Below are positions 1-64,000 of a stretch of DNA of 64,000 nt, piece after piece (the first letter of the stretch is position 1; every line of letters begins with the position of its first letter). A program made the position numbers and the translations under genes. The stretch is from Antechinus flavipes (lineage: Eukaryota), in assembly GCF_016432865.1 (NCBI RefSeq), contig NC_067399.1, positions 514,104,001 to 514,168,000 on the forward strand, read 5' to 3'. The notes under the pieces are model-generated. The model did not search any database. It was not told where the DNA came from and saw only the letters and a list, made by a program, of their open reading frames with translations.

Positions 1-2296
1 GGGCAATTAGCAATACATGTTGTTTTTATTGAGAGAATACAAAAAGGACCTGGTCCTAGGTTTTAAATGTTTAATTATAGTTCAAGTGTAATAGAATCTG
101 TACTTATATTCACATATTTGTGGGAGTCTGTTTGCAAACTAATAATAGCTCACATTCACGTAGCCCTTTAAGCTTTACAAAGGTTTACATGGGAAGAAGG
201 TGATCGTCACCAGCATTGGCTTATGTACATATAAAGATTTAAACACAAAAATGGCAACACAGATGGAGAGACACATGACACACACATAGCCCCCGCAGTC
301 AGAGCCATGAAAATTGTCTCTAGATTTTCCATGTTCTTTCTCTTGCTCTAGAAAAGGGGAGGAAGTGAGGTCAGTTAAAGGTCCCCTTTTTCCCATTTCT
401 TGACTCCTCAGTTTTGTCCTGGAGAATTGGGGTACAGAAAAAGGACAGGGAAGAAGGAAGCTGTTTTCTAAGGAATTCCATGGAGTTAGTAGCCAGGAGG
501 TCTCTCAGCTGGTAGGGGGCCAGTACCTCAGACCTATCCTCTGCAGATCCGGGGCGGAGGGGGGGGGGGAGGAGAGAGGGGGAGGGAGGATGAGATGGAA
601 GAGAAACAAAGATAGGGACAAAGATAGAGAGAATACAATCATTCGCCATCCATGGGGAGGGTCATTTTGGTCCTCTTTGAGCACAAAGGACAAACAATGG
701 GATAAGACTAGGTGACCTCTAAAGTCCACAACTAAGATTCTATGGGCAGACTCCGATTGAGTGGGAGAGGGTGTGGGTATGACCCCTTTCTTTCCTTTAA
801 TTTCTTTTCTGTTCTCACCTTTCTTCTTAGGACTATAGATTTAGGACAGGTAGTCTACTTCTCATTATGCAGAGGAGGAAACTGAAATTTAAAGGGGTTT
901 AAATGTCTTGCCCAAAGGTCACAGAGGTAACAAGAAGCAGATTGAGAATTTGGACCTAGGTCCTTTGTCTTTAGAGCCAGTTTTGCTACTGTGCACTGTT
1001 GCCTCTCATCCTCCTCTTCTATTTTCTCCTTTCTTCCCTTACACCTTTCTCCCTAACCTATCTCTTTCTTCCTATTCTCAGCCCTCCCTTAGCTCTTTCT
1101 CTTTTTTCTCCTGCTCGCTAGTCCTTCAGGTTGGTGGGTTATTTATGAATCCAATGACCAGTTCTCAGGGTGCTGCGGCTCTTGTCGACATATCCTTTCT
1201 GAGTCCTTCCTGGCCTTATTGTTAGTAAAGCAGATGATTATGGGGGCATTGGAGAGGAGAGAGTCCTAGGAGGGAATGACCATAAGGCTGGAGAAGGGAG
1301 GGAAGGGCAGGCATCTGCGTCGCTGTTCCCATTCTCCCTGCCCTGGTTCTGTAGCCATTCCAATGACTAGGAAGATATCAAGGACTATCTCTGATGGATC
1401 AGGGTAGAGAATCTGACTCTCCTGACCCCATCTCAATGCATACTCTTTGCTGGGAGAAAAAAGCAAGGTCCATGGGGAATGTAAAGGATCCCCAGATTTT
1501 GCATTTCTCATCCATATTATCCTTGATTACCCTCCTCTTAATTGGAAAAGGACTAGTGATCATCTTTTCTAATCCCTTCCTTTTGCCAGACCAGGAAAAT
1601 ACATGATTGGATATTTTGTATTGTATATTGTACGTTTTCTTATTTCCAATTTCATTTACCTTAGCTTATTAGATAAGTAACCTTGAGATCATTTAATCTT
1701 TTTGAACTCAGTTTTATAATCTGTAAAATGGATAATACTTCTACTATCTAAATTGTTATGTTAAATATGTTATGAGGAGAGTTATATAAACCTGAAAGTT
1801 AAGTGTGAGTTATTTTTTATTCTGCCAGCAGTCTTTCACTGAATTTTTCTCATCTCCTTCCTAATGGTTTCTCTTTTAGCTTCCTCTCACTCCACTTCAA
1901 TGCTGCTTTGACTGCTTTTCTTCCAAATCTGAGTCTTCCCAGATGCAAATGGAGACTGATGGAATAGAACATCTGATTGATTGTTAAAACTCAGTTTTCC
2001 TTTTCCCCCTATACAGAAGGAGTCCCTGGTCAGCTACCCCCCCCCCAGTTTGGTGATGATGAAAGGACTTAGTGGAACCTAGAAGGGAGGGAAGGAAAGG
2101 AAAGAGGGGCCAGGGACAAGAGCAGAGAGGGAGGAGAGGATAGAGAGCTAAACTACATCTTTTATCAGAAGAAATGGGCAGTGTGGGGACAGGGCCAAAG
2201 CCTTCACATTTGGCTTCTTTGTGCCATGAAATCCTATAATGAAACCTTGATCTAAAAGCATAGCCACCACTCAGATCTTACAAAATAAAGTGTTTG

Positions 2297-2302
2297 TTTA
2301 TT
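2297..2302 (-). terminator. Likely CDH24 polyadenylation signal AATAAA
   Basis: TTTATT on the plus strand about 1.1 kb past the CDH24 stop codon. Confidence 0.65.
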
Positions 2303-3391
2303 ATGAAATTAGAGATGAAGGCCCCTCCCTCCCTCCCACTTTCTCCCTTCCCAGCTTCTCCCCCCACCCCCTATCCCCACATTCCCTTCCCCTTGGGACA
2401 TGGAAGCACACGATGTGAAATGCCCAGAGTAGGCCAATAGCCAGACCACCCCCAGGGCCATAGCTCCCCAGAGATGTGGCCTGGGGGGCAGACTCAGGAT
2501 TTTGGCCCCTTGGGCAAGGGCCTAGCTCCCTCTCCCCGCTGGAGGTCAGTTGGGCCAGGGTGAGGCCATGAGTGATGGATGGAAACCATGCGGGCAGAAT
2601 CTGTAGGGAAATGAAAGGAGAGGTAAAGGTCTACATTCTCCTCTATCTTATCCCCAGCATGAAATGTTCCCTCTCACTTAGCTCTGCCCCCAAGGAAGTA
2701 AGAGGTCTCTGGAGGCCCACCCCTGTCCCTCTGCCCAGCTTCATTGATGAAGGGGCAGTGTCCGCTCCCCAGCACCAAGCTCTGGGTCAAGCACTGACCT
2801 GGGGTGAAGTATTCCCCATAGGCGGGTGGGCGTCAGTGGCTGGAAGTTTTCTTGTTCTTGAGATGGGTGACGGAAAAATCAAAAAGCTGTTAAAACTTGG
2901 TCACAGAGACCCAGAGAAAACCACGGGGGATGTGGGCAGGGGAAACAGAGATAGATAGACATAAGCTGTGCAAGAGAGACACAGGCAGAGAGGAAGGGAG
3001 AGCTTCGGGGGGAGGGACAAACAGATATGTTAAGTACGACAGAGACACTAAGAGAGAAAGGCAGAGGCACGCTTGGGAGAGTCAGAGAGGGACAGAAGAG
3101 TACACAAAGAAATGCAGAGTAAGAGGAAGCAAGGGAAGCTTATTTAGACAAAGATGTGGGGAGTCAGAGAAAGAGACACACACAAAGAGACAGACAGGGA
3201 CTCACAGAGTAAGAATTAGAGAAGAGACAGCAATAGGAAAAGGATCAGAGACTTGGAGTGGAAGGACCAGTGGACCCAGGGGCTGGTGGCTGCTGCCCAC
3301 TGGACCCCGTGGAGCTCCCTCTGAGAGGGCATGTAAGTGGGCACAGCTTGGACGGGGGCTCCACAAAAACAGGCAGGATTAGGACCAGTCC

Positions 3392-6300
3392 TCAAGGGGC
3401 AGGGGGCTCTTTTGCCCCATACAGCTCAGCCAAGGTACGAAAAAGTGGCCCCCAGTCATCCAGGGGTTCAGTGGGCCCAGAGGGGCCACCTGCCTCACTG
3501 CCCGAGCCCAGAGAACTGAGGGAGCCACAGGAAGAGCCTCGGCCTTCATAGCCATACACCTGCACGGAGTCGTAGGGGGGTACGCCGGGGTCTTCGTCGG
3601 CTTCGCGAAGCCTCAGGGCCAGCAGCTGCACCACATCTGCAGGACCAGGGGGCCGTGGCTGCCGAGGAGGCTGGGCCCTGGGCAACACATCTCGGCGCGC
3701 CGGTGGAGCTGAGGCTGGAGGGGCTGCCCCATCGGGGTTCTGGAGGGCTGTAATGTCGAAGGCCTCCGTGTCCTCCTCACCACCGCCCTCATCGTCATAG
3801 GTGATGATGTTCTCTCGAACATCTTCCTCCTCCAGCACCATCAGCGCCTCTTGCTTCTGTCGCCGGAGGGCCACGAACAGTACGACCAGGGCTGGCGAGG
3901 ATGGAGAAGTCAGCTCTCCCAGCCAGAGACCCCCAGCTTTCCAGGGACAAGGTCTTGGGCCCCACATCAGGACGCCTCCTTTCTTGGGTCCGCCCCAAGT
4001 CCTCTGGCTGTTCCAGGTGTGTCCCGCCTCTGCCTGGCTCCCCAATGCCCCACTATAACCCGTGTGGCCTCTTACCTAGCAGAGTGCCTACGCAGGCAAG
4101 GATAGCCAGCAGGGCCCCGGTGCTGAGTCCTGCCGGGGAGAGCTGGGCCTCGGGCCGGCAGGAGGCCACCGAGCCGTCCGGCTTACAGCGGCATATGCTG
4201 ATCGTCACCGTGGCTGTGCTGCTCAGAGCCGGCTGGCCCCAGTCACGCAGCTCAATGGGCACCAGGTAGGGCTCCCGGCGGGGCAAGAGCAGGCGGGGGG
4301 GCAACAACACACTGGCAGAACCATCTACAGAGAGACACAGAGACAGAGGTGGAGAGTGAGGGGGGGAGAGAGAGAGAGACAGAGACAGAGGAGGTAGCAG
4401 GAGGACAGAGGAACCAAGGCTGAAGGCAAGAGCAGGCGTGCTAAGCCAGAACCTAGCCCAGAAGTATTTTAGGCCGTGCCAATCCATCTTGGCACAGTGG
4501 GAGTTAGGTGCTTCAAGGTCAGGGGCAAGGCTTAGGTAGGGAATATGTACACATTTATTTTTAAAAAAGAGAGAAAAGCAGTCAGCAAAACAAAACACAG
4601 ATCCATCCCCATCTGTTATTTTTGGTTGGTGATAGCATCCTTGCTGGGGGAGGAGGGAAAACAGATAAGGCTAAATTGGGGGTAGGGGGCAATACAGGTG
4701 AACCAGTATGAGAATCATGATGCGAGGGGTAGGTGTGTTGGGAGAAGCTGTCTGAGTTATGGAGGACACATCATTTGCAAATGTAGAACGGTATGGAGCC
4801 ATCCTATTTCCAATGACCTCGCCAGCCCTCTGGCCTCTGGCCCACCCTCCCCGTGTCCCTGAGGCTGGGAGCCCCAGGTGCGGCTCTGCAGGGAAGGGGG
4901 AGAGGAGAGGTCCGGGGGGAGGGATGCATCGATGTAAACTAAGGGGAAATGTACAGCAGAGAGATGGGCCCTCGGGTGTTTGAAGGCATGTGGGGCGTCA
5001 CCTACCTCGATTGTCTCGGACAGTGAAATTGGCATCCGGGCCCAGGGGGCTACTCAGGGAGACATAGCTGCTGTTGCCAACTTCATCCCGATCCAGAGCC
5101 CGGACAACCTGAATCAGCTGGTGAAGAAGAGGAAGGCTCAGAGCTATCAGAGCACCCGAGGGACCCATCCCTCCCCTGGCACGAGAACGAGACGCACTCA
5201 CCTGGCCAGGGGGGGCTGTGTCACACACAAAGGTGTCGTAGGGCTCGGCCAGCTGCGGGGCGTTGTCGTTCTCGTCAAGCGTCTGGATGGCGACTTGTGC
5301 CCGGGAGGCCTGTGCAGAGCTGTCTGAAGCCAGAACACACACGCACATCCCTGCTCACCGGGCCCAGGGGCCCACGCACAGGCCCGGAGCCCATAAAGGC
5401 CACGGCTCGGCTCCACGGGCGGCCCGTCCCAGGGGCGCAGCGCGGACAGGGCCCACCCGACCAGAAACGCAGGAACTACACTGAGCACAAGGCACACACG
5501 CACAAGGAGGGTCTGCCTCCGCTGCCCTGGGAGCTCACACGCTCCCGAGAGTCCGAGTTGCAGCTGTGAGCCGAATTTCCCCCAGGACTCAGAACGTACG
5601 GTAAGGGGAGGCCAAAGTCAGAGCATGAGTCCAAGAGCAGCCTCTTCACCTTCCTGTTAGTCATGGCTCTACTTCCAACACTCAGTCCTCTCTCCTCTAC
5701 TTAACTCATGCCCACCCAAACAGCTGGCCCGATGCCCTCGAGTCAGCTCCTACATCCGCAGGACGATGGCATCCTCTTCTCACCTGGATCCGACCGCCTC
5801 CCATAAGCTGAGTCATCCTGCTTCCAATAACCTCGCCCCCCAGCCCTCTCGCTCAGCCTTCCCCTCGTCCCTGACGCTGGGAGCCCCAGAGGAGCTCTAG
5901 AGAAGCGCGCCGCAGTGAGACTCCCAGCCCCAGATGGGAGCATGGGAAGAGATCCTGTCCCCAGCTTTGGGCCCATTAGACCCACGAGAAGGAGGAGCCG
6001 TAGCCGAGAGAAAGCCAGGTGTTGCACAGACAAAATCCCTGGATAGAAGTCTGAAGAGGTTCCCCTCCTACCCCCAGTCGGGGGCCTAGTTTGGTTGCTT
6101 CTAGAGTGAGCTTTGACAGGGGTGGGCGAGAAGGTCTGAGCTGGCCCAGAAAAAGGATCAGAACCATTCCAGGTTCTGGGATAACCTATTTGATCCAATA
6201 TTTACATTTAACAATTTAAATAACAAAGTTTTAGCAGGTTTGACGAGAAGAAGGTAGAGAACCCCATAAGTGCACATTGTAGACTTACACATAAACGCAA

Positions 6301-9300
6301 ATACATTCATTCATTCATGTATGGATGCACAAACGCACACCAATACAGCTATGCATACATACATATCCACACACCCACAGACATACAGATACACAGAGAG
6401 CAGGGAATACACAAGGTACAACTTCCTCCCTCCCCTCCATCCCTTGGGGATTGAGGATCAGGGTTGGTTCCTAGGGAGTTGGGGGAAAGCACAGCAGTTG
6501 TGTAATAGGGAGTGGGGAGGGCAGGAGGAAGGGAGAAGGCAACACTGAGGCTGCCTCGGCTGAACAGAGGTAGGAATACAGCTCCCATGGGGGCCTTGGG
6601 CAGAAGCAGTAAAATGCCCAGACTGAGACAGATGGGAGAAGAGCCAGAAATATCATATCCTGCCCCCTTCCATGCTCTTCTCTTCCCCCCACCCCCTGCT
6701 CCAATCTACCCTGAAATACCAGCAGATTTGTAACTCCACCACTTCCCCTCCTATCTGCCTCTTCTTGGATCCCTCTCATTATCTTCTGTCAAATTTGCAA
6801 ACTTCCTAAAGCTAAATAAATGGCAATGATTATTGTTCTGACTAGTACAGCCCAGTGGATACAACGCTCAATTCAGAGTTGAGAAGAGCTGAATTCAAAT
6901 CCTGAATCAAACACTTATTACCTGGATGCCCCTGAGCAAGACACTTAACATTTCAGCCTCAGTTTCCCCACTTATTTGGGACTTATTTCTTTGATGTTTG
7001 CAAACCAATAAAGTGCTATAGAGATGTCTTTTTTCTTTTTCTTCCCTGAAGCAGTAATTAGAGAAGGTATGGGCTTTGCTGTGTTTTGGGGGAAGGCCAG
7101 AATCCTGGTTGGGAGTCTCTGGGGATGGATGACATCAGAGAATAGGGGTATAGTAGGGGGTGGTATCAGTGGGGTATCAGGGCTGGAATCAGAGTTGGAG
7201 AAGGCAGATCGGGGTGGAAATTTGTTGGAGATGGAATAAGAACTCAGAGTAAGAATCAGAAGATTCGAGCCATGCTTCTGGTGGTGAAACTAAGGGTGGA
7301 TACAAAAGCCTCTGTTGGACAGCTGCACCACCGCTGCTGTTACCATCAGGGTTTCGCTAGCAACCTTGGGATTCCTCCAGAATCAGGAATCGGTTCTCTT
7401 TTCGTCCCTGACACTTCCCGTCTCCTCCCCCAACACCCGTCTCATCTCCACCAACTACCCTGGGGGACCCTTGCTCTCCCTTACCAAGTTCGGTGGCCAA
7501 CACAGTGAGATTGTGCCAGGCTCGAGCTTCCCGATCTAGAGGCACAGATGTCCGGATGGTGCCGTCCTCAGGCTCAATGGAGAAGCAGCGCTCGGGGTCT
7601 GAGTGGGGGAGGATGGAGTATCTGGAGAGAGGTATCAGGATTAGTGGCTGAGGATGGAGCAGGAACTACCTGGAGGAAGGTTCCAGAGCTCATCTAATAA
7701 CTGACCTCCTACTGGGCTTTGTATTTTTGTCCTTTCCTTACAACTTTGAGTTGGTAGGCTAAGTATTAGGATCAAAGACTTAGAGCCAGAAGGAAATATA
7801 GAAGCCAAAACTTCTGTATTTTACAGAGAAAGCTTAGGCCCAGAGAGATTAAACTGACTTGTTCAAGGTCATATTAGTAGTTAAATGAGACAGTCAGGAT
7901 TTGAACCCAATCCCCCAATTCCAAACAGCCTGGTTTCTACCATGCTAAATTAAGCCATTCTATGGAGGGGAAACCAGAATACAGAGAAGTTAAGTAAATT
8001 GCCCCTGGTGCCCAGGGAATGAAAAAAGAAGCAATGATGTTTCCACAATACCATGGGTACTAGGGCTTGGAGTATCTCAATGCCAGTCTCCTAGGTTAAT
8101 TCTCATAGCTGCATTTGGCAAAAAATTGAGCTCTTTGGAATCAGGGCCAGCTTCACTAGTAGAATCCACCTGGCATAATTTCTGGAGACCCAGGAAGGCC
8201 CCTTTGCTTTAAATTATCTCCTCACATGTATTCTGATGGAAGTGGATTTCTATGACAAAGAGACCTAACTGAGTTTCAAAACAGCTACACCCAAAGAAGG
8301 AACACTGGGAAATTTTCTTCCCGAGTTATTTTTACCTTCTGAATCCAATTCTCCCTGTGCAACAGGAGAACTGTTTGGTTCTGCAAATATGTATTGTATC
8401 TAGGATATACTGCAACATATTTAACATATATAGGACTGCTTGCCATCTTGGGGGGGGTGGAGGGAGGGAGGGGAAAAAAACGAAACATAAACGAGTGCAA
8501 GGGATAATGTTGTAAAAAATTACCCTGGCATGGATTCTGTCAATACAAAGTTATTATTAAATAAAATAAAATTAAAAAATAAATAAATAAATTATCTCCT
8601 CACTGGAGGATCATTTTGACTGAAATTAGTCCTCTTTGGTTAAGCCACCTGCCCAGATTCACCTCTGGGAGGGAGAACAGAATAAATTGTGAACAGTCAG
8701 TAATACCTTAGGAGGAATCAGTTGATCAGATCCTCAGAATAAGAATAAATAAGTTTATCAGATTTTGAGACTTCAGTATCTATGGGAAATGGAAGAAATG
8801 GAGGTACAGAGAATGAGCTTTACCTGGGAAGACAGGACTGAGTAGGGTGTTATGGTGTGGATTGGGAGGAAAAGGAACAAGAGATGGAGGAGAAAAACAA
8901 ACTTTCCTGTGTCTACAGTTTTGCTGAAGGTGGGGTCCCGCTCCTAGAGTCAGTGTCTCTGTCCAAAAAAGAGATCCAGAGGGACAGGGAAGTCTATCTA
9001 CAGACTCCCCCAAGTCTGGTCTGTTCTTGTGCTCATACAGTCCTTAGTACTTAGGACTGGGGGAGTAGGTCCTGAGGGAGTTCAACCATTGGTTTCTCCT
9101 GTTAATAGCATTGGGGAAAATGGATGCTTGTAGGGAAAGGGCTGAAAGGAAACTGAAGGAGATGAAAGTCTGGGAAGCTATTGGAGAGGGATAGGTCAGG
9201 AATTGAGAAGTTAAAGAAGGCCAAAGACTAAAGGGGATGCAGGGAGAAGCAGGGGCTAAGGGGATATGGGGTGGGGGGAAGAACAGGCATAGAAGTAGAA

Positions 9301-12107
9301 AGTCTTTAAATTCTGATATTAAATGACTCTGAGAAGCAAATGAGAGTGGGTTTTGAGCTGTGATTCGCCTTTGAATATGATAGGGCTGTGTTCCCCTGAG
9401 GCTCACCTGATGGGGCTGGCGGGTGAGTCGAGGTCCATAGCAGAGACACGGCCCACCAGGGTGCCAGGGGCACTGTTCTCAGGCACGGCCAAATGGTAGG
9501 TGGAGTGGGTAAAAACAGGTGGTTCTGGAGCATCCTGGACTGCCACACGGACAGAAGCCACGTCCTTGAAGGGCCCACGACGCAGGTAGGCTGGATCTAT
9601 GAGTGTATTTGTGGCCTCTACTCGGAAGGCATAGGATCTACGGCTCTCAAAATCCAAGGGCTAGGAGTAGGAGAAATCAGGTTTGTAGAGGCTGAGGTGG
9701 CACCCTGGAGCCCATTGTATCCCTCCTAAACTGGATAGACTGCTGTGTCCTGGGCCTGGAATGCTGGCCATGTCTGGTTTGGTGATACAGTTCCCTTCCC
9801 TAGAAAGAATGGGAGCCCTAAGATCTGGGAAGCCTCTGGGGATCCATTAAAGCAGGAGGAAAAATGATTCAATTAGAAGCATATAGATGCTTACAAGGCA
9901 GGGATCCCCCAAAAAAAGTATAGGTGGGTGTGCATCTGGGGCAAGGTCTCAGAATGGGGAGCACAGAAGGTGGGTATTGGCTTGAAGTGGAGAAAGAGTG
10001 TGTCAGGTGGGCACCTTGCGAATGGTGAGGAGCCCATCTTGGCCTTGGGCATCAGTGCTGATACTGAAAGTCTCAGCTCCCTCCCCATCCAGGATGCTGT
10101 ACGCCATGAGGGCATTGTCTCCCAGATCAGGGTCTTGGGCTCGAAGTCTGCCCACTAAGGCCCCTGGTCCTGCAGTTTCCACCACCGAGAATTGGTATAG
10201 GCCTTTGAAGAAAAGGAGGAAGAGACTCAGAACAGCCCCTTCTCCTTTCCCAGATATTCCCATTTCCTAGAAGAAGTAGAAAGAGGACCCTGGGAGAATT
10301 CCTCATTCCTCTTGCTTCCATTTCCCTAGAAAGCTCCCCCGAGTGTCTCTCTTTACTCTGGTTTGTAGGGAACCATAGAGATGAGCAGAAGGCTTCCCCA
10401 GGGCTACCTTCCCCACTCTCAGGAGAAGTGGCCTGAGGGGAATGATTCAGAGTGTGAGGGAAATATAGACAGAGAGGCTAAACAGTAGAAGTCCAGGCCT
10501 AGTCAGATAAAAGCCTCCAAGAGCTAGCAGACTCTGGTAGTCCAGAGAAGAGGACAAGGAGGGATTAGAGTTGGTGCCCTTACTTTGAGGGAATTTGGGG
10601 GGGTTGTCATTGACGTCGCTGAGAGTGACAGTGACTGTGGTGCTGCCCGACAGCCCCCCCATGTGGCCACCCATATCCTTGGCCTGAATCACCACCAGGA
10701 ACACTTCCTGCGTTTCCCGGTCCATGTTGGGGATTGCGGTCCGGACCACTCCTGAAAGGAGAAGGGTGTGATACTAAGTTAAGGACAGGAAGGGGCGTTT
10801 TTCTGATCCCCATCCTCACCCCTTCATCAGGCCTCCTTTAGAGCCTTCCCCTCTGCTGCTTCCAAACCTCACCAGTCTGAGGGTCCACAGAGAAGAAAGG
10901 CAGCCCATCCAGCACCGTGTACACCAACTTGGCACTGTTCCCATAGCTAGGATCATCGGCGTCTTGAGCTGTCACCTGAATCACTGATGTCCCTGCCAGG
11001 GAGTCTCCTGTCACCCCCAGCTCATAAGGGAGGGAAGGAGGGGGGGTCAGGAGGGAGGGAAGTGATGGGACGGGAAAGGCTCTAGGAGGATGAGAAGATG
11101 GTTTGGTCAAGTGGCCATGGAGCATGTGTGGACTGATGGCCTGGGATGGGAGGAAGGGAGGCAGTGCCCTGAAGGGAGGAGAGAGCCCTGAGCACATGGA
11201 GTGTGGAAGGGAGTATCCTAGAAGAGGGGAGGACATATTTTAGGATGGTCTGGAGGAATGGGATGAGTCTGGTTTGGGTCTGGAGACTATATAAGTTGGG
11301 AGTGTATAGCTTGCTACTGGAGAGGCTTGAGGGGGAGAGAAGTCCGGCTTATGCCATAGGAAAACTGGGGTGGGTGAAAGCAAGGCTTCCTCACCAACAT
11401 TGGACATCTCTGGCACAGTGGCATGATAGGGCCCGAGGGGGAAGACTGGTGGGTTATCATTGATGTCTTGCACTTTAATGATGAACTCAGATGGTGGCTC
11501 TAAGGGCCGGTTGGAGGCTCTGTCCACAGCCTGGGCCAGGAGCACATACTGGGCCTTTTCCTCCCTGTCCAGACTCTTGGTGACGTGAATGTTGCCAGTA
11601 GCCTCATCAATCACAAACACAGTACCTGCTCCCTCTCCTGTCAACAGGTATTTGGTTCGACCCTCACCACGATCCACATCTGAGTGAAGCTGTAGAGGAC
11701 ATGGAGTTAGGGGTCAGATATGAGGAAGCCACGGAGCCGAGAGAGAGCACAGCAAGGGGAATGGACACAGGGGATCAGAAGGCCCATGCTTGGCGACAAA
11801 GGTCTTGACCAAGGTAAGGGAAGGAAGTGACATGGGTCAAGCTAGGAAGGAGGGTCAAATGGTCGGGAAATATGAGAATGTTTTGAGGGGTGGGAATAGT
11901 TCTTACTCTGCCAATGAGGACAGGTTCAGGGCCAGCATACTCCTCGATGACGAAGAACTGGTTCCAGACCCAGCTCCTTCTTGCCCGAAGCAGTGTAGGC
12001 CCCTGGCCCTCCCTGATCCCAGCCCATGCTTGGGCTGGGGCTACCAGCCTCCCTGCACAACCCCAGCTCCCCAGCCAGGCCAGCATCAGCCGCACAAAGA
12101 CCCACAT
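3392..12107 (-). CDS. CDH24: Cadherin-24 (type II classical cadherin), 11 coding exons, 781 aa
   Basis: Manually spliced exons (all GT-AG): 12107-11907, 11689-11395, 10992-10873, 10751-10584, 10202-10015, 9660-9407, 7621-7485, 5323-5202, 5117-5006, 4324-4076, 3891-3392. Total 2346 nt = 781 aa + TGA. Signal peptide [13 protein letters not shown], prodomain cleavage RARR|SWVWNQF, DRE/DxNDN calcium motifs, TM segment [23 protein letters not shown], catenin-binding tail ending [13 protein letters not shown]. Confidence 0.98.
6845..7015 (+). mobile_element. MIR/MAR1-type CORE-SINE
   Basis: CAGTGGATA...GAATTCAAATCCTG...GCAAGACACTTAAC...CCTCAGTTTCC core. Similar copies near 840-960, 1655-1800, 7770-7910, 26275-26440, 35390-35520, 38940-39100, 40715-40905, 46690-46890. 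Confidence 0.65.
8226..8588 (+). mobile_element. 5'-truncated marsupial LINE-1 3' end
   Basis: A-rich tail; perfect 15-bp TSD AAATTATCTCCTCAC at 8211-8225 and 8589-8603; same family at 28646 and about 32600. Confidence 0.8.
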
Positions 12108-13499
12108 GCTTTGAACCTGGTTCTAGTGTTGGCTCAGCCCAAGCTCTACTCACTGACCCACCAGCCCTCTCCCCACGGTGATGCCGTCCATGAGGTAGGT
12201 GGGGCCAGCAGGACAGGTGTGTGGGGGCTACCCCATTAGTCCAAACCTGCAGAAAAGGAATTGGTCAGCAAGAGGGAAGAGCAAGATGCCCTCAAATCCC
12301 CCAAACTGGGCACACTGTTAACCATTCCCCAATATCCTTATTAGTGGATTCAGTACTAAGAAAATAAATTAAGGGTCTGGGGAGAAGAGAACAGATAGAT
12401 CAAGAGAGGCTCAAATTGGAAGGGATAGTAGGGGAAGAAACAGGAGAAGAATCCCTACACCTCCGTGATTTATTCACATTCCTAGCCCTCCCCATCCTTC
12501 CCACCTGCACTATCCCTATATTCACCTCTGGCCCTCCAAGTTGCCAAATTTCTGGTCAGTCACAGTGCAGCAGGAGAGCTGGAGAGAAAAGAGAAAAATG
12601 GGGGAAAAGGTCAGAATGTGGGGAAGATCTGAGAACTCCTCAGTCTGAGTTCTCTTCCTCTCCCCCAGCTTGCCCCTTTCCAACACGGGGTGACCTAGAC
12701 GCTGTGACTAGGATCTCTGCCTTGGGAGCCTGAGGAGGAGGGGCTGAAGAAAAGGGCTTGAGCAAACTGGCCAGGCTTAAGAGGGGCTTGGTTCGAGGGG
12801 GTGTGGCTTAAGAAAGTCTGAGGGAGGGGGTGAGGTGCGAAGGGGGGAGGGAAGTGAAGCAAAATCCCTGGGGTGTGGGAATGTAGAGAAGGTAAGGCCT
12901 AAAATAAGAGGTGACCCCTGACACCGATTACTGAGGCCCCATTGCTCTAGATCCTGCCCCATTCCCCATGTGAAAGGCACTGCTGGGTTCAGTCAGTCCG
13001 CACCGCAGTGACACCCCTTGGAGCTAAGCAAGGGGACTAGTGGGGAGTAAAGCAAAGCCGGGGGGCCAGGGCTGGGAAAGGAGGGGAATGGGGAAGCAAG
13101 AATCCATTGGGAGAGACATAAAGATAAGTGAGGGAGGAAGGGAGATGGAAGAAAAACGGGAATACGAATGATAGTAGTGGTAAGAGACAGTGACTGAAAG
13201 GCAGAGATAGAGATACAGAAAAAGCACAGATACTGAGAGCTGGACCCCGATGAAGAAACTGCAGGTAGTGGTGACTGGGGAGATCCCCAAGAGCCAGGGG
13301 TCAGATCAGGACAAGAGGGAACTTCAGAGTCTAGAGAAATGGAAGGCTAAATCGGGGAAGGACAGAAGAGGAAGAGGAGCCCCAATCCTATTCTACTCTA
13401 TCCGCCCCCCCTCCTAGGGGAACACCCCAGGTAGCACCCTGCTCCTGCCCCTCCTTCTCACCAAGATCCAGACACCTGACAGCCTGTCCATCCAGTGGG

Positions 13500-13985
13500 A
13501 AGCCAGGGAATGGGAGAGAGGGAAAGGAAGAGAGGTAGAGATGAAAGATGAAAAGGGGAAGAAAAAGAGAGGAAAGAGAAAAGGAAAAGGGAAAGAGATG
13601 AAAAGGGGGAAGAGAAAGAGAGGAAAGAGGAAAGGAAACGAGAGGCAAGGGAGAGATGAAGGATGAAAGAGAGTAAAGAGAAAAGGGAATGAGAGGATGA
13701 GAGGAAAAGAAGAGGTGGTTAAAGACGAGATATGTAGAAAAGGGTACAATGGGATACATAGGAAGAGGGGGAGAAAAGAGAGAAAAGAAAAAAACGCAAG
13801 GAGGAAAGAGAAGGAAGAAGGATAAGCATGATAGTGATCGAAGGAAGGGAGAGAAACAGAACGGAGGAAGATATTGGGTAGAAGAGATGGGATGGGAAAA
13901 CAGAATTGTATAAAGAAGGAGAAAGAGGAAAGAAGAGATCGAGGTGAGACAGAAGAGAGAGAAGGAAAAGAAGAGAGCTGGAAAC
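13500..13985. repeat. About 480-bp polypurine/polypyrimidine low-complexity tract in CDH24 intron 1
   Basis: Plus strand almost entirely G/A; source of the spurious 385-390 aa F/S/L/P-rich ORFs. Confidence 0.9.
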
Positions 13986-13999
13986 GGGAATCCAGCAGA

Positions 14000-15070
14000 T
14001 GGGTCCCGGGTGTCTGTCTCGGAGCAAGCCCCTCCGAGGAGTCGCAGAGCCCCCCTCCCTTTGGCTTGCTGACCCCAGCCGCTCTGAGGCTGGCGCGAGG
14101 TCCGCTTACCTGGGCTGGCGCGAGGGTCTCTGCCTCTCCTAGCGGGAGAGCGAGCGGCAGGCAGGGCAGGGACACCCACACCCAGCCCTGCACCTCCCCC
14201 CACCCCACGGCCACTCGCGACAAAAGCGCAGAGACCGAGACTGAGGCGTCGATTGGGGAGGACGCCGGAGCCCGATCGGGAGGGAGCCGGAGCCGCGGCT
14301 TTGCTGCAGGTCTGAACGGCCCCGGCGAGAACAAGAGCGAGACGGAGCGGCGGGGTGGAGGGCGGGGGGAGCGAGAGAGGGAGGCGGGGGAGGAGGAGGC
14401 TCCGCCTGCAGAGGAAGGAGGGGGAGGAGGAGGAGGAGGAGGAGAGGGAGGAAGAGAAACCGGAGAGAGGGAGGGAAAAGAAGAAAAAGAGGGAGAAGGG
14501 GAAGGGGAAAAAAAAGGGGGGCGTAGAGGAGGAGGAGCCGGCTCCTCTTTTTCTTCCCAATAGACCCTCACCTGGTGGGGACTCTTCCCCCCTTTCCCCC
14601 CGCCCTAGCCATTATGGCCGTGTTTCCTCCTCTCTTCCCCCCCCCCCCCCCCCCCCGCCTGTGGAAAGGCGCATACAGATGCCGTGCCCCCGCACCCCTA
14701 CTCGGGGCCAGATTTCAGGTAGAGGGTGACCCTCAGCCATACTTGGGGCATCACTTCGGGGACAGCTCGGGGAGCGCAGACTTCGGGGTGTCTAGATTGC
14801 GGGGGGGATTTGGGAGGAGGAACGGGTCCCGAGAGACACAGCAGTCTTTAGGGACTGTATCCAGAGAGAGGGCCCAAGGGGTCGGAATGGACCCGGGAAG
14901 GACGTGATTTCCTGGGGCGGCGATCCGGAGGAAAAGGAGCCTGCGTTTCGGGACGGTCACCCTCGGTAGTCAGCACGTGGGGCGACTGCCCCCTGGTGGT
15001 AGACGCGGGGAAGTTAACATCTCAGAGCGGGATGGTGCAGACAGAGCGGAACTCGTAACGGGGAGAAGGG
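14000..15070. promoter_or_regulatory. CpG-island promoter of CDH24
   Basis: Dense CpG, GC boxes, (GGA)n and a long C run near 14637-14656, E-box CACGTG 14974-14979, CTCF-like motif 14986-14999. Confidence 0.75.
14110..14400 (-). other. CDH24: Probable non-coding exon 1 of CDH24 (upstream boundary approximate)
   Basis: Strong donor CAG|GTAAGC at 14110/14109 inside a CpG-rich block; matching acceptor TTCCTTTTCTGCAG| at 12247/12246 upstream of the ATG at 12107. Confidence 0.7.
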
Positions 15071-15402
15071 GGTGTTCTCTCCTCCATACTTCCCACTCTT
15101 CCAGCTGAGGTCATTCTCCCTCCCATTTCCCAAAGACCATTCACTGGTCCTCTTCAGATGGAGAGAAATAGGACAATGTTCTAGACTGGTGCAAATTTTG
15201 TGGCAAATGCAAGCGTTGAAGGGTAAAGACTAATCCTCAGACTTCTAGGTAGTGACCCCAACATCTAAAAGTCATGCTTTGGGATCTTCCACCTAGCCTG
15301 AGAGATCAGGAAGCAGAGCCCTCTTCCACCCTCTTCTCCTCTTAAGCCACTAGCTCCCAAGAAAACCCAACAGCACAATAATAGGTAAAACTAAGTCAGA
15401 TT

Positions 15403-15408
15403 TTTATT
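15403..15408 (-). terminator. Likely ACIN1 polyadenylation signal AATAAA
   Basis: TTTATT on plus about 610 nt after the stop codon, next to a U-rich upstream segment on the mRNA strand. Confidence 0.7.
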
Positions 15409-16020
15409 TTTTTCCATAGACCACATCATTTAATAATAAAAAAAATAAAAATAAAAATTGAACAGAAGGAAAAGGTGGATATAAAGTGGAACTTGTGGGC
15501 CAGGTGAAGGCTGAAGGGCAAGACTGGGAAAGACTTCAGGAACTGCAGGGGCCTGGGACTTTGGAGGAGAGATGCTGATTCAGCTCATAGGTGCCCCAGT
15601 CCTGACCCCAGCTATTCCTGAGGGGAGCTGAGAAAGGAGAGGGTAAGAGGGAACAAGTTATAAGGAAAATGAAAGACAGGAGATAGGGATGAGGGAGATG
15701 TGGAGGATGCTGAGTCCCCTGGCTGCTTCCCATAGTTAAGATTAACCTTTACCCCCACCCCCCTCCCCCCAAAATGGGTCTTATCCTACACAGATCCAGA
15801 AATGGGGTTTGGGGAAAAGGCTGAAGGGCACATGGGGCAGCACACAGCCACTTCTCCCCCTCTGTTCTGTGAACAAAAAGAGGGACACGCTTCAGCACGG
15901 GTAATTCTGTGCAATACCCTCAGGAGTCAAGGTGGTGGCAGTGTGCCCATTCAGTTGTGGCTCTTACCCCCCACCAGCAGGGTGGCTGATGCCTGAGGCT
16001 TTCCTTAGGGTAGGGGAAAG

Positions 16021-19000
16021 CTAGCGGCGCCCACCCCTGTCACGCACTGGGGTGCTGCGGCTGCGGCTTCGACTGTGCCTTTTGGTGTCCCGACGATCCC
16101 TCTCACGGCCCCTTTCCCGATCCCGATCCCCCCGGTCCCTCTCCCGTTCCCGCTCTCTTTCCCTCTCTCGGCTGTGCTCGCGACGTTTCTCCCTCTCTAG
16201 CTGCCTGCTCCGCTCTCGCTCTGCCTCCTTCTCCCGTTCTTTCTGTTCTTCTTCTTCCTGTTCTTTTCGCCGTTTCTCACGCTCTTTGGCCCGCTCGGCT
16301 CGCTCAGCCTCCTTCTGAACAATCTGTGGAGCACGCAGGGGGAGTTAAAGAGTGTCTGCTGCCTGTGCTTTTTAGCAGAGTGACTATGCCCATTCCTGTA
16401 ACCCTGCCAATTACTCCTTTTCCAGGGCCCTTGGGCCATCTCCAGTTTTTATAAAAGAGAACACTAACCTGGCAGTCAGTCAGAGGAAGCCAGTAGATGC
16501 AGGGTGCTGCCTTGGTCTTACGGAACAAGTCATCAAGCAGCTTGGCAGGTGGTTCCTCCTGGGCTTTTTCTGTACAGACAGTGAATGGTTAGATTCTGGG
16601 TGTGTCTGGCCCTGATAGGTGGGTACACCTGCCACAGTCTAGCGGCTAGGGACGTATAGCTCAAGCAATACCTTTCTTTTCGCTCTTCTTCTCTTTGGAC
16701 TTGGCTCGTTCCTTGCGGCGGCGGTCACGGGAGCGAGATCGGGAACGGGGTCCTTCACGAACCTTGTCCCGGTCCCACTCCCGTTCTGAGCGAGTACGTT
16801 CCCGTCGCTCCATCTCTCGCTCCCGCTCTGCCCACTGCTCCCGCACTGCCCGCTCCTGCTCCCTCTGCTCTGCCCTTGGATGATGAGGTGGCTGGGCTGG
16901 GGGCGGGGGCGGAGGGTGCAGGGGCCGTGGGCCTCCCTGCTCCTCAGTTTTAGGCTCAGAGGGTCGATCTGGCAAGAGGCCTCGGTGAAAGTCCAGCTGT
17001 TGATAAAGGCAAATAAATAGTGGGAGTGAAAACTCTCTTGCTTAGGTAAATCTCAGTGGCGTCTCTTCAGCAATTGTTATGAGATCAACTATGGGAGAAA
17101 AATCTTTCTCTTACTAAAATGTCAGGGAAAATCCTCAATGAAAGGACTCTGGTGCTCTGGGTCCTCAGAATATGGGAAGATAAGATGCCCACCTCTTTTT
17201 TATCTTTTTCTTTCTAGGTTTCATACCTCATCCTGCTCTGCATAATCAGCACAGAGGAATTTGGGATTGCTCTGGGGCCATTTAACTCCATGCAGAGCTG
17301 TTCGAGTGGCAACAGCTTCCTCTACTGTTGAATACTGATAAAAGAGTAGAGAAAATGATCACTTATATAAACCTTCAGTTCAGTCACCATCCTATATCCA
17401 AGACCAGATCCCAAAGGACCCCAATAACTCTCTCCAGAGAGTTCTCCTTCCTCACCGTGACATAGCAATGAGATTTGATTTTATCTATCCAAAAGGCTTC
17501 TTCCACAAGGGTTCCTGTACGACCCAGCAACTCCTTCAATTGGCCTAAGGTGAAAGGACGAACCTGCCGATGAAAATGGGATTCAAGAGTCACAAAGGAA
17601 AAAAGGGCTGAAAGGTAGTCATTCTTAGGATTTCTCCAGACCCTGTAGGAGTTCAGGCAGAATGCTTGGGAATGAATAATCTTTGGTAAGAGGTGGGGAT
17701 AGAAAAGACTTACCAAATTGGAGATATGGACAATGTTATTGATCTTGCCCCGAGGTGGTGAGGGCACCTGGGCTGTACGGACAGGATCATCAATTGTGAT
17801 AGACACACCAGACTTCTGCTGGCTGATTGAACGCCGGGTCAGAGTGTCTCCCAGGGTCACTGCAAAAACAAAAAACAGGAATGGCTGTCAGCAATAATCA
17901 CACATATAACTATATGATTATTACTTTCTCTGGTACACCTTTTTAATCACCTTTTTTTACTTCATGCTCCACAGGTGGAGGCAAGGCAACTTCTACAGAA
18001 ACCTGGGGTGCTTCAGGGGGCTCAACTTCAGGCTCTTTTTCTTCCTCCTCTTCTTCACGTTGTCCATTTTCCTGGCCCTCTGCTGGCACCACCTATAGAA
18101 GGGGAGAGTAAGAAAACATCAGGGGCTTGGAGGCATTTCCTAACAAGCGCGTCATGTCCATGACCCTGACTCTTTCTGGTGAAGAAGGGAGGAATGGTAG
18201 ATCTCAGAAGCTGTTTCTAAAATGCTAGGAATGATGTTAAATGAGGCTTGTCATCTGTCCCTATTTGTGATAGATACTGAATCAATGGAAAAGGAGACAC
18301 AGTTCAAATTCTGACTCCTACCTCAACTGCCACCCTGTTCCCAGCCACTTCCAAATAAGGAGCCTCTCCATAACCTGGCTCCTTAGCACACCAAGCCTTT
18401 TACCTGAGTAACGGTCCGGCATATCTTCAGCCCCTTGTCGTGGGTTCCATCCTCACCATTACGTTCTGTCTCATCTTCAGAAATCCTTGAGTCATCAGCA
18501 TGTAGATCCACAATGGCCTCCTGCCCCGCCAGGGGTTTGATGTCGGGGATAAGGCTCTGGGACACAGATACCCCCCCACCCCGTTACACTGGGCCCACGT
18601 CTACTCCCACCTCCCCACCTCCCACCCCTCAGGCTTTTCCCACCTCACCTTGAGAGACTCAGTGGTGATACTGATGGAGGGCTTCTTCTGTGTGGTGGCT
18701 GTGCTAGCCCCCCAACGCCGCTTCCGTCCTGGTTGTCCTCCTTCTGTGTCACTGTTTCCAGCTGGTACCCCTTTGGTAGCCGCTATCCCCAAGAAACAAG
18801 GCTCAATTGTGAGATGGTCAGGACCTTTATATTGGTTCCCTCTGTAACCCCACTGATCAATCTTTAATTTGGGATTTTTATCACATTTAAACTAAGGCAA
18901 ACCACCTTAGGGAATTATAGAAAACTTGTCGTCAGAGTAAACAAGTAGAACTACCTCCTGATTAAAATAAACTACCTACCTGTATTTAAAAGCAACAAAT

Positions 19001-22000
19001 CATAATTTGTTTGGTGGGGGCTATGTGAAAAGGAAAATCCCTAAGCAGTTAAGCTTTTCAAATGGAGGTAGAAATGACATTTAAAATTGTGGGGAAGAAA
19101 GGGACAAGAGATATATGGTTGTACTGGGGCTCAGAATTTAAAAAAAAACAAAAAACCACCACAACTGCTATTTATTAAACCCTCTGTGAGATCTTCACTA
19201 ATCTCTGGCTCTAGGAACTTAAGTGTTTGAAGGAATATACCCCTCTCTACATACAACTTTAAGTACTAAAACTGCAAAGAACAAGAAAGGAGAGACAGTG
19301 AATGGACAGTAGGATATAAAACATTTCATTGTATATGTCTGTGGGCAAAGAAGTAATAAATCTTACTATTACTTGGAAAGTGGCTTAAGTGTAAGGAGTT
19401 CAATGGAACCAGAGAAATAGCAAAAACTCATACTCTTGGAGGACAAAGACGCAAAGCAATAGAGACGTATTATCTGCTCCAACACAAACTCTGGTTGCTA
19501 TAGAATCCCTAAACATCAGTGATTTAAGTCTGGACTTACAGACAACGGAGATCTTCCTCTTGAAGGATTTGGGCATCGAGCTCTGTATAGAGAAGAGAAG
19601 GGGAAAAAAAGAGAAAGAGACACACCCCACAGAGAGGGGGGGAAGAGGTTAGATGAGGGTAGTTTCAGCACAGGCTCCAGAGACACAGAGTAAGAGAGAC
19701 AGAGACAGACAGAGAGACCAAAACAGAAGCGGCAAACGGCAAAAACGGAAGCGGAACCGATGCAAGTTAGAGAAAAAAACAAAACCAAACGTCACATCGG
19801 GGAAAGGTCCGTCCAGTCCACACCATGCCTGCATATTAGCTTTACCAGAAATAAGTTGAAAAGAAGACTTTTAGGGTGTAGTAGCTTTCCCCGCTCTTCA
19901 AAGATGTTGCCATGCCCCCTTCATAGTCCTTCTGGGTTGAGACATACCTGCCCAGATTCTGAGGCCACTGCCTCAATTGCCCAGAGTTGGCTGATGCAGT
20001 CCTCCTTGCCCCCTATTAACTCAGGTTAAAAATGAAGGAACAAAGAAAGCCAACTTTGGGATGGGAAAGGCCTTAAGGATCTTCATTTTCCTCCTTTTAA
20101 TGACCAAGCAGTCTACCAATGAAAAAGACTTTAATCCCTCATGTATAAACTATTTTGCTTGTGTCCTATTTGCAAGATGCTTTTGTACTATAGAAGGTTG
20201 GATTCCAAAGATTTGTTACCTAAAGTCCTGATATCTTTTGGAGGAAGGAAGCCCGAGACCAACTTGACTGGAGGTGAGTGAAGTAACAATTGTAGAAAGG
20301 TCTTGAAAGGGACAGCCTTTTATCACCTGGAACCTCCCTCAGCATCTTACTTGGCCCCCTGAGGGACTTACCATTCCTTCTCCAACCAGGACTCACGCCT
20401 TATGGGCTTTAACTGAGGACTAGAAGGTGGCTTTGAGACAACTCCCTTTCTCTTCCCAAAGGAAAGGGACTATGAGCAGAGCAGAAGGGAAAGGATAAGA
20501 ATAGGGGACAGAGTGGAGAACCTTTATATTTGCATGCTTATTTCTGGAAAAACTAAGGCCACCCTTCTAAAGGGTAGAGCAGGACTCTTGACAAAATCTC
20601 TTCTTTCCACCTCCCTCCCCAACCCTGCTTCTGTCATCTAACCAAGTCTCCTTGGTCTCCGTTAAGGGCCAGCCTGACCCCAGCCGGGCCGCTCTCGACG
20701 GGAAAGTTAGTGAGAAAAAAAAAAAGTCTTAATTAAAACAGGAAAAACATGAACCAAATAAATAAAATCAATAAAGAAATCAGAAAATTAAAGAAAAAAG
20801 GGAAAAAATAAAATANNNNNNNNNNNNNNNNNNNNNNNNNNNNNNNNNNNNNNNNNNNNNNNNNNNNNNNNNNNNNNNNNNNNNNNNNNNNNNNNNNNNN
20901 NNNNNNNNNNNNNNNNNNNNNNNNNNNNNNNNNNNNNNNNNNNNNNNNNNNNNNNNNNNNNNNNNNNNNNNNNNNNNNNNNNNNNNNNNNNNNNNNNNNN
21001 NNNNNNNNNNNNNNNNNNNNNNNNNNNNNNNNNNNNNNNNNNTGGTCGGCGGCAGAGCCACAGTCCTCCCGGGGGGCGAAGGGGGGGGCAAGGGGAAAAA
21101 TTGGGGGGGGCAGTGCCCAGTCTCCAAGATGTCAGACAGTTCAGTGGTGGTGCCCGGGCTCAGCGAGGGGCAGAGGGGGAAAATGAGGGGAGAGACAGCA
21201 GTCCCAGCCCTGTATGGGCACCATCTTGTAGTCCCTGATGAGGAGGTGGCCACTGAATGGCAGGAGTGGCTCATGCCCTGGATTATGAGAGGCAGGCATG
21301 GCCCCCAGGTCCACCAGTGACAAACTGCAGCAATAACAACACTCAAAGATTTGCAATCCAGGTGACAGATGACTCCAGGGTCTCTTTTTCCTCTGCCTGC
21401 AACTAGGTGGGGAGGCTTTTGATCAGATGTGGCCATGGCGCCTCAGATGAAGGTGCCCCTGGAATTGGGTAGGTAGACATTCCAGGTGAAGAATGACAAC
21501 TGTAAGGCCAGGCTGCTTTTCTTCTCAAGAGGGTGTGGCTTTGCCTCAGAGAGCTCCAGCTGGGACAGTGGCTCCAGTCAGGTGGATGGATGGGTCCAGG
21601 CCCCTGCCTCCAAGGATGGAGAAGTGGTAAGAGCTGCCAGCATACTACCCTCCACCATGTGTAGCCAGGGACCAGAGGAAAGTCCATCTGACGAGTGAGC
21701 AGTGATGTAGTAGACTGGGATGTCACCAGCATTAAGTCCCTGGGGCTTAGACCTTTGACCTTCTGCAGGATCCTCAGTTGTTGAAGCTTATTCTGAGGGC
21801 CCCACTTTGGTATCTTAAAGCCTGCTGCCATGTCCACACATGGCTCTTTAGGGAGGTTTTGTTGCCCTAGAAAGGGAATCCAACAGTCTGTAGAAAACAA
21901 GGAAGCCCCCAGCAGAGGCATATGGATAGGGGCCCCAGCACTGACAAAAGTTCTTCTTGAGGCATCCCAAGTAGGGAAATGGCACAAGTCCGCCCCTTTC

Positions 22001-25000
22001 CAGATGCTCTTTGCTTTCTGAATACAAGTCTTTCCTGAACAGTACTCTTCCGGCCCCCTGCTGTAGGCAGGACAGGGAGGCAGGTGTGGGGGGCCCCCCC
22101 CAGGAGCCCACATACAACAACCCCCCTTCTGGCCGAGGCACCAGGATAGCAGACTCGGCTCTTACTGGGCAGCTCAGTAGCAGCGGGTGGGTCCAGAGGA
22201 GGAGNNNNNNNNNNNNNNNNNNNNNNNNNNNNNNNNNNNNNNNNNNNNNNNNNNNNNNNNNNNNNNNNNNNNNNNNNNNNNNNNNNNNNNNNNNNNNNNN
22301 NNNNNNNNNNNNNNNNNNNNNNNNNNNNNNNNNNNNNNNNNNNNNNNNNNNNNNNNNNNNNNNNNNNNNNNNNNNNTACACACACAACAATCCCACCCAC
22401 CCTGTGCCCCCAGCTCCCAAACCCAGCTAAGACTTTCTCTATCACTACAACAGCCAAGGAGATTTTGCTGGCTTGGATTGGGGCAGTCCTTGAATTGGAT
22501 GGATGGCATGAATGAATGTAAATGGAAAGAAAAACAGAAAGGATCACTATGGATAAAAACAGAGAAAGGATTCTCCATGAAGTACACTTATATACATCTC
22601 AGCAAAGGGACCACTGGGGGGCAGATAGAGAACTCGAATTTCCTCAGCATGGTTAGCGTATGGTGAAAAATCCCATAAGCCCACTAGGGGGCAATGCTTT
22701 CTAACAGGATAAAAAGGAGGGAAAGCAAGGTGACTATTCCCAAGAGACTGAAGATGATAGTAACAAAAACTGAGCTCTGAGTTTGGAAAAATAATTTAAG
22801 GAAGGAGGAAAATCATAACAAGGACTAGAGCCCCTAGTATGAGCCCACCAGGACATAATTAGGCAGCCCCAAGTAAAAAGAACAGCTGAGATTTAGAGCT
22901 GTCCTAGAAATCAGTAAAAGAGAAAGGAAAAAGAAAAGCAGAATAAAGTTCCCCTTAATTCAATCTCCAATTGATCACTACAAAAAAGAAGAGTCCCAGG
23001 AGCTAACCTTTTTTAACAAGAAAGAAATATTGAGCCTCGTTGCCAATACAAGGGGCATCCCTTGCTAAACCAGCAAATTCTCCCTTTTGGCCCTACACTG
23101 ATTAATGTCCTATCTGCCTCTGGGACCTACAGGTCCCAGATCTCTCCTGAGCAAAGATCTGCCTTGTCCCTTCATTCTGAACTTATCCCACTGTTTAAAG
23201 GGGGTCACCAGAGTGACCTACCCTTTCCCCAAGGGTTGTCCCCCACCCTCACCAACAGGTGGCTTTGAAATTTACCTCTTTCTTCTCCTCATCCTCTGCA
23301 TTGCCCTCAGGGCGCTCTTCATTGCTTGCAGCATCAGCAATGGGCATGGGGGGCTCAGGCACCTCATTCTCAGGCCTGTTTTCAGCTGTCTCCATGGTCA
23401 CTTCCTCCTTCTCCTCGCTGACAATATGGGGGGGGGGAGGGGAAGGGAGGGTAGGAAAGGAAGGGCAGGAAAAGAACCAAGGGGAACAGAGAGCAAGATG
23501 TTAGCTCGTGAGTCAGGAAACCCCCATGCTTTGTCACTGGGGATGGGGGTGGGGTGGGGATGGAGTTGGGATACTTTCCCTATTACATAAGTATTTAGCA
23601 CCTAGTGACTGCCTCAGTTCTTTGGGCCTGAGGCCTAACTCAAGTCCAGAGGAAGAGGCAAGATCTTCTTTTACCTTAAGAATGAAGGGGCAATTAGCAC
23701 TAATCACAAGAACCATATCCTTCCAGCCTGAGATAAGGCTGATGGGGCTGGGGTATTGAGGCTTTACTGTCTCTGGCACAGTTCAATATCACTGACCAAG
23801 GCTCAGTACAGGTTTTTATTCCTATCTTCAACAATCCCTCACAGGTGATTCTATCAAAACTGTCAGTTAATAAATACTTATTAAGCATCCATGTGCAAGA
23901 CACTGTATAGGGGCCTTTTTCTCAAAAAGATGATAAAGTCTGGTCATGGCTATTGCCACTGATCTTAGGTGAAAGCCTATCCAAAAGCTTAAGTAGCTTT
24001 TAAATAGTCCATTCACTTATCTGACCTAGAGATACCAGGAATGAAAGAAAAAGGCAGAGGGATACCTCACCAAAAAAAGGTTTTATTTTAAGCCCCCACC
24101 CTTTCACCTCCCCTCCACCCTGACCAGCTGTAGAACTTAAGGTAGAGTCATATACCTTTTACCAACAAGGTGCAGAGGCCACTCTGATATTCAGCTGACT
24201 CTGCTTTTTCCAGAATCCCATTCTTACTTTTATAGAATTAAAGTGCTAACCACTCTTAAGTCGGAACACACCTATCATTTCCCCCAAATATCCTCAACGC
24301 TTTGAATAACCCTCCCCTTATATCAAAAGCACAGAATCCTCAATCCCATTCTAGATTACACAAACTGCCCCCCCCCCCATTCCCACGCAAATAATTCCAG
24401 AGATCCATCTTTGAATAAACTGCCTCTCAATCTTTAGTCCCCACCCCTAACTTCACTCTCCCTCCCCCACATGCTTTAAAAAAAATCAAATCAAGATGAC
24501 CAGGGGCCTAATTCTCTGGAGGAGAAACCAAGCCTCCTGGGCGTGATAATAACCACCAGGAAATCCAGCAGCCCGATAGCCTGACACACAGAGGTCAGAG
24601 AGTCTCCAGAGAACAGACTGAGAAGGCTGTTGGGGGGGAGGGGAAAATTTATACAGTGCCCCCAGCTAGCAGGCCCGGACAGAAACACTCAAGGATTTAA
24701 CAGTCTAAATCTAAAGAACAGGCTAGCCTGAAAAATGCCTATTCCCCACACAGAGGGAAAAGGCCTGATTGATATTAGGCTAGAAAGACAAAGAAGAGTA
24801 AAGCAGGATGTCTAAAAACAATTAAAAAAACAAAAGGAGAAATGAAGGCCACAGGGGACAAGAGAAAAGAAATGAGGAGAGGAGGGACAGATGGGAAAGG
24901 GAGGAGAGACATGGAANNNNNNNNNNNNNNNNNNNNNNNNNNNNNNNNNNNNNNNNNNNNNNNNNNNNNNNNNNNNNNNNNNNNNNNNNNNNNNNNNNNN

Positions 25001-28000
25001 NNNNNNNNNNNNNNNNNNNNNNNNNNNNNNNNNNNNNNNNNNNNNNNNNNNNNNNNNNNNNNNNNNNNNNNNNNNNTCCAAAATCACCTTCCTTGTCCCC
25101 AGCTCCCACCACCTCCTCCCGGCCCCAGATCCAGAGAGAGAAAATCAAGAGATGCAGCAACTGGGGATCCAAAAAAAAAAAAAAAAAAAAAAAAAAAGGT
25201 AAATGGAAGGGGAGGTGGTGGTGGTGAGGGGAGATTGAAATAATATATCTGGCGTTTAAGAGATAAGCGTTAAGTCCTCACGGCAAACCCCGGGTTGGCT
25301 GGGCCAGTCTCTCTGGAGAAGGAGGAGGAGGAGAAGGAGGGCCAGGCTGCTAGTAGTGGCTGGCTCTATTGTATTGGAGGAGCGGCAGCGATCAGCCGGA
25401 GACATGCAGGGGAGCCATCTTGCCACTTACCCAGCAGTCTGTGTGCAGAGAGGGGAGGGCCCTGCTGCAGCAGGGGAGGGGAAAGCCGAGGAAGGAGGGA
25501 GGAAGGGAGGGAGGGAGGAGGCGGGCAGGCGAGCGAGTGAGTGATCGAGGTTCTTCTCCTTAGGCAAAGCAGGCCACAGGGAACTCGCTCGGGGTTGGCT
25601 CGAGAGGCCTGGCCTTTCCCCCTTCGGTACTCACTCAAGTTACAATGGCTACTGGGGGCTGACCCCAGGGGAAGGCCTGCTTTCTCCTAGTCCTCAGGAG
25701 AAGGGCCGAGGGGCGGGAAAGACATTGAAAGTTAGTGCTGCTTACTTTACTTGGAAGCTTCCAGAGGACGAGGAAAAGAAAGAATTGGGTAAGAGAGTGA
25801 AGAACAAGGTAACAAAGCCAGGGATGAAGCAGATATGGACAGATAGGATATAAGCAGGAGTCTCACTGTCTTCCCCCTCCCACTACACACCCATAGCTCC
25901 CCTCCCCCACACTCCCAGGGTGGAACCTGAAACCAGATCAGCCAGTCGGAATCCTAGGGGTTGGGGGGGAGTGTTAATTAACTGTACTACTGAGTCACCA
26001 TGGGAACAGGTCAGCTTTGCAGCTGTAAGGCCCATGTGTTACTCCCCACCACCCCTTTTCTCAAGGACAGCTGGCTACTGGAAAGTGAGAAGGGAAAAGA
26101 AAAAAGATAGGGGTCTCTAAAGAGATGACAAACAACTTTGTTTGGTAGTGCTTTAATAATGTCATCTTTGCCTCAATGCGGAAACACAGGCAAAGAAAAA
26201 GACTGAGGCAGTCTAAGTGACTTGAGTGTGAGATATTCGGCCTGAGGCTGCTTGCTACTCTCAATTTGAGGGGAGAGCAATGTGACTTGGGGGGTCAGAT
26301 GCTCTAGCTTCTAGTCCCAGTTCTACAACTCCTTTTGCAGTCTTTAATTCCTTTACTGATCTGGGCCCGTTTTCTTCATTTGCAAAACGAGGGCATCAGG
26401 ATAGATCATTTGAAAGGTCCCATCCAGCTCTAATGATTTATAACTAAGAGGGGACCAGGAATAAAGTGAAATTGAAAGGATGAGGCAGAAGAAAAGCCTA
26501 TGCTAGACAGGAAGGAGCAGCCTGAAGTCCAGAGGACAAAGTCAAGCAGAATCATTACCACCATAACAATGGTTTAGTGTAGAACAGTTATTTTTGACAA
26601 AATGAAGCATGGGTAAGCATTCAATAAGTATTCGTTGCCTTAAGATTTGCTTCTAAGAGTGTAACCCCAAGTCCAGCATCTCTTTTGCAAACACCAAACT
26701 TTTAATCTCAGAAATGAGGCTTCCTCTATACCCCAATGAAGGGCACTCTAGGCTATAACCTGGAAAGCTAGTAAAGGCCTCACTTCCTTTCTCTCTGCTT
26801 CTCAATGGCCACTCTAACCAATCTGTCACTTTTATCTTGGGTGGAAGACTTCATCAGGTTTTAAAGGCTCTCCCCCTTATCCAGCATTAGTTCATATGTG
26901 AATATTTAATATAGATCTTATTTGAAATGATTCAGGTTATTTTTGGGATATTCTAAAAGAGTTGGATAGTTCTTTCTCTAACATTATGGTTATGGGGTGA
27001 TTGATGGTTTCAAAAATGTAGATGCTAAATAAATGCTTGCTGAATATGTTGAATAATTTTCCCTAAAAATATTTTATACAGAATACCCATATAAATCATT
27101 ACCTTCCAACACCTTCTATTTTGAGCTGGGCTGAGATTACCACCTGCTGTCCTGAGGTACTTTCCAACTGATAATACCCTTCCCCAGAAGGGGGAATTTT
27201 CCTTCCTTCCTTCCTTTAAGGAAGAATTCTATATTAAAAGTGTGAGGTTATCATGATGCCCTTCTTACCATCCCTCCATCATCCTCAAGACACAACGGGT
27301 TTGTGCTTTTCATATGCCCAGATTATCCTATTAAAATAAATTCTGTGAATATGTTAAGAGATCAAAAACCTCAGGAGAAGAAAACAAACAAAACATAACC
27401 TAAAAGGTGAGGTGGTGGAATAATCTCTCATAACCTTAGTTCTAAGACTGTTTTAGTGAGCTTTTGCTGTACCACTCAGCTGCTCTTTGTCATATCTTAG
27501 GGAAAAAAAGGCATGTTTTATATCCTTTGCATTCATTTACAAATATCCCTAATAAGCTTAAAAGTGTGAAAACTACCTTTTATGTATTTCCACCCACTAT
27601 TAGTGATATAGTTATTACAGGCGTCCTCAAACTACTGCCCTCAGGCCAGATGCGGCAGCTGAGGACGATTATCCCCCTCACCCAGGGCTAAGAAGTTTCT
27701 TTATTTAATGGCCCATAAAACAAAGATTTTGTTTTTACTATAATCCAGCCCTCCAACACTCTGATGGACAGTGAAATGGCCCCCTATTTAAAAAGTCTGA
27801 GGACCCCTGATATAGTATGATGAAGCCCAGACAAAAAGCACAGTGTAACCTGGAGGTAGGAAATTCAGTTTAAGAGTTCAAACTGAAATGAAAAAAATGT
27901 AACTAGGAGTTCAAATAGTTTGGACTAGTTGATGGAAAAACAAAGTAACACACTACACATGATTGAACTCAAGCCCCAAAGTTATTCCAGACGATTCAGA

Positions 28001-31000
28001 GGGAACTGAAAAGAATTGCTATGGAAAGACCCCTTAATAAGGATTCCAGATTAATAGTTGAACTTTCAAACTCTAAAATTAATATTTCAAAATTCAAATT
28101 AAGAGTAATAATAAATGACTCAATTCTATCTCTTGACAAACTTGTGGTAATAGGGGCCCAAATACCTTAGGGAGGGTAGATTAATCTGTGAGGTCTTCTC
28201 ATACATATGAAGAGAAAATGTGAATGTGCACAATGCCAGGCAGCTACACTAATACTGCCACTGGGTTGTAGATAAATAAAAATTATACTTTAAAATGTTC
28301 AGAGATAAATCAACTGATAAGTTACGAAGATGCACTCAAGATTGAGACTGAAATGACTTGGAAACTTTTTTTTTTAACTTATAGGCAGAAAGATAGGAAT
28401 TTGGAAAAAGATCTCAGCTGGATTGGGATCTGAGACTCCTACTCCTGCTTGATCAATGAGAATCTCTACTCCCAATCAAAAGTCTGGCCTACTTGAATAA
28501 AATGCAGCTAAAAGTCAAAATACCAGCCATAGAGGAAGCCAGCCCCTTTCAAGGAAGGGGATTTTGCAAGACAACTGGCTTTTCTAATGTTTTAAAGCAG
28601 CACAGCTTACTTCCATTTCTGAAATTCCTTAACTTGCTTAAATGATATACCTTCTGAATTCAATTCTCCCTGTGCAACAAGAAAACTGTTTGGTTCTGCA
28701 CACGTATATTGTATCCAGGATATACTGTAACCTATTCAACATGTAAAGGATTGCTTGCCATCTGGGGGAGGGGGTGGAGGGAGGGAGGGGAAAAATCGGA
28801 ACAGAAGTGAATGCAAGGAATAATGTTGTAAAAAATTACCCTGGCATGAGTTCTATCAATAAAAAGTTGTTAAAAAAAAAATTTGCTTAAATGAGTCATG
28901 AAAGAATAAGATTTTCATTTAGTATTGCTGATCCCTCTTAGGAAACTGGTTATAGTTCCAGAAGACCACTGGAAGAATCAATGGCCCAGGAGTACCCAGA
29001 AAATATTGTATTTCTTTAAAATAGTTCCTCCATAGATATAGGCAAAAACCTGAAATATTACTTTACCAAATCTAATGCCAACATAGTGTAGTTTAGGCCT
29101 TTAGTTTAAGTCTTTTTGTTGGAATGGTGAATGGACCAACTGATGAGCACAGGGTCAGGAAGTAGATGTTTGGTGTGCTTTCCTCACCCCTGCCCCCTCC
29201 CCAAGCCTATATTGAATCTGTGCACCAAATTATTCCCCTAGTTATATAACCACAGCAACCACAGCTTACCTAGATAACAATGGAAAAGAACATCTTTGCC
29301 CCAAGTGGTACCCTTTATCCTCCTCCATCAACCCATCAAATTCAAACTGATTTGAAGATTTCATGTTTAGAATAAAAAGTCAAAATCACTTTTACTTGGG
29401 GGGAAAAAATCCAGATTTGACTCAAAGCTCTGCTTAAGGCTTCCTATTGTAAAAGAAAAAAAAAAAAAAAAAAAAAACAAAGCGATAAATTGCTTGCCTC
29501 TTCTTTGTGCAGAGTACCTTTCCAAAGACAAGATCTGGGATTCTAAAAATCGCCTGCTCTTCAACAAGTACAGGAAACAGTTTTCTGGGCCCACTAACAC
29601 CAGGCTTATAAATACCTACTTCAAAGTTGCAGTTATACAAATAAAAAGCTGTACCCCTTTATGGGGTACCTCAGACTGATAAAGCACAGGGAACCCCAGA
29701 TCCTGACTGGAGATGTAAGCTGGGGCCAGCAATCCTTAACACCTTCCAGGATCCGATGGGTTGTCACTTTATGTTCCTAGAAGAAAAAAACTCTTTTCCA
29801 GAGAATAATGCACCCATTTAAAGAAGGAAAAACAAACATCTTTCAAAGGAAGTGGTGCCAATCCTGTTTTAAAAATAAAATCTAATGGCCACATGATGGC
29901 AGTAGATGCAACTTACTAGCATGACAGCAGTGATGACATTAACATAGGGTCTTATCCAAAGGCAAGAACTATATGGAACATAAAGCCATTAAAATAATTT
30001 GAAAACCAGGCAAAATATCTGTCCCCAATCAAAGGAAAAAAATTATTTTAGAGTCTTCAGAAACAAATTATTTGACTATTACAGACCTAGGGAGAAATGA
30101 CATTAATGTTAATTTAAAATGACTTGGAAATAGGTTTGAAAAAATTTTGGTTGAAATATTACATTGAAAAGTTATTCACACACTGCAGTCTTCATAATGA
30201 GTAACTTATTCCCACGATGTTTCACCTTCACTTAGACTTTTAAGTGAGGCGAAAATTCATCAAAATGGTTGCTACATCTATAATAGTAATCAGTAACACT
30301 GAGCTTCTTCCATATGTCAACTATTTTAATGAGACTAATGAGACCTAGAAATGCAGGATAGGTCCAAACAAGTAACTTTCAAGTCACTAAATCTCAGGTT
30401 CAAAATATATTGGCAGCAAATTGGTCTAACCTTGCACCTATAACAGTCATCTATACTATGCCTGAAAATCTCTAATGAGAATAAATCCACTACCTCCCTC
30501 AAAAGCCTATTGCAACTCTGTTAGAAACTTTTTCTTTATATCAAGTCTGAATCTGCTTCTCTGAAATTTCTGCTCACTGTTCCTGTTTCTAACGACCTCT
30601 GGATCTCAACAGAACAAACCTAATTCCTCTTCCCTATGAAAACTCCTTATAATATCTGAAGAACTGATTATATCTCTTCTCTAATGCCAGAATCTTTATT
30701 TCTTTGGGCTATTTATCCCCACTTCTTTCATCTTATCCTATTCTGGACATGCTTCAGTTTGTCAATGTCTTTCCTAAAATGCAACACTCTATTCTCTAGT
30801 TATTGTTTGACCAGGAAATATTATAGCAAAAAAGAATAAATCTCTCTTCTAATTCTGAAATTCCCTTAAGTTTCCTACAACCTCAGAATCAGACAGTTCT
30901 ATTAATGGAACATTAGAACTCTGGTGCTTATTATAATTAAAATATTAACAATAGTTCCTAAAAGATAGTTTTTGGCATCACACTTGCTAGTTAACAACTA

Positions 31001-34000
31001 TCAAACCTAGATGTTTTTGAACAATTCTGAAGAGTAAAATATACTTAAATTCTCAAAAAAAAAATTTCTGGCTTCATATAAACATTGCTATTTCTTTATA
31101 CTTATTTCATAATCTTAATAAGACTGATTAGGTCCTGAATTTAGAAGCACAACTCCCTGCTGCCTCTTAACAAAAATGGCTGGTTGTGACATCCATCACC
31201 GTTTTCAGTTGTCCTGTTTTCAGTACCACTTCCCACACTTCTTTGTGGAATGCTGGTAGTAGCTACTAGCACAGTAAAAACAACCTAGACCATGTCCAGA
31301 TAAAATTTTGCCTCTACAGTTGATACAGTGAAAAGAACATTTGGATATGTAATCCAAAAGTTCAGGAAAGCAAATCCTAGCTCATTCTTCCTTCCTATTA
31401 TAACCTTGAACAAATAACTCATGTACTAAAATCCTTAATATCCTCTTCTGTAAAAGAAGGGGGCTGAACTAGCCGACTTCTAGAAACCCGTCCAGTACTA
31501 GATTCTTATGAATTAGGGGAATAACAAGATTACACCCTCAATTTCCAGTTATTCATGAGACTCCAATTCAAAGGTGTGACTTACACAGTGTGCTGGCTGC
31601 TTCCTGGAGCTGGCTGTTGAAGGGTCTGCACCTCTGGGGCTTGGGTCTCTATGATGGTAGGTGCTTCTGCCTCTTCAACTTCAGACTTTTTGGGACTTCC
31701 CTGTCAAAAAGCAAGAAAAAACAAAAATACCACATAGTTTAGAAAGTTAACTTTGTATTTCCTTTATTACAATGTTCTCCATATATTAAGTGCTGAACAG
31801 AAGTTTACCTGGATCTGATGAGCACATTCTGCCCTGGTAGCTCAATATACCCAACGTCTAGCTATCCTACACCACATCATCATTTCATTTCAGAAGTGGG
31901 TCACTAAGTGGAACATGGCTTAAGGAACTTGGACAATTTCTACAACAGCATCTTATAGGAGGTTTTCATTAGCTGAGCAGAAAGCTCAGAGTTCTGAATT
32001 TCAATTCTGCTCTAAAGCCGAAAGGCAGGCTACTTTTGGTCACAGAAGGCGATGTGATTTTGCCAGTTAGGCATTAGAGTCTGTTAACTTTTGTGAGCTA
32101 AAGAAGGCCGAAATACACTAATTCTATATATACCCAAGAAAGACCATAATAGATAAGGAGTCCTTTCTACATTCCAGTCAGTACCAAGATGAGATGAGAA
32201 CAACTCACATAGCTCAAGAGAGCAACAAATCCATGAGTTCTGCTGAATGAAGGACAGATTGTTTTTATCTTGTGAAATTCTATATGAGATAGCTAAGCTC
32301 TAAAAGATGAGCAATATAATCCAATTGCTTTATCAAGTCTACTTTAAAGTTACTTAAATGACAACCTAATATGTTTCAAGAACACTGAAATTATACCTAC
32401 TGTTCTTTCTTTCATTTCCTTCACAAGCTCCTAACCCTGTCTTTCCCCTCTTTTTCCTCTCTCATGCAAGTCCAAAAATTCAATAGGAGGATCCACTCTA
32501 CTCCAGTTCAATTCAGGTACAGGCAGCATGGCTTACAGAAAGAATACTGGACTTAAAGAGTTAAAAATAGTAGATTCATAGCTACACTCAATGAAGAACA
32601 CTGGTAATGAGTGTGGACTGCTTGCATTTTTGTTTTTCTTTCCAGGTTATTTTTACCTTTCTAAATCCGATTTTTCTTGTGCAACAAGAAAACTGTATAA
32701 ATATGTACACATGTATTGTATTTAAGCTATACTTTAACATGTTTATTTAACATGTATGAGATTGCCTGCCATCTAAGAGAGGGGGTGGAGGGAAGAAAGG
32801 GAAAAGCTGTAACAGAAGTGATTGCAAGGGTCAATGTTGAAAAATTATCCATGCATATGTTCTTGTCAATAAAAAGCTATAATAATTAAAAAAAAAAAAG
32901 AATATTAAGTTCAAATTCCAGCTCTGTGATATTTAAGGTTTGTGTGACTTTGAGCAAGGCACACACTCTCAGCCTCAGTACTTTGTTTTTTTAAATAATA
33001 ATACTCACAATATCTACTCTCACAATGTTGTGAAGAAAATGCTTTGTGAATCCTAAAATACTACATAATTGTTAAGTTAAAAGACAGGTAGTGATCATCT
33101 CTTGCCCACTGGTAAGGAAGTACCATAGCCTACCCGCTCTGGCTTCAACCTTTGGGTCTTATGCTTCTCAACTGGTTCAGCCTGGCTCACAACCCTCACT
33201 GGGGCAAAGGCTGGAGAGACGGTAGTCCTCTCTTTTGGTTCAAGGACCTGCTGCTGTGGCACTGACGGACTGCTGAGAGGTGCAATCTCCTGCCCAGGAG
33301 AGGGATCTTTGGTGTGAGAGTAGCTGGTGCTGCTATCCCTGGAAACTCCAGGGCTCCGAGACTGAGAAAATCAGAGTGGGGAACATCATAAGAACACAAG
33401 TGTTTGGTTCTAGTAAGGTATTCTCTAGTTTTCCACTTCCTATTTATTCAGCTTAATAAAGGGATCCTCAAAACTTGTTCTGTCTCAGCTCAAATTTAAG
33501 CTAATAACTTATAATTAAAATAGTTCAATCCCCAATGGTAGTCTATGTATTTTTAATCTGACTACCTCAAGTTCTTTTTAACTTGTTCTTTTTAGTGTTA
33601 GAATTATTAACTTCTTTGATTCAATAGTCAGCAATGCTCTAGAATTCTCAAACTTGCTTTAGACTGGAAGATGGAATCAGACTCAGTTAGATAGGGGTTC
33701 TGAATGAAAAAGGAACCCACCCAGGTGTAAATTATAGGATAGGAAATTTAAAGTGAATTCTAAAGCAAAATGCAAAGTGAGAAATAGGAATAGGCTGGAT
33801 GCTGAAAGAGAATATATATAAAGTCAGGGATGTAAATAATGTTGATATAAAAAAACAAGTAACATAAGGTATATAAATGGAAACTACTCACTTTTCTACT
33901 ATTGCTAGATGCTGAACGAGATCGAGAACGAGAACGGGACCTAGACTCTGATGTTGATCTGGAGCCTACTTGGGTTCCTGAACGGGGGTTGGAACAAGAG

Positions 34001-37000
34001 CGTGACCAAGATGAATCCCTCTGCTTGGATCTGGGAGGTGAGCGGGATCTAGAGCCTGAGCTGTCTGGAGAGCGGGATCTTGATCGGGAGGTGGAGGAAG
34101 ATGATGAAGATTGGCTGGAGGGGGATGAATCAGCTGAACGTTTTGTCCTGTGGCTTGATAGAGGGATAGGAGAGTCTCCTTTGCTTTCCTTCTGAACCAA
34201 AGATGGGGGCTGTTCAGAGGGAACCTCAGTGTTTACCTTGCCTAGGTTTGATTCCTCAGCTCTTAGAGCAATCAGTGGAGCAGAACGTTCTGGCTCACTT
34301 TGAAAAGCCTCCTCACCTGGGGGTGCAATCACTGTGCTTGTTTCAATTGGAAGAAGGGAATTTCCCTCTTGTGCTATCTCTGTTGGAGACTTTGCTTTGG
34401 TGCCTGCAGGGCTTGGCAAGGAAGGCAGCCTTCCTCCCACCTGGACAGTGTGTGGGGGTAAAAGTAATTCTTTGGCCTCAGCCTCTTCACAGGGAGGAGA
34501 CCTCTGGGTAAGGTCAGGAGGGGCTGGGCCTTCCAAGAGCTCTGTCTCTTCCCCAGTGGGGGGCTCACTTGGAGCTGGTGGAGTGGATGCTTCCTTGGTC
34601 AGCAGGGGTGGGGGACTCTCTTCCTCATTGGCAACTTGTTCTGGTTGTGGCCTAAGGGAAACCTTCAGTAGATCTTCAGTCAGTCGAGGTGGGGAAGGAG
34701 ATTTTTGTTTTTCTTCTGGGGATTTTGTAGCTTTTACTTCTCTTTCTCCTTCATCCTCTTCCTTTTCTTCCACTTTAACTTCTGGTGCTTTTACATCTTT
34801 CTCTTGCTGCAATCTGGTTAGCTGACAAGTTTCCACTTCTTGCTGAGCCCTTGTTGTTCTTCCTCCTCCCTCCAGCTCTTCCTGCTCCTGGATTTCTGTG
34901 CTTCTAGTTACTCCCTCAATTATCTCCTGAAATGCTGCTCTGGTTTCCTCTTTTTCCTCTTGAAACTGTTTCAAAACTGGCAGCTCAACAACTTTTTGCA
35001 TTTCTTCCTCCTCCTCCTCCTCCTCCTCCTCTTCATCTTCTTCCTCTTCTTCCTCCTCTTCGTCTTCGTCTTCCTCTGTTTTCACATTTCGATCTGCTCT
35101 GGCTCTCAGATTTCTGGAAGGTGTCTCCCGTTCCTCCTCTTCCTCAGGAGCCTGGCTACTTTCAGAAAGCTTGGCTGCTCTTGCCTAAAATAAAAATTAA
35201 AAAAAAAAAATACACATAATAAGTAGAGATGTTGGCTCTACATATGCTTACTAACAGTTCTAGGGAAGGGGGAAAAAAGAAATCTAGAAAGGCACCCTGG
35301 AGGAGAAACTTAAGACATTAAATACTATAGAAAGAGATGGCAATGCTAAACAATTTCCTTAAAAAAAAAAAAATCTTGTTTTTGTTTAAAGACAGCATGG
35401 CATAGTGGATAAGTTAAGCTTTGAGTCAGGAAGTTCAAAGTTGAGTTAAATCTTGCCTCAGACATGTACTAGATTTTATGATCCTGAGAAAGTCATTTAA
35501 CTTTAATGTCCGAAGTGGCTCTCTTAAAATTATAAAGTTATAGAGAAAGTGCTTACCTGTACTAATACAGTAATTTACTTATTGATAGCTCCCTACTAAT
35601 GAAATAGTAGGCCCAAATTTAAAAACTGTTTAATTTATATATCTTATTTTTACATAAATTTCATTTTTAACTACAGTCCTTCCTGTCAAGCTATTTTTTC
35701 TAATACCAGACATTTTAATTAAATATGTGTTACAATCATAATTCTAAAGACTGCAAAGGTAGTAGTGCAATGTTAGAGGTTACAATTAGCTAGTATTTAC
35801 AAAAGTTACTATTAACTTTTCTAATTAGGAGCTGTTTTGGCAATATTGACAATTTGGGTGACATCATAAATAAATTAGGAGAGCATGGAAGAAATTATCT
35901 ATCTGATCAATAGATAAGGGAAAAGTTCATAACTAAATAGAAAACAAAGGATAGTGGGGATAAAAAGGGGAATTTTGATTATGTGGAAATAAAAGCTTTT
36001 TGCACAAACGAAACCAATGCAGCCAAAATTAGAAGGAAAGTTAGAAACTGGGGGAAAATTTAATAGTAAATTTCTTAGATAAAAGTCCTCATTTCTCTAA
36101 CATATGGGGAACTAAGCCAAATTTATAAAAATGAGAGCCATTCCTCAATTGATAAATGGTCAAAGGGTATGAACAGGGAGTTTTTAGAATAAGACATCAA
36201 AGTAATTCAATTATAAGAAAAAACTGAAAATAAATAATATGAAAACTATTCTAAATCAATTACAAAACTACAAATTGAAACAATTCTGAGGTACCACCTC
36301 ATACGTATCAGACTGACTAAAAATACAGGAAAAAATGACAAATGTTGAAAGGAAAATAGGGACACAGTTGCACTGATGATATAGTTGTGAACTAGTCTAA
36401 CCATTATGAAGAACAATTTAGAACTGTGCCCAATAGGCTATAAAAATAAATATATCCTTTGACNNNNNNNNNNNNNNNNNNNNNNNNNNNNNNNNNNNNN
36501 NNNNNNNNNNNNNNNNNNNNNNNNNNNNNNNNNNNNNNNNNNNNNNNNNNNNNNNNNNNNNNNNNNNNNNNNNNNNNNNNNNNNNNNNNNNNNNNNNNNN
36601 NAAAATACTTATAGCAACTTTTTTGTGGTGGCAAAAAACTGGAAACTGAGATGTCCTCATCTGAGGACAATGGCTGACTAAGCTGTGATATATGATAAGG
36701 AGGATGTTTCAGAAAAACCTGGAAGACGTATGAGCTGATGCAGAGTGCAGTACGCAGAACTAGGAGAATGTTGTACATAGTAATAGTAATATTGCAAAGA
36801 TCAATTGTAAGACTTAGCTAATTCCAATCATTACAATGATCCATGACAATTCTAATTTATAATGAAAAATGCTATCTAACTCCAAAGAACTGATAAACTC
36901 TAAGACTGAAGCATATTTTTTACATTTTCTTCCAGTGGAAATATTTTGCATGACTTTGTATGTATAATGAAAAAGTTTTAGAGTTTTGCTATAGTTTTAG

Positions 37001-40000
37001 ACACTACTGATCATTGTTTTACTGAATTACTACCTTTCTTTTCCTTGGCTTCAGTAACATGATATTTTCCTGGTTCTTCTACTTTTAATTTTTTTTCTTT
37101 AATTCATTTGCTAACTTCCTTAATATTTCCTTTAAGAATGTGTCCCTGATCTCTTCTCTCTACATGCTCTCCCTAAACAATTTAATTTCTAACCATTTAT
37201 CTATGCTTCGATGCTGTATGTGGTGGAGTCTCAAATCTATGCCTTAAATTTTGACCTTTCTTCCAAGATCTAGAGTCACACATCTCATTTTCTAGAGTTT
37301 ATTATTTCTAGTTAGCATCTTAACCTCAGCACATTCAAAGCCAAACTTTTCTTTTTACCCAAAACGGATCCCCCTTCTGACTTGCCTATTTCTGTAAATG
37401 GTACTTTCTCACTGCTTTATTCAAAACACTCAACTCTGAAACCATGGTGTCATTTAAAATCTCTGCCTTTCATTAACCACACAAATCAATTTTAAGATTA
37501 AGCTGATTCTATTTCCACATTATCTTTTACATTAGTTCTTCCTCTCATGAGTAGCTTACTGTTGAATATATACAGATGAGTAGCAATATCTGCTCAAGGG
37601 GCAGTACAAACTCAACCTCCATTTAGGGAAGGGGTACAGGATAGACATTTCATTCCCAACTATACTAATTTCACAATTCTTTGACTTCACCATATCCCAG
37701 GAAACCTCATTATTTATAAGTCTCATGATCTTGCAAGATTCAATCAGCCTTGATACTCACACTTCATCTGTCCTTGGGTTTGAAGGGTGGAATCATTAAC
37801 TCAACTCTCCTTCCTTGTCCCTTCCTCCAATATTCATTTTGAAGTTCTTTGACTTCACCATGCTCCTGCCCCAGTATCTTTCCCAGTGTTGTTGTTCTCA
37901 CCTCCTTTTATGTTTTTTAAGTTATCTCCCTCCATTAGATTGTTAAGTTCCTTAAGGGGAGGGACTGATCATTTTTTCTTCTTCTCTATTTGTATTCCCA
38001 GCTCTTAGCATAGTGACTGACATATTATTGGCATTTAATATTTATTGACTACAAACTGTATCCAAAGCAAGTGTCACCAAATCAACTTAGACTAAGGTAA
38101 AACATTCGTCCTCCCTCTAGCTGCTCTTTTTTGCCCTACTTATGATTCCACTCATATATATATCCTACAATCTCACTTTTGTGCCTTTCTTGTTTACTTT
38201 TCCAAAAATTTTCACCTGTGAAACCCTTGTCACCTTTTAAGATATATTTATAAAGTCTTTCCCCTTCCTTACCCTTTTTCGGACCCCAATCAAGAATTTA
38301 TTTTTGCTCTTAGAATCTCAAACATTATTTGGCTTATATCTTAAGAATTTGTCATGAATCATTTTATATTTTACTTTTATATCACAATTTCCTAGTTTGT
38401 GAGCTTCATGAGAGCAGATTTGTCATTTAATCTTTATATTTCCTTAACATTTAGCAAAGTATGTTGCACTTAGTGGGGTGCTTAATTATATTTGCTAAAC
38501 CTGAAGTCATTTATCTGTATCTTCATACAGCATTTTTATTCTCTTGGAAAGATGCATCAGGAGGTAGTTACCTGTCTCACCCTGGATGACCGTCTTTCTC
38601 CTTTTCTTGGTCTTTCATCATCAGATTCACCTTTCTCTTCAGAGATGGAACAGCTTTTTCCTATCAAAAGGAAAAATAAATGAGGTCAGGATCTTGTCAG
38701 GGACCTTATCCACTGTTGCTTTCCTTATAGAATTTAATTCTAACATGAAATCTATCCTGGCCAGATAGACGAAAACACTGATTTGTTACTTCAGTATGAA
38801 TACAGACTCTAGAAATCTGCTGCAAAAAAGTTTTAAGAGTTCTCTAATTGAGTTCTCATCTTTGTTTCCTATTGAACATTTAAAAAATATTCCCAAATCA
38901 ATTCAGGTTCTGTAAATAAGTCAAAGGATGTATGATCTAATTTCTATGGCTAGATGGTACAGTCGATAGAATTCTGGACCTGGATTCGGGAAAACTTGAG
39001 TTTAAATACTATCTTAAACACTTCCTAGATGTGTGATCCAGGGCAAGTCACTCAATCTTTGCTTGCCTCAATTTTCTCAGTTATAAAATGGCAATTATCT
39101 TGTGGAGATAAGGTGAAGGAGTCTTTAGATATTATCTACTATATGCCAGGCAGTATACTAAGAAAGGACTTAACCTAGTGCTTGCAGATAATAGGTACTA
39201 TTTAAAAGCTTACTCCCTCTTTCCTCTCTGGGCACTCCTTCCAATAATTTAAAGAAATCCACTCATGAGCCACCCGCTCATTTCCTGCTCATCCAACATG
39301 GTGGGGTGAGAGTGGGGGGTAGGGGGGAAGGGGAGGGTGTAAAGTGGGGAGGAAGAGATTGATTCCTCAGCATTATGTGGTTATCAGTGGAGGCCATGAG
39401 CTATCTATTAGTTATCCTTCCTTCACTCTCACTGGGTGATCAGCTTATCTTTGTTTCTAGTCATACATTTCTCTAAGTCATACATCTTTTATAACATTTC
39501 TCCTAAGTAATTCTTTAGCTGTAAAGCATGGCAACTTGTGATGGAAAGGTGATATGACCAAGCTGGGACACATTTAAAAACAAGCAATTCTGCTCTGCAA
39601 TTAACTCCAAAAAATATACATGAACTTCCAGAAAGTTTCCATTTGTTTTTCTTATTACTCAAAAACGCAAAATTTTCTCAATTTTACAAATCAATCTGCT
39701 ATTCCTGTGAACCTTTTGACTGCTAATTTGTTTTAAACAGATTGTCATAGCACATACATTTTTGCTTACATAGATCCACATAGATACCACACAGGATAAC
39801 CATCCTATATGTAGCTGACAAAAAAGTTCTTTCCTTTCCTAAGGAAATGTACTTTAGGCAAGTCATTTAACATTCTAGTTGGCCACCTGTTTCTTCATTT
39901 GTAAAATTAAAGGCTGGATTCAATTCAAATACCTCAAAATGTCAATATGGTACTAAGCTCCTTTGATAAGCTAGAATTACAAACACACCTAAGGAAACAG

Positions 40001-43000
40001 TATATTAAACAGTCCAAAGATAATTATATTCTAGGATGATAGTTAACTACCTTATTTCTATATCACTGCTGAGACTGAAAGTACTTTCCACACTAATGGT
40101 GGACAAACTTAAATCAATTAGCTTAAAGCAATCTTCTCAGTAGGGCAGAAAGTATTCTCCTTAACTCTTAAGTTCTTCTCTTTTCCTGATTTTATTGTCC
40201 TAACAACTTGACTAGAAGGCTTCTATTAGATTGGTGAGAATTTACTGAAGAATTCTTCTCTATGAGTTTTCTCAAGTAGGACTGATGCCAAATTTCACAA
40301 CAAGAAGAGACTAGGAACTTGTAGCCTCACACTACCTGCACCTAAAATTTCTAGGGTTAAGAAGAATGAATTGTGGTCAGACCCTGTGGGAGTCTAAGAA
40401 CCATCTGCTAGAGACCAATATTATTGGTGCTATGATAATTTTCAATGAAAACTCAGAATAATTTAAATTAGAAAATGACATCCAAGGCAATGCTACTGAA
40501 GTAGATAGCAAAGAAGCTGGCCATCTAATCAGTCCCTTTGTTAAGACCAAAAAGAATGTGTCATATCTATAAAGTTATGGAAAAGTACAAGGTCAACTAA
40601 CTACAACATATGAATTGAATACTAGATAGACTTAAATGTTAATATGTACATAATTGAGATTTGATAATTGACAAAAGAGAGGAAACCCATTTTCCCTCTT
40701 TATTTAGAAGAGGCAGATAGTTGGTACAGTGTATGTACTATTGGACTTAAGAGTCAGAAAGACCAGAACTCAATTCCATTCTTAGACACCTGCCTGGCCA
40801 AGTCATATAAACTTTATCTCAGTTTCCTCTCCTATAAAATGGGGATAATAGCACCAACCTCTCAAGATTAAAAAGTGCTTTACAAACCTTACAATGCTTT
40901 ATAAAAACTATGTTTTTTATGTAAGTTAAATAAGTTATTTTTTTTACCAAAATGTGTTACTGTTAAATTATACATCTATAAAATACTTCACAATTTAAAA
41001 AAATTCTTTCTTCTATCATATATTATCTCATTTAATCTTCCTAATGTTGTGATGACAGAGCAGATAGAAATTCCTCCTTTTCAGATCAGTAGCTGAAGTT
41101 GAGAGAGGTTGCATGACTTATCCAAGATCACATCCACTCTCCCATACACTAAGTGGCTGAGCTGAGCCCTAGAACTTGTCTTCTTATTCAATTTTGTGTG
41201 ACAACTCTGAACCTATAAAGTAAACATTGCAAAGACAGTCTCTGGCAGACGGGCACCAAAGTGAGGAGTTAAAAAGAAGCTGAAGAAGCAGCGGGGTCTG
41301 GTGACTTGCTAGTGACTGTACTGTACCAACAACTTGCCAGTTACCACTGGTCCACAAACTAACTGAAGCACTAGAAGCATCCCTCGAACAGAAACCAGGA
41401 ATCAAATGGTAAATTTAAAAGGGAGATGAGCTCAATGGGATGAGATAGGGAATTAAAAGATTGCTTCTGGAATGAGAAGGAACTTAGGGGCTTCACCTGG
41501 AAAAGATGGTCTGTCATAAGAACTGCCTGGGGCTGAGCTAGTCATGAGACTAGGATGAATGCCAGCTTAGAAAAAGGTGTGAGGAAGCTGAATGGTAACA
41601 AGGAGTAGAACCAGATTTAACAAGTAGTTGGTGAATATGCTGCAGAACAATCAAATAAAAGAAAAATGGGTCAGGAACATGGTGGGTCAGAATTTCTTGA
41701 AGTCTATGGAATTCAAAAAGAATTATTGTAATATTTTGTACTGTAATATTAGTGCAGTGACCTTTAAAAGCTGGGGAAAGAATCTTTGGGAATGGGAAAG
41801 GTAAATGATTTCTTAGCCAGTACAGGAATTAGACTGGCATTCATAGGAAGCAATGTGGTTAAATAACAGACAACTGAAAGACCCATAACTAGAAAAAAAA
41901 TAGGAAACAGGCCTGTGAAGCACAAAAATCTAACTAGATACTAGCAATAATGCCCACTGAAATCTATTTTAAGCAAGAAATTTAAGCAGTGTGGTCTAAC
42001 ATTCTCCAGCATTACCACCAATCAGGACTTAAAGAAATGAATAAAGCCCACATGTCTATGAAGCTATTTGGTAGTACAATCTGTCGCTTGCCTGCAGTTA
42101 AGAAAGCTACACTCTACAAATTTATAGCTTCATTATGTCTTTGTTTTATTTTTCTTTTATTTAAACTCAGGAAGACCCGAAACTGGCCACCAATGATTAC
42201 TGGCTATATGGCCCTAAGCAAGCCTTAATCTGTTTGTCTTTGTCTTCTCAACTAGAAAATAAGGATAATAAGAACACCTACTTTATATTATCGTATGAGT
42301 TTCATATGTGATAGTACTTAAACACAGTAGATGCTAAATAATTGCTTATTCCCTTATTTCTCCATATTGCCTGGGAAAAGTTCCTTCAGAAAAATTCCAA
42401 CCCTTTGTTAACTGAACTAAGCAAGGAAAAAGGGATTTTCTTATAAATCTTTATGATTTATAATCATAAAAAATGATTAGTAGGAAACAGAGAGAGAGAT
42501 CAGCTAGTTCAGAGACCACAACTACTTCTGAGGCATCATGAGAAAAATGTATTCCCTAAATATTCAGAAAATTTTTTGAGGAAGCAGGAGATAGGTAAAA
42601 ATCTAAGAGAGATTTACACCTTCAAAGTAAAAATTGAATTTTTTTAAAGAGGAGTTTCCCTTCTGTCAATAAAAAGCTATTTAAAAAAAAAAAAGAGGGG
42701 TTTCCCTTATAATATATACGCAGGAGATAAATGTCTGTATGCTGACAGCACCTAAATCAATATAACCTGATTAGCATATTGACAAACATCTGACTTTCTG
42801 ATGACAGTTAAGGGTTCAAATTATCAGAACGAAAAATATGAAGACTAAGTAAAAACTCATCGGATTGGTCCGTAAACTATATGTTTATTACAATGTATCT
42901 TTAAATCAAGACTCATCAAAAATTTCTGGAAATCTATACACAATCTCTATTATCAACAACTAAAATGTATTTTAAAAAATCTCTCTTGTGCCAGAGTTAC

Positions 43001-46000
43001 AATTTAAGACCTAAAAAAATCTATGTTCTGGATATATACCTGACATTAACACTGATTCCATCAGGAATTGTTAGAGCTTTACATTATTAATGCTTCATAA
43101 AAGATTTCTAACAAATTTATGTTCAGAGATAGTAATCTTACAGCTTGAAAGACAACTGAAAGAACTATTAGGAGTACCCTACCACTCACTACCAAATATA
43201 TATGTACTTCATTATTTGGCTCTCTTACTGATTCCTGGCTATCTTTTTTTTTTTTTTTTAATTAAGATTATACATATATATACATTTTTTACATATATCC
43301 ATATGAATCATGTTGGGAGAGGAAAATCAGAACAAAGGGAAAAAACATAAGAAAGAAAAAAGAGGAAAAAAAAAGATGAAAACAGTATGCTTCAATACAC
43401 ACTCAAGTCTTCATAGTTCCCTCTCTGGATGTGGATAGCATTTTCCATTCAAAGTTTACTGGAATTGCTTCGTATCACCGAATTGCTGAGAAGAGCTAAG
43501 TCTATCACAGTTGATCACCACACAATCTTGCTGTTGTTGCTTACAATATTTTCTGGTTCTGCTAGATCACTCAGCATAAGTTCAGTAAGTCTTTCCAGGC
43601 TTTTCTGAATTCTGGCTATATTTTTTTCCTCCACTAGTGATGACAAATATAGCCTAGCAGTGAAATCTCACCATTACACAATGCTAAAACCCTGATCTCT
43701 ACATCTTTTCTTGCTATTTTGTTCATTTTTATTATCATCATTATTTACTTAATATTTTATATTTCCAAGTTACATGTAAAACCATTTTTAACATTTGTTT
43801 TTAAAACTCCTGAATTCCAGATTCTTCCCCTTCCTCCCTTCCCATCCCCCTCCACCATTGAGAAGGCACATGAAGTTATGTAAAACATTTCCATAATGTA
43901 TTCCTTTTTATTCCAGAGCTTTTGCCTTTCATCTTTCACTTTCACCTCAAAAGCATAGTTGAAATGGATAGTATTCCAATGTGTTCACACCATTCATATA
44001 TTCAAAAAACTTTATTGACTCTCCAATATTCAAGAATAATTTTCTAGAGTAGTAGTAAGGTATAGATTTTGTAGTTCAGCATTAAAAACCTTTTACAATT
44101 TGATTTCAAATAATACTTCCAACTTTATCTCTTACTATTCCCCAAAACGAACCCTTTGCTCTAAACAAATTAGTTTATTTCATTTCCTGAAAATGCCTTG
44201 TACATTTCTACTTTCAATCTTTGTCATGACATTTTCCCTGGTTCTAACAATGCCCTCTAATTTTCTGCTATTCAAATTCTACCATGACCACTCTAACCCA
44301 CAGTGATTTCTCTTTCCTTCAACTTCCAATATTTTCTATTTCCATTTAGATGGACTTGCTTTATAAAGACTACTTTTATATGGGTTGTGTTTCCCCAGCT
44401 AGAACACTATATATGTTCTAGGAAGAGAGGGCCCATATGATATGCTTATTAAAAGAACAGCTCAATCTTCATATGTTTATGCTGCTTTTCTGGTTAGATA
44501 TATGACCCTGAAAAATTAGGATGATATGTTATATTGGTAATATAGAAGGTATTCAAGAAATATTTCAGAAATGACTAAGAAAGAGGAAGTTAGGAGTTCT
44601 TAGGAAAAACTAATTAGACCACCAAAATGGCTCATTAAAAATTCTAAGAGCAGTCTGGCAGAAATTAGGTTTAGACCAAGACACATATACCAGAATAAAG
44701 TCCAAATGAATATAAGCCCTAGAAGATTCATGAGCAGATAAGAGTTGGAGAGGATCAGACGAAAAAAATTGAAAATCATGATTGCATAAAATCTTCTACA
44801 CAAATTAATCAATAAAATTTAAAATGGAAGAGAAATTGAGGGGGAAAAGTCTTTATGCCAAGTTTCTCTATGGAAAGTCTGGTAGCTAATATGTATAAGA
44901 AATGGGCATGAAAAATTCTCCAACTTATTAATACTTAGAGAAATGCAAATTAAAATCTCTCTTAAGATTCTACTTCATACCTATCAGATTGGCAAAGATG
45001 TCCAAAAAAAAAAAAAAAAAAAAGGGAAACAACTGCTAGAATAGTTGTGAAAAGATGGGCACATTGATATATTACTGATTGAGTCATGAATTGGTCCAGC
45101 AATTCTGGAAAGCAATATGGAACTTTATCTGTATGTACAGTGTGCATACATATTCTTTGACATAGTGATACCATTAGTAAGTCTATGTCCCAGAGAGATC
45201 AGAAAAGAACTTATGGGTTATAAAAATATTCACAGCAGCTCTTGTTGCAGGCAAAGAACTGGATCCTAAGAGAATGGCTATCAAGTGAGGAAAGGTTGAA
45301 CAAATTAAAAACTCCTAAGAAATAAAAAAGGAGATGGTTTCAGAGAAATATAGGAAAATATGAACTTATATACAAAGTCAAGTAAACAGTACCAGGAGAA
45401 CAATTTTATATAGTTAACAACAACACTGAAAAGAAAAACAACTCTGAAAGATTTAAGAATTTGTCAATGCACTCACTGGATCACTCATGATTCCAGAGGA
45501 ACCAAATTTGAAACATGGTACCTACCTATTAAAAAAACTGCTGACTCGGGTGCAGAGTAAGACATGTTTTTGTACAAGGAAAATATGAATTTGTTGCCTG
45601 AGTATGCTTTTTTGTTACAACAGTTGTATTTTCCTTTATTTTTTCCAATAAAAGAGGAGGTTAAGAGGAAAAGGTTGCTAGCAATAATGTTACTCTCAAA
45701 AAAAGAAAAAAGATCATTGAAGCATTTCAAAAAATGCAGAGAACAAAAAGAAGTTCAGAAGGAAGCACAGACCAGACAAGGAGGATGGTTATAAAAGTAA
45801 CATGCTTAATTTATTATATACCTTTAAAAAAAAACGAGTTGTATGTTTTAAAGATTTGCAGTCTCATATATAATCCTTTTCTGTTTTGCTTTCTTCATGA
45901 AAATATTGTTTTTCATGTTTAAGTTTAGAATTTTAAAAAATTTTTTAAAGGAACAAGAGACTCAACAAAACATTTAAAAAGAAAAAAAATTCTATGTATG

Positions 46001-49000
46001 ATTTAGAAGACAGTTACTTCCATTTGAAAGACTTCAGTTAAAAGTACAGTATGATCAAGGATAAAAGTTAGCAAATAAGAAGAGCCTAGGATTTTAAAAT
46101 AACCTATTAAGTTGTCAAAAGAACTGCTTTCAAATTGAGCTAAATTGTGGGATATGAGCTGTTCAGAAAACTAAGCTCTTAAGTTGGCTTTAAAATGACA
46201 GATGTTTAGCTAAATTTTAATTACCAATAAGAAACAATGGTTGTTGCTGGCTTAGAGGCTCTTTTAATATTCTTTCTACTTCTATAGCAGATTTTTCTTT
46301 AAATCAGTGTTTTATCTTTGCAGTGTCCTTTCCTTCTTCTAGTCTACCAAACATTCTCATAGTTAAAAAATTCCTAAAATCTTACTTCCATGAAACCTTC
46401 TTAGACCAGAAGACTAGGCTATTTCCCATCACTTTATCTAATCTAAAACCAATTAACTTTTATTTAGCATTTTGAGGTTTGAAAAAATATTTTGTTCATT
46501 ACAAATCTGTGAGGCATTTCACAGATGAGAAAGGTAAGACTTGGAAAAAGTTGAACGACTTTCTCTTAATCACATAGTTGATTAAATGTCTCCAGAAAGA
46601 TGCAAATTCAAATCTTTTAAGCTAAATTTTAAGTTGAGGGTCTTATCCATTGTACCATACATAGAACTCCCTTACTAATTTTTCCTACTATTATCTCTTT
46701 GACTTATGTTCATTGTTATTCAGTTGTGTCTTCATGAATGCACGGGGGATTCTCCTGTTTTGTCCTTTCTTTCTCCAGCTCACTTTACAGATGAGGAACT
46801 AAGGTAAACAGGGTTAAGTGACTTGTCCAGGGACACACAGCTGTGTCTGATAAATGTCATATTTGAACTCAGATGATTCTTCCCAATTCCAAGCCCAATG
46901 ATCCATCCATTGCACACAATCTATCCTTAGATACACTTGACCAAGTTTTACATAAAATGCTAATATTTTACTATTCACATATTAGTTTTTTATATTATTA
47001 TTTATATATACCTTATACCCCTGGGTTATCATGAAAGCATTTATCTTTAACTGCCAACATACATAGTTGGAAAGGACCAGGCTTAAATAACTGTTCATTG
47101 ATAGCATTTAATTTGGTACAAGATACACAATGAATTCTGATGACATTAATAATGATGGTGAAAACTCAGAAAACTACTACAAGATACTTATTGGGAAGGA
47201 AAGCTGGATATGAAGTGACAGGTAAGAGCTAGTTCTAGCAGTATTGCTATGATTACTAATTAAATTCAGGATAGAGGTGGCTAAGTAAGAAGAGATGATT
47301 TATTTTTAAAAATACATACACCCAAAACTTTAAAAAGTAAAACAGAAATAAAATAAAAACAGAATCAAAGGGATACCAATTCTATGAGATATGAGATATA
47401 GTAAACAGAGGTCAATACCACAGAATTTCTCTGCAATTATCATGAAGCCTTACAAAAAAAGGAGGGACAATAACCTCAGCTCCATCAGCTTCACAGTGCA
47501 GAGGGGAAGGACAGATACTAGCTGAGTGTCTACTGACCTCTAGGTCTGGTGTCTCCAGGCTGCCCTGAATAACAGAAGACAGCAAGGAAACCACTCCCTC
47601 AGGATGGATCATCTTGTTCTCTGACTAGGCTGAGACTTCTACAAAGCACAAAAGGGGAGGGGGGGGGGTAGGGAGAGGAAGGGAGGGAAGCAGAGCTCAA
47701 CATGTAGAAATGAAGTGAAGGGCAGAAAACTATAAACACAATCTCTCTGTCTCTCTCTGATACACACGCCCTCCTCTCAATCTACCTAGCAGACATCTTT
47801 CATTCCAGATCTATCTGCTAGATGGAATGATTCCAATGAAAATAAGTCAACTCAAGCTTCTTTCTCTGACAAAAAGTGAGTGGTTAGCCCCATGGGTCAA
47901 GAGAGACAAAAAGTAGCAATTCCAACCTGAAATACTTATTAGTGAGGCAGCATTGTCAGAAAAACCTATGGATATGAAAAACTCATTCTCTTTTATCTCC
48001 TAGAAAAGGAAGAGGCTGACAATCTAAGGCAGGGATCCTCAAACTTTTTTTAAAAAGGGGACCAGTTCACTGTCCCTCAGACTGTTGGAGGGCCGGACTA
48101 TAGTAAAAACAAAAATTTTGTTTTGTGGGCCTTTAAATAAATTTCATAGCCCTGGGTGAGGGGGATAAACATCCTCAGCTGCCACATCTGGCCCACAGGC
48201 TGTAAGTTTGAGGACCCCTGATCTAAGGTTACCTTCAAGTTCTGCAGCTTCTCGAGCTTCTCGTTCCAGTCGCTGTCTGAGAAGTTCCTGCTGTTTTTCC
48301 AGATATTGCTTTATAAAGCTATTCTGGCTCATCTCCTCACCAATCTGTAAAAAGCAACAGAAAGAATAAGAATCTCAGAGTACAACACAAGAAAATAAAA
48401 CAGGAAGAAAGTACAATGGAAGAAACATCTAATAAAATATGAAAGGCTATGTGTCTCACAAGGTAGCAATAGAAGGAATTATGTGAAACTCTTAATTCTA
48501 ACCCTCCAGTTCAAACTAATGCAATCCAACTTGATGTTTTATCCTACATAAATGTTAACAAGAGTTGTGGTTTAAAAGATTGTACATGTTTATTAATCTT
48601 TATCAGAGTGCTTGTGAGTAATATTCTCTCTAAAATGTAATATTCTCTGTTGAGATTTTCTTGGGGTCTCTGGGAGCAGCCTTCATTTCAGTTCAGTAAT
48701 CACCACACGAGTAGATAAGGGTTAAAGTCCAAATCCTTTATTGTCTCTTTCAAAATCTTATCTCCTTCACTTGGGGTTCGGCTTGTTTTCTGAGGGCCTT
48801 CCAGAATCTTGGTTTCAGTGGAGAAGTGAAGGAGGAGAGCCTGTCACCAAGGTGGTGTGAGATGGGATGAATTTGTCTGAGTCCAAGGGATTGTGCTTTC
48901 CAGCCTGTCCATCTATGTGCTAAGTAAATTTAGAATTCAGCTTTTTGGGGGCAATTTTTGGCAAAATTACTGAAAACTAACAATTTAAGGCCCTTTAAGA

Positions 49001-52000
49001 CCATCTTTCTTTGCTCTTCTACTATCTTCTATGAACCTTTTTTTTTTTTTTTTTTTTTTTTAAAGAAAAGACGTCAATGAAGAAACAAAACTTTAAAAGT
49101 TTGTGCCTTTATATAGCTTTATTATTTCACAAAGCCTGGATCTTAGGTAGAGATCAGAAGATTTATAAAGAATTTAAGCCCATGTTTGTAAAAACAGAGC
49201 TGCTAGGTTGGAAACACTACAACATTTGAGCATGGTTTAGCCTGGGCCAGTTTATTAGGCTTATTAAAGTACCTGGACTAAAGCTTTGTAAACTAGCAGG
49301 ATTAAGGAAGTGTCTCGCTTAATGAGGAGATAACAAGAGAAAGGTGGGGCCTCGGTGGAGTTTGTTTTTCCCTAGTATCCTGGGACCTAATCTAACAGCG
49401 AAACTAAATGTTCAAAATAAGAGAGGACTGTGTTTGTCCTTTAATGTTCTGCTATAGAACCAGACTATCAGAATTGAAAGGAACTTTTACAGATTTAAAT
49501 ACAGTTCATCTCTTTTTAGAGATTAAAAAAATGGAGATCCAAATAGCTTTGATGACTTCTCCAAAATCACATAACCAAACAACAGCAAGCTTCTACTATG
49601 TGCTAAGCACTATGCTAAGAGCTGGGGATACAAAAAAAGCAAAAGACAATATCGGCAAAAAGCAAACTACATATAGAATAAACAGGAGATATTAAAAGAA
49701 AAAGACAATGGAATTAAGAGGGATTGGGGAAAGCTTCTTGTAAGTGAGGTTTTAGTTGGGACTTAAATGGAAGCTACAGAGGTCAAGAGTGTTTTCAGAC
49801 ATGGGTGATAGCCAGAAAGAATGAATGCCTGGAGCTAGGAGATGGAGCGTCTCATTTGTGGAACAGGCAAAAGGCCAGTATCACAACTAATTGTATCCAG
49901 AAGGAAAAGGATTAAAACTTATTTTTTCAAATTTAAATGATCTACAAGGCTCTTATTAAGAGGGTGAAATTAGTGGGTACCTAGTTCTGGCTACCATTTA
50001 TAATTCTACATATAAGCTTATAATTCTATAAGCTTGTTTGCCCAAACTATTCTAACAAAGTGTCCATTTCAAATTTATATCCAGTATCATCATGATAATT
50101 TTTTTTTTTACTCTTAGGTGGAAAATAGATGCTCTGACATTCTGAACCCACCCTAGGTGAGGCATTCCTCTTAACACAATTCTATTAAACCCATATGTGA
50201 ATCTCAGAAAGTAACATGACAGCTCTTTTCCTTAGGATCTTGTAAATGACTGAAATGAACTAAAGAATTCAATAGCTTTAGGAGAGAATTATGTGAACTA
50301 GGAAGGATTTCAATAATAAAAATTTCAGGCACTGGTATCTTCATATTTACATCAGCAGCCCACTATTATTAAATGAAACCTTTCTCTTACCTGTGAATTT
50401 GGCTGGAATGCAGTGTGAGGTGTTGAGTGTTTTTGTAAATTCTCCAGCATTAGAGCCTGGGATAAAGACAGAAGAAACTCAGAATCGCAAAAAAGTCAAA
50501 CCCTCTCCCTCCATCCCCTTTTCCAAAAGAAAAACTAACCATATACATTCAAATTAAGCTTCTTTTTCAAGGACTTCAAAGTCCTTTATTAATATTGCTT
50601 TCATTCAGTGTCAGAGGAACCATAAGGGCAGCCATGCCAATTGTCCTCAACATACAGATGCAAAAACTCAGAAATACATAAATTAAAGCCAGCTGGGCTC
50701 CTGTCCAAAAAAAACAAAAACAAAAACAAAAACAAAAACAAAAACAAAAACAAAACAAACAAACAAAAGCCAGTGACAGATTAGGATTCTTAGTTATTCT
50801 GCCTTTAGCTTCTACTATTCTCAAATCTGGCCATTTCTGGCCATCACATCAATTCAAAGATTAAAACTTCCCTTAGAGCTCCAAATTAATGCTTAATTGC
50901 TGTTCTTATTTTGACATTGAGCTGATAGATTAATAGAGCACAAGCTCTTTGAGATGGGCTTGTACAGTAGCGAATTCAAGACTAAGTGCTTTATAATTCT
51001 TTCCAATGAAGAGGTGTACATGCCCAAATAGCTAATTAAAAACAATAAAATAAATAAATAATACACTTAAGCCAATTTGGTTTATCACAACTGCAAGTTG
51101 GTTTGACTAAACCCATGAAAGAGAACAATCCTTATTAATCCTAGATCCAACAACCCAATCCCCAAAACTATGTTCCCCAGACAACACAACCTCAAGGCCA
51201 AGGCCAAACAATCTGTCAAGTCAAACCCATTACTCCTTGTAAAATGTTAACCCTACCCCAATTCAAACACTGACATTATCTTCTAATTCAACTACTCCAA
51301 ATCTATATCTTTATCAATTAAACTACCTAATGGCAATCCCTCACTGATTACCAATTTTCAATATTATCTACTCAAATCAATCATACCCAAGGTCTTCGAA
51401 ACCACACTAACCGGTCTTGTTTCCTCCACTGATGACAACTCTACCTCAATTGGGACCCCCATAAACAAATAGCCCACAACCAGCCAAGCCCCTTTTCCAG
51501 TTTTTTCCTTCACTTCATTCTCCAATATAATTAACCCCTTCAGTGCCAACCTAAACAAGCCCCAGTTCCTATCTACCTTCTTAGTCTGACCCGGTCTTCC
51601 CGATAACAACCCCAACCGCCACTTTGCCCAACTATCCCTCTAACTCTGAGTCCTCCTCCCCCCCCCAACCCCCTCCCCTCGTCGCCAACCCCCGCCTTCC
51701 CACGGGTCAATAACACTAGTGGTGGTGGTGGGATTTAACTCCTGCCGCGCATGCGCCGGAACCACAGACACAAACAAGGAGGGGGTGGGGGAGGAGGAAG
51801 CGCAAGACACTCTAGGGAAAGCAGCGCGCACCCTCCCGTTTCGAGCTCGCGTTGCTGCCGTTAAAGGCGGGAACCGGCACGGGCTCCCTTCCAGCACGAG
51901 CCCCACCAACCACCGCGCGCGCGGATCCAGAGGCTCGCGCTGGCGGCCTGAGCGAGCTCGCGCCGAGCCCGGATACTGCGCCTGCGCCGCCGCCGCGGCT

Positions 52001-52191
52001 CGTCTCTACCGGGTCCGCTCCCCTCCGACGCCCCTGCGACGCAGTCTCCTTACCCCTTTGAGCCGCTTGACCAGAGCACTCTTCTGTCCACTCTTGGCCA
52101 GGCCTCGCTGTTCTAATGCGGCCTTCAGGTCGGTCACCCGCAGCGCCTGAAGCGGCTTCCCGTCCAGAGTCACCTCCTCCAGCTCCGCCAT
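16021..52191 (-). CDS. ACIN1: Apoptotic chromatin condensation inducer 1 (Acinus-L), 1248 aa if exon 4 is skipped
   Basis: Exons: 52191-52054, 50456-50391, 48344-48233, [47638-47519, contains TAG], 38660-38572, 35184-33892, 33361-33134, 31700-31585, 23417-23276, 19582-19540, 18782-18649, 18556-18404, 18092-17951, 17859-17714, 17563-17456, 17334-17227, 16996-16672, 16569-16469, 16323-16021 (TAG). Without exon 4: 3747 nt, open. SAP domain ([18 protein letters not shown]), RRM ([13 protein letters not shown]...), caspase-3 site DELD across exons 16/17, RSB motif [24 protein letters not shown] tail. Confidence 0.97.
25200..25780 (-). promoter_or_regulatory. Internal ACIN1 promoter region for short isoforms
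   Basis: Locally GC/CpG-rich island within the AT-rich intron 8; contains the S' exon and further strong donors TGA|GTGAGT (about 25635) and AAA|GTAAGC (about 25746). Confidence 0.65.
25282..25405 (-). other. ACIN1: Alternative first exon of short Acinus (S' type), ATG 25405 to donor 25282
   Basis: Translates [33 protein letters not shown], matching the human Acinus-S' N-terminus as I recall it; donor GCC|GTGAGG. Confidence 0.85.
27618..27809. mobile_element. 192-bp hAT MITE of the same family, opposite orientation to the 48030 copy
   Basis: TIRs CAGGCGTCCTCAAACT / AGTCTGAGGACCCCTG; interior is the reverse complement of the 48030 copy; TSD imperfect (ATATAGTT / ATATAGTA). Confidence 0.85.
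28646..28879 (+). mobile_element. 5'-truncated LINE-1 3' end, same family as 8226
   Basis: Aligns by eye with 8330-8560; poly-A tail; TSD AAC/TTTGCTTAAATGA with one mismatch (28631-28645, 28880-28894). Confidence 0.8.
32600..32899 (+). mobile_element. LINE-1 3' end (more diverged relative) inserted into a MIR-type SINE
   Basis: Shared motifs GTTATTTTTACC...GTGCAACAAGAAAACTG...GTCAATAAAAAGCT plus poly-A; SINE halves on both sides; 5' edge approximate. Confidence 0.7.
35850..36970 (+). mobile_element. Old LINE-1 fragment (ORF2 C-terminus and 3' UTR), spans an N gap
   Basis: L1-like segments such as ATAAATGGTCAAAGGGTATGAACAG and CTGAGGTACCACCTCATAC; boundaries approximate. Confidence 0.65.
36990..38050 (+). 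mobile_element. LINE-2 fragments
   Basis: L2-like pyrimidine-rich segments and a 3'-end motif near 38000-38050; boundaries approximate. Confidence 0.5.
43245..43620 (-). mobile_element. LINE-1 3' end, antisense
   Basis: Poly-T at the left edge followed by reverse-complement marsupial L1 3' UTR-like sequence. Confidence 0.65.
44610..45740 (+). mobile_element. Old LINE-1 ORF2/3' UTR fragments
   Basis: L1-like segments CTGGCAGAAATTAGGTTTAGACC and CTATCAGATTGGCAAAGATG; boundaries approximate. Confidence 0.65.
47519..47638 (-). pseudogene. ACIN1: ACIN1 exon 4 homologue with in-frame stop (decayed or poison cassette exon, 120 nt)
   Basis: Reads [14 protein letters not shown] (human EASAESEDEMIHPEG); TAG at 47627-47625; acceptor TTTGTAG intact; donor CTA|GTATCT weak. 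Confidence 0.8.
48030..48220. mobile_element. 191-bp hAT MITE, OposCharlie1 (OC1)-like
   Basis: TIRs CAGGGATCCTCAAACT / AGTTTGAGGACCCCTG; perfect 8-bp TSD ATCTAAGG at 48022-48029 and 48221-48228. Confidence 0.88.
48640..48910 (-). mobile_element. Possible ERV solo-LTR fragment
   Basis: Begins TGTTGAGA; non-intron-like composition; antisense AATAAA (CTTTATTG). Family not identified. Confidence 0.35.
49560..49880 (-). mobile_element. LINE-2 fragment
   Basis: CTACTATGTGCTAAGCACT...GGGGATACAAA is the reverse complement of an L2 3' end. Confidence 0.55.
50704..50763. repeat. (CAAAAA)n hexanucleotide microsatellite
   Basis: Direct reading of the sequence. Confidence 0.85.
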
Positions 52192-52800
52192 CTTGTGTGA
52201 GGTACTCGGCTCCCGTCTCGACGGCTTCGGGCATCTTCGGTAATTTCCGCCAACGCCCTTCGAACGTGCCGATCCGACCCCGCCCACTGCCACGGCCAAC
52301 CCTTTCCCCTCCCTGTACGATCCGAACGTTCAGCCTTTTCGAGAGCATTCGGGTATTTCCGTCCCTATTTTAGCACCAATCAGCGGCTTCCATTCTTTCC
52401 ATAGGCTACGCCCCTCGCGACTCCTCTCAGATTTCGGACATCTCCGCCCTACCGAATTTAGGACTAGTTTTCATTTGTAAACAGTGGCAGCACAGGATTC
52501 GGAGACCCTCGGCTTTCTTCGGCTCCTCTGCTTTGGAGATACTGTCCGACTTCCTGGTGCCGAAGCGCTTGGGAAGGGGGTTCGGGTCCTTGTATGAGGT
52601 CCGGAAGTGCGTGGGTTGCCCAGTGGGGTTTGCTGGGAACTTGGAGATAGCTGAGGTAGCCGGAGCTCACGGACTTCTGTGACTTCCTTCTGAGGTCCCT
52701 CGGGGTGAGAATCGAGAGGTAAGCTAGGAGGTCAACTCTCCTTCGGACCAGCTTACCTTTTATTTGGGCTTTGGGGTCTATGTGCCCCACCCCACCCCAG
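51700..52800. promoter_or_regulatory. Bidirectional CpG-island promoter of ACIN1 (minus) and C14orf119 (plus)
   Basis: CpG-dense; YY1 motif CCGCCATCTT 52185-52194 overlapping the ACIN1 ATG; CCAAT 52376-52380; ETS motif CCGGAAGT 52601-52608; candidate C14orf119 exon 1 donor GAG|GTAAGC at 52718/52719. Confidence 0.85.
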
Positions 52801-54360
52801 AGCGGCCAAGATCGCCCCCTGGTTCTTGGTCTGGGGAGGAGCCTACTGGGGAATGGCTCGGGAGCATTGTTGGAATTTATACCCCGGATACCCAAACTTG
52901 AGCTAGACTTAAGGGATCCCAAATTTCTCACTTTCCCCTCACCCCCACGTCCTCAACATCCAGTCTAAGGGGAAGATTGACTTCAATGTGCCCACAGATT
53001 ATAGTATTATTACTTGTATGCTAAAATGAGGTAGGACACAGAGCCCCCAACTTGTGTCCTATACATTGAAATTAGTATTTGGGACTACTCAATTCGGTTG
53101 TTCCAGACGAGGGTTTTTTTGAATTCCCAAGGTAGCGATCCTGTAGTTCGGTGCCTACCTTAGAAAGACACCTATGGTAACATTGTAGCGCATAATTCCT
53201 TTCTTTTGAGAGTAAATTTGCATCCTGCCCTGCTCCTCTGTTCCCAAGTATTCCGGCTATTTGGGCCCATGAAAAAAGGACTAGCAACTTAGGCAGAGAA
53301 GTGATTTTGCAGCTGTTGCTGATAATTTAGTCAGTGCTTGCTTTCATTCGTTGACCATGGTTGCTGCATATTTTTCATTTTTGTCAGAAGAAACAGTGTC
53401 TAGTAGTCACTCCATGATTGTTGAATTGCGTAGAAAAAACTATCTTACCTGAAAGGATTTTTAGGCTAGCAGTTTCATATTTTTATTTTTAAGGGATTTA
53501 AATAACTTAGTTGAAATAGGACATAATTTCATAAGACCAGAAAAAAATCAACTCAAGTATTTGTCAGTAATGTTAGTAAATGAGATGGGAATTCTATACA
53601 GTGAGTAAAAATATAAACATCAATTCCATCTGTTCAAATGTTTGACTTACCAACAACCTATACTGTTTCTCCAGAGCTTTTGGCAAAGAACACAAGACTT
53701 AGATTTCTTACTAGTCTTTTGCATGACTTTGGGTGAATCCATTATATCTGTAAATTTTTTCAGTTGCAAAATGAAACAATTACTTCACAGTGAATTAAAT
53801 AGATAGTGGGTCCTGCATGAAGCACTTAAAGCCATCCAATTGCTGTTTACAATTCAAAGACAACTTCATCTGGAAACTTAGTGATGACTTTCTACATTAT
53901 TTATTCTATTCAGTGACCAAAACATTCAAAGTCTTGTGCAGCTATATTCTATAAAATCCTGCTGTTAAATGTTTATTCATTTTAGAGGAAATAAGATCAA
54001 GAAGCTTCTTGCTTTTGCCCTTTTGGGGGGGAGGGGACTTAAGTAGGAAGGGGTAGAATGAGAGATGTTGGTTGTTATATTCCAAAGGGAAGCTATGAGT
54101 TTGAAGAAGTGAGGGGTAACGTTGGCCGATTTGATGCAAACTTGTTTTAAACAGACCTTTTTTCAATGTACTGTTATTTGGGGAAAACAAAGCAGAAAGA
54201 AATGCTATTTATTTTCCCAAATATTTAAATATGGGGGGAGGGTACATTTCTTTATGTACTGGAAGAGCTAAGTTTTGTACCAAGAGCCTTCATGAGCCTT
54301 TAGAATTTAGGGGTATTTTTATTTTATTCGTTGTAAAGCTGTCTTTGTTTTACTCTCAGG

Positions 54361-54780
54361 ATGTCATTGAAATCACCTGCTGCTTGGATAACACCATCCT
54401 CCTCCTCTACTTTATCCACTACTCCAGACAATTATTCCTTCTTCTCCATGTCTTACTTCACTTCACAGGAGATGAAGTGTGTTCTGCATTGGTTTGCCAA
54501 CTGGTCAGATCCCCAGCGTGAACGTTTCCTGCAGGACTTGGTAGCTAAGGCAGTGCCAGGCAAATTACAGCCCCTCTTAGAGGGATTGGAACAGCTTAGT
54601 GTGTCTGGAGCAGACCGACCACCACACATTTTTGATTGCCAGCTTCGACTCTGGGATCAGTGGTTCCGAAGTTGGGCTGAAGAAGAACGCAATGAGTTTG
54701 TCAGACAACTGGAGGCCAGTGAGCCAGACTTTGTAGCAAAGTTCTATCAAGCAGTGGCTGCTACAGCTGGTAAGGACTAA
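54361..54780 (+). CDS. C14orf119: C14orf119 orthologue, 139 aa, single coding exon
   Basis: Contains SQEMKCVLHWFANWSDPQRERFLQDLVAKAVP...FYQAVAATAGKD, matching human C14orf119; acceptor TTTTACTCTCAG|G one base before the ATG; position head-to-head with ACIN1 as in human. Confidence 0.96.
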   Translation: MSLKSPAAWITPSSSSTLSTTPDNYSFFSMSYFTSQEMKCVLHWFANWSDPQRERFLQDLVAKAVPGKLQPLLEGLEQLSVSGADRPPHIFDCQLRLWDQWFRSWAEEERNEFVRQLEASEPDFVAKFYQAVAATAGKD

Positions 54781-56208
54781 GAGAAGTCAATATTGTGAAA
54801 AACAGTATGTGACTCTTAAGGAGTTGAGTTGAGAGCTTTGATGTGGGAATGCCTAGATGTGAAGGAAATGTCTGGGATGCACCCATGTCTGTTTTCAGAA
54901 TTATTGTTGTTGGACGCCTAGCCTGTGGATCACAACAGGTTTAAAAAAAAAGCCAAACCTCATTATTAGCTATTCCGTTTCCTTCACATTGTCCTAAAAT
55001 TCCTAAAACTCTGTCATCCTGACTTTCTTTGAAAGCTTTGAAAAGAAGCCTGACATCAGAAAAAGGTCTCCCTAAAATTGGTCCACCAGAGGGGGTAAAG
55101 AATGGAGGAGTAAATGGAACTCCTGAGAAGGGAGCAAGCAATGGACAATAAGTTACCAGGTGGGCTTCAAAAAGCTTAGCTAAATCTAGACCAATGATCT
55201 ACTGTACCCTATCTGGTTTGGTTTATAAGCGAAATGTTGGGGTATCAATGGGTCAATCAAATGGAGGGATAGAACAGATGATTACATGCCAAACTTAAGG
55301 AGCTTTGGTTCTTGTCAAATGTCTATGATATTTTTGGAGTCAGTAACAAAAGTTCTTATCTCAAAACTTTGCTCTATGAAGATTAAGAAAACAAAAGTTA
55401 TGTCCTATGGGATGGAAGGCTTATTTTTATAATTCAAGAAATATGAGGTTCTGGGAATACAAAGACCAAAAATGGCCTTTGCCCATAATGAGCATACAGA
55501 TACTTGTACAAGAATAAAAGGATGATCTTGTTTAGTTTAAATGACTTCTTTTTTTCCCTCTAGGACTGCCTTGGGCAAGTAGAAATTTGGAATTATAAAT
55601 ATAATCCATCTTCATCCTCTTAGTAGTTCCTCCTACTTTTATGAAGTCTTCATTCCTGATTTAGGGTTTTACCCATTTTTTCCCTTCTATCTGAATGAAA
55701 ATATGAATTGTGATCCATTGTTAGCTTTTTTCCTCCCTACCAGTCTGTGGCCAAGGAAAGGCATTCTTGTTGCTCTAGGTTGATCCAGAACCCTGGTAGA
55801 GTGCTCAAAGATAAGTTCAAACTCATATCTGGAAAGATATTAAGTGCCTATTGTGTTTCAGGAATGCTTCTAAGCATTTGGGAATGTAAAAATTAAATTA
55901 TAAGTCCAAAAGTCCAAGCCCTCGAGAAACTTAGATTCTTTGGGAGTGGAAAGGATGTAACATACAAAGTCAGTAGCGGCCAAACACTAATAGGGACAGA
56001 AAAAGCTGCTTCTAAGAGATGGCATTGAATTGAACCTTCAAGGGACCTAGGGTCATTAGACAAACGAGAAGAACATTGTAGGCATAGATTACAACTTGTG
56101 AAAAAAATAGAGAAATATAGGATATATCACATGGGGCTGAAAAAGTGAAATTGGAGACAAATTGTAAATGTTAGACATACTCTGTCCTAGACCCAATATA
56201 ATGTCACA

Positions 56209-59200
56209 TTATGCTTCTCCCATTCCCTCAGAGAGGCTTCTTATTGATCCTGGGAATTCTGATGAAGGATAAGAAGCTGACGGTGCGACTCGAAGGGAAG
56301 CTTGGTATTTCCTGTAGGCCATAGTTCCCCCTGTACCTACCAGAATAAGTAGAATGAGACTGAGGCCTATGGGCAGAATTATACCTGGATTTGGGGAAAT
56401 GAGACCTGTTGAGGTCAGCCACCTAGATATAAAGAAGGAATACTTAATGATTATTTTTTTTTTTTAAGGAATTTTCATTGTATCCCCTGAAATTCTAGGG
56501 ATACCTCTTTACCCCCAACCTAAGTTATCATCTTCACATAGAAGAGTTTCTAAAGTAAGGGAAGAGAAAACTAGATTATAGAAGACTTTAAGTGTCCTTT
56601 CCAAGTCTTATGTAGCAGCAACTAAATTCATATCATTTCAGGAAACTTCAGTAGCAGGAAAGAGGCCTACCCTAACCTATGTTGGTGGATTTTGAGGTGA
56701 GACAGGACCACTGATCCCAAAAGCAGAATTTAATAGAAAAGGATCCTGGATGATAACGTTGGAAAAAATGGGACTTTGATTCCTTCATCTTGGAAATAGA
56801 GAAGTTCTGTAATTTCACCTGATTAGCAAAAGGTAATCACTGTTGATCAGGGGCCATGTCTTTGGATAAGATTTTATATTTTTATAACATAAGGCTATGT
56901 GGGTGTTAAATGCTACTCCTGTCATTAGGGCTTAGAAGTGCCAAAGCGTATATGTTGGAATGGCTCCTTACCTATTATAGTCTGTGGTAAAAGTGGCTTC
57001 ACCATAGTCCACATTTAATGGTGTGTCATTGAGAGATCGGCTCAGAGCTTTATATAGGATCTCAATTGGGGAACCTTGACATCCAGGAAACTCCCACATG
57101 TGCACAGTAAACACCAGGTTAGAGTTTATTGAGGGACTGTGGAAATGGCACCTGAATTGACATTACAAGAAAGATAGAATAGATGAAAGAGTTTCATTTT
57201 TTCCTCATATTTAAAATGTGTAAATCTCTTGAAGAATAAATTTTAGATTTAGGCATTTAGAAAACTGGGTGTTGAAAAACAAATATAGCCTCTTTGGAGA
57301 AGGGATATAGTAGTTAGAACCTGGGACCCTTTCAATCCTTACTTAGACATAATATGAGTTAAATATTTACATGTGGATGCCTGCTCTGATCACCAGGGCC
57401 TGCAGTATAGCTTGGATCAGTTCCTGATGCTGCATCTTACTCAGGTAATAGTTTGTGGGCCCAGTAAGTCCTAGGGGCAACCGGATCAGCAATCCTGGGG
57501 ATGAAGGTCTTGTAGTTGAGAGACTAAGAGACATGAAATCCTTATCTGCCTGGCAGAACTGGACCCGGGGACAGAAGAGGAGGCCATAATACCCAGGGAC
57601 CTGGAAGGAGAAATAAAGATACAGCTAACGGATTCAACTACATATTTCTCATATTCTCAACTATTCCAGATAAAGGGGTCTAATTTAGAAAAGAACCATT
57701 TTTGTGATCCCTTTATAAATAATGAATGTCTTTAAGAGATTATTCCCAATTCTTTTTTTACTATACCCACCTGGGTATAGTATATTCACCTGAATAGACT
57801 TTCCTGGGAGACATAGGACCCATGGTGATCCTGCTGCCTGCACATAGTATGTACTTCCTTTGGTGCATCGATGTAAGTAGCATCGAGGGAGGAATGTGGT
57901 TCCATTTCTGAATACCCGGACTGAAGTGAGGTTAGCCATGAAGCATCGGCTTTTGGGATGGTAGATCTCCCCATGTGGATTTTCTGCTGTAAGGAGGAGT
58001 GCATTTTCCTTCTTCCAGCATTCACTCTGAAGAGGGCCAAGAGAGGGGAAAGTTTGTGCTTCAGTCCTGTATGTGCCTCAGTCCTGACATGCTCAAATAA
58101 AACTGACCTTACCTTATGCTTCCCAGGCTACTTACTTGATGTGTTAATGGTTTGTACATTCGGCAGCCATCCAGCAGAGAATCCGATGAGCACTGTCCTT
58201 TGTCAAAATGCAGGTAGTGACAGCCCAGTCCACTGTGGAAAAGGACAAGGAGTGAGACTTAAGGTCAAAGGCAAACCTCTTGTCCACCATTGTCTGAATG
58301 CAGTGCACATACCTGCCGACACAGAAGAATTCTGAGGAGCCAGATTTACAGGATGTCACCAAACCAAAGTTCAAACCAGATCCTGTTTAGAGGATTGAAA
58401 AGGAAGTTGGAAAAAGGCCATAACATTCCCATCTTCTCCTATTACTATTATTAAATTTGGGATTAAAATATTTGTGCTATGTATTTCAGGGTTGTGAGTC
58501 AAGCACAAATTGTACCTGAAAAGTGTTCCCTTTCCTCTAGGATCTTGACTCATACTTAATGACATCCCTCTTCTTGATTACCTGTAGAATATATGATCTC
58601 TTATTCCTTACCCTGACCCCAGAGCAGTTCCTGTGCAGCACTGAGATTTACTTGATACCAGCCAGAGTCAGCAAAGGCAGCAAGAGTGATAAGGTCAATC
58701 TGAGTACGGTGAGCACCATCAAAGGTAGCAGTCATCACAGATCCCTGGAATAAACGAGCTTCCCAGTGAGAGGAAAATAGCCCCTGCAAATGAGAAAGTA
58801 TCAGAGAATGTTCAGATTATCACTTGTAGCTTGGTCTTCCTTCTACACCTCTTTTACTCTAGCCTCTGCTCTCACCTCTTCTTCTAAGGGGACTCCCTGT
58901 ATGGCTTCTGAAACTCCCAAGTGCCTGGCTAGGCTGTGGCTTACAGTGGGGGTGATGAGAATCAGCTGCCCCCATTCATCTCTTCTGGTCACTTGTCGTC
59001 TTGGGGAACATTTATCTCCAACTGGTGAGCAGGGTAGGAGTGAAGAAAAAGAAAGGGTAGAAAAGGTGGATTTTTGGGAAGAAGAGGCACATGAAAGAAA
59101 TAAGAGTTTGAGAGAGCTATATATGCTTGCCACTGGTTGAGATTGCAGGAGTCCTCTAGCCTTTTCCCCTTACTCACTGCTCGAACCTGCTGTACAGTCC

Positions 59201-61649
59201 CTCCATTTCTTGAAGAGTTGTCCAGAGAAGCCCAGAACATGGAACAGTTCATGTATTGTAACCTGAAGAAGGAAAGAACAAGAAGAAAGGGGTAGTGCGA
59301 CTGGACTGAAAGACCCAAGTCCTCTTTTTCTACTTCCCAGTTGCCAAGTCTTAGTCTATCCCACAAAGGTAAAAGTCTTACTTCCCCCTCAGATAAGTGA
59401 TCCTGGTTCTGCCCTTCCTGCCCCCCATTTAGTCACCATGACAATGTCACTGTGGCTATGGTGAAGGCTGCTAAGGTGGTGTGTGCAGAAGGTGATGGCT
59501 CCTGCAAGGGGCCGATCTTGGCTGTCCAGCTGGCAGCAAGCAGCATAGGCAATAATGGAAGGCTGGAAATAAAAGAACATGGAGGCAGTGATGGGAAGCA
59601 CAGCAATGTTACACACAATGAGGGAGCTGGGTGATTAGGAGATTCAGATAGGGAGCTATAGAATAGGGAGAAAGACAATTCGATTTACCCCTCACCTCAT
59701 GGTGGCATTTCAGAGTATGAGCAACTTGTACATACAAGAGGAAGTCAGTATTTGAGATTCCGGGTCCATCTGGTTGGATCAATTCTGGGGGACCTTGTTC
59801 TGGCCATAAGGAATATCCACGGAGATGGGAATCAGGAATCTGGAGAGAATGGAATATAGGAACAGGCCTAAATTGGGAAACAGGTAAGTAGGAGAGAGAT
59901 CAGTAATTTGGGGGCCAGGAAGTTAAAATCAGAGAAGAGAAGGAACTGGATTTGGGAGTACAAAATAAGTTTTTTTTTTTTTTGCTCTGCTATTTCAAAT
60001 ATTAAGCACTTGCTATGCCATAGATCTCTGCTTACAAAAAGGGGCAAAAGAAAATATTTGCCCTCAAGGAGTTTACAATCCAATGGAAACAAACCTGTAC
60101 AAAGCAAACTATAACATAAATAGGAAATAGAGGAAAGGTGCTGGAATTAATGGAATTGAGAAAGGCTTTTTGTAGAAGGTTTAGTTAGGGTTGGGGAGAT
60201 GGGGTGTTAGTAGTCAGGACAGAGAAAAGAGAGGTCCCAGACATAGAGGAAAGCCAGAGAAAATGCCCCGGGAGCTGGGGAGATGGAGTGGCTTGGCCAG
60301 GAGGCCAGTGTTACTGGACCAAAATATGTATCAGGGAGTAAAGTGTAAAAAGACTGGAAAAGTAGTGGGAGCCTCAGGTTATAAAAGGGCTTTGAATGCC
60401 AAACATATTTTATCCTTCAAGCAATAGGAAACCATTGGAGTTTATTAAGTAGTAGACATGATTGGACCTGTGTTTTAGGAAAATCACTTTAAAAACTGAA
60501 TGGAAGATGGATTGGAATCAGGAGAGATTTGAGGCAAGCAGAACCACCAGCAGGCTATTACAACAATCCAGGCATGTAGTAATGAGGGCCTGTACCAGGG
60601 CGGTATTAGTGTAAGAAGAGAGAAAGCATATTTGAGAGATGTTGCCAAGGTGAAATCGACAGGCCTTAGCAACAGATTGGATGTGGAGAGTGAAGAGTCC
60701 AGAATGATTAATAGATTGCCAGCCTGAGGGACTGAGAGGGTTCCTCTGAACAGTAACAGGGAAGTTGGGGAAGGGATTAGGGAGGGAATAATACTCATGT
60801 TACTACTAGGCCTTAGTTTCTTCATCTGCAAAATGAAAGTTAGACTTCAATGATCTCAAAAAGTTGCACTAGCTCTAAATCTATACGTTGATCAGAGATT
60901 CAATGGTTGATAAAAAGTCACTTACCTTTACCCCCATGCAGTTCTCTCCCACATAGCTGGGGTTCAGAAGGCTGCATCTGTCAAGAGAATCTTTCTGGAA
61001 TGAGCTAGAGAAATATGGGGTTTTAGGAAAATAATTTTTCCTATCTTCTTGATAGCTTGCACTCACCTGTAGTGATTTGGGGAGTCTGGGTCCCTCCAGA
61101 TAGCTTGACAGTACCGCTCTGGGTCACGACTCAGAAGAAGGGATCCTTGCACGGGTGGGACTGGGGAGATAGAAGTCAATTAGCCTTTTCTGTAACAGGT
61201 TAGGATCCCTAGTCTTTCTGAGTCTCTCTTCCTCAGAGATTCATTGCAATTCAATTGCAATTCTTTTCTATCCCCTTACCTGCAAGTACCCCCTGGATCC
61301 GATGAATGGCTTCTCTCAGAACTGCATCTATCTGAAATTCCCAGTTCTTCCAGTCTCTCTCAGGGTACAAAATCTCACTTTTTAAATTTGATTCCTTAGA
61401 GTACCAGGCCTGGATACGAATAGGCCTTGGAGCATTGGAATGGTCAAGAGAACCAGAACCAGAGCGTGGCTCAAGGGACAATGGGGAAACAGGTGGTCCA
61501 ATAAGACTCACAGATCTCTGTGTTTCCTCATGTAGACAGCGGCCCTTAGTTCCCTTCAGAAACAGTAGCAAATGCAGGAGTAGCAGAGAATTTCTCTGTC
61601 GGGAGTATAGTCTTCCCCAGAAAAGCTCCTCACAACCTGCTGTAGGCAT
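56209..61649 (-). CDS. CIROP: Ciliated left-right organizer metallopeptidase (leishmanolysin-like peptidase 2, M8 family), 14 coding exons, 738 aa from ATG 61649
   Basis: Exons (all GT-AG, phases compatible): 61649-61280, 61160-61067, 60977-60926, 59839-59696, 59562-59437, 59262-59178, 59021-58876, 58783-58612, 58382-58313, 58232-58136, 58026-57790, 57600-57371, 57151-56972, 56422-56209 (TAA). Total 2217 nt with no internal stop. HELFH zinc motif 59253-59239, SSHWE third ligand, SVMTA Met-turn, C-terminal TM IILPIGLSLILLILVGTGGTMAY. Syntenic next to C14orf119. Confidence 0.93.
59990..60740 (-). mobile_element. LINE-2 fragment in CIROP intron 3
   Basis: Purine-rich antisense L2-like sequence starting ATTAAGCACTTGCTATGCC. 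Confidence 0.6.
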
Positions 61650-63636
61650 TGGTCTTCCTACCCAGCTTCCTAGCTCAGCTCACAAACAGGGTTACTCATT
61701 CTCTTCTCTCCCCTTCCTTTTATTTCCTTTCTAGTTATTGACAAGAAGTTGACAAACTTTTTTTAAATGTAAAGTTTGGGAAGAAGGAAGCCTCTTTCTC
61801 AGGGGACTAGGAATGGAAAGGTTGGGGGTAGGGAGGCAATTTTTCCGGAAGCCTCAGCTGAGCTTAGTAAAAGAGGTCATGCTGATTACAGCTCAGAACC
61901 TCCTGGGTGGTAACTGCTGTGGCTAGGTGTTGAAGAAACTAAGGGTGTCAAACTCAAATAGAAACTGGGGCTACTAAACCATATACAAGCATCCTTGCTG
62001 GCAGCAGTGACTCGGTTTTAAAGTGCAATTTTCTTATTTCATTGCATTTTTATTTGTTAATTATTTTAGTCTGGTTCATCAGCAGCCTAGAGTATTATGG
62101 AACCTTTTTTTGGAGGAAATCTTTTGGACTATACAATAGCTGGATAAATCATGCTCTCAAAGCCCAGAGAACTGGGAAGAGGAGTGAGAAAGTAATATGG
62201 GAATAGAGAAGCACAACAACTGGACCCCACAACTCTCCTGGTCCAATTCAATCTTCAAATCAGGATGAGTTATTTGCTTTCCCTACCTCAAACCTTTTTC
62301 TTTGGGGAGAGTCTTTAAAGGCCATATTAAAGAATCTCGGCAGCTATTGAGTCCAAAGTACATTTGAACAGTTTGTCTTCTTTGAGATAATACAGCATAG
62401 TGTTATCCAACTTTGACTTGAAGACCTTAGTGAGTAGTGAGTGCTCTAATTGTATTTTTTTTTCTTAACATCAAACCTAAATTCTGCAACTTCTACTCCA
62501 TGTTTCTAATTCTGTCTATCTGCTTCCATGTGACAGCTCTTCAGATACTTGGAGCTAGTAAGCTATCATATCCTCTCTAAATTCTTTACTCCAGGCTAAA
62601 CATTTCTAGTTCTTTCAAACTCCCTATGTAAAATAAAAGTCTCCAGCCCTCCTGGTTTGACCTCTGAAGGCTTTCTAGCTTAATAATAGCCTGTCCAAAT
62701 CATGATGCCCAGAACTGAACAAAGTATTTCACATGCAGCCTGACCAGAGCAGAGAACAGGGTGGTCCTCTGCCCTTCCTAGTACTTATCCCACCTCTCTT
62801 ACTGTATCATAACTTTGAATCACTTTCTTAACCAATACATCACATTGCTGAACCATATTGAGCATATAGTCAGCAATTCCATTTCATAAAACATGTCCAT
62901 GACTTCTAGCCCCACGTCTGTCATATACCTGTTGTATGTACGGGGGAGGTTGCTTAACTCTTGAGTTCTGTCCCCTCTCCTGTCTCTTTTTTTGTGATCT
63001 TTGTGTAAACTGCCGACTGCCGACCAGTTGCTGACTTATATTGGTAAAGAGAATTTCCTCACCAGGAGATCCCAACACAATTGAAAACATAGGTGGAAAA
63101 AAAATTGTGTGTGTGTGTTTATGTATGTGTGAGTGAACACATACACAAGTACTTACATTCTACTCAGGGATGTAATCATATAAATAAATGCAAAGTTTAT
63201 CCAAAAGTTCAAGCCTTACAGTCTTCCTTAAACTCGTGGAGAGAGGTGGAAGGTGTTTTAACATAATTGAGACATGGTTAGGAGGCTGATTCAACGAGCC
63301 CAGAATAGACCTCATACAGTCATTGGGGATTTAGGACAAGTAAATTGGTCAAGTGTTCCATATTTTATTCACACCTTTTTTATGAAGTTCTCTGACTAAT
63401 CTGCAAGGTCTCTTCTCTGAATTATATTGCCTTTCTAGTGTATCCTGCACCGGTGGGCAATTGATTGCATCCTGCCTGGAGTTGTTTTTAAACCTCTTCA
63501 GGAGAGAGCGTGGTATATAGTATACTAAACAAGAGACTTGGAGTCAGAGGCCCAGGTGTTCAATTTCACAAATAGTTTCCCTACTTGAGATGACCTACAT
63601 TCTATTGGGGAAAAGCAACAAGTATATATATAAAAA

Positions 63637-63660
63637 GTGTGTGTGTGTGTGTGTGTGTGT
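63637..63660. repeat. (GT)n microsatellite
   Basis: Direct reading of the sequence. Confidence 0.9.
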
Positions 63661-64000
63661 ATAAGAAAATATAAGAATAAGTATAAAGTTAACAAATACA
63701 CACAAATACAATATAGTTTGGTATGGAGGGTATTAAAAGTTTGGATTAGGAAGTACATAAAAGTGTTGTATATAAATACAAGTTACAATATGATGAGCAT
63801 GATTGGTGCACCTTTAGGCTCATTCAAACTGGAAGGCTTCCCCAAGGCAGCTGACTATGCACCTCTCAGGGTTTGAGGTAATCCTGTTAGGGCTTCTAAT
63901 GAGTTCATGTAATGCTTCTTCCATATTGGCCAGTGCACAATGATTAGCTTTTATAAAAGGATCTTTTATTAAGAATTTAGCAAGGAAAGAAGTTATTAAA

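Follow-up and report, generated by a model that had tools for sequence, protein, structure and literature searches.

CIROP is the ciliated left-right organizer metallopeptidase, formerly named LMLN2. A 64,000-nt stretch of the Antechinus flavipes genome (contig NC_067399.1, positions 514,104,001 to 514,168,000 of the forward strand), referred to below as the window, raises the question of whether this marsupial keeps a complete and functional copy of the gene and, if so, what the copy may tell about the marsupial left-right organiser.

Rebuilt from the sequence, the CIROP coding region extends on the minus strand from 61649 to 56209 and is divided into 14 exons, all introns being of the GT...AG type and the exon phases agreeing across the junctions. 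The spliced CDS counts 2217 nt, i.e., 738 codons and a TAA, with no internal stop; although obtained independently, it is identical in all 738 codons to the stop-free, GT-AG-spliced 14-exon frame put forward by the initial annotation. Exon 1 (61280–61649, 370 nt) contains the ATG at 61649, preceded by in-frame stops, encodes a signal-peptide-like N-terminus and the start of the propeptide, and ends at the donor CAG/GTAAGG. This ATG is aligned in all five other marsupials and is the start codon of the NCBI models in four of them (Sminthopsis, Gracilinanus, Monodelphis and Dromiciops), while the Trichosurus model begins downstream. Next come exon 2 (61067–61160, 94 nt, phase 1), bounded by AG and GT sites and equal in length in the five other marsupials, exon 3 (60926–60977, 52 nt, phase 2), with the junction ...NHY-R-CSLLNP, exon 4 (59696–59839, 144 nt, phase 0), exon 5 (59437–59562, 126 nt, phase 0), exon 6 (59178–59262, 85 nt) with the HELFH zinc-binding motif, exon 7 (58876–59021, 146 nt, phase 1) and exon 8 (58612–58783, 172 nt), which holds both the third zinc histidine (SSHWE) and the Met-turn (GSVMTA). 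They are followed by exon 9 (58313–58382, 70 nt, phase 1), exon 10 (58136–58232, 97 nt, phase 2) for the cysteine-rich C-terminal domain, exon 11 (57790–58026, 237 nt), also of the C-terminal domain, exon 12 (57371–57600, 230 nt), a fast-evolving linker that ends at the weak donor CACAT/GTAAAT, exon 13 (56972–57151, 180 nt, phase 2) for the membrane-proximal stalk, and exon 14 (56209–56422, 214 nt) for the transmembrane helix, the short cytoplasmic tail and the TAA stop.

Two competing splice sites were considered and rejected: an acceptor upstream of that of exon 3, which the orthologue alignment places elsewhere, and a strong GTAAGA donor at 57441 inside exon 12, which is out of frame and ends the exon too early. 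A splice model that uses both of them breaks the frame at exon 13. The accepted model was validated externally, as its projection reproduces the RefSeq proteins XP_007479870.1 (Monodelphis) and XP_043836420.1 (Dromiciops) at every residue. The description of the gene as hidden holds for a prokaryote-style ORF track only; in RefSeq, CIROP is named and annotated in five marsupials, with full-length proteins in Monodelphis and Dromiciops. Marsupial CIROP is thus already known, and the window gene is an ordinary orthologue and not a discovery, because RefSeq already lists this gene, divided into exons in the same way, for the opossum and other marsupials. The scan of the exons against NCBIfam returned nothing meaningful, as expected of a library that models bacterial and archaeal proteins.

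By its sequence, the product is predicted to be a type I membrane protein of 738 aa, a zinc metalloprotease that belongs to the leishmanolysin (M8) family. Its probable layout comprises a signal peptide, a propeptide, a catalytic domain with the zinc site and the Met-turn, a cysteine-rich C-domain, a variable linker, a transmembrane helix and a short tail. The motifs listed in the initial annotation were all recovered in the translated product: HELFH at aa 266–270, SSHWE at aa 343–347 with the third zinc histidine at His345, the Met-turn GSVMTA at aa 353–358 with Met356, and the transmembrane tail, where the 19-mer at aa 682–700 forms the strongest hydrophobic peak of the protein (Kyte-Doolittle mean 2.36). 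The N-terminus is likewise hydrophobic and signal-peptide-like (SLLLLHLLLFL), and the exon 14 tail is alignable with the tails of Trichosurus, cat and horse. Residues H266, E267, H270 and H345 are found unchanged in all 34 other CIROPs, and M356 is common to 31 of the 34. The window model keeps 133 of the 136 columns that are near-invariant among 34 non-marsupial CIROPs, and the cysteine scaffold proposed earlier is complete (22/22 invariant CIROP cysteines). In a Pfam search run exon by exon, PF01457 (Peptidase_M8) was matched by exons 5, 6, 8 and 11 at profile positions 179–210, 218–237, 289–339 and 437–499, respectively, colinear along the profile; exon 8 alone scored 30.7 bits (E=1.8e-7) against a cut-off of 21. 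The same domain is carried by all orthologues.

Compared with eutherian, frog and fish CIROP, the window protein has in common the signal peptide, the propeptide, the HExxH...H domain, the Met-turn and the C-terminal transmembrane segment, a layout described for Cirop by Szenker-Ravi et al. (2022). It differs in the region ahead of the N-terminal hydrophobic core, which is longer than in those groups, and in its zinc motif, which is HELFH in place of the commoner HELLH, with F found at this position in 5 of the 34 other CIROPs. Identity with eutherian CIROP amounts to ~60–63% when measured with the dunnart orthologue as query. Leishmanolysin GP63 (PDB 1LML), a protozoan surface protease, is a very distant member of the same M8 metzincin family: with the Trichosurus orthologue as query, its catalytic region aligns at E=1.2e-10 over ~210 residues only.

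The best database matches, found in Sminthopsis, Gracilinanus, Trichosurus, Monodelphis, Dromiciops, platypus, echidna and many eutherians, are named CIROP or leishmanolysin-like peptidase 2. Some matches bear the older database name 'leishmanolysin-like peptidase', which would fit a paralogous origin, i.e., the gene being LMLN (invadolysin) or another M8 peptidase. Yet, the tree nests the window gene among the CIROPs of vertebrates, and this placement is fully supported: SH-aLRT values from a quick search, run on a set that lacked named vertebrate LMLN sequences, are 100 each for the pair of window and Sminthopsis, for marsupials, for mammals and for vertebrate CIROP. The gene neighborhood points the same way. 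A C14orf119-like ORF (DUF4508) lies at 54361–54780 on the plus strand and the SAP exon of ACIN1 at about 52009–52329 on the minus strand; the order CIROP-DUF4508-ACIN1 was also found in three other marsupials, and in the mouse locus Cdh24 is followed by Acin1/Cirop, with Acin1 adjoining Cirop. Since the exon-for-exon projection also equals RefSeq opossum CIROP exactly, we regard the paralogue reading as hardly conceivable. The CIROP/LMLN2 identity given in the initial annotation is borne out by names, tree and synteny, and the window gene very probably represents a functional CIROP/LMLN2 orthologue, an M8 protease whose organiser role is carried over from frog, fish, mouse and human.

Sister marsupials with inactivating lesions, or a dN/dS near 1, had been named as grounds for abandoning this view. 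When the 14 exons were projected onto five other marsupial genomes, the ORF was intact in all of them, and every length difference between the CIROP exons of the six species is a multiple of 3. The projected ORF encodes 738 aa in Monodelphis and 746 aa in Dromiciops; exon 11 of the window falls short of that of Trichosurus and Dromiciops by 36 nt and of that of didelphids by 12 nt. The opossum protein (Monodelphis domestica XP_007479870.1) has the same length, 14 exons, splice sites, catalytic motifs and transmembrane tail as the window model at 78% amino-acid identity, the differences in exon length (exon 1, -6 nt; exon 11, +12 nt; exon 14, -6 nt relative to the window) adding up to zero. The nearest relative among the species compared is Sminthopsis crassicaudata (93% identity, dS 0.135), whose genome has all 14 exons equal in length to those of the window and encodes the full 738-aa form.

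Pairwise dN/dS ranges from 0.22 to 0.36 in all 15 pairs of the six marsupials, with a bootstrap upper 95% limit of at most 0.36 in the first six pairs. Constraint varies along the gene: dN/dS is 0.07–0.14 in the catalytic core, about 1 in the exon 12 linker (within Australidelphia) and 0.28–0.34 in exons 13–14. CIROP is therefore intact and under purifying selection in six marsupials of four orders. A silent or recently inactivated copy might still look intact if its promoter were lost or if the weak exon 12 donor were misspliced; the competing donor inside the exon would agree with this, and so would the search for a canonical polyadenylation signal, which found none in the first 1.5 kb beyond the stop. 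Against it, the weak donor is kept in all six marsupials and used in RefSeq models, and dN/dS between the window and Sminthopsis is 0.24 (53.5 non-synonymous vs 64.5 synonymous changes). In addition, ~480 bp upstream of the gene are kept across marsupials. This region (61650–62130, minus strand), conserved in the six-marsupial alignment, is a putative promoter and 5'UTR and holds the invariant sequence TGTTTGTCAAC at about 61749–61759; a strict search upstream of the ATG found no RFX X-box. Taken with this evidence, recent inactivation appears highly improbable, and we retain the reading of a functional orthologue.

The exon 12 donor deserves attention for its possible consequences for the protein. 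Although a stronger donor (GTAAGA) lies out of frame inside the exon, the weak one is conserved in the five other marsupials and used by the RefSeq opossum model. Retention of intron 12 leads to a stop directly at this donor (..CAC AT/G TAA), so that the stalk and the transmembrane helix are lost, and the NCBI dunnart models terminate exactly at this stop. These dunnart isoforms are aberrant in that introns are retained, exons skipped and the exon 12 donor read through: XP_074150359.1 (X1) retains intron 5, XP_074150361.1 (X2) skips exons 4–5, and both are read through to the stop and end without the stalk and the transmembrane helix. The sampled dunnart transcripts may, therefore, be poorly spliced. 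Among sequencing runs, many small ones of one organism ('organism A') show a word share of ~0.23, which may stem from an intronic repeat or from a piece of a transcript. We see a slim chance that marsupials have, alongside the membrane form, a conserved soluble CIROP isoform produced by intron 12 retention. If so, a shed or secreted CIROP would alter the ways in which the protease could act in the organiser fluid.

As for the role of the protein, CIROP is grouped with DAND5, MMP21, PKD1L1 and C1orf127 in a flow-dependent left-right gene module. Published studies of frog, fish, mouse and human suggest that CIROP would be located on the cilia of the sensor cells of the left-right organiser, where its action would follow leftward flow and MMP21 and precede the repression of DAND5. 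In the species studied, the Cirop phenotype and expression are reported to be focused on the left-right organiser, and the gene was lost exactly where motile organiser cilia were lost, the losses being confined to sauropsids and cetartiodactyls (Szenker-Ravi et al., 2022). Our literature search for marsupial node data, i.e., organiser expression or localisation of CIROP to cilia, found none. Platypus and echidna CIROP are both named in RefSeq and eutherians keep the gene too; retention in marsupials is thus predicted, because both groups that bracket them retain it. Given the organiser role in the species studied, this retention would point to a cilia- and flow-based organiser in marsupials.

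Purifying selection shows that CIROP has some function, not which one, and the gene could be intact and constrained mainly for work outside the organiser, e.g., in another ciliated or secretory tissue; the form without a transmembrane helix that results from intron 12 retention, as in the NCBI dunnart models, would be in line with this. However, the published phenotype and expression are organiser-centred, the reported losses track motile organiser cilia, and the bracketing monotremes and eutherians both retain the gene. We consider a predominantly non-organiser function unlikely; if it were true, the presence of CIROP would be uninformative on a flow-based organiser. The proposal of the initial annotation, a flow-based organiser or another constrained function, is reasonable, and of the two a putative organiser role in marsupials remains our preferred reading.

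The significance of these findings beyond annotation is small, and retention in marsupials fits the published pattern, with losses in sauropsids and cetartiodactyls only (Szenker-Ravi et al., 2022). Barring a soluble isoform, the new content is only a corrected CIROP annotation for dasyurids, Gracilinanus and Trichosurus. Dasyurids encode the full 14-exon, 738-aa, membrane-anchored CIROP, despite the NCBI dunnart models that lack the stalk and the transmembrane helix. The clear purifying selection on CIROP over four marsupial orders is a useful result, and the gene model supplies a clean probe and target for testing ciliary flow at the marsupial node.

The window encodes CIROP (LMLN2, ciliated left-right organizer metallopeptidase), an M8 metalloprotease with type I membrane topology, and the gene is both intact and under constraint. 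The gene lies on the minus strand (56209-61649), where stop-free segments carry the leishmanolysin hallmarks VTIHELFHVLGFSGQLFKKWRDC and SSHWEARLFQGSVMTATF, as well as a hydrophobic C-terminal segment. The splice model was built by hand, its junctions being fixed by a donor/acceptor listing around exons 12 and 13 and by orthologue alignment. The latter sets the start of exon 3 at 60977, giving the junction NHY-R-CSLLNP, while exon 12 ends at 57371, at the weaker donor CACAT/GTAAAT. The resulting model comprises 14 exons with consistent phases and exclusively GT-AG introns, and its 2217 nt correspond to 738 codons plus TAA; an in-frame stop is found 5' of the ATG (61649). The rebuilt model reproduces exactly the ORF proposed in the initial annotation. 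It was independently validated, including the weak exon 12 donor, since projection of the exons onto the Monodelphis domestica and Dromiciops gliroides loci yielded translations identical to RefSeq XP_007479870.1 (738 aa) and XP_043836420.1 (746 aa), respectively.

In an exon-by-exon Pfam scan, Peptidase_M8 matches were obtained for exons 5, 6, 8, and 11, colinear with the profile, and exon 8 alone exceeded the gathering score. In the protein, HELFH lies at aa 266-270, SSHWE supplies His345, GSVMTA supplies Met356, and the one strongly hydrophobic helix spans aa 682-700. When aligned with 34 CIROPs from non-marsupial vertebrates, the protein keeps 133 of 136 near-invariant columns and every invariant cysteine (22/22). 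The zinc ligands, Met-turn, cysteine scaffold, and transmembrane tail read from the sequence at the outset are borne out. The three departures (L169M, G499P, and L546F) are conservative and common to other marsupials, and the Phe of HELFH occurs in 5/34 other CIROPs. The sole solved relative detected by sequence, with the Trichosurus orthologue as query, is leishmanolysin 1LML (E=1.2e-10).

The 14 exons were projected onto the loci of five marsupial species, which in addition to the two above include Sminthopsis crassicaudata, Gracilinanus agilis, and Trichosurus vulpecula, each with an intact 14-exon ORF. At all five loci, 14/14 exons are colinear and flanked by AG/GT sites, length differences are always multiples of three, and each ORF has a single terminal stop. 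The inactivating lesions in sister marsupials that the initial annotation had asked after were found in none of the five species. An in-frame shortening of exon 11 (57790-58026) is common to the window species and Sminthopsis, the exon lacking 36 nt relative to Trichosurus and Dromiciops and 12 nt relative to didelphids. It sits just 5' of the conserved RCYLHRC, and here Pro takes the place of an otherwise invariant Gly (G499P).

The gene is under purifying selection: Nei-Gojobori dN/dS is 0.22-0.36 in 15/15 pairs of six marsupials, rather than near 1, with bootstrap upper 95% limits of at most 0.36 for the six pairs tested. When the window sequence was compared by region with Sminthopsis, Trichosurus, and Gracilinanus, dN/dS was 0.07-0.14 for the catalytic core (exons 4-8) and 0.28-0.34 for the stalk, transmembrane helix, and tail (exons 13-14). 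For the exon 12 linker (57371-57600) it reached 1.53 against Sminthopsis and 0.99 against Trichosurus, i.e., about 1 within Australidelphia versus 0.07-0.46 for the rest of the gene. The linker has the look of a stalk that is under weak constraint and may be disordered. Exon 12 also contains a stronger but out-of-frame GTAAGA donor, 70 nt upstream of the functional one (57371-57441, minus strand). If the functional donor is read through, ATG is followed directly by the stop TAA, and both NCBI dunnart (Sminthopsis) isoforms end at exactly this point; such read-through would produce a CIROP form devoid of the transmembrane helix.

An exhaustive search with exon 8 returned the dunnart protein on top (98% identity), followed by other vertebrate proteins, the matches being named 'ciliated left-right organizer metallopeptidase' or 'leishmanolysin-like peptidase 2' at source. 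The maximum-likelihood tree tracks the species tree, with an SH-aLRT of 100 for each of the groupings of window and Sminthopsis, marsupials, mammals, and the vertebrate CIROP clade. The window block order is CDH24-ACIN1-C14orf119-CIROP. It consists of CDH24-like cadherin-repeat exons (about 3400-12200), a large acidic ACIN1 exon (33763-35184), and the SAP-domain first exon of ACIN1 (about 52009-52329), all on the minus strand, followed by an intact single-exon C14orf119-like (DUF4508) ORF of 139 aa (54361-54780, plus strand), to which CIROP is convergent. The order CIROP, DUF4508, ACIN1 was found at three other marsupial loci, and a mouse study reports Cdh24 followed by an Acin1/Cirop fragment. 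This synteny agrees with CIROP orthology.

About 480 bp 5' of the ATG (61650-62130, minus strand) are well conserved in six marsupials and include an invariant TGTTTGTCAAC, a forkhead-like core, at about 61749-61759, about 100 nt 5' of the ATG; a search of this region for a strict RFX X-box was negative. Neither AATAAA nor ATTAAA occurs within 1.5 kb 3' of the stop (54700-56208, minus strand); the 3' end, undefined by a poly(A) signal, would head towards the convergent C14orf119-like gene. In a sequencing-run index, 56209-61649 matched 18 small runs of one coded organism, each with about 0.17-0.23 of the sampled words; they span several studies and some are labelled metatranscriptomic. This share could be due to an intron repeat or to part of a transcript.

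The CIROP gene is not new, as it is RefSeq-named in Monodelphis, Dromiciops, Trichosurus, Gracilinanus, Sminthopsis, and both monotremes. No window-encoded protein appeared among the database matches, and therefore CIROP may be unannotated in the Antechinus flavipes assembly examined. Several NCBI models are incomplete, whereas the genomes encode the full form: in dunnart, intron 5 is kept in X1 and exons 4-5 are missing from X2, and neither isoform reaches exons 13-14, owing to read-through of the exon 12 donor; the Gracilinanus model lacks exon 14 and the Trichosurus model exon 1. This amounts to an annotation correction and no biological surprise. Within what the analysis covered, the initial reading is supported, and the gene is an ordinary, already annotated orthologue.

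Published accounts give Cirop a signal peptide followed by a propeptide, a catalytic domain, and a transmembrane domain at the C-terminus. They place it on the cilia of organiser sensor cells, with flow and Mmp21 acting upstream of it and dand5 repression lying downstream. A role on organiser cilia in the window species would be carried over from this work on other species; literature searches returned no marsupial node data. The literature describes the five-gene module of CIROP, DAND5, MMP21, PKD1L1, and C1orf127 as lost from reptiles, birds, and even-toed ungulates, groups without motile organiser cilia. By analogy with this pattern of loss, marsupials probably keep a flow-based organiser.
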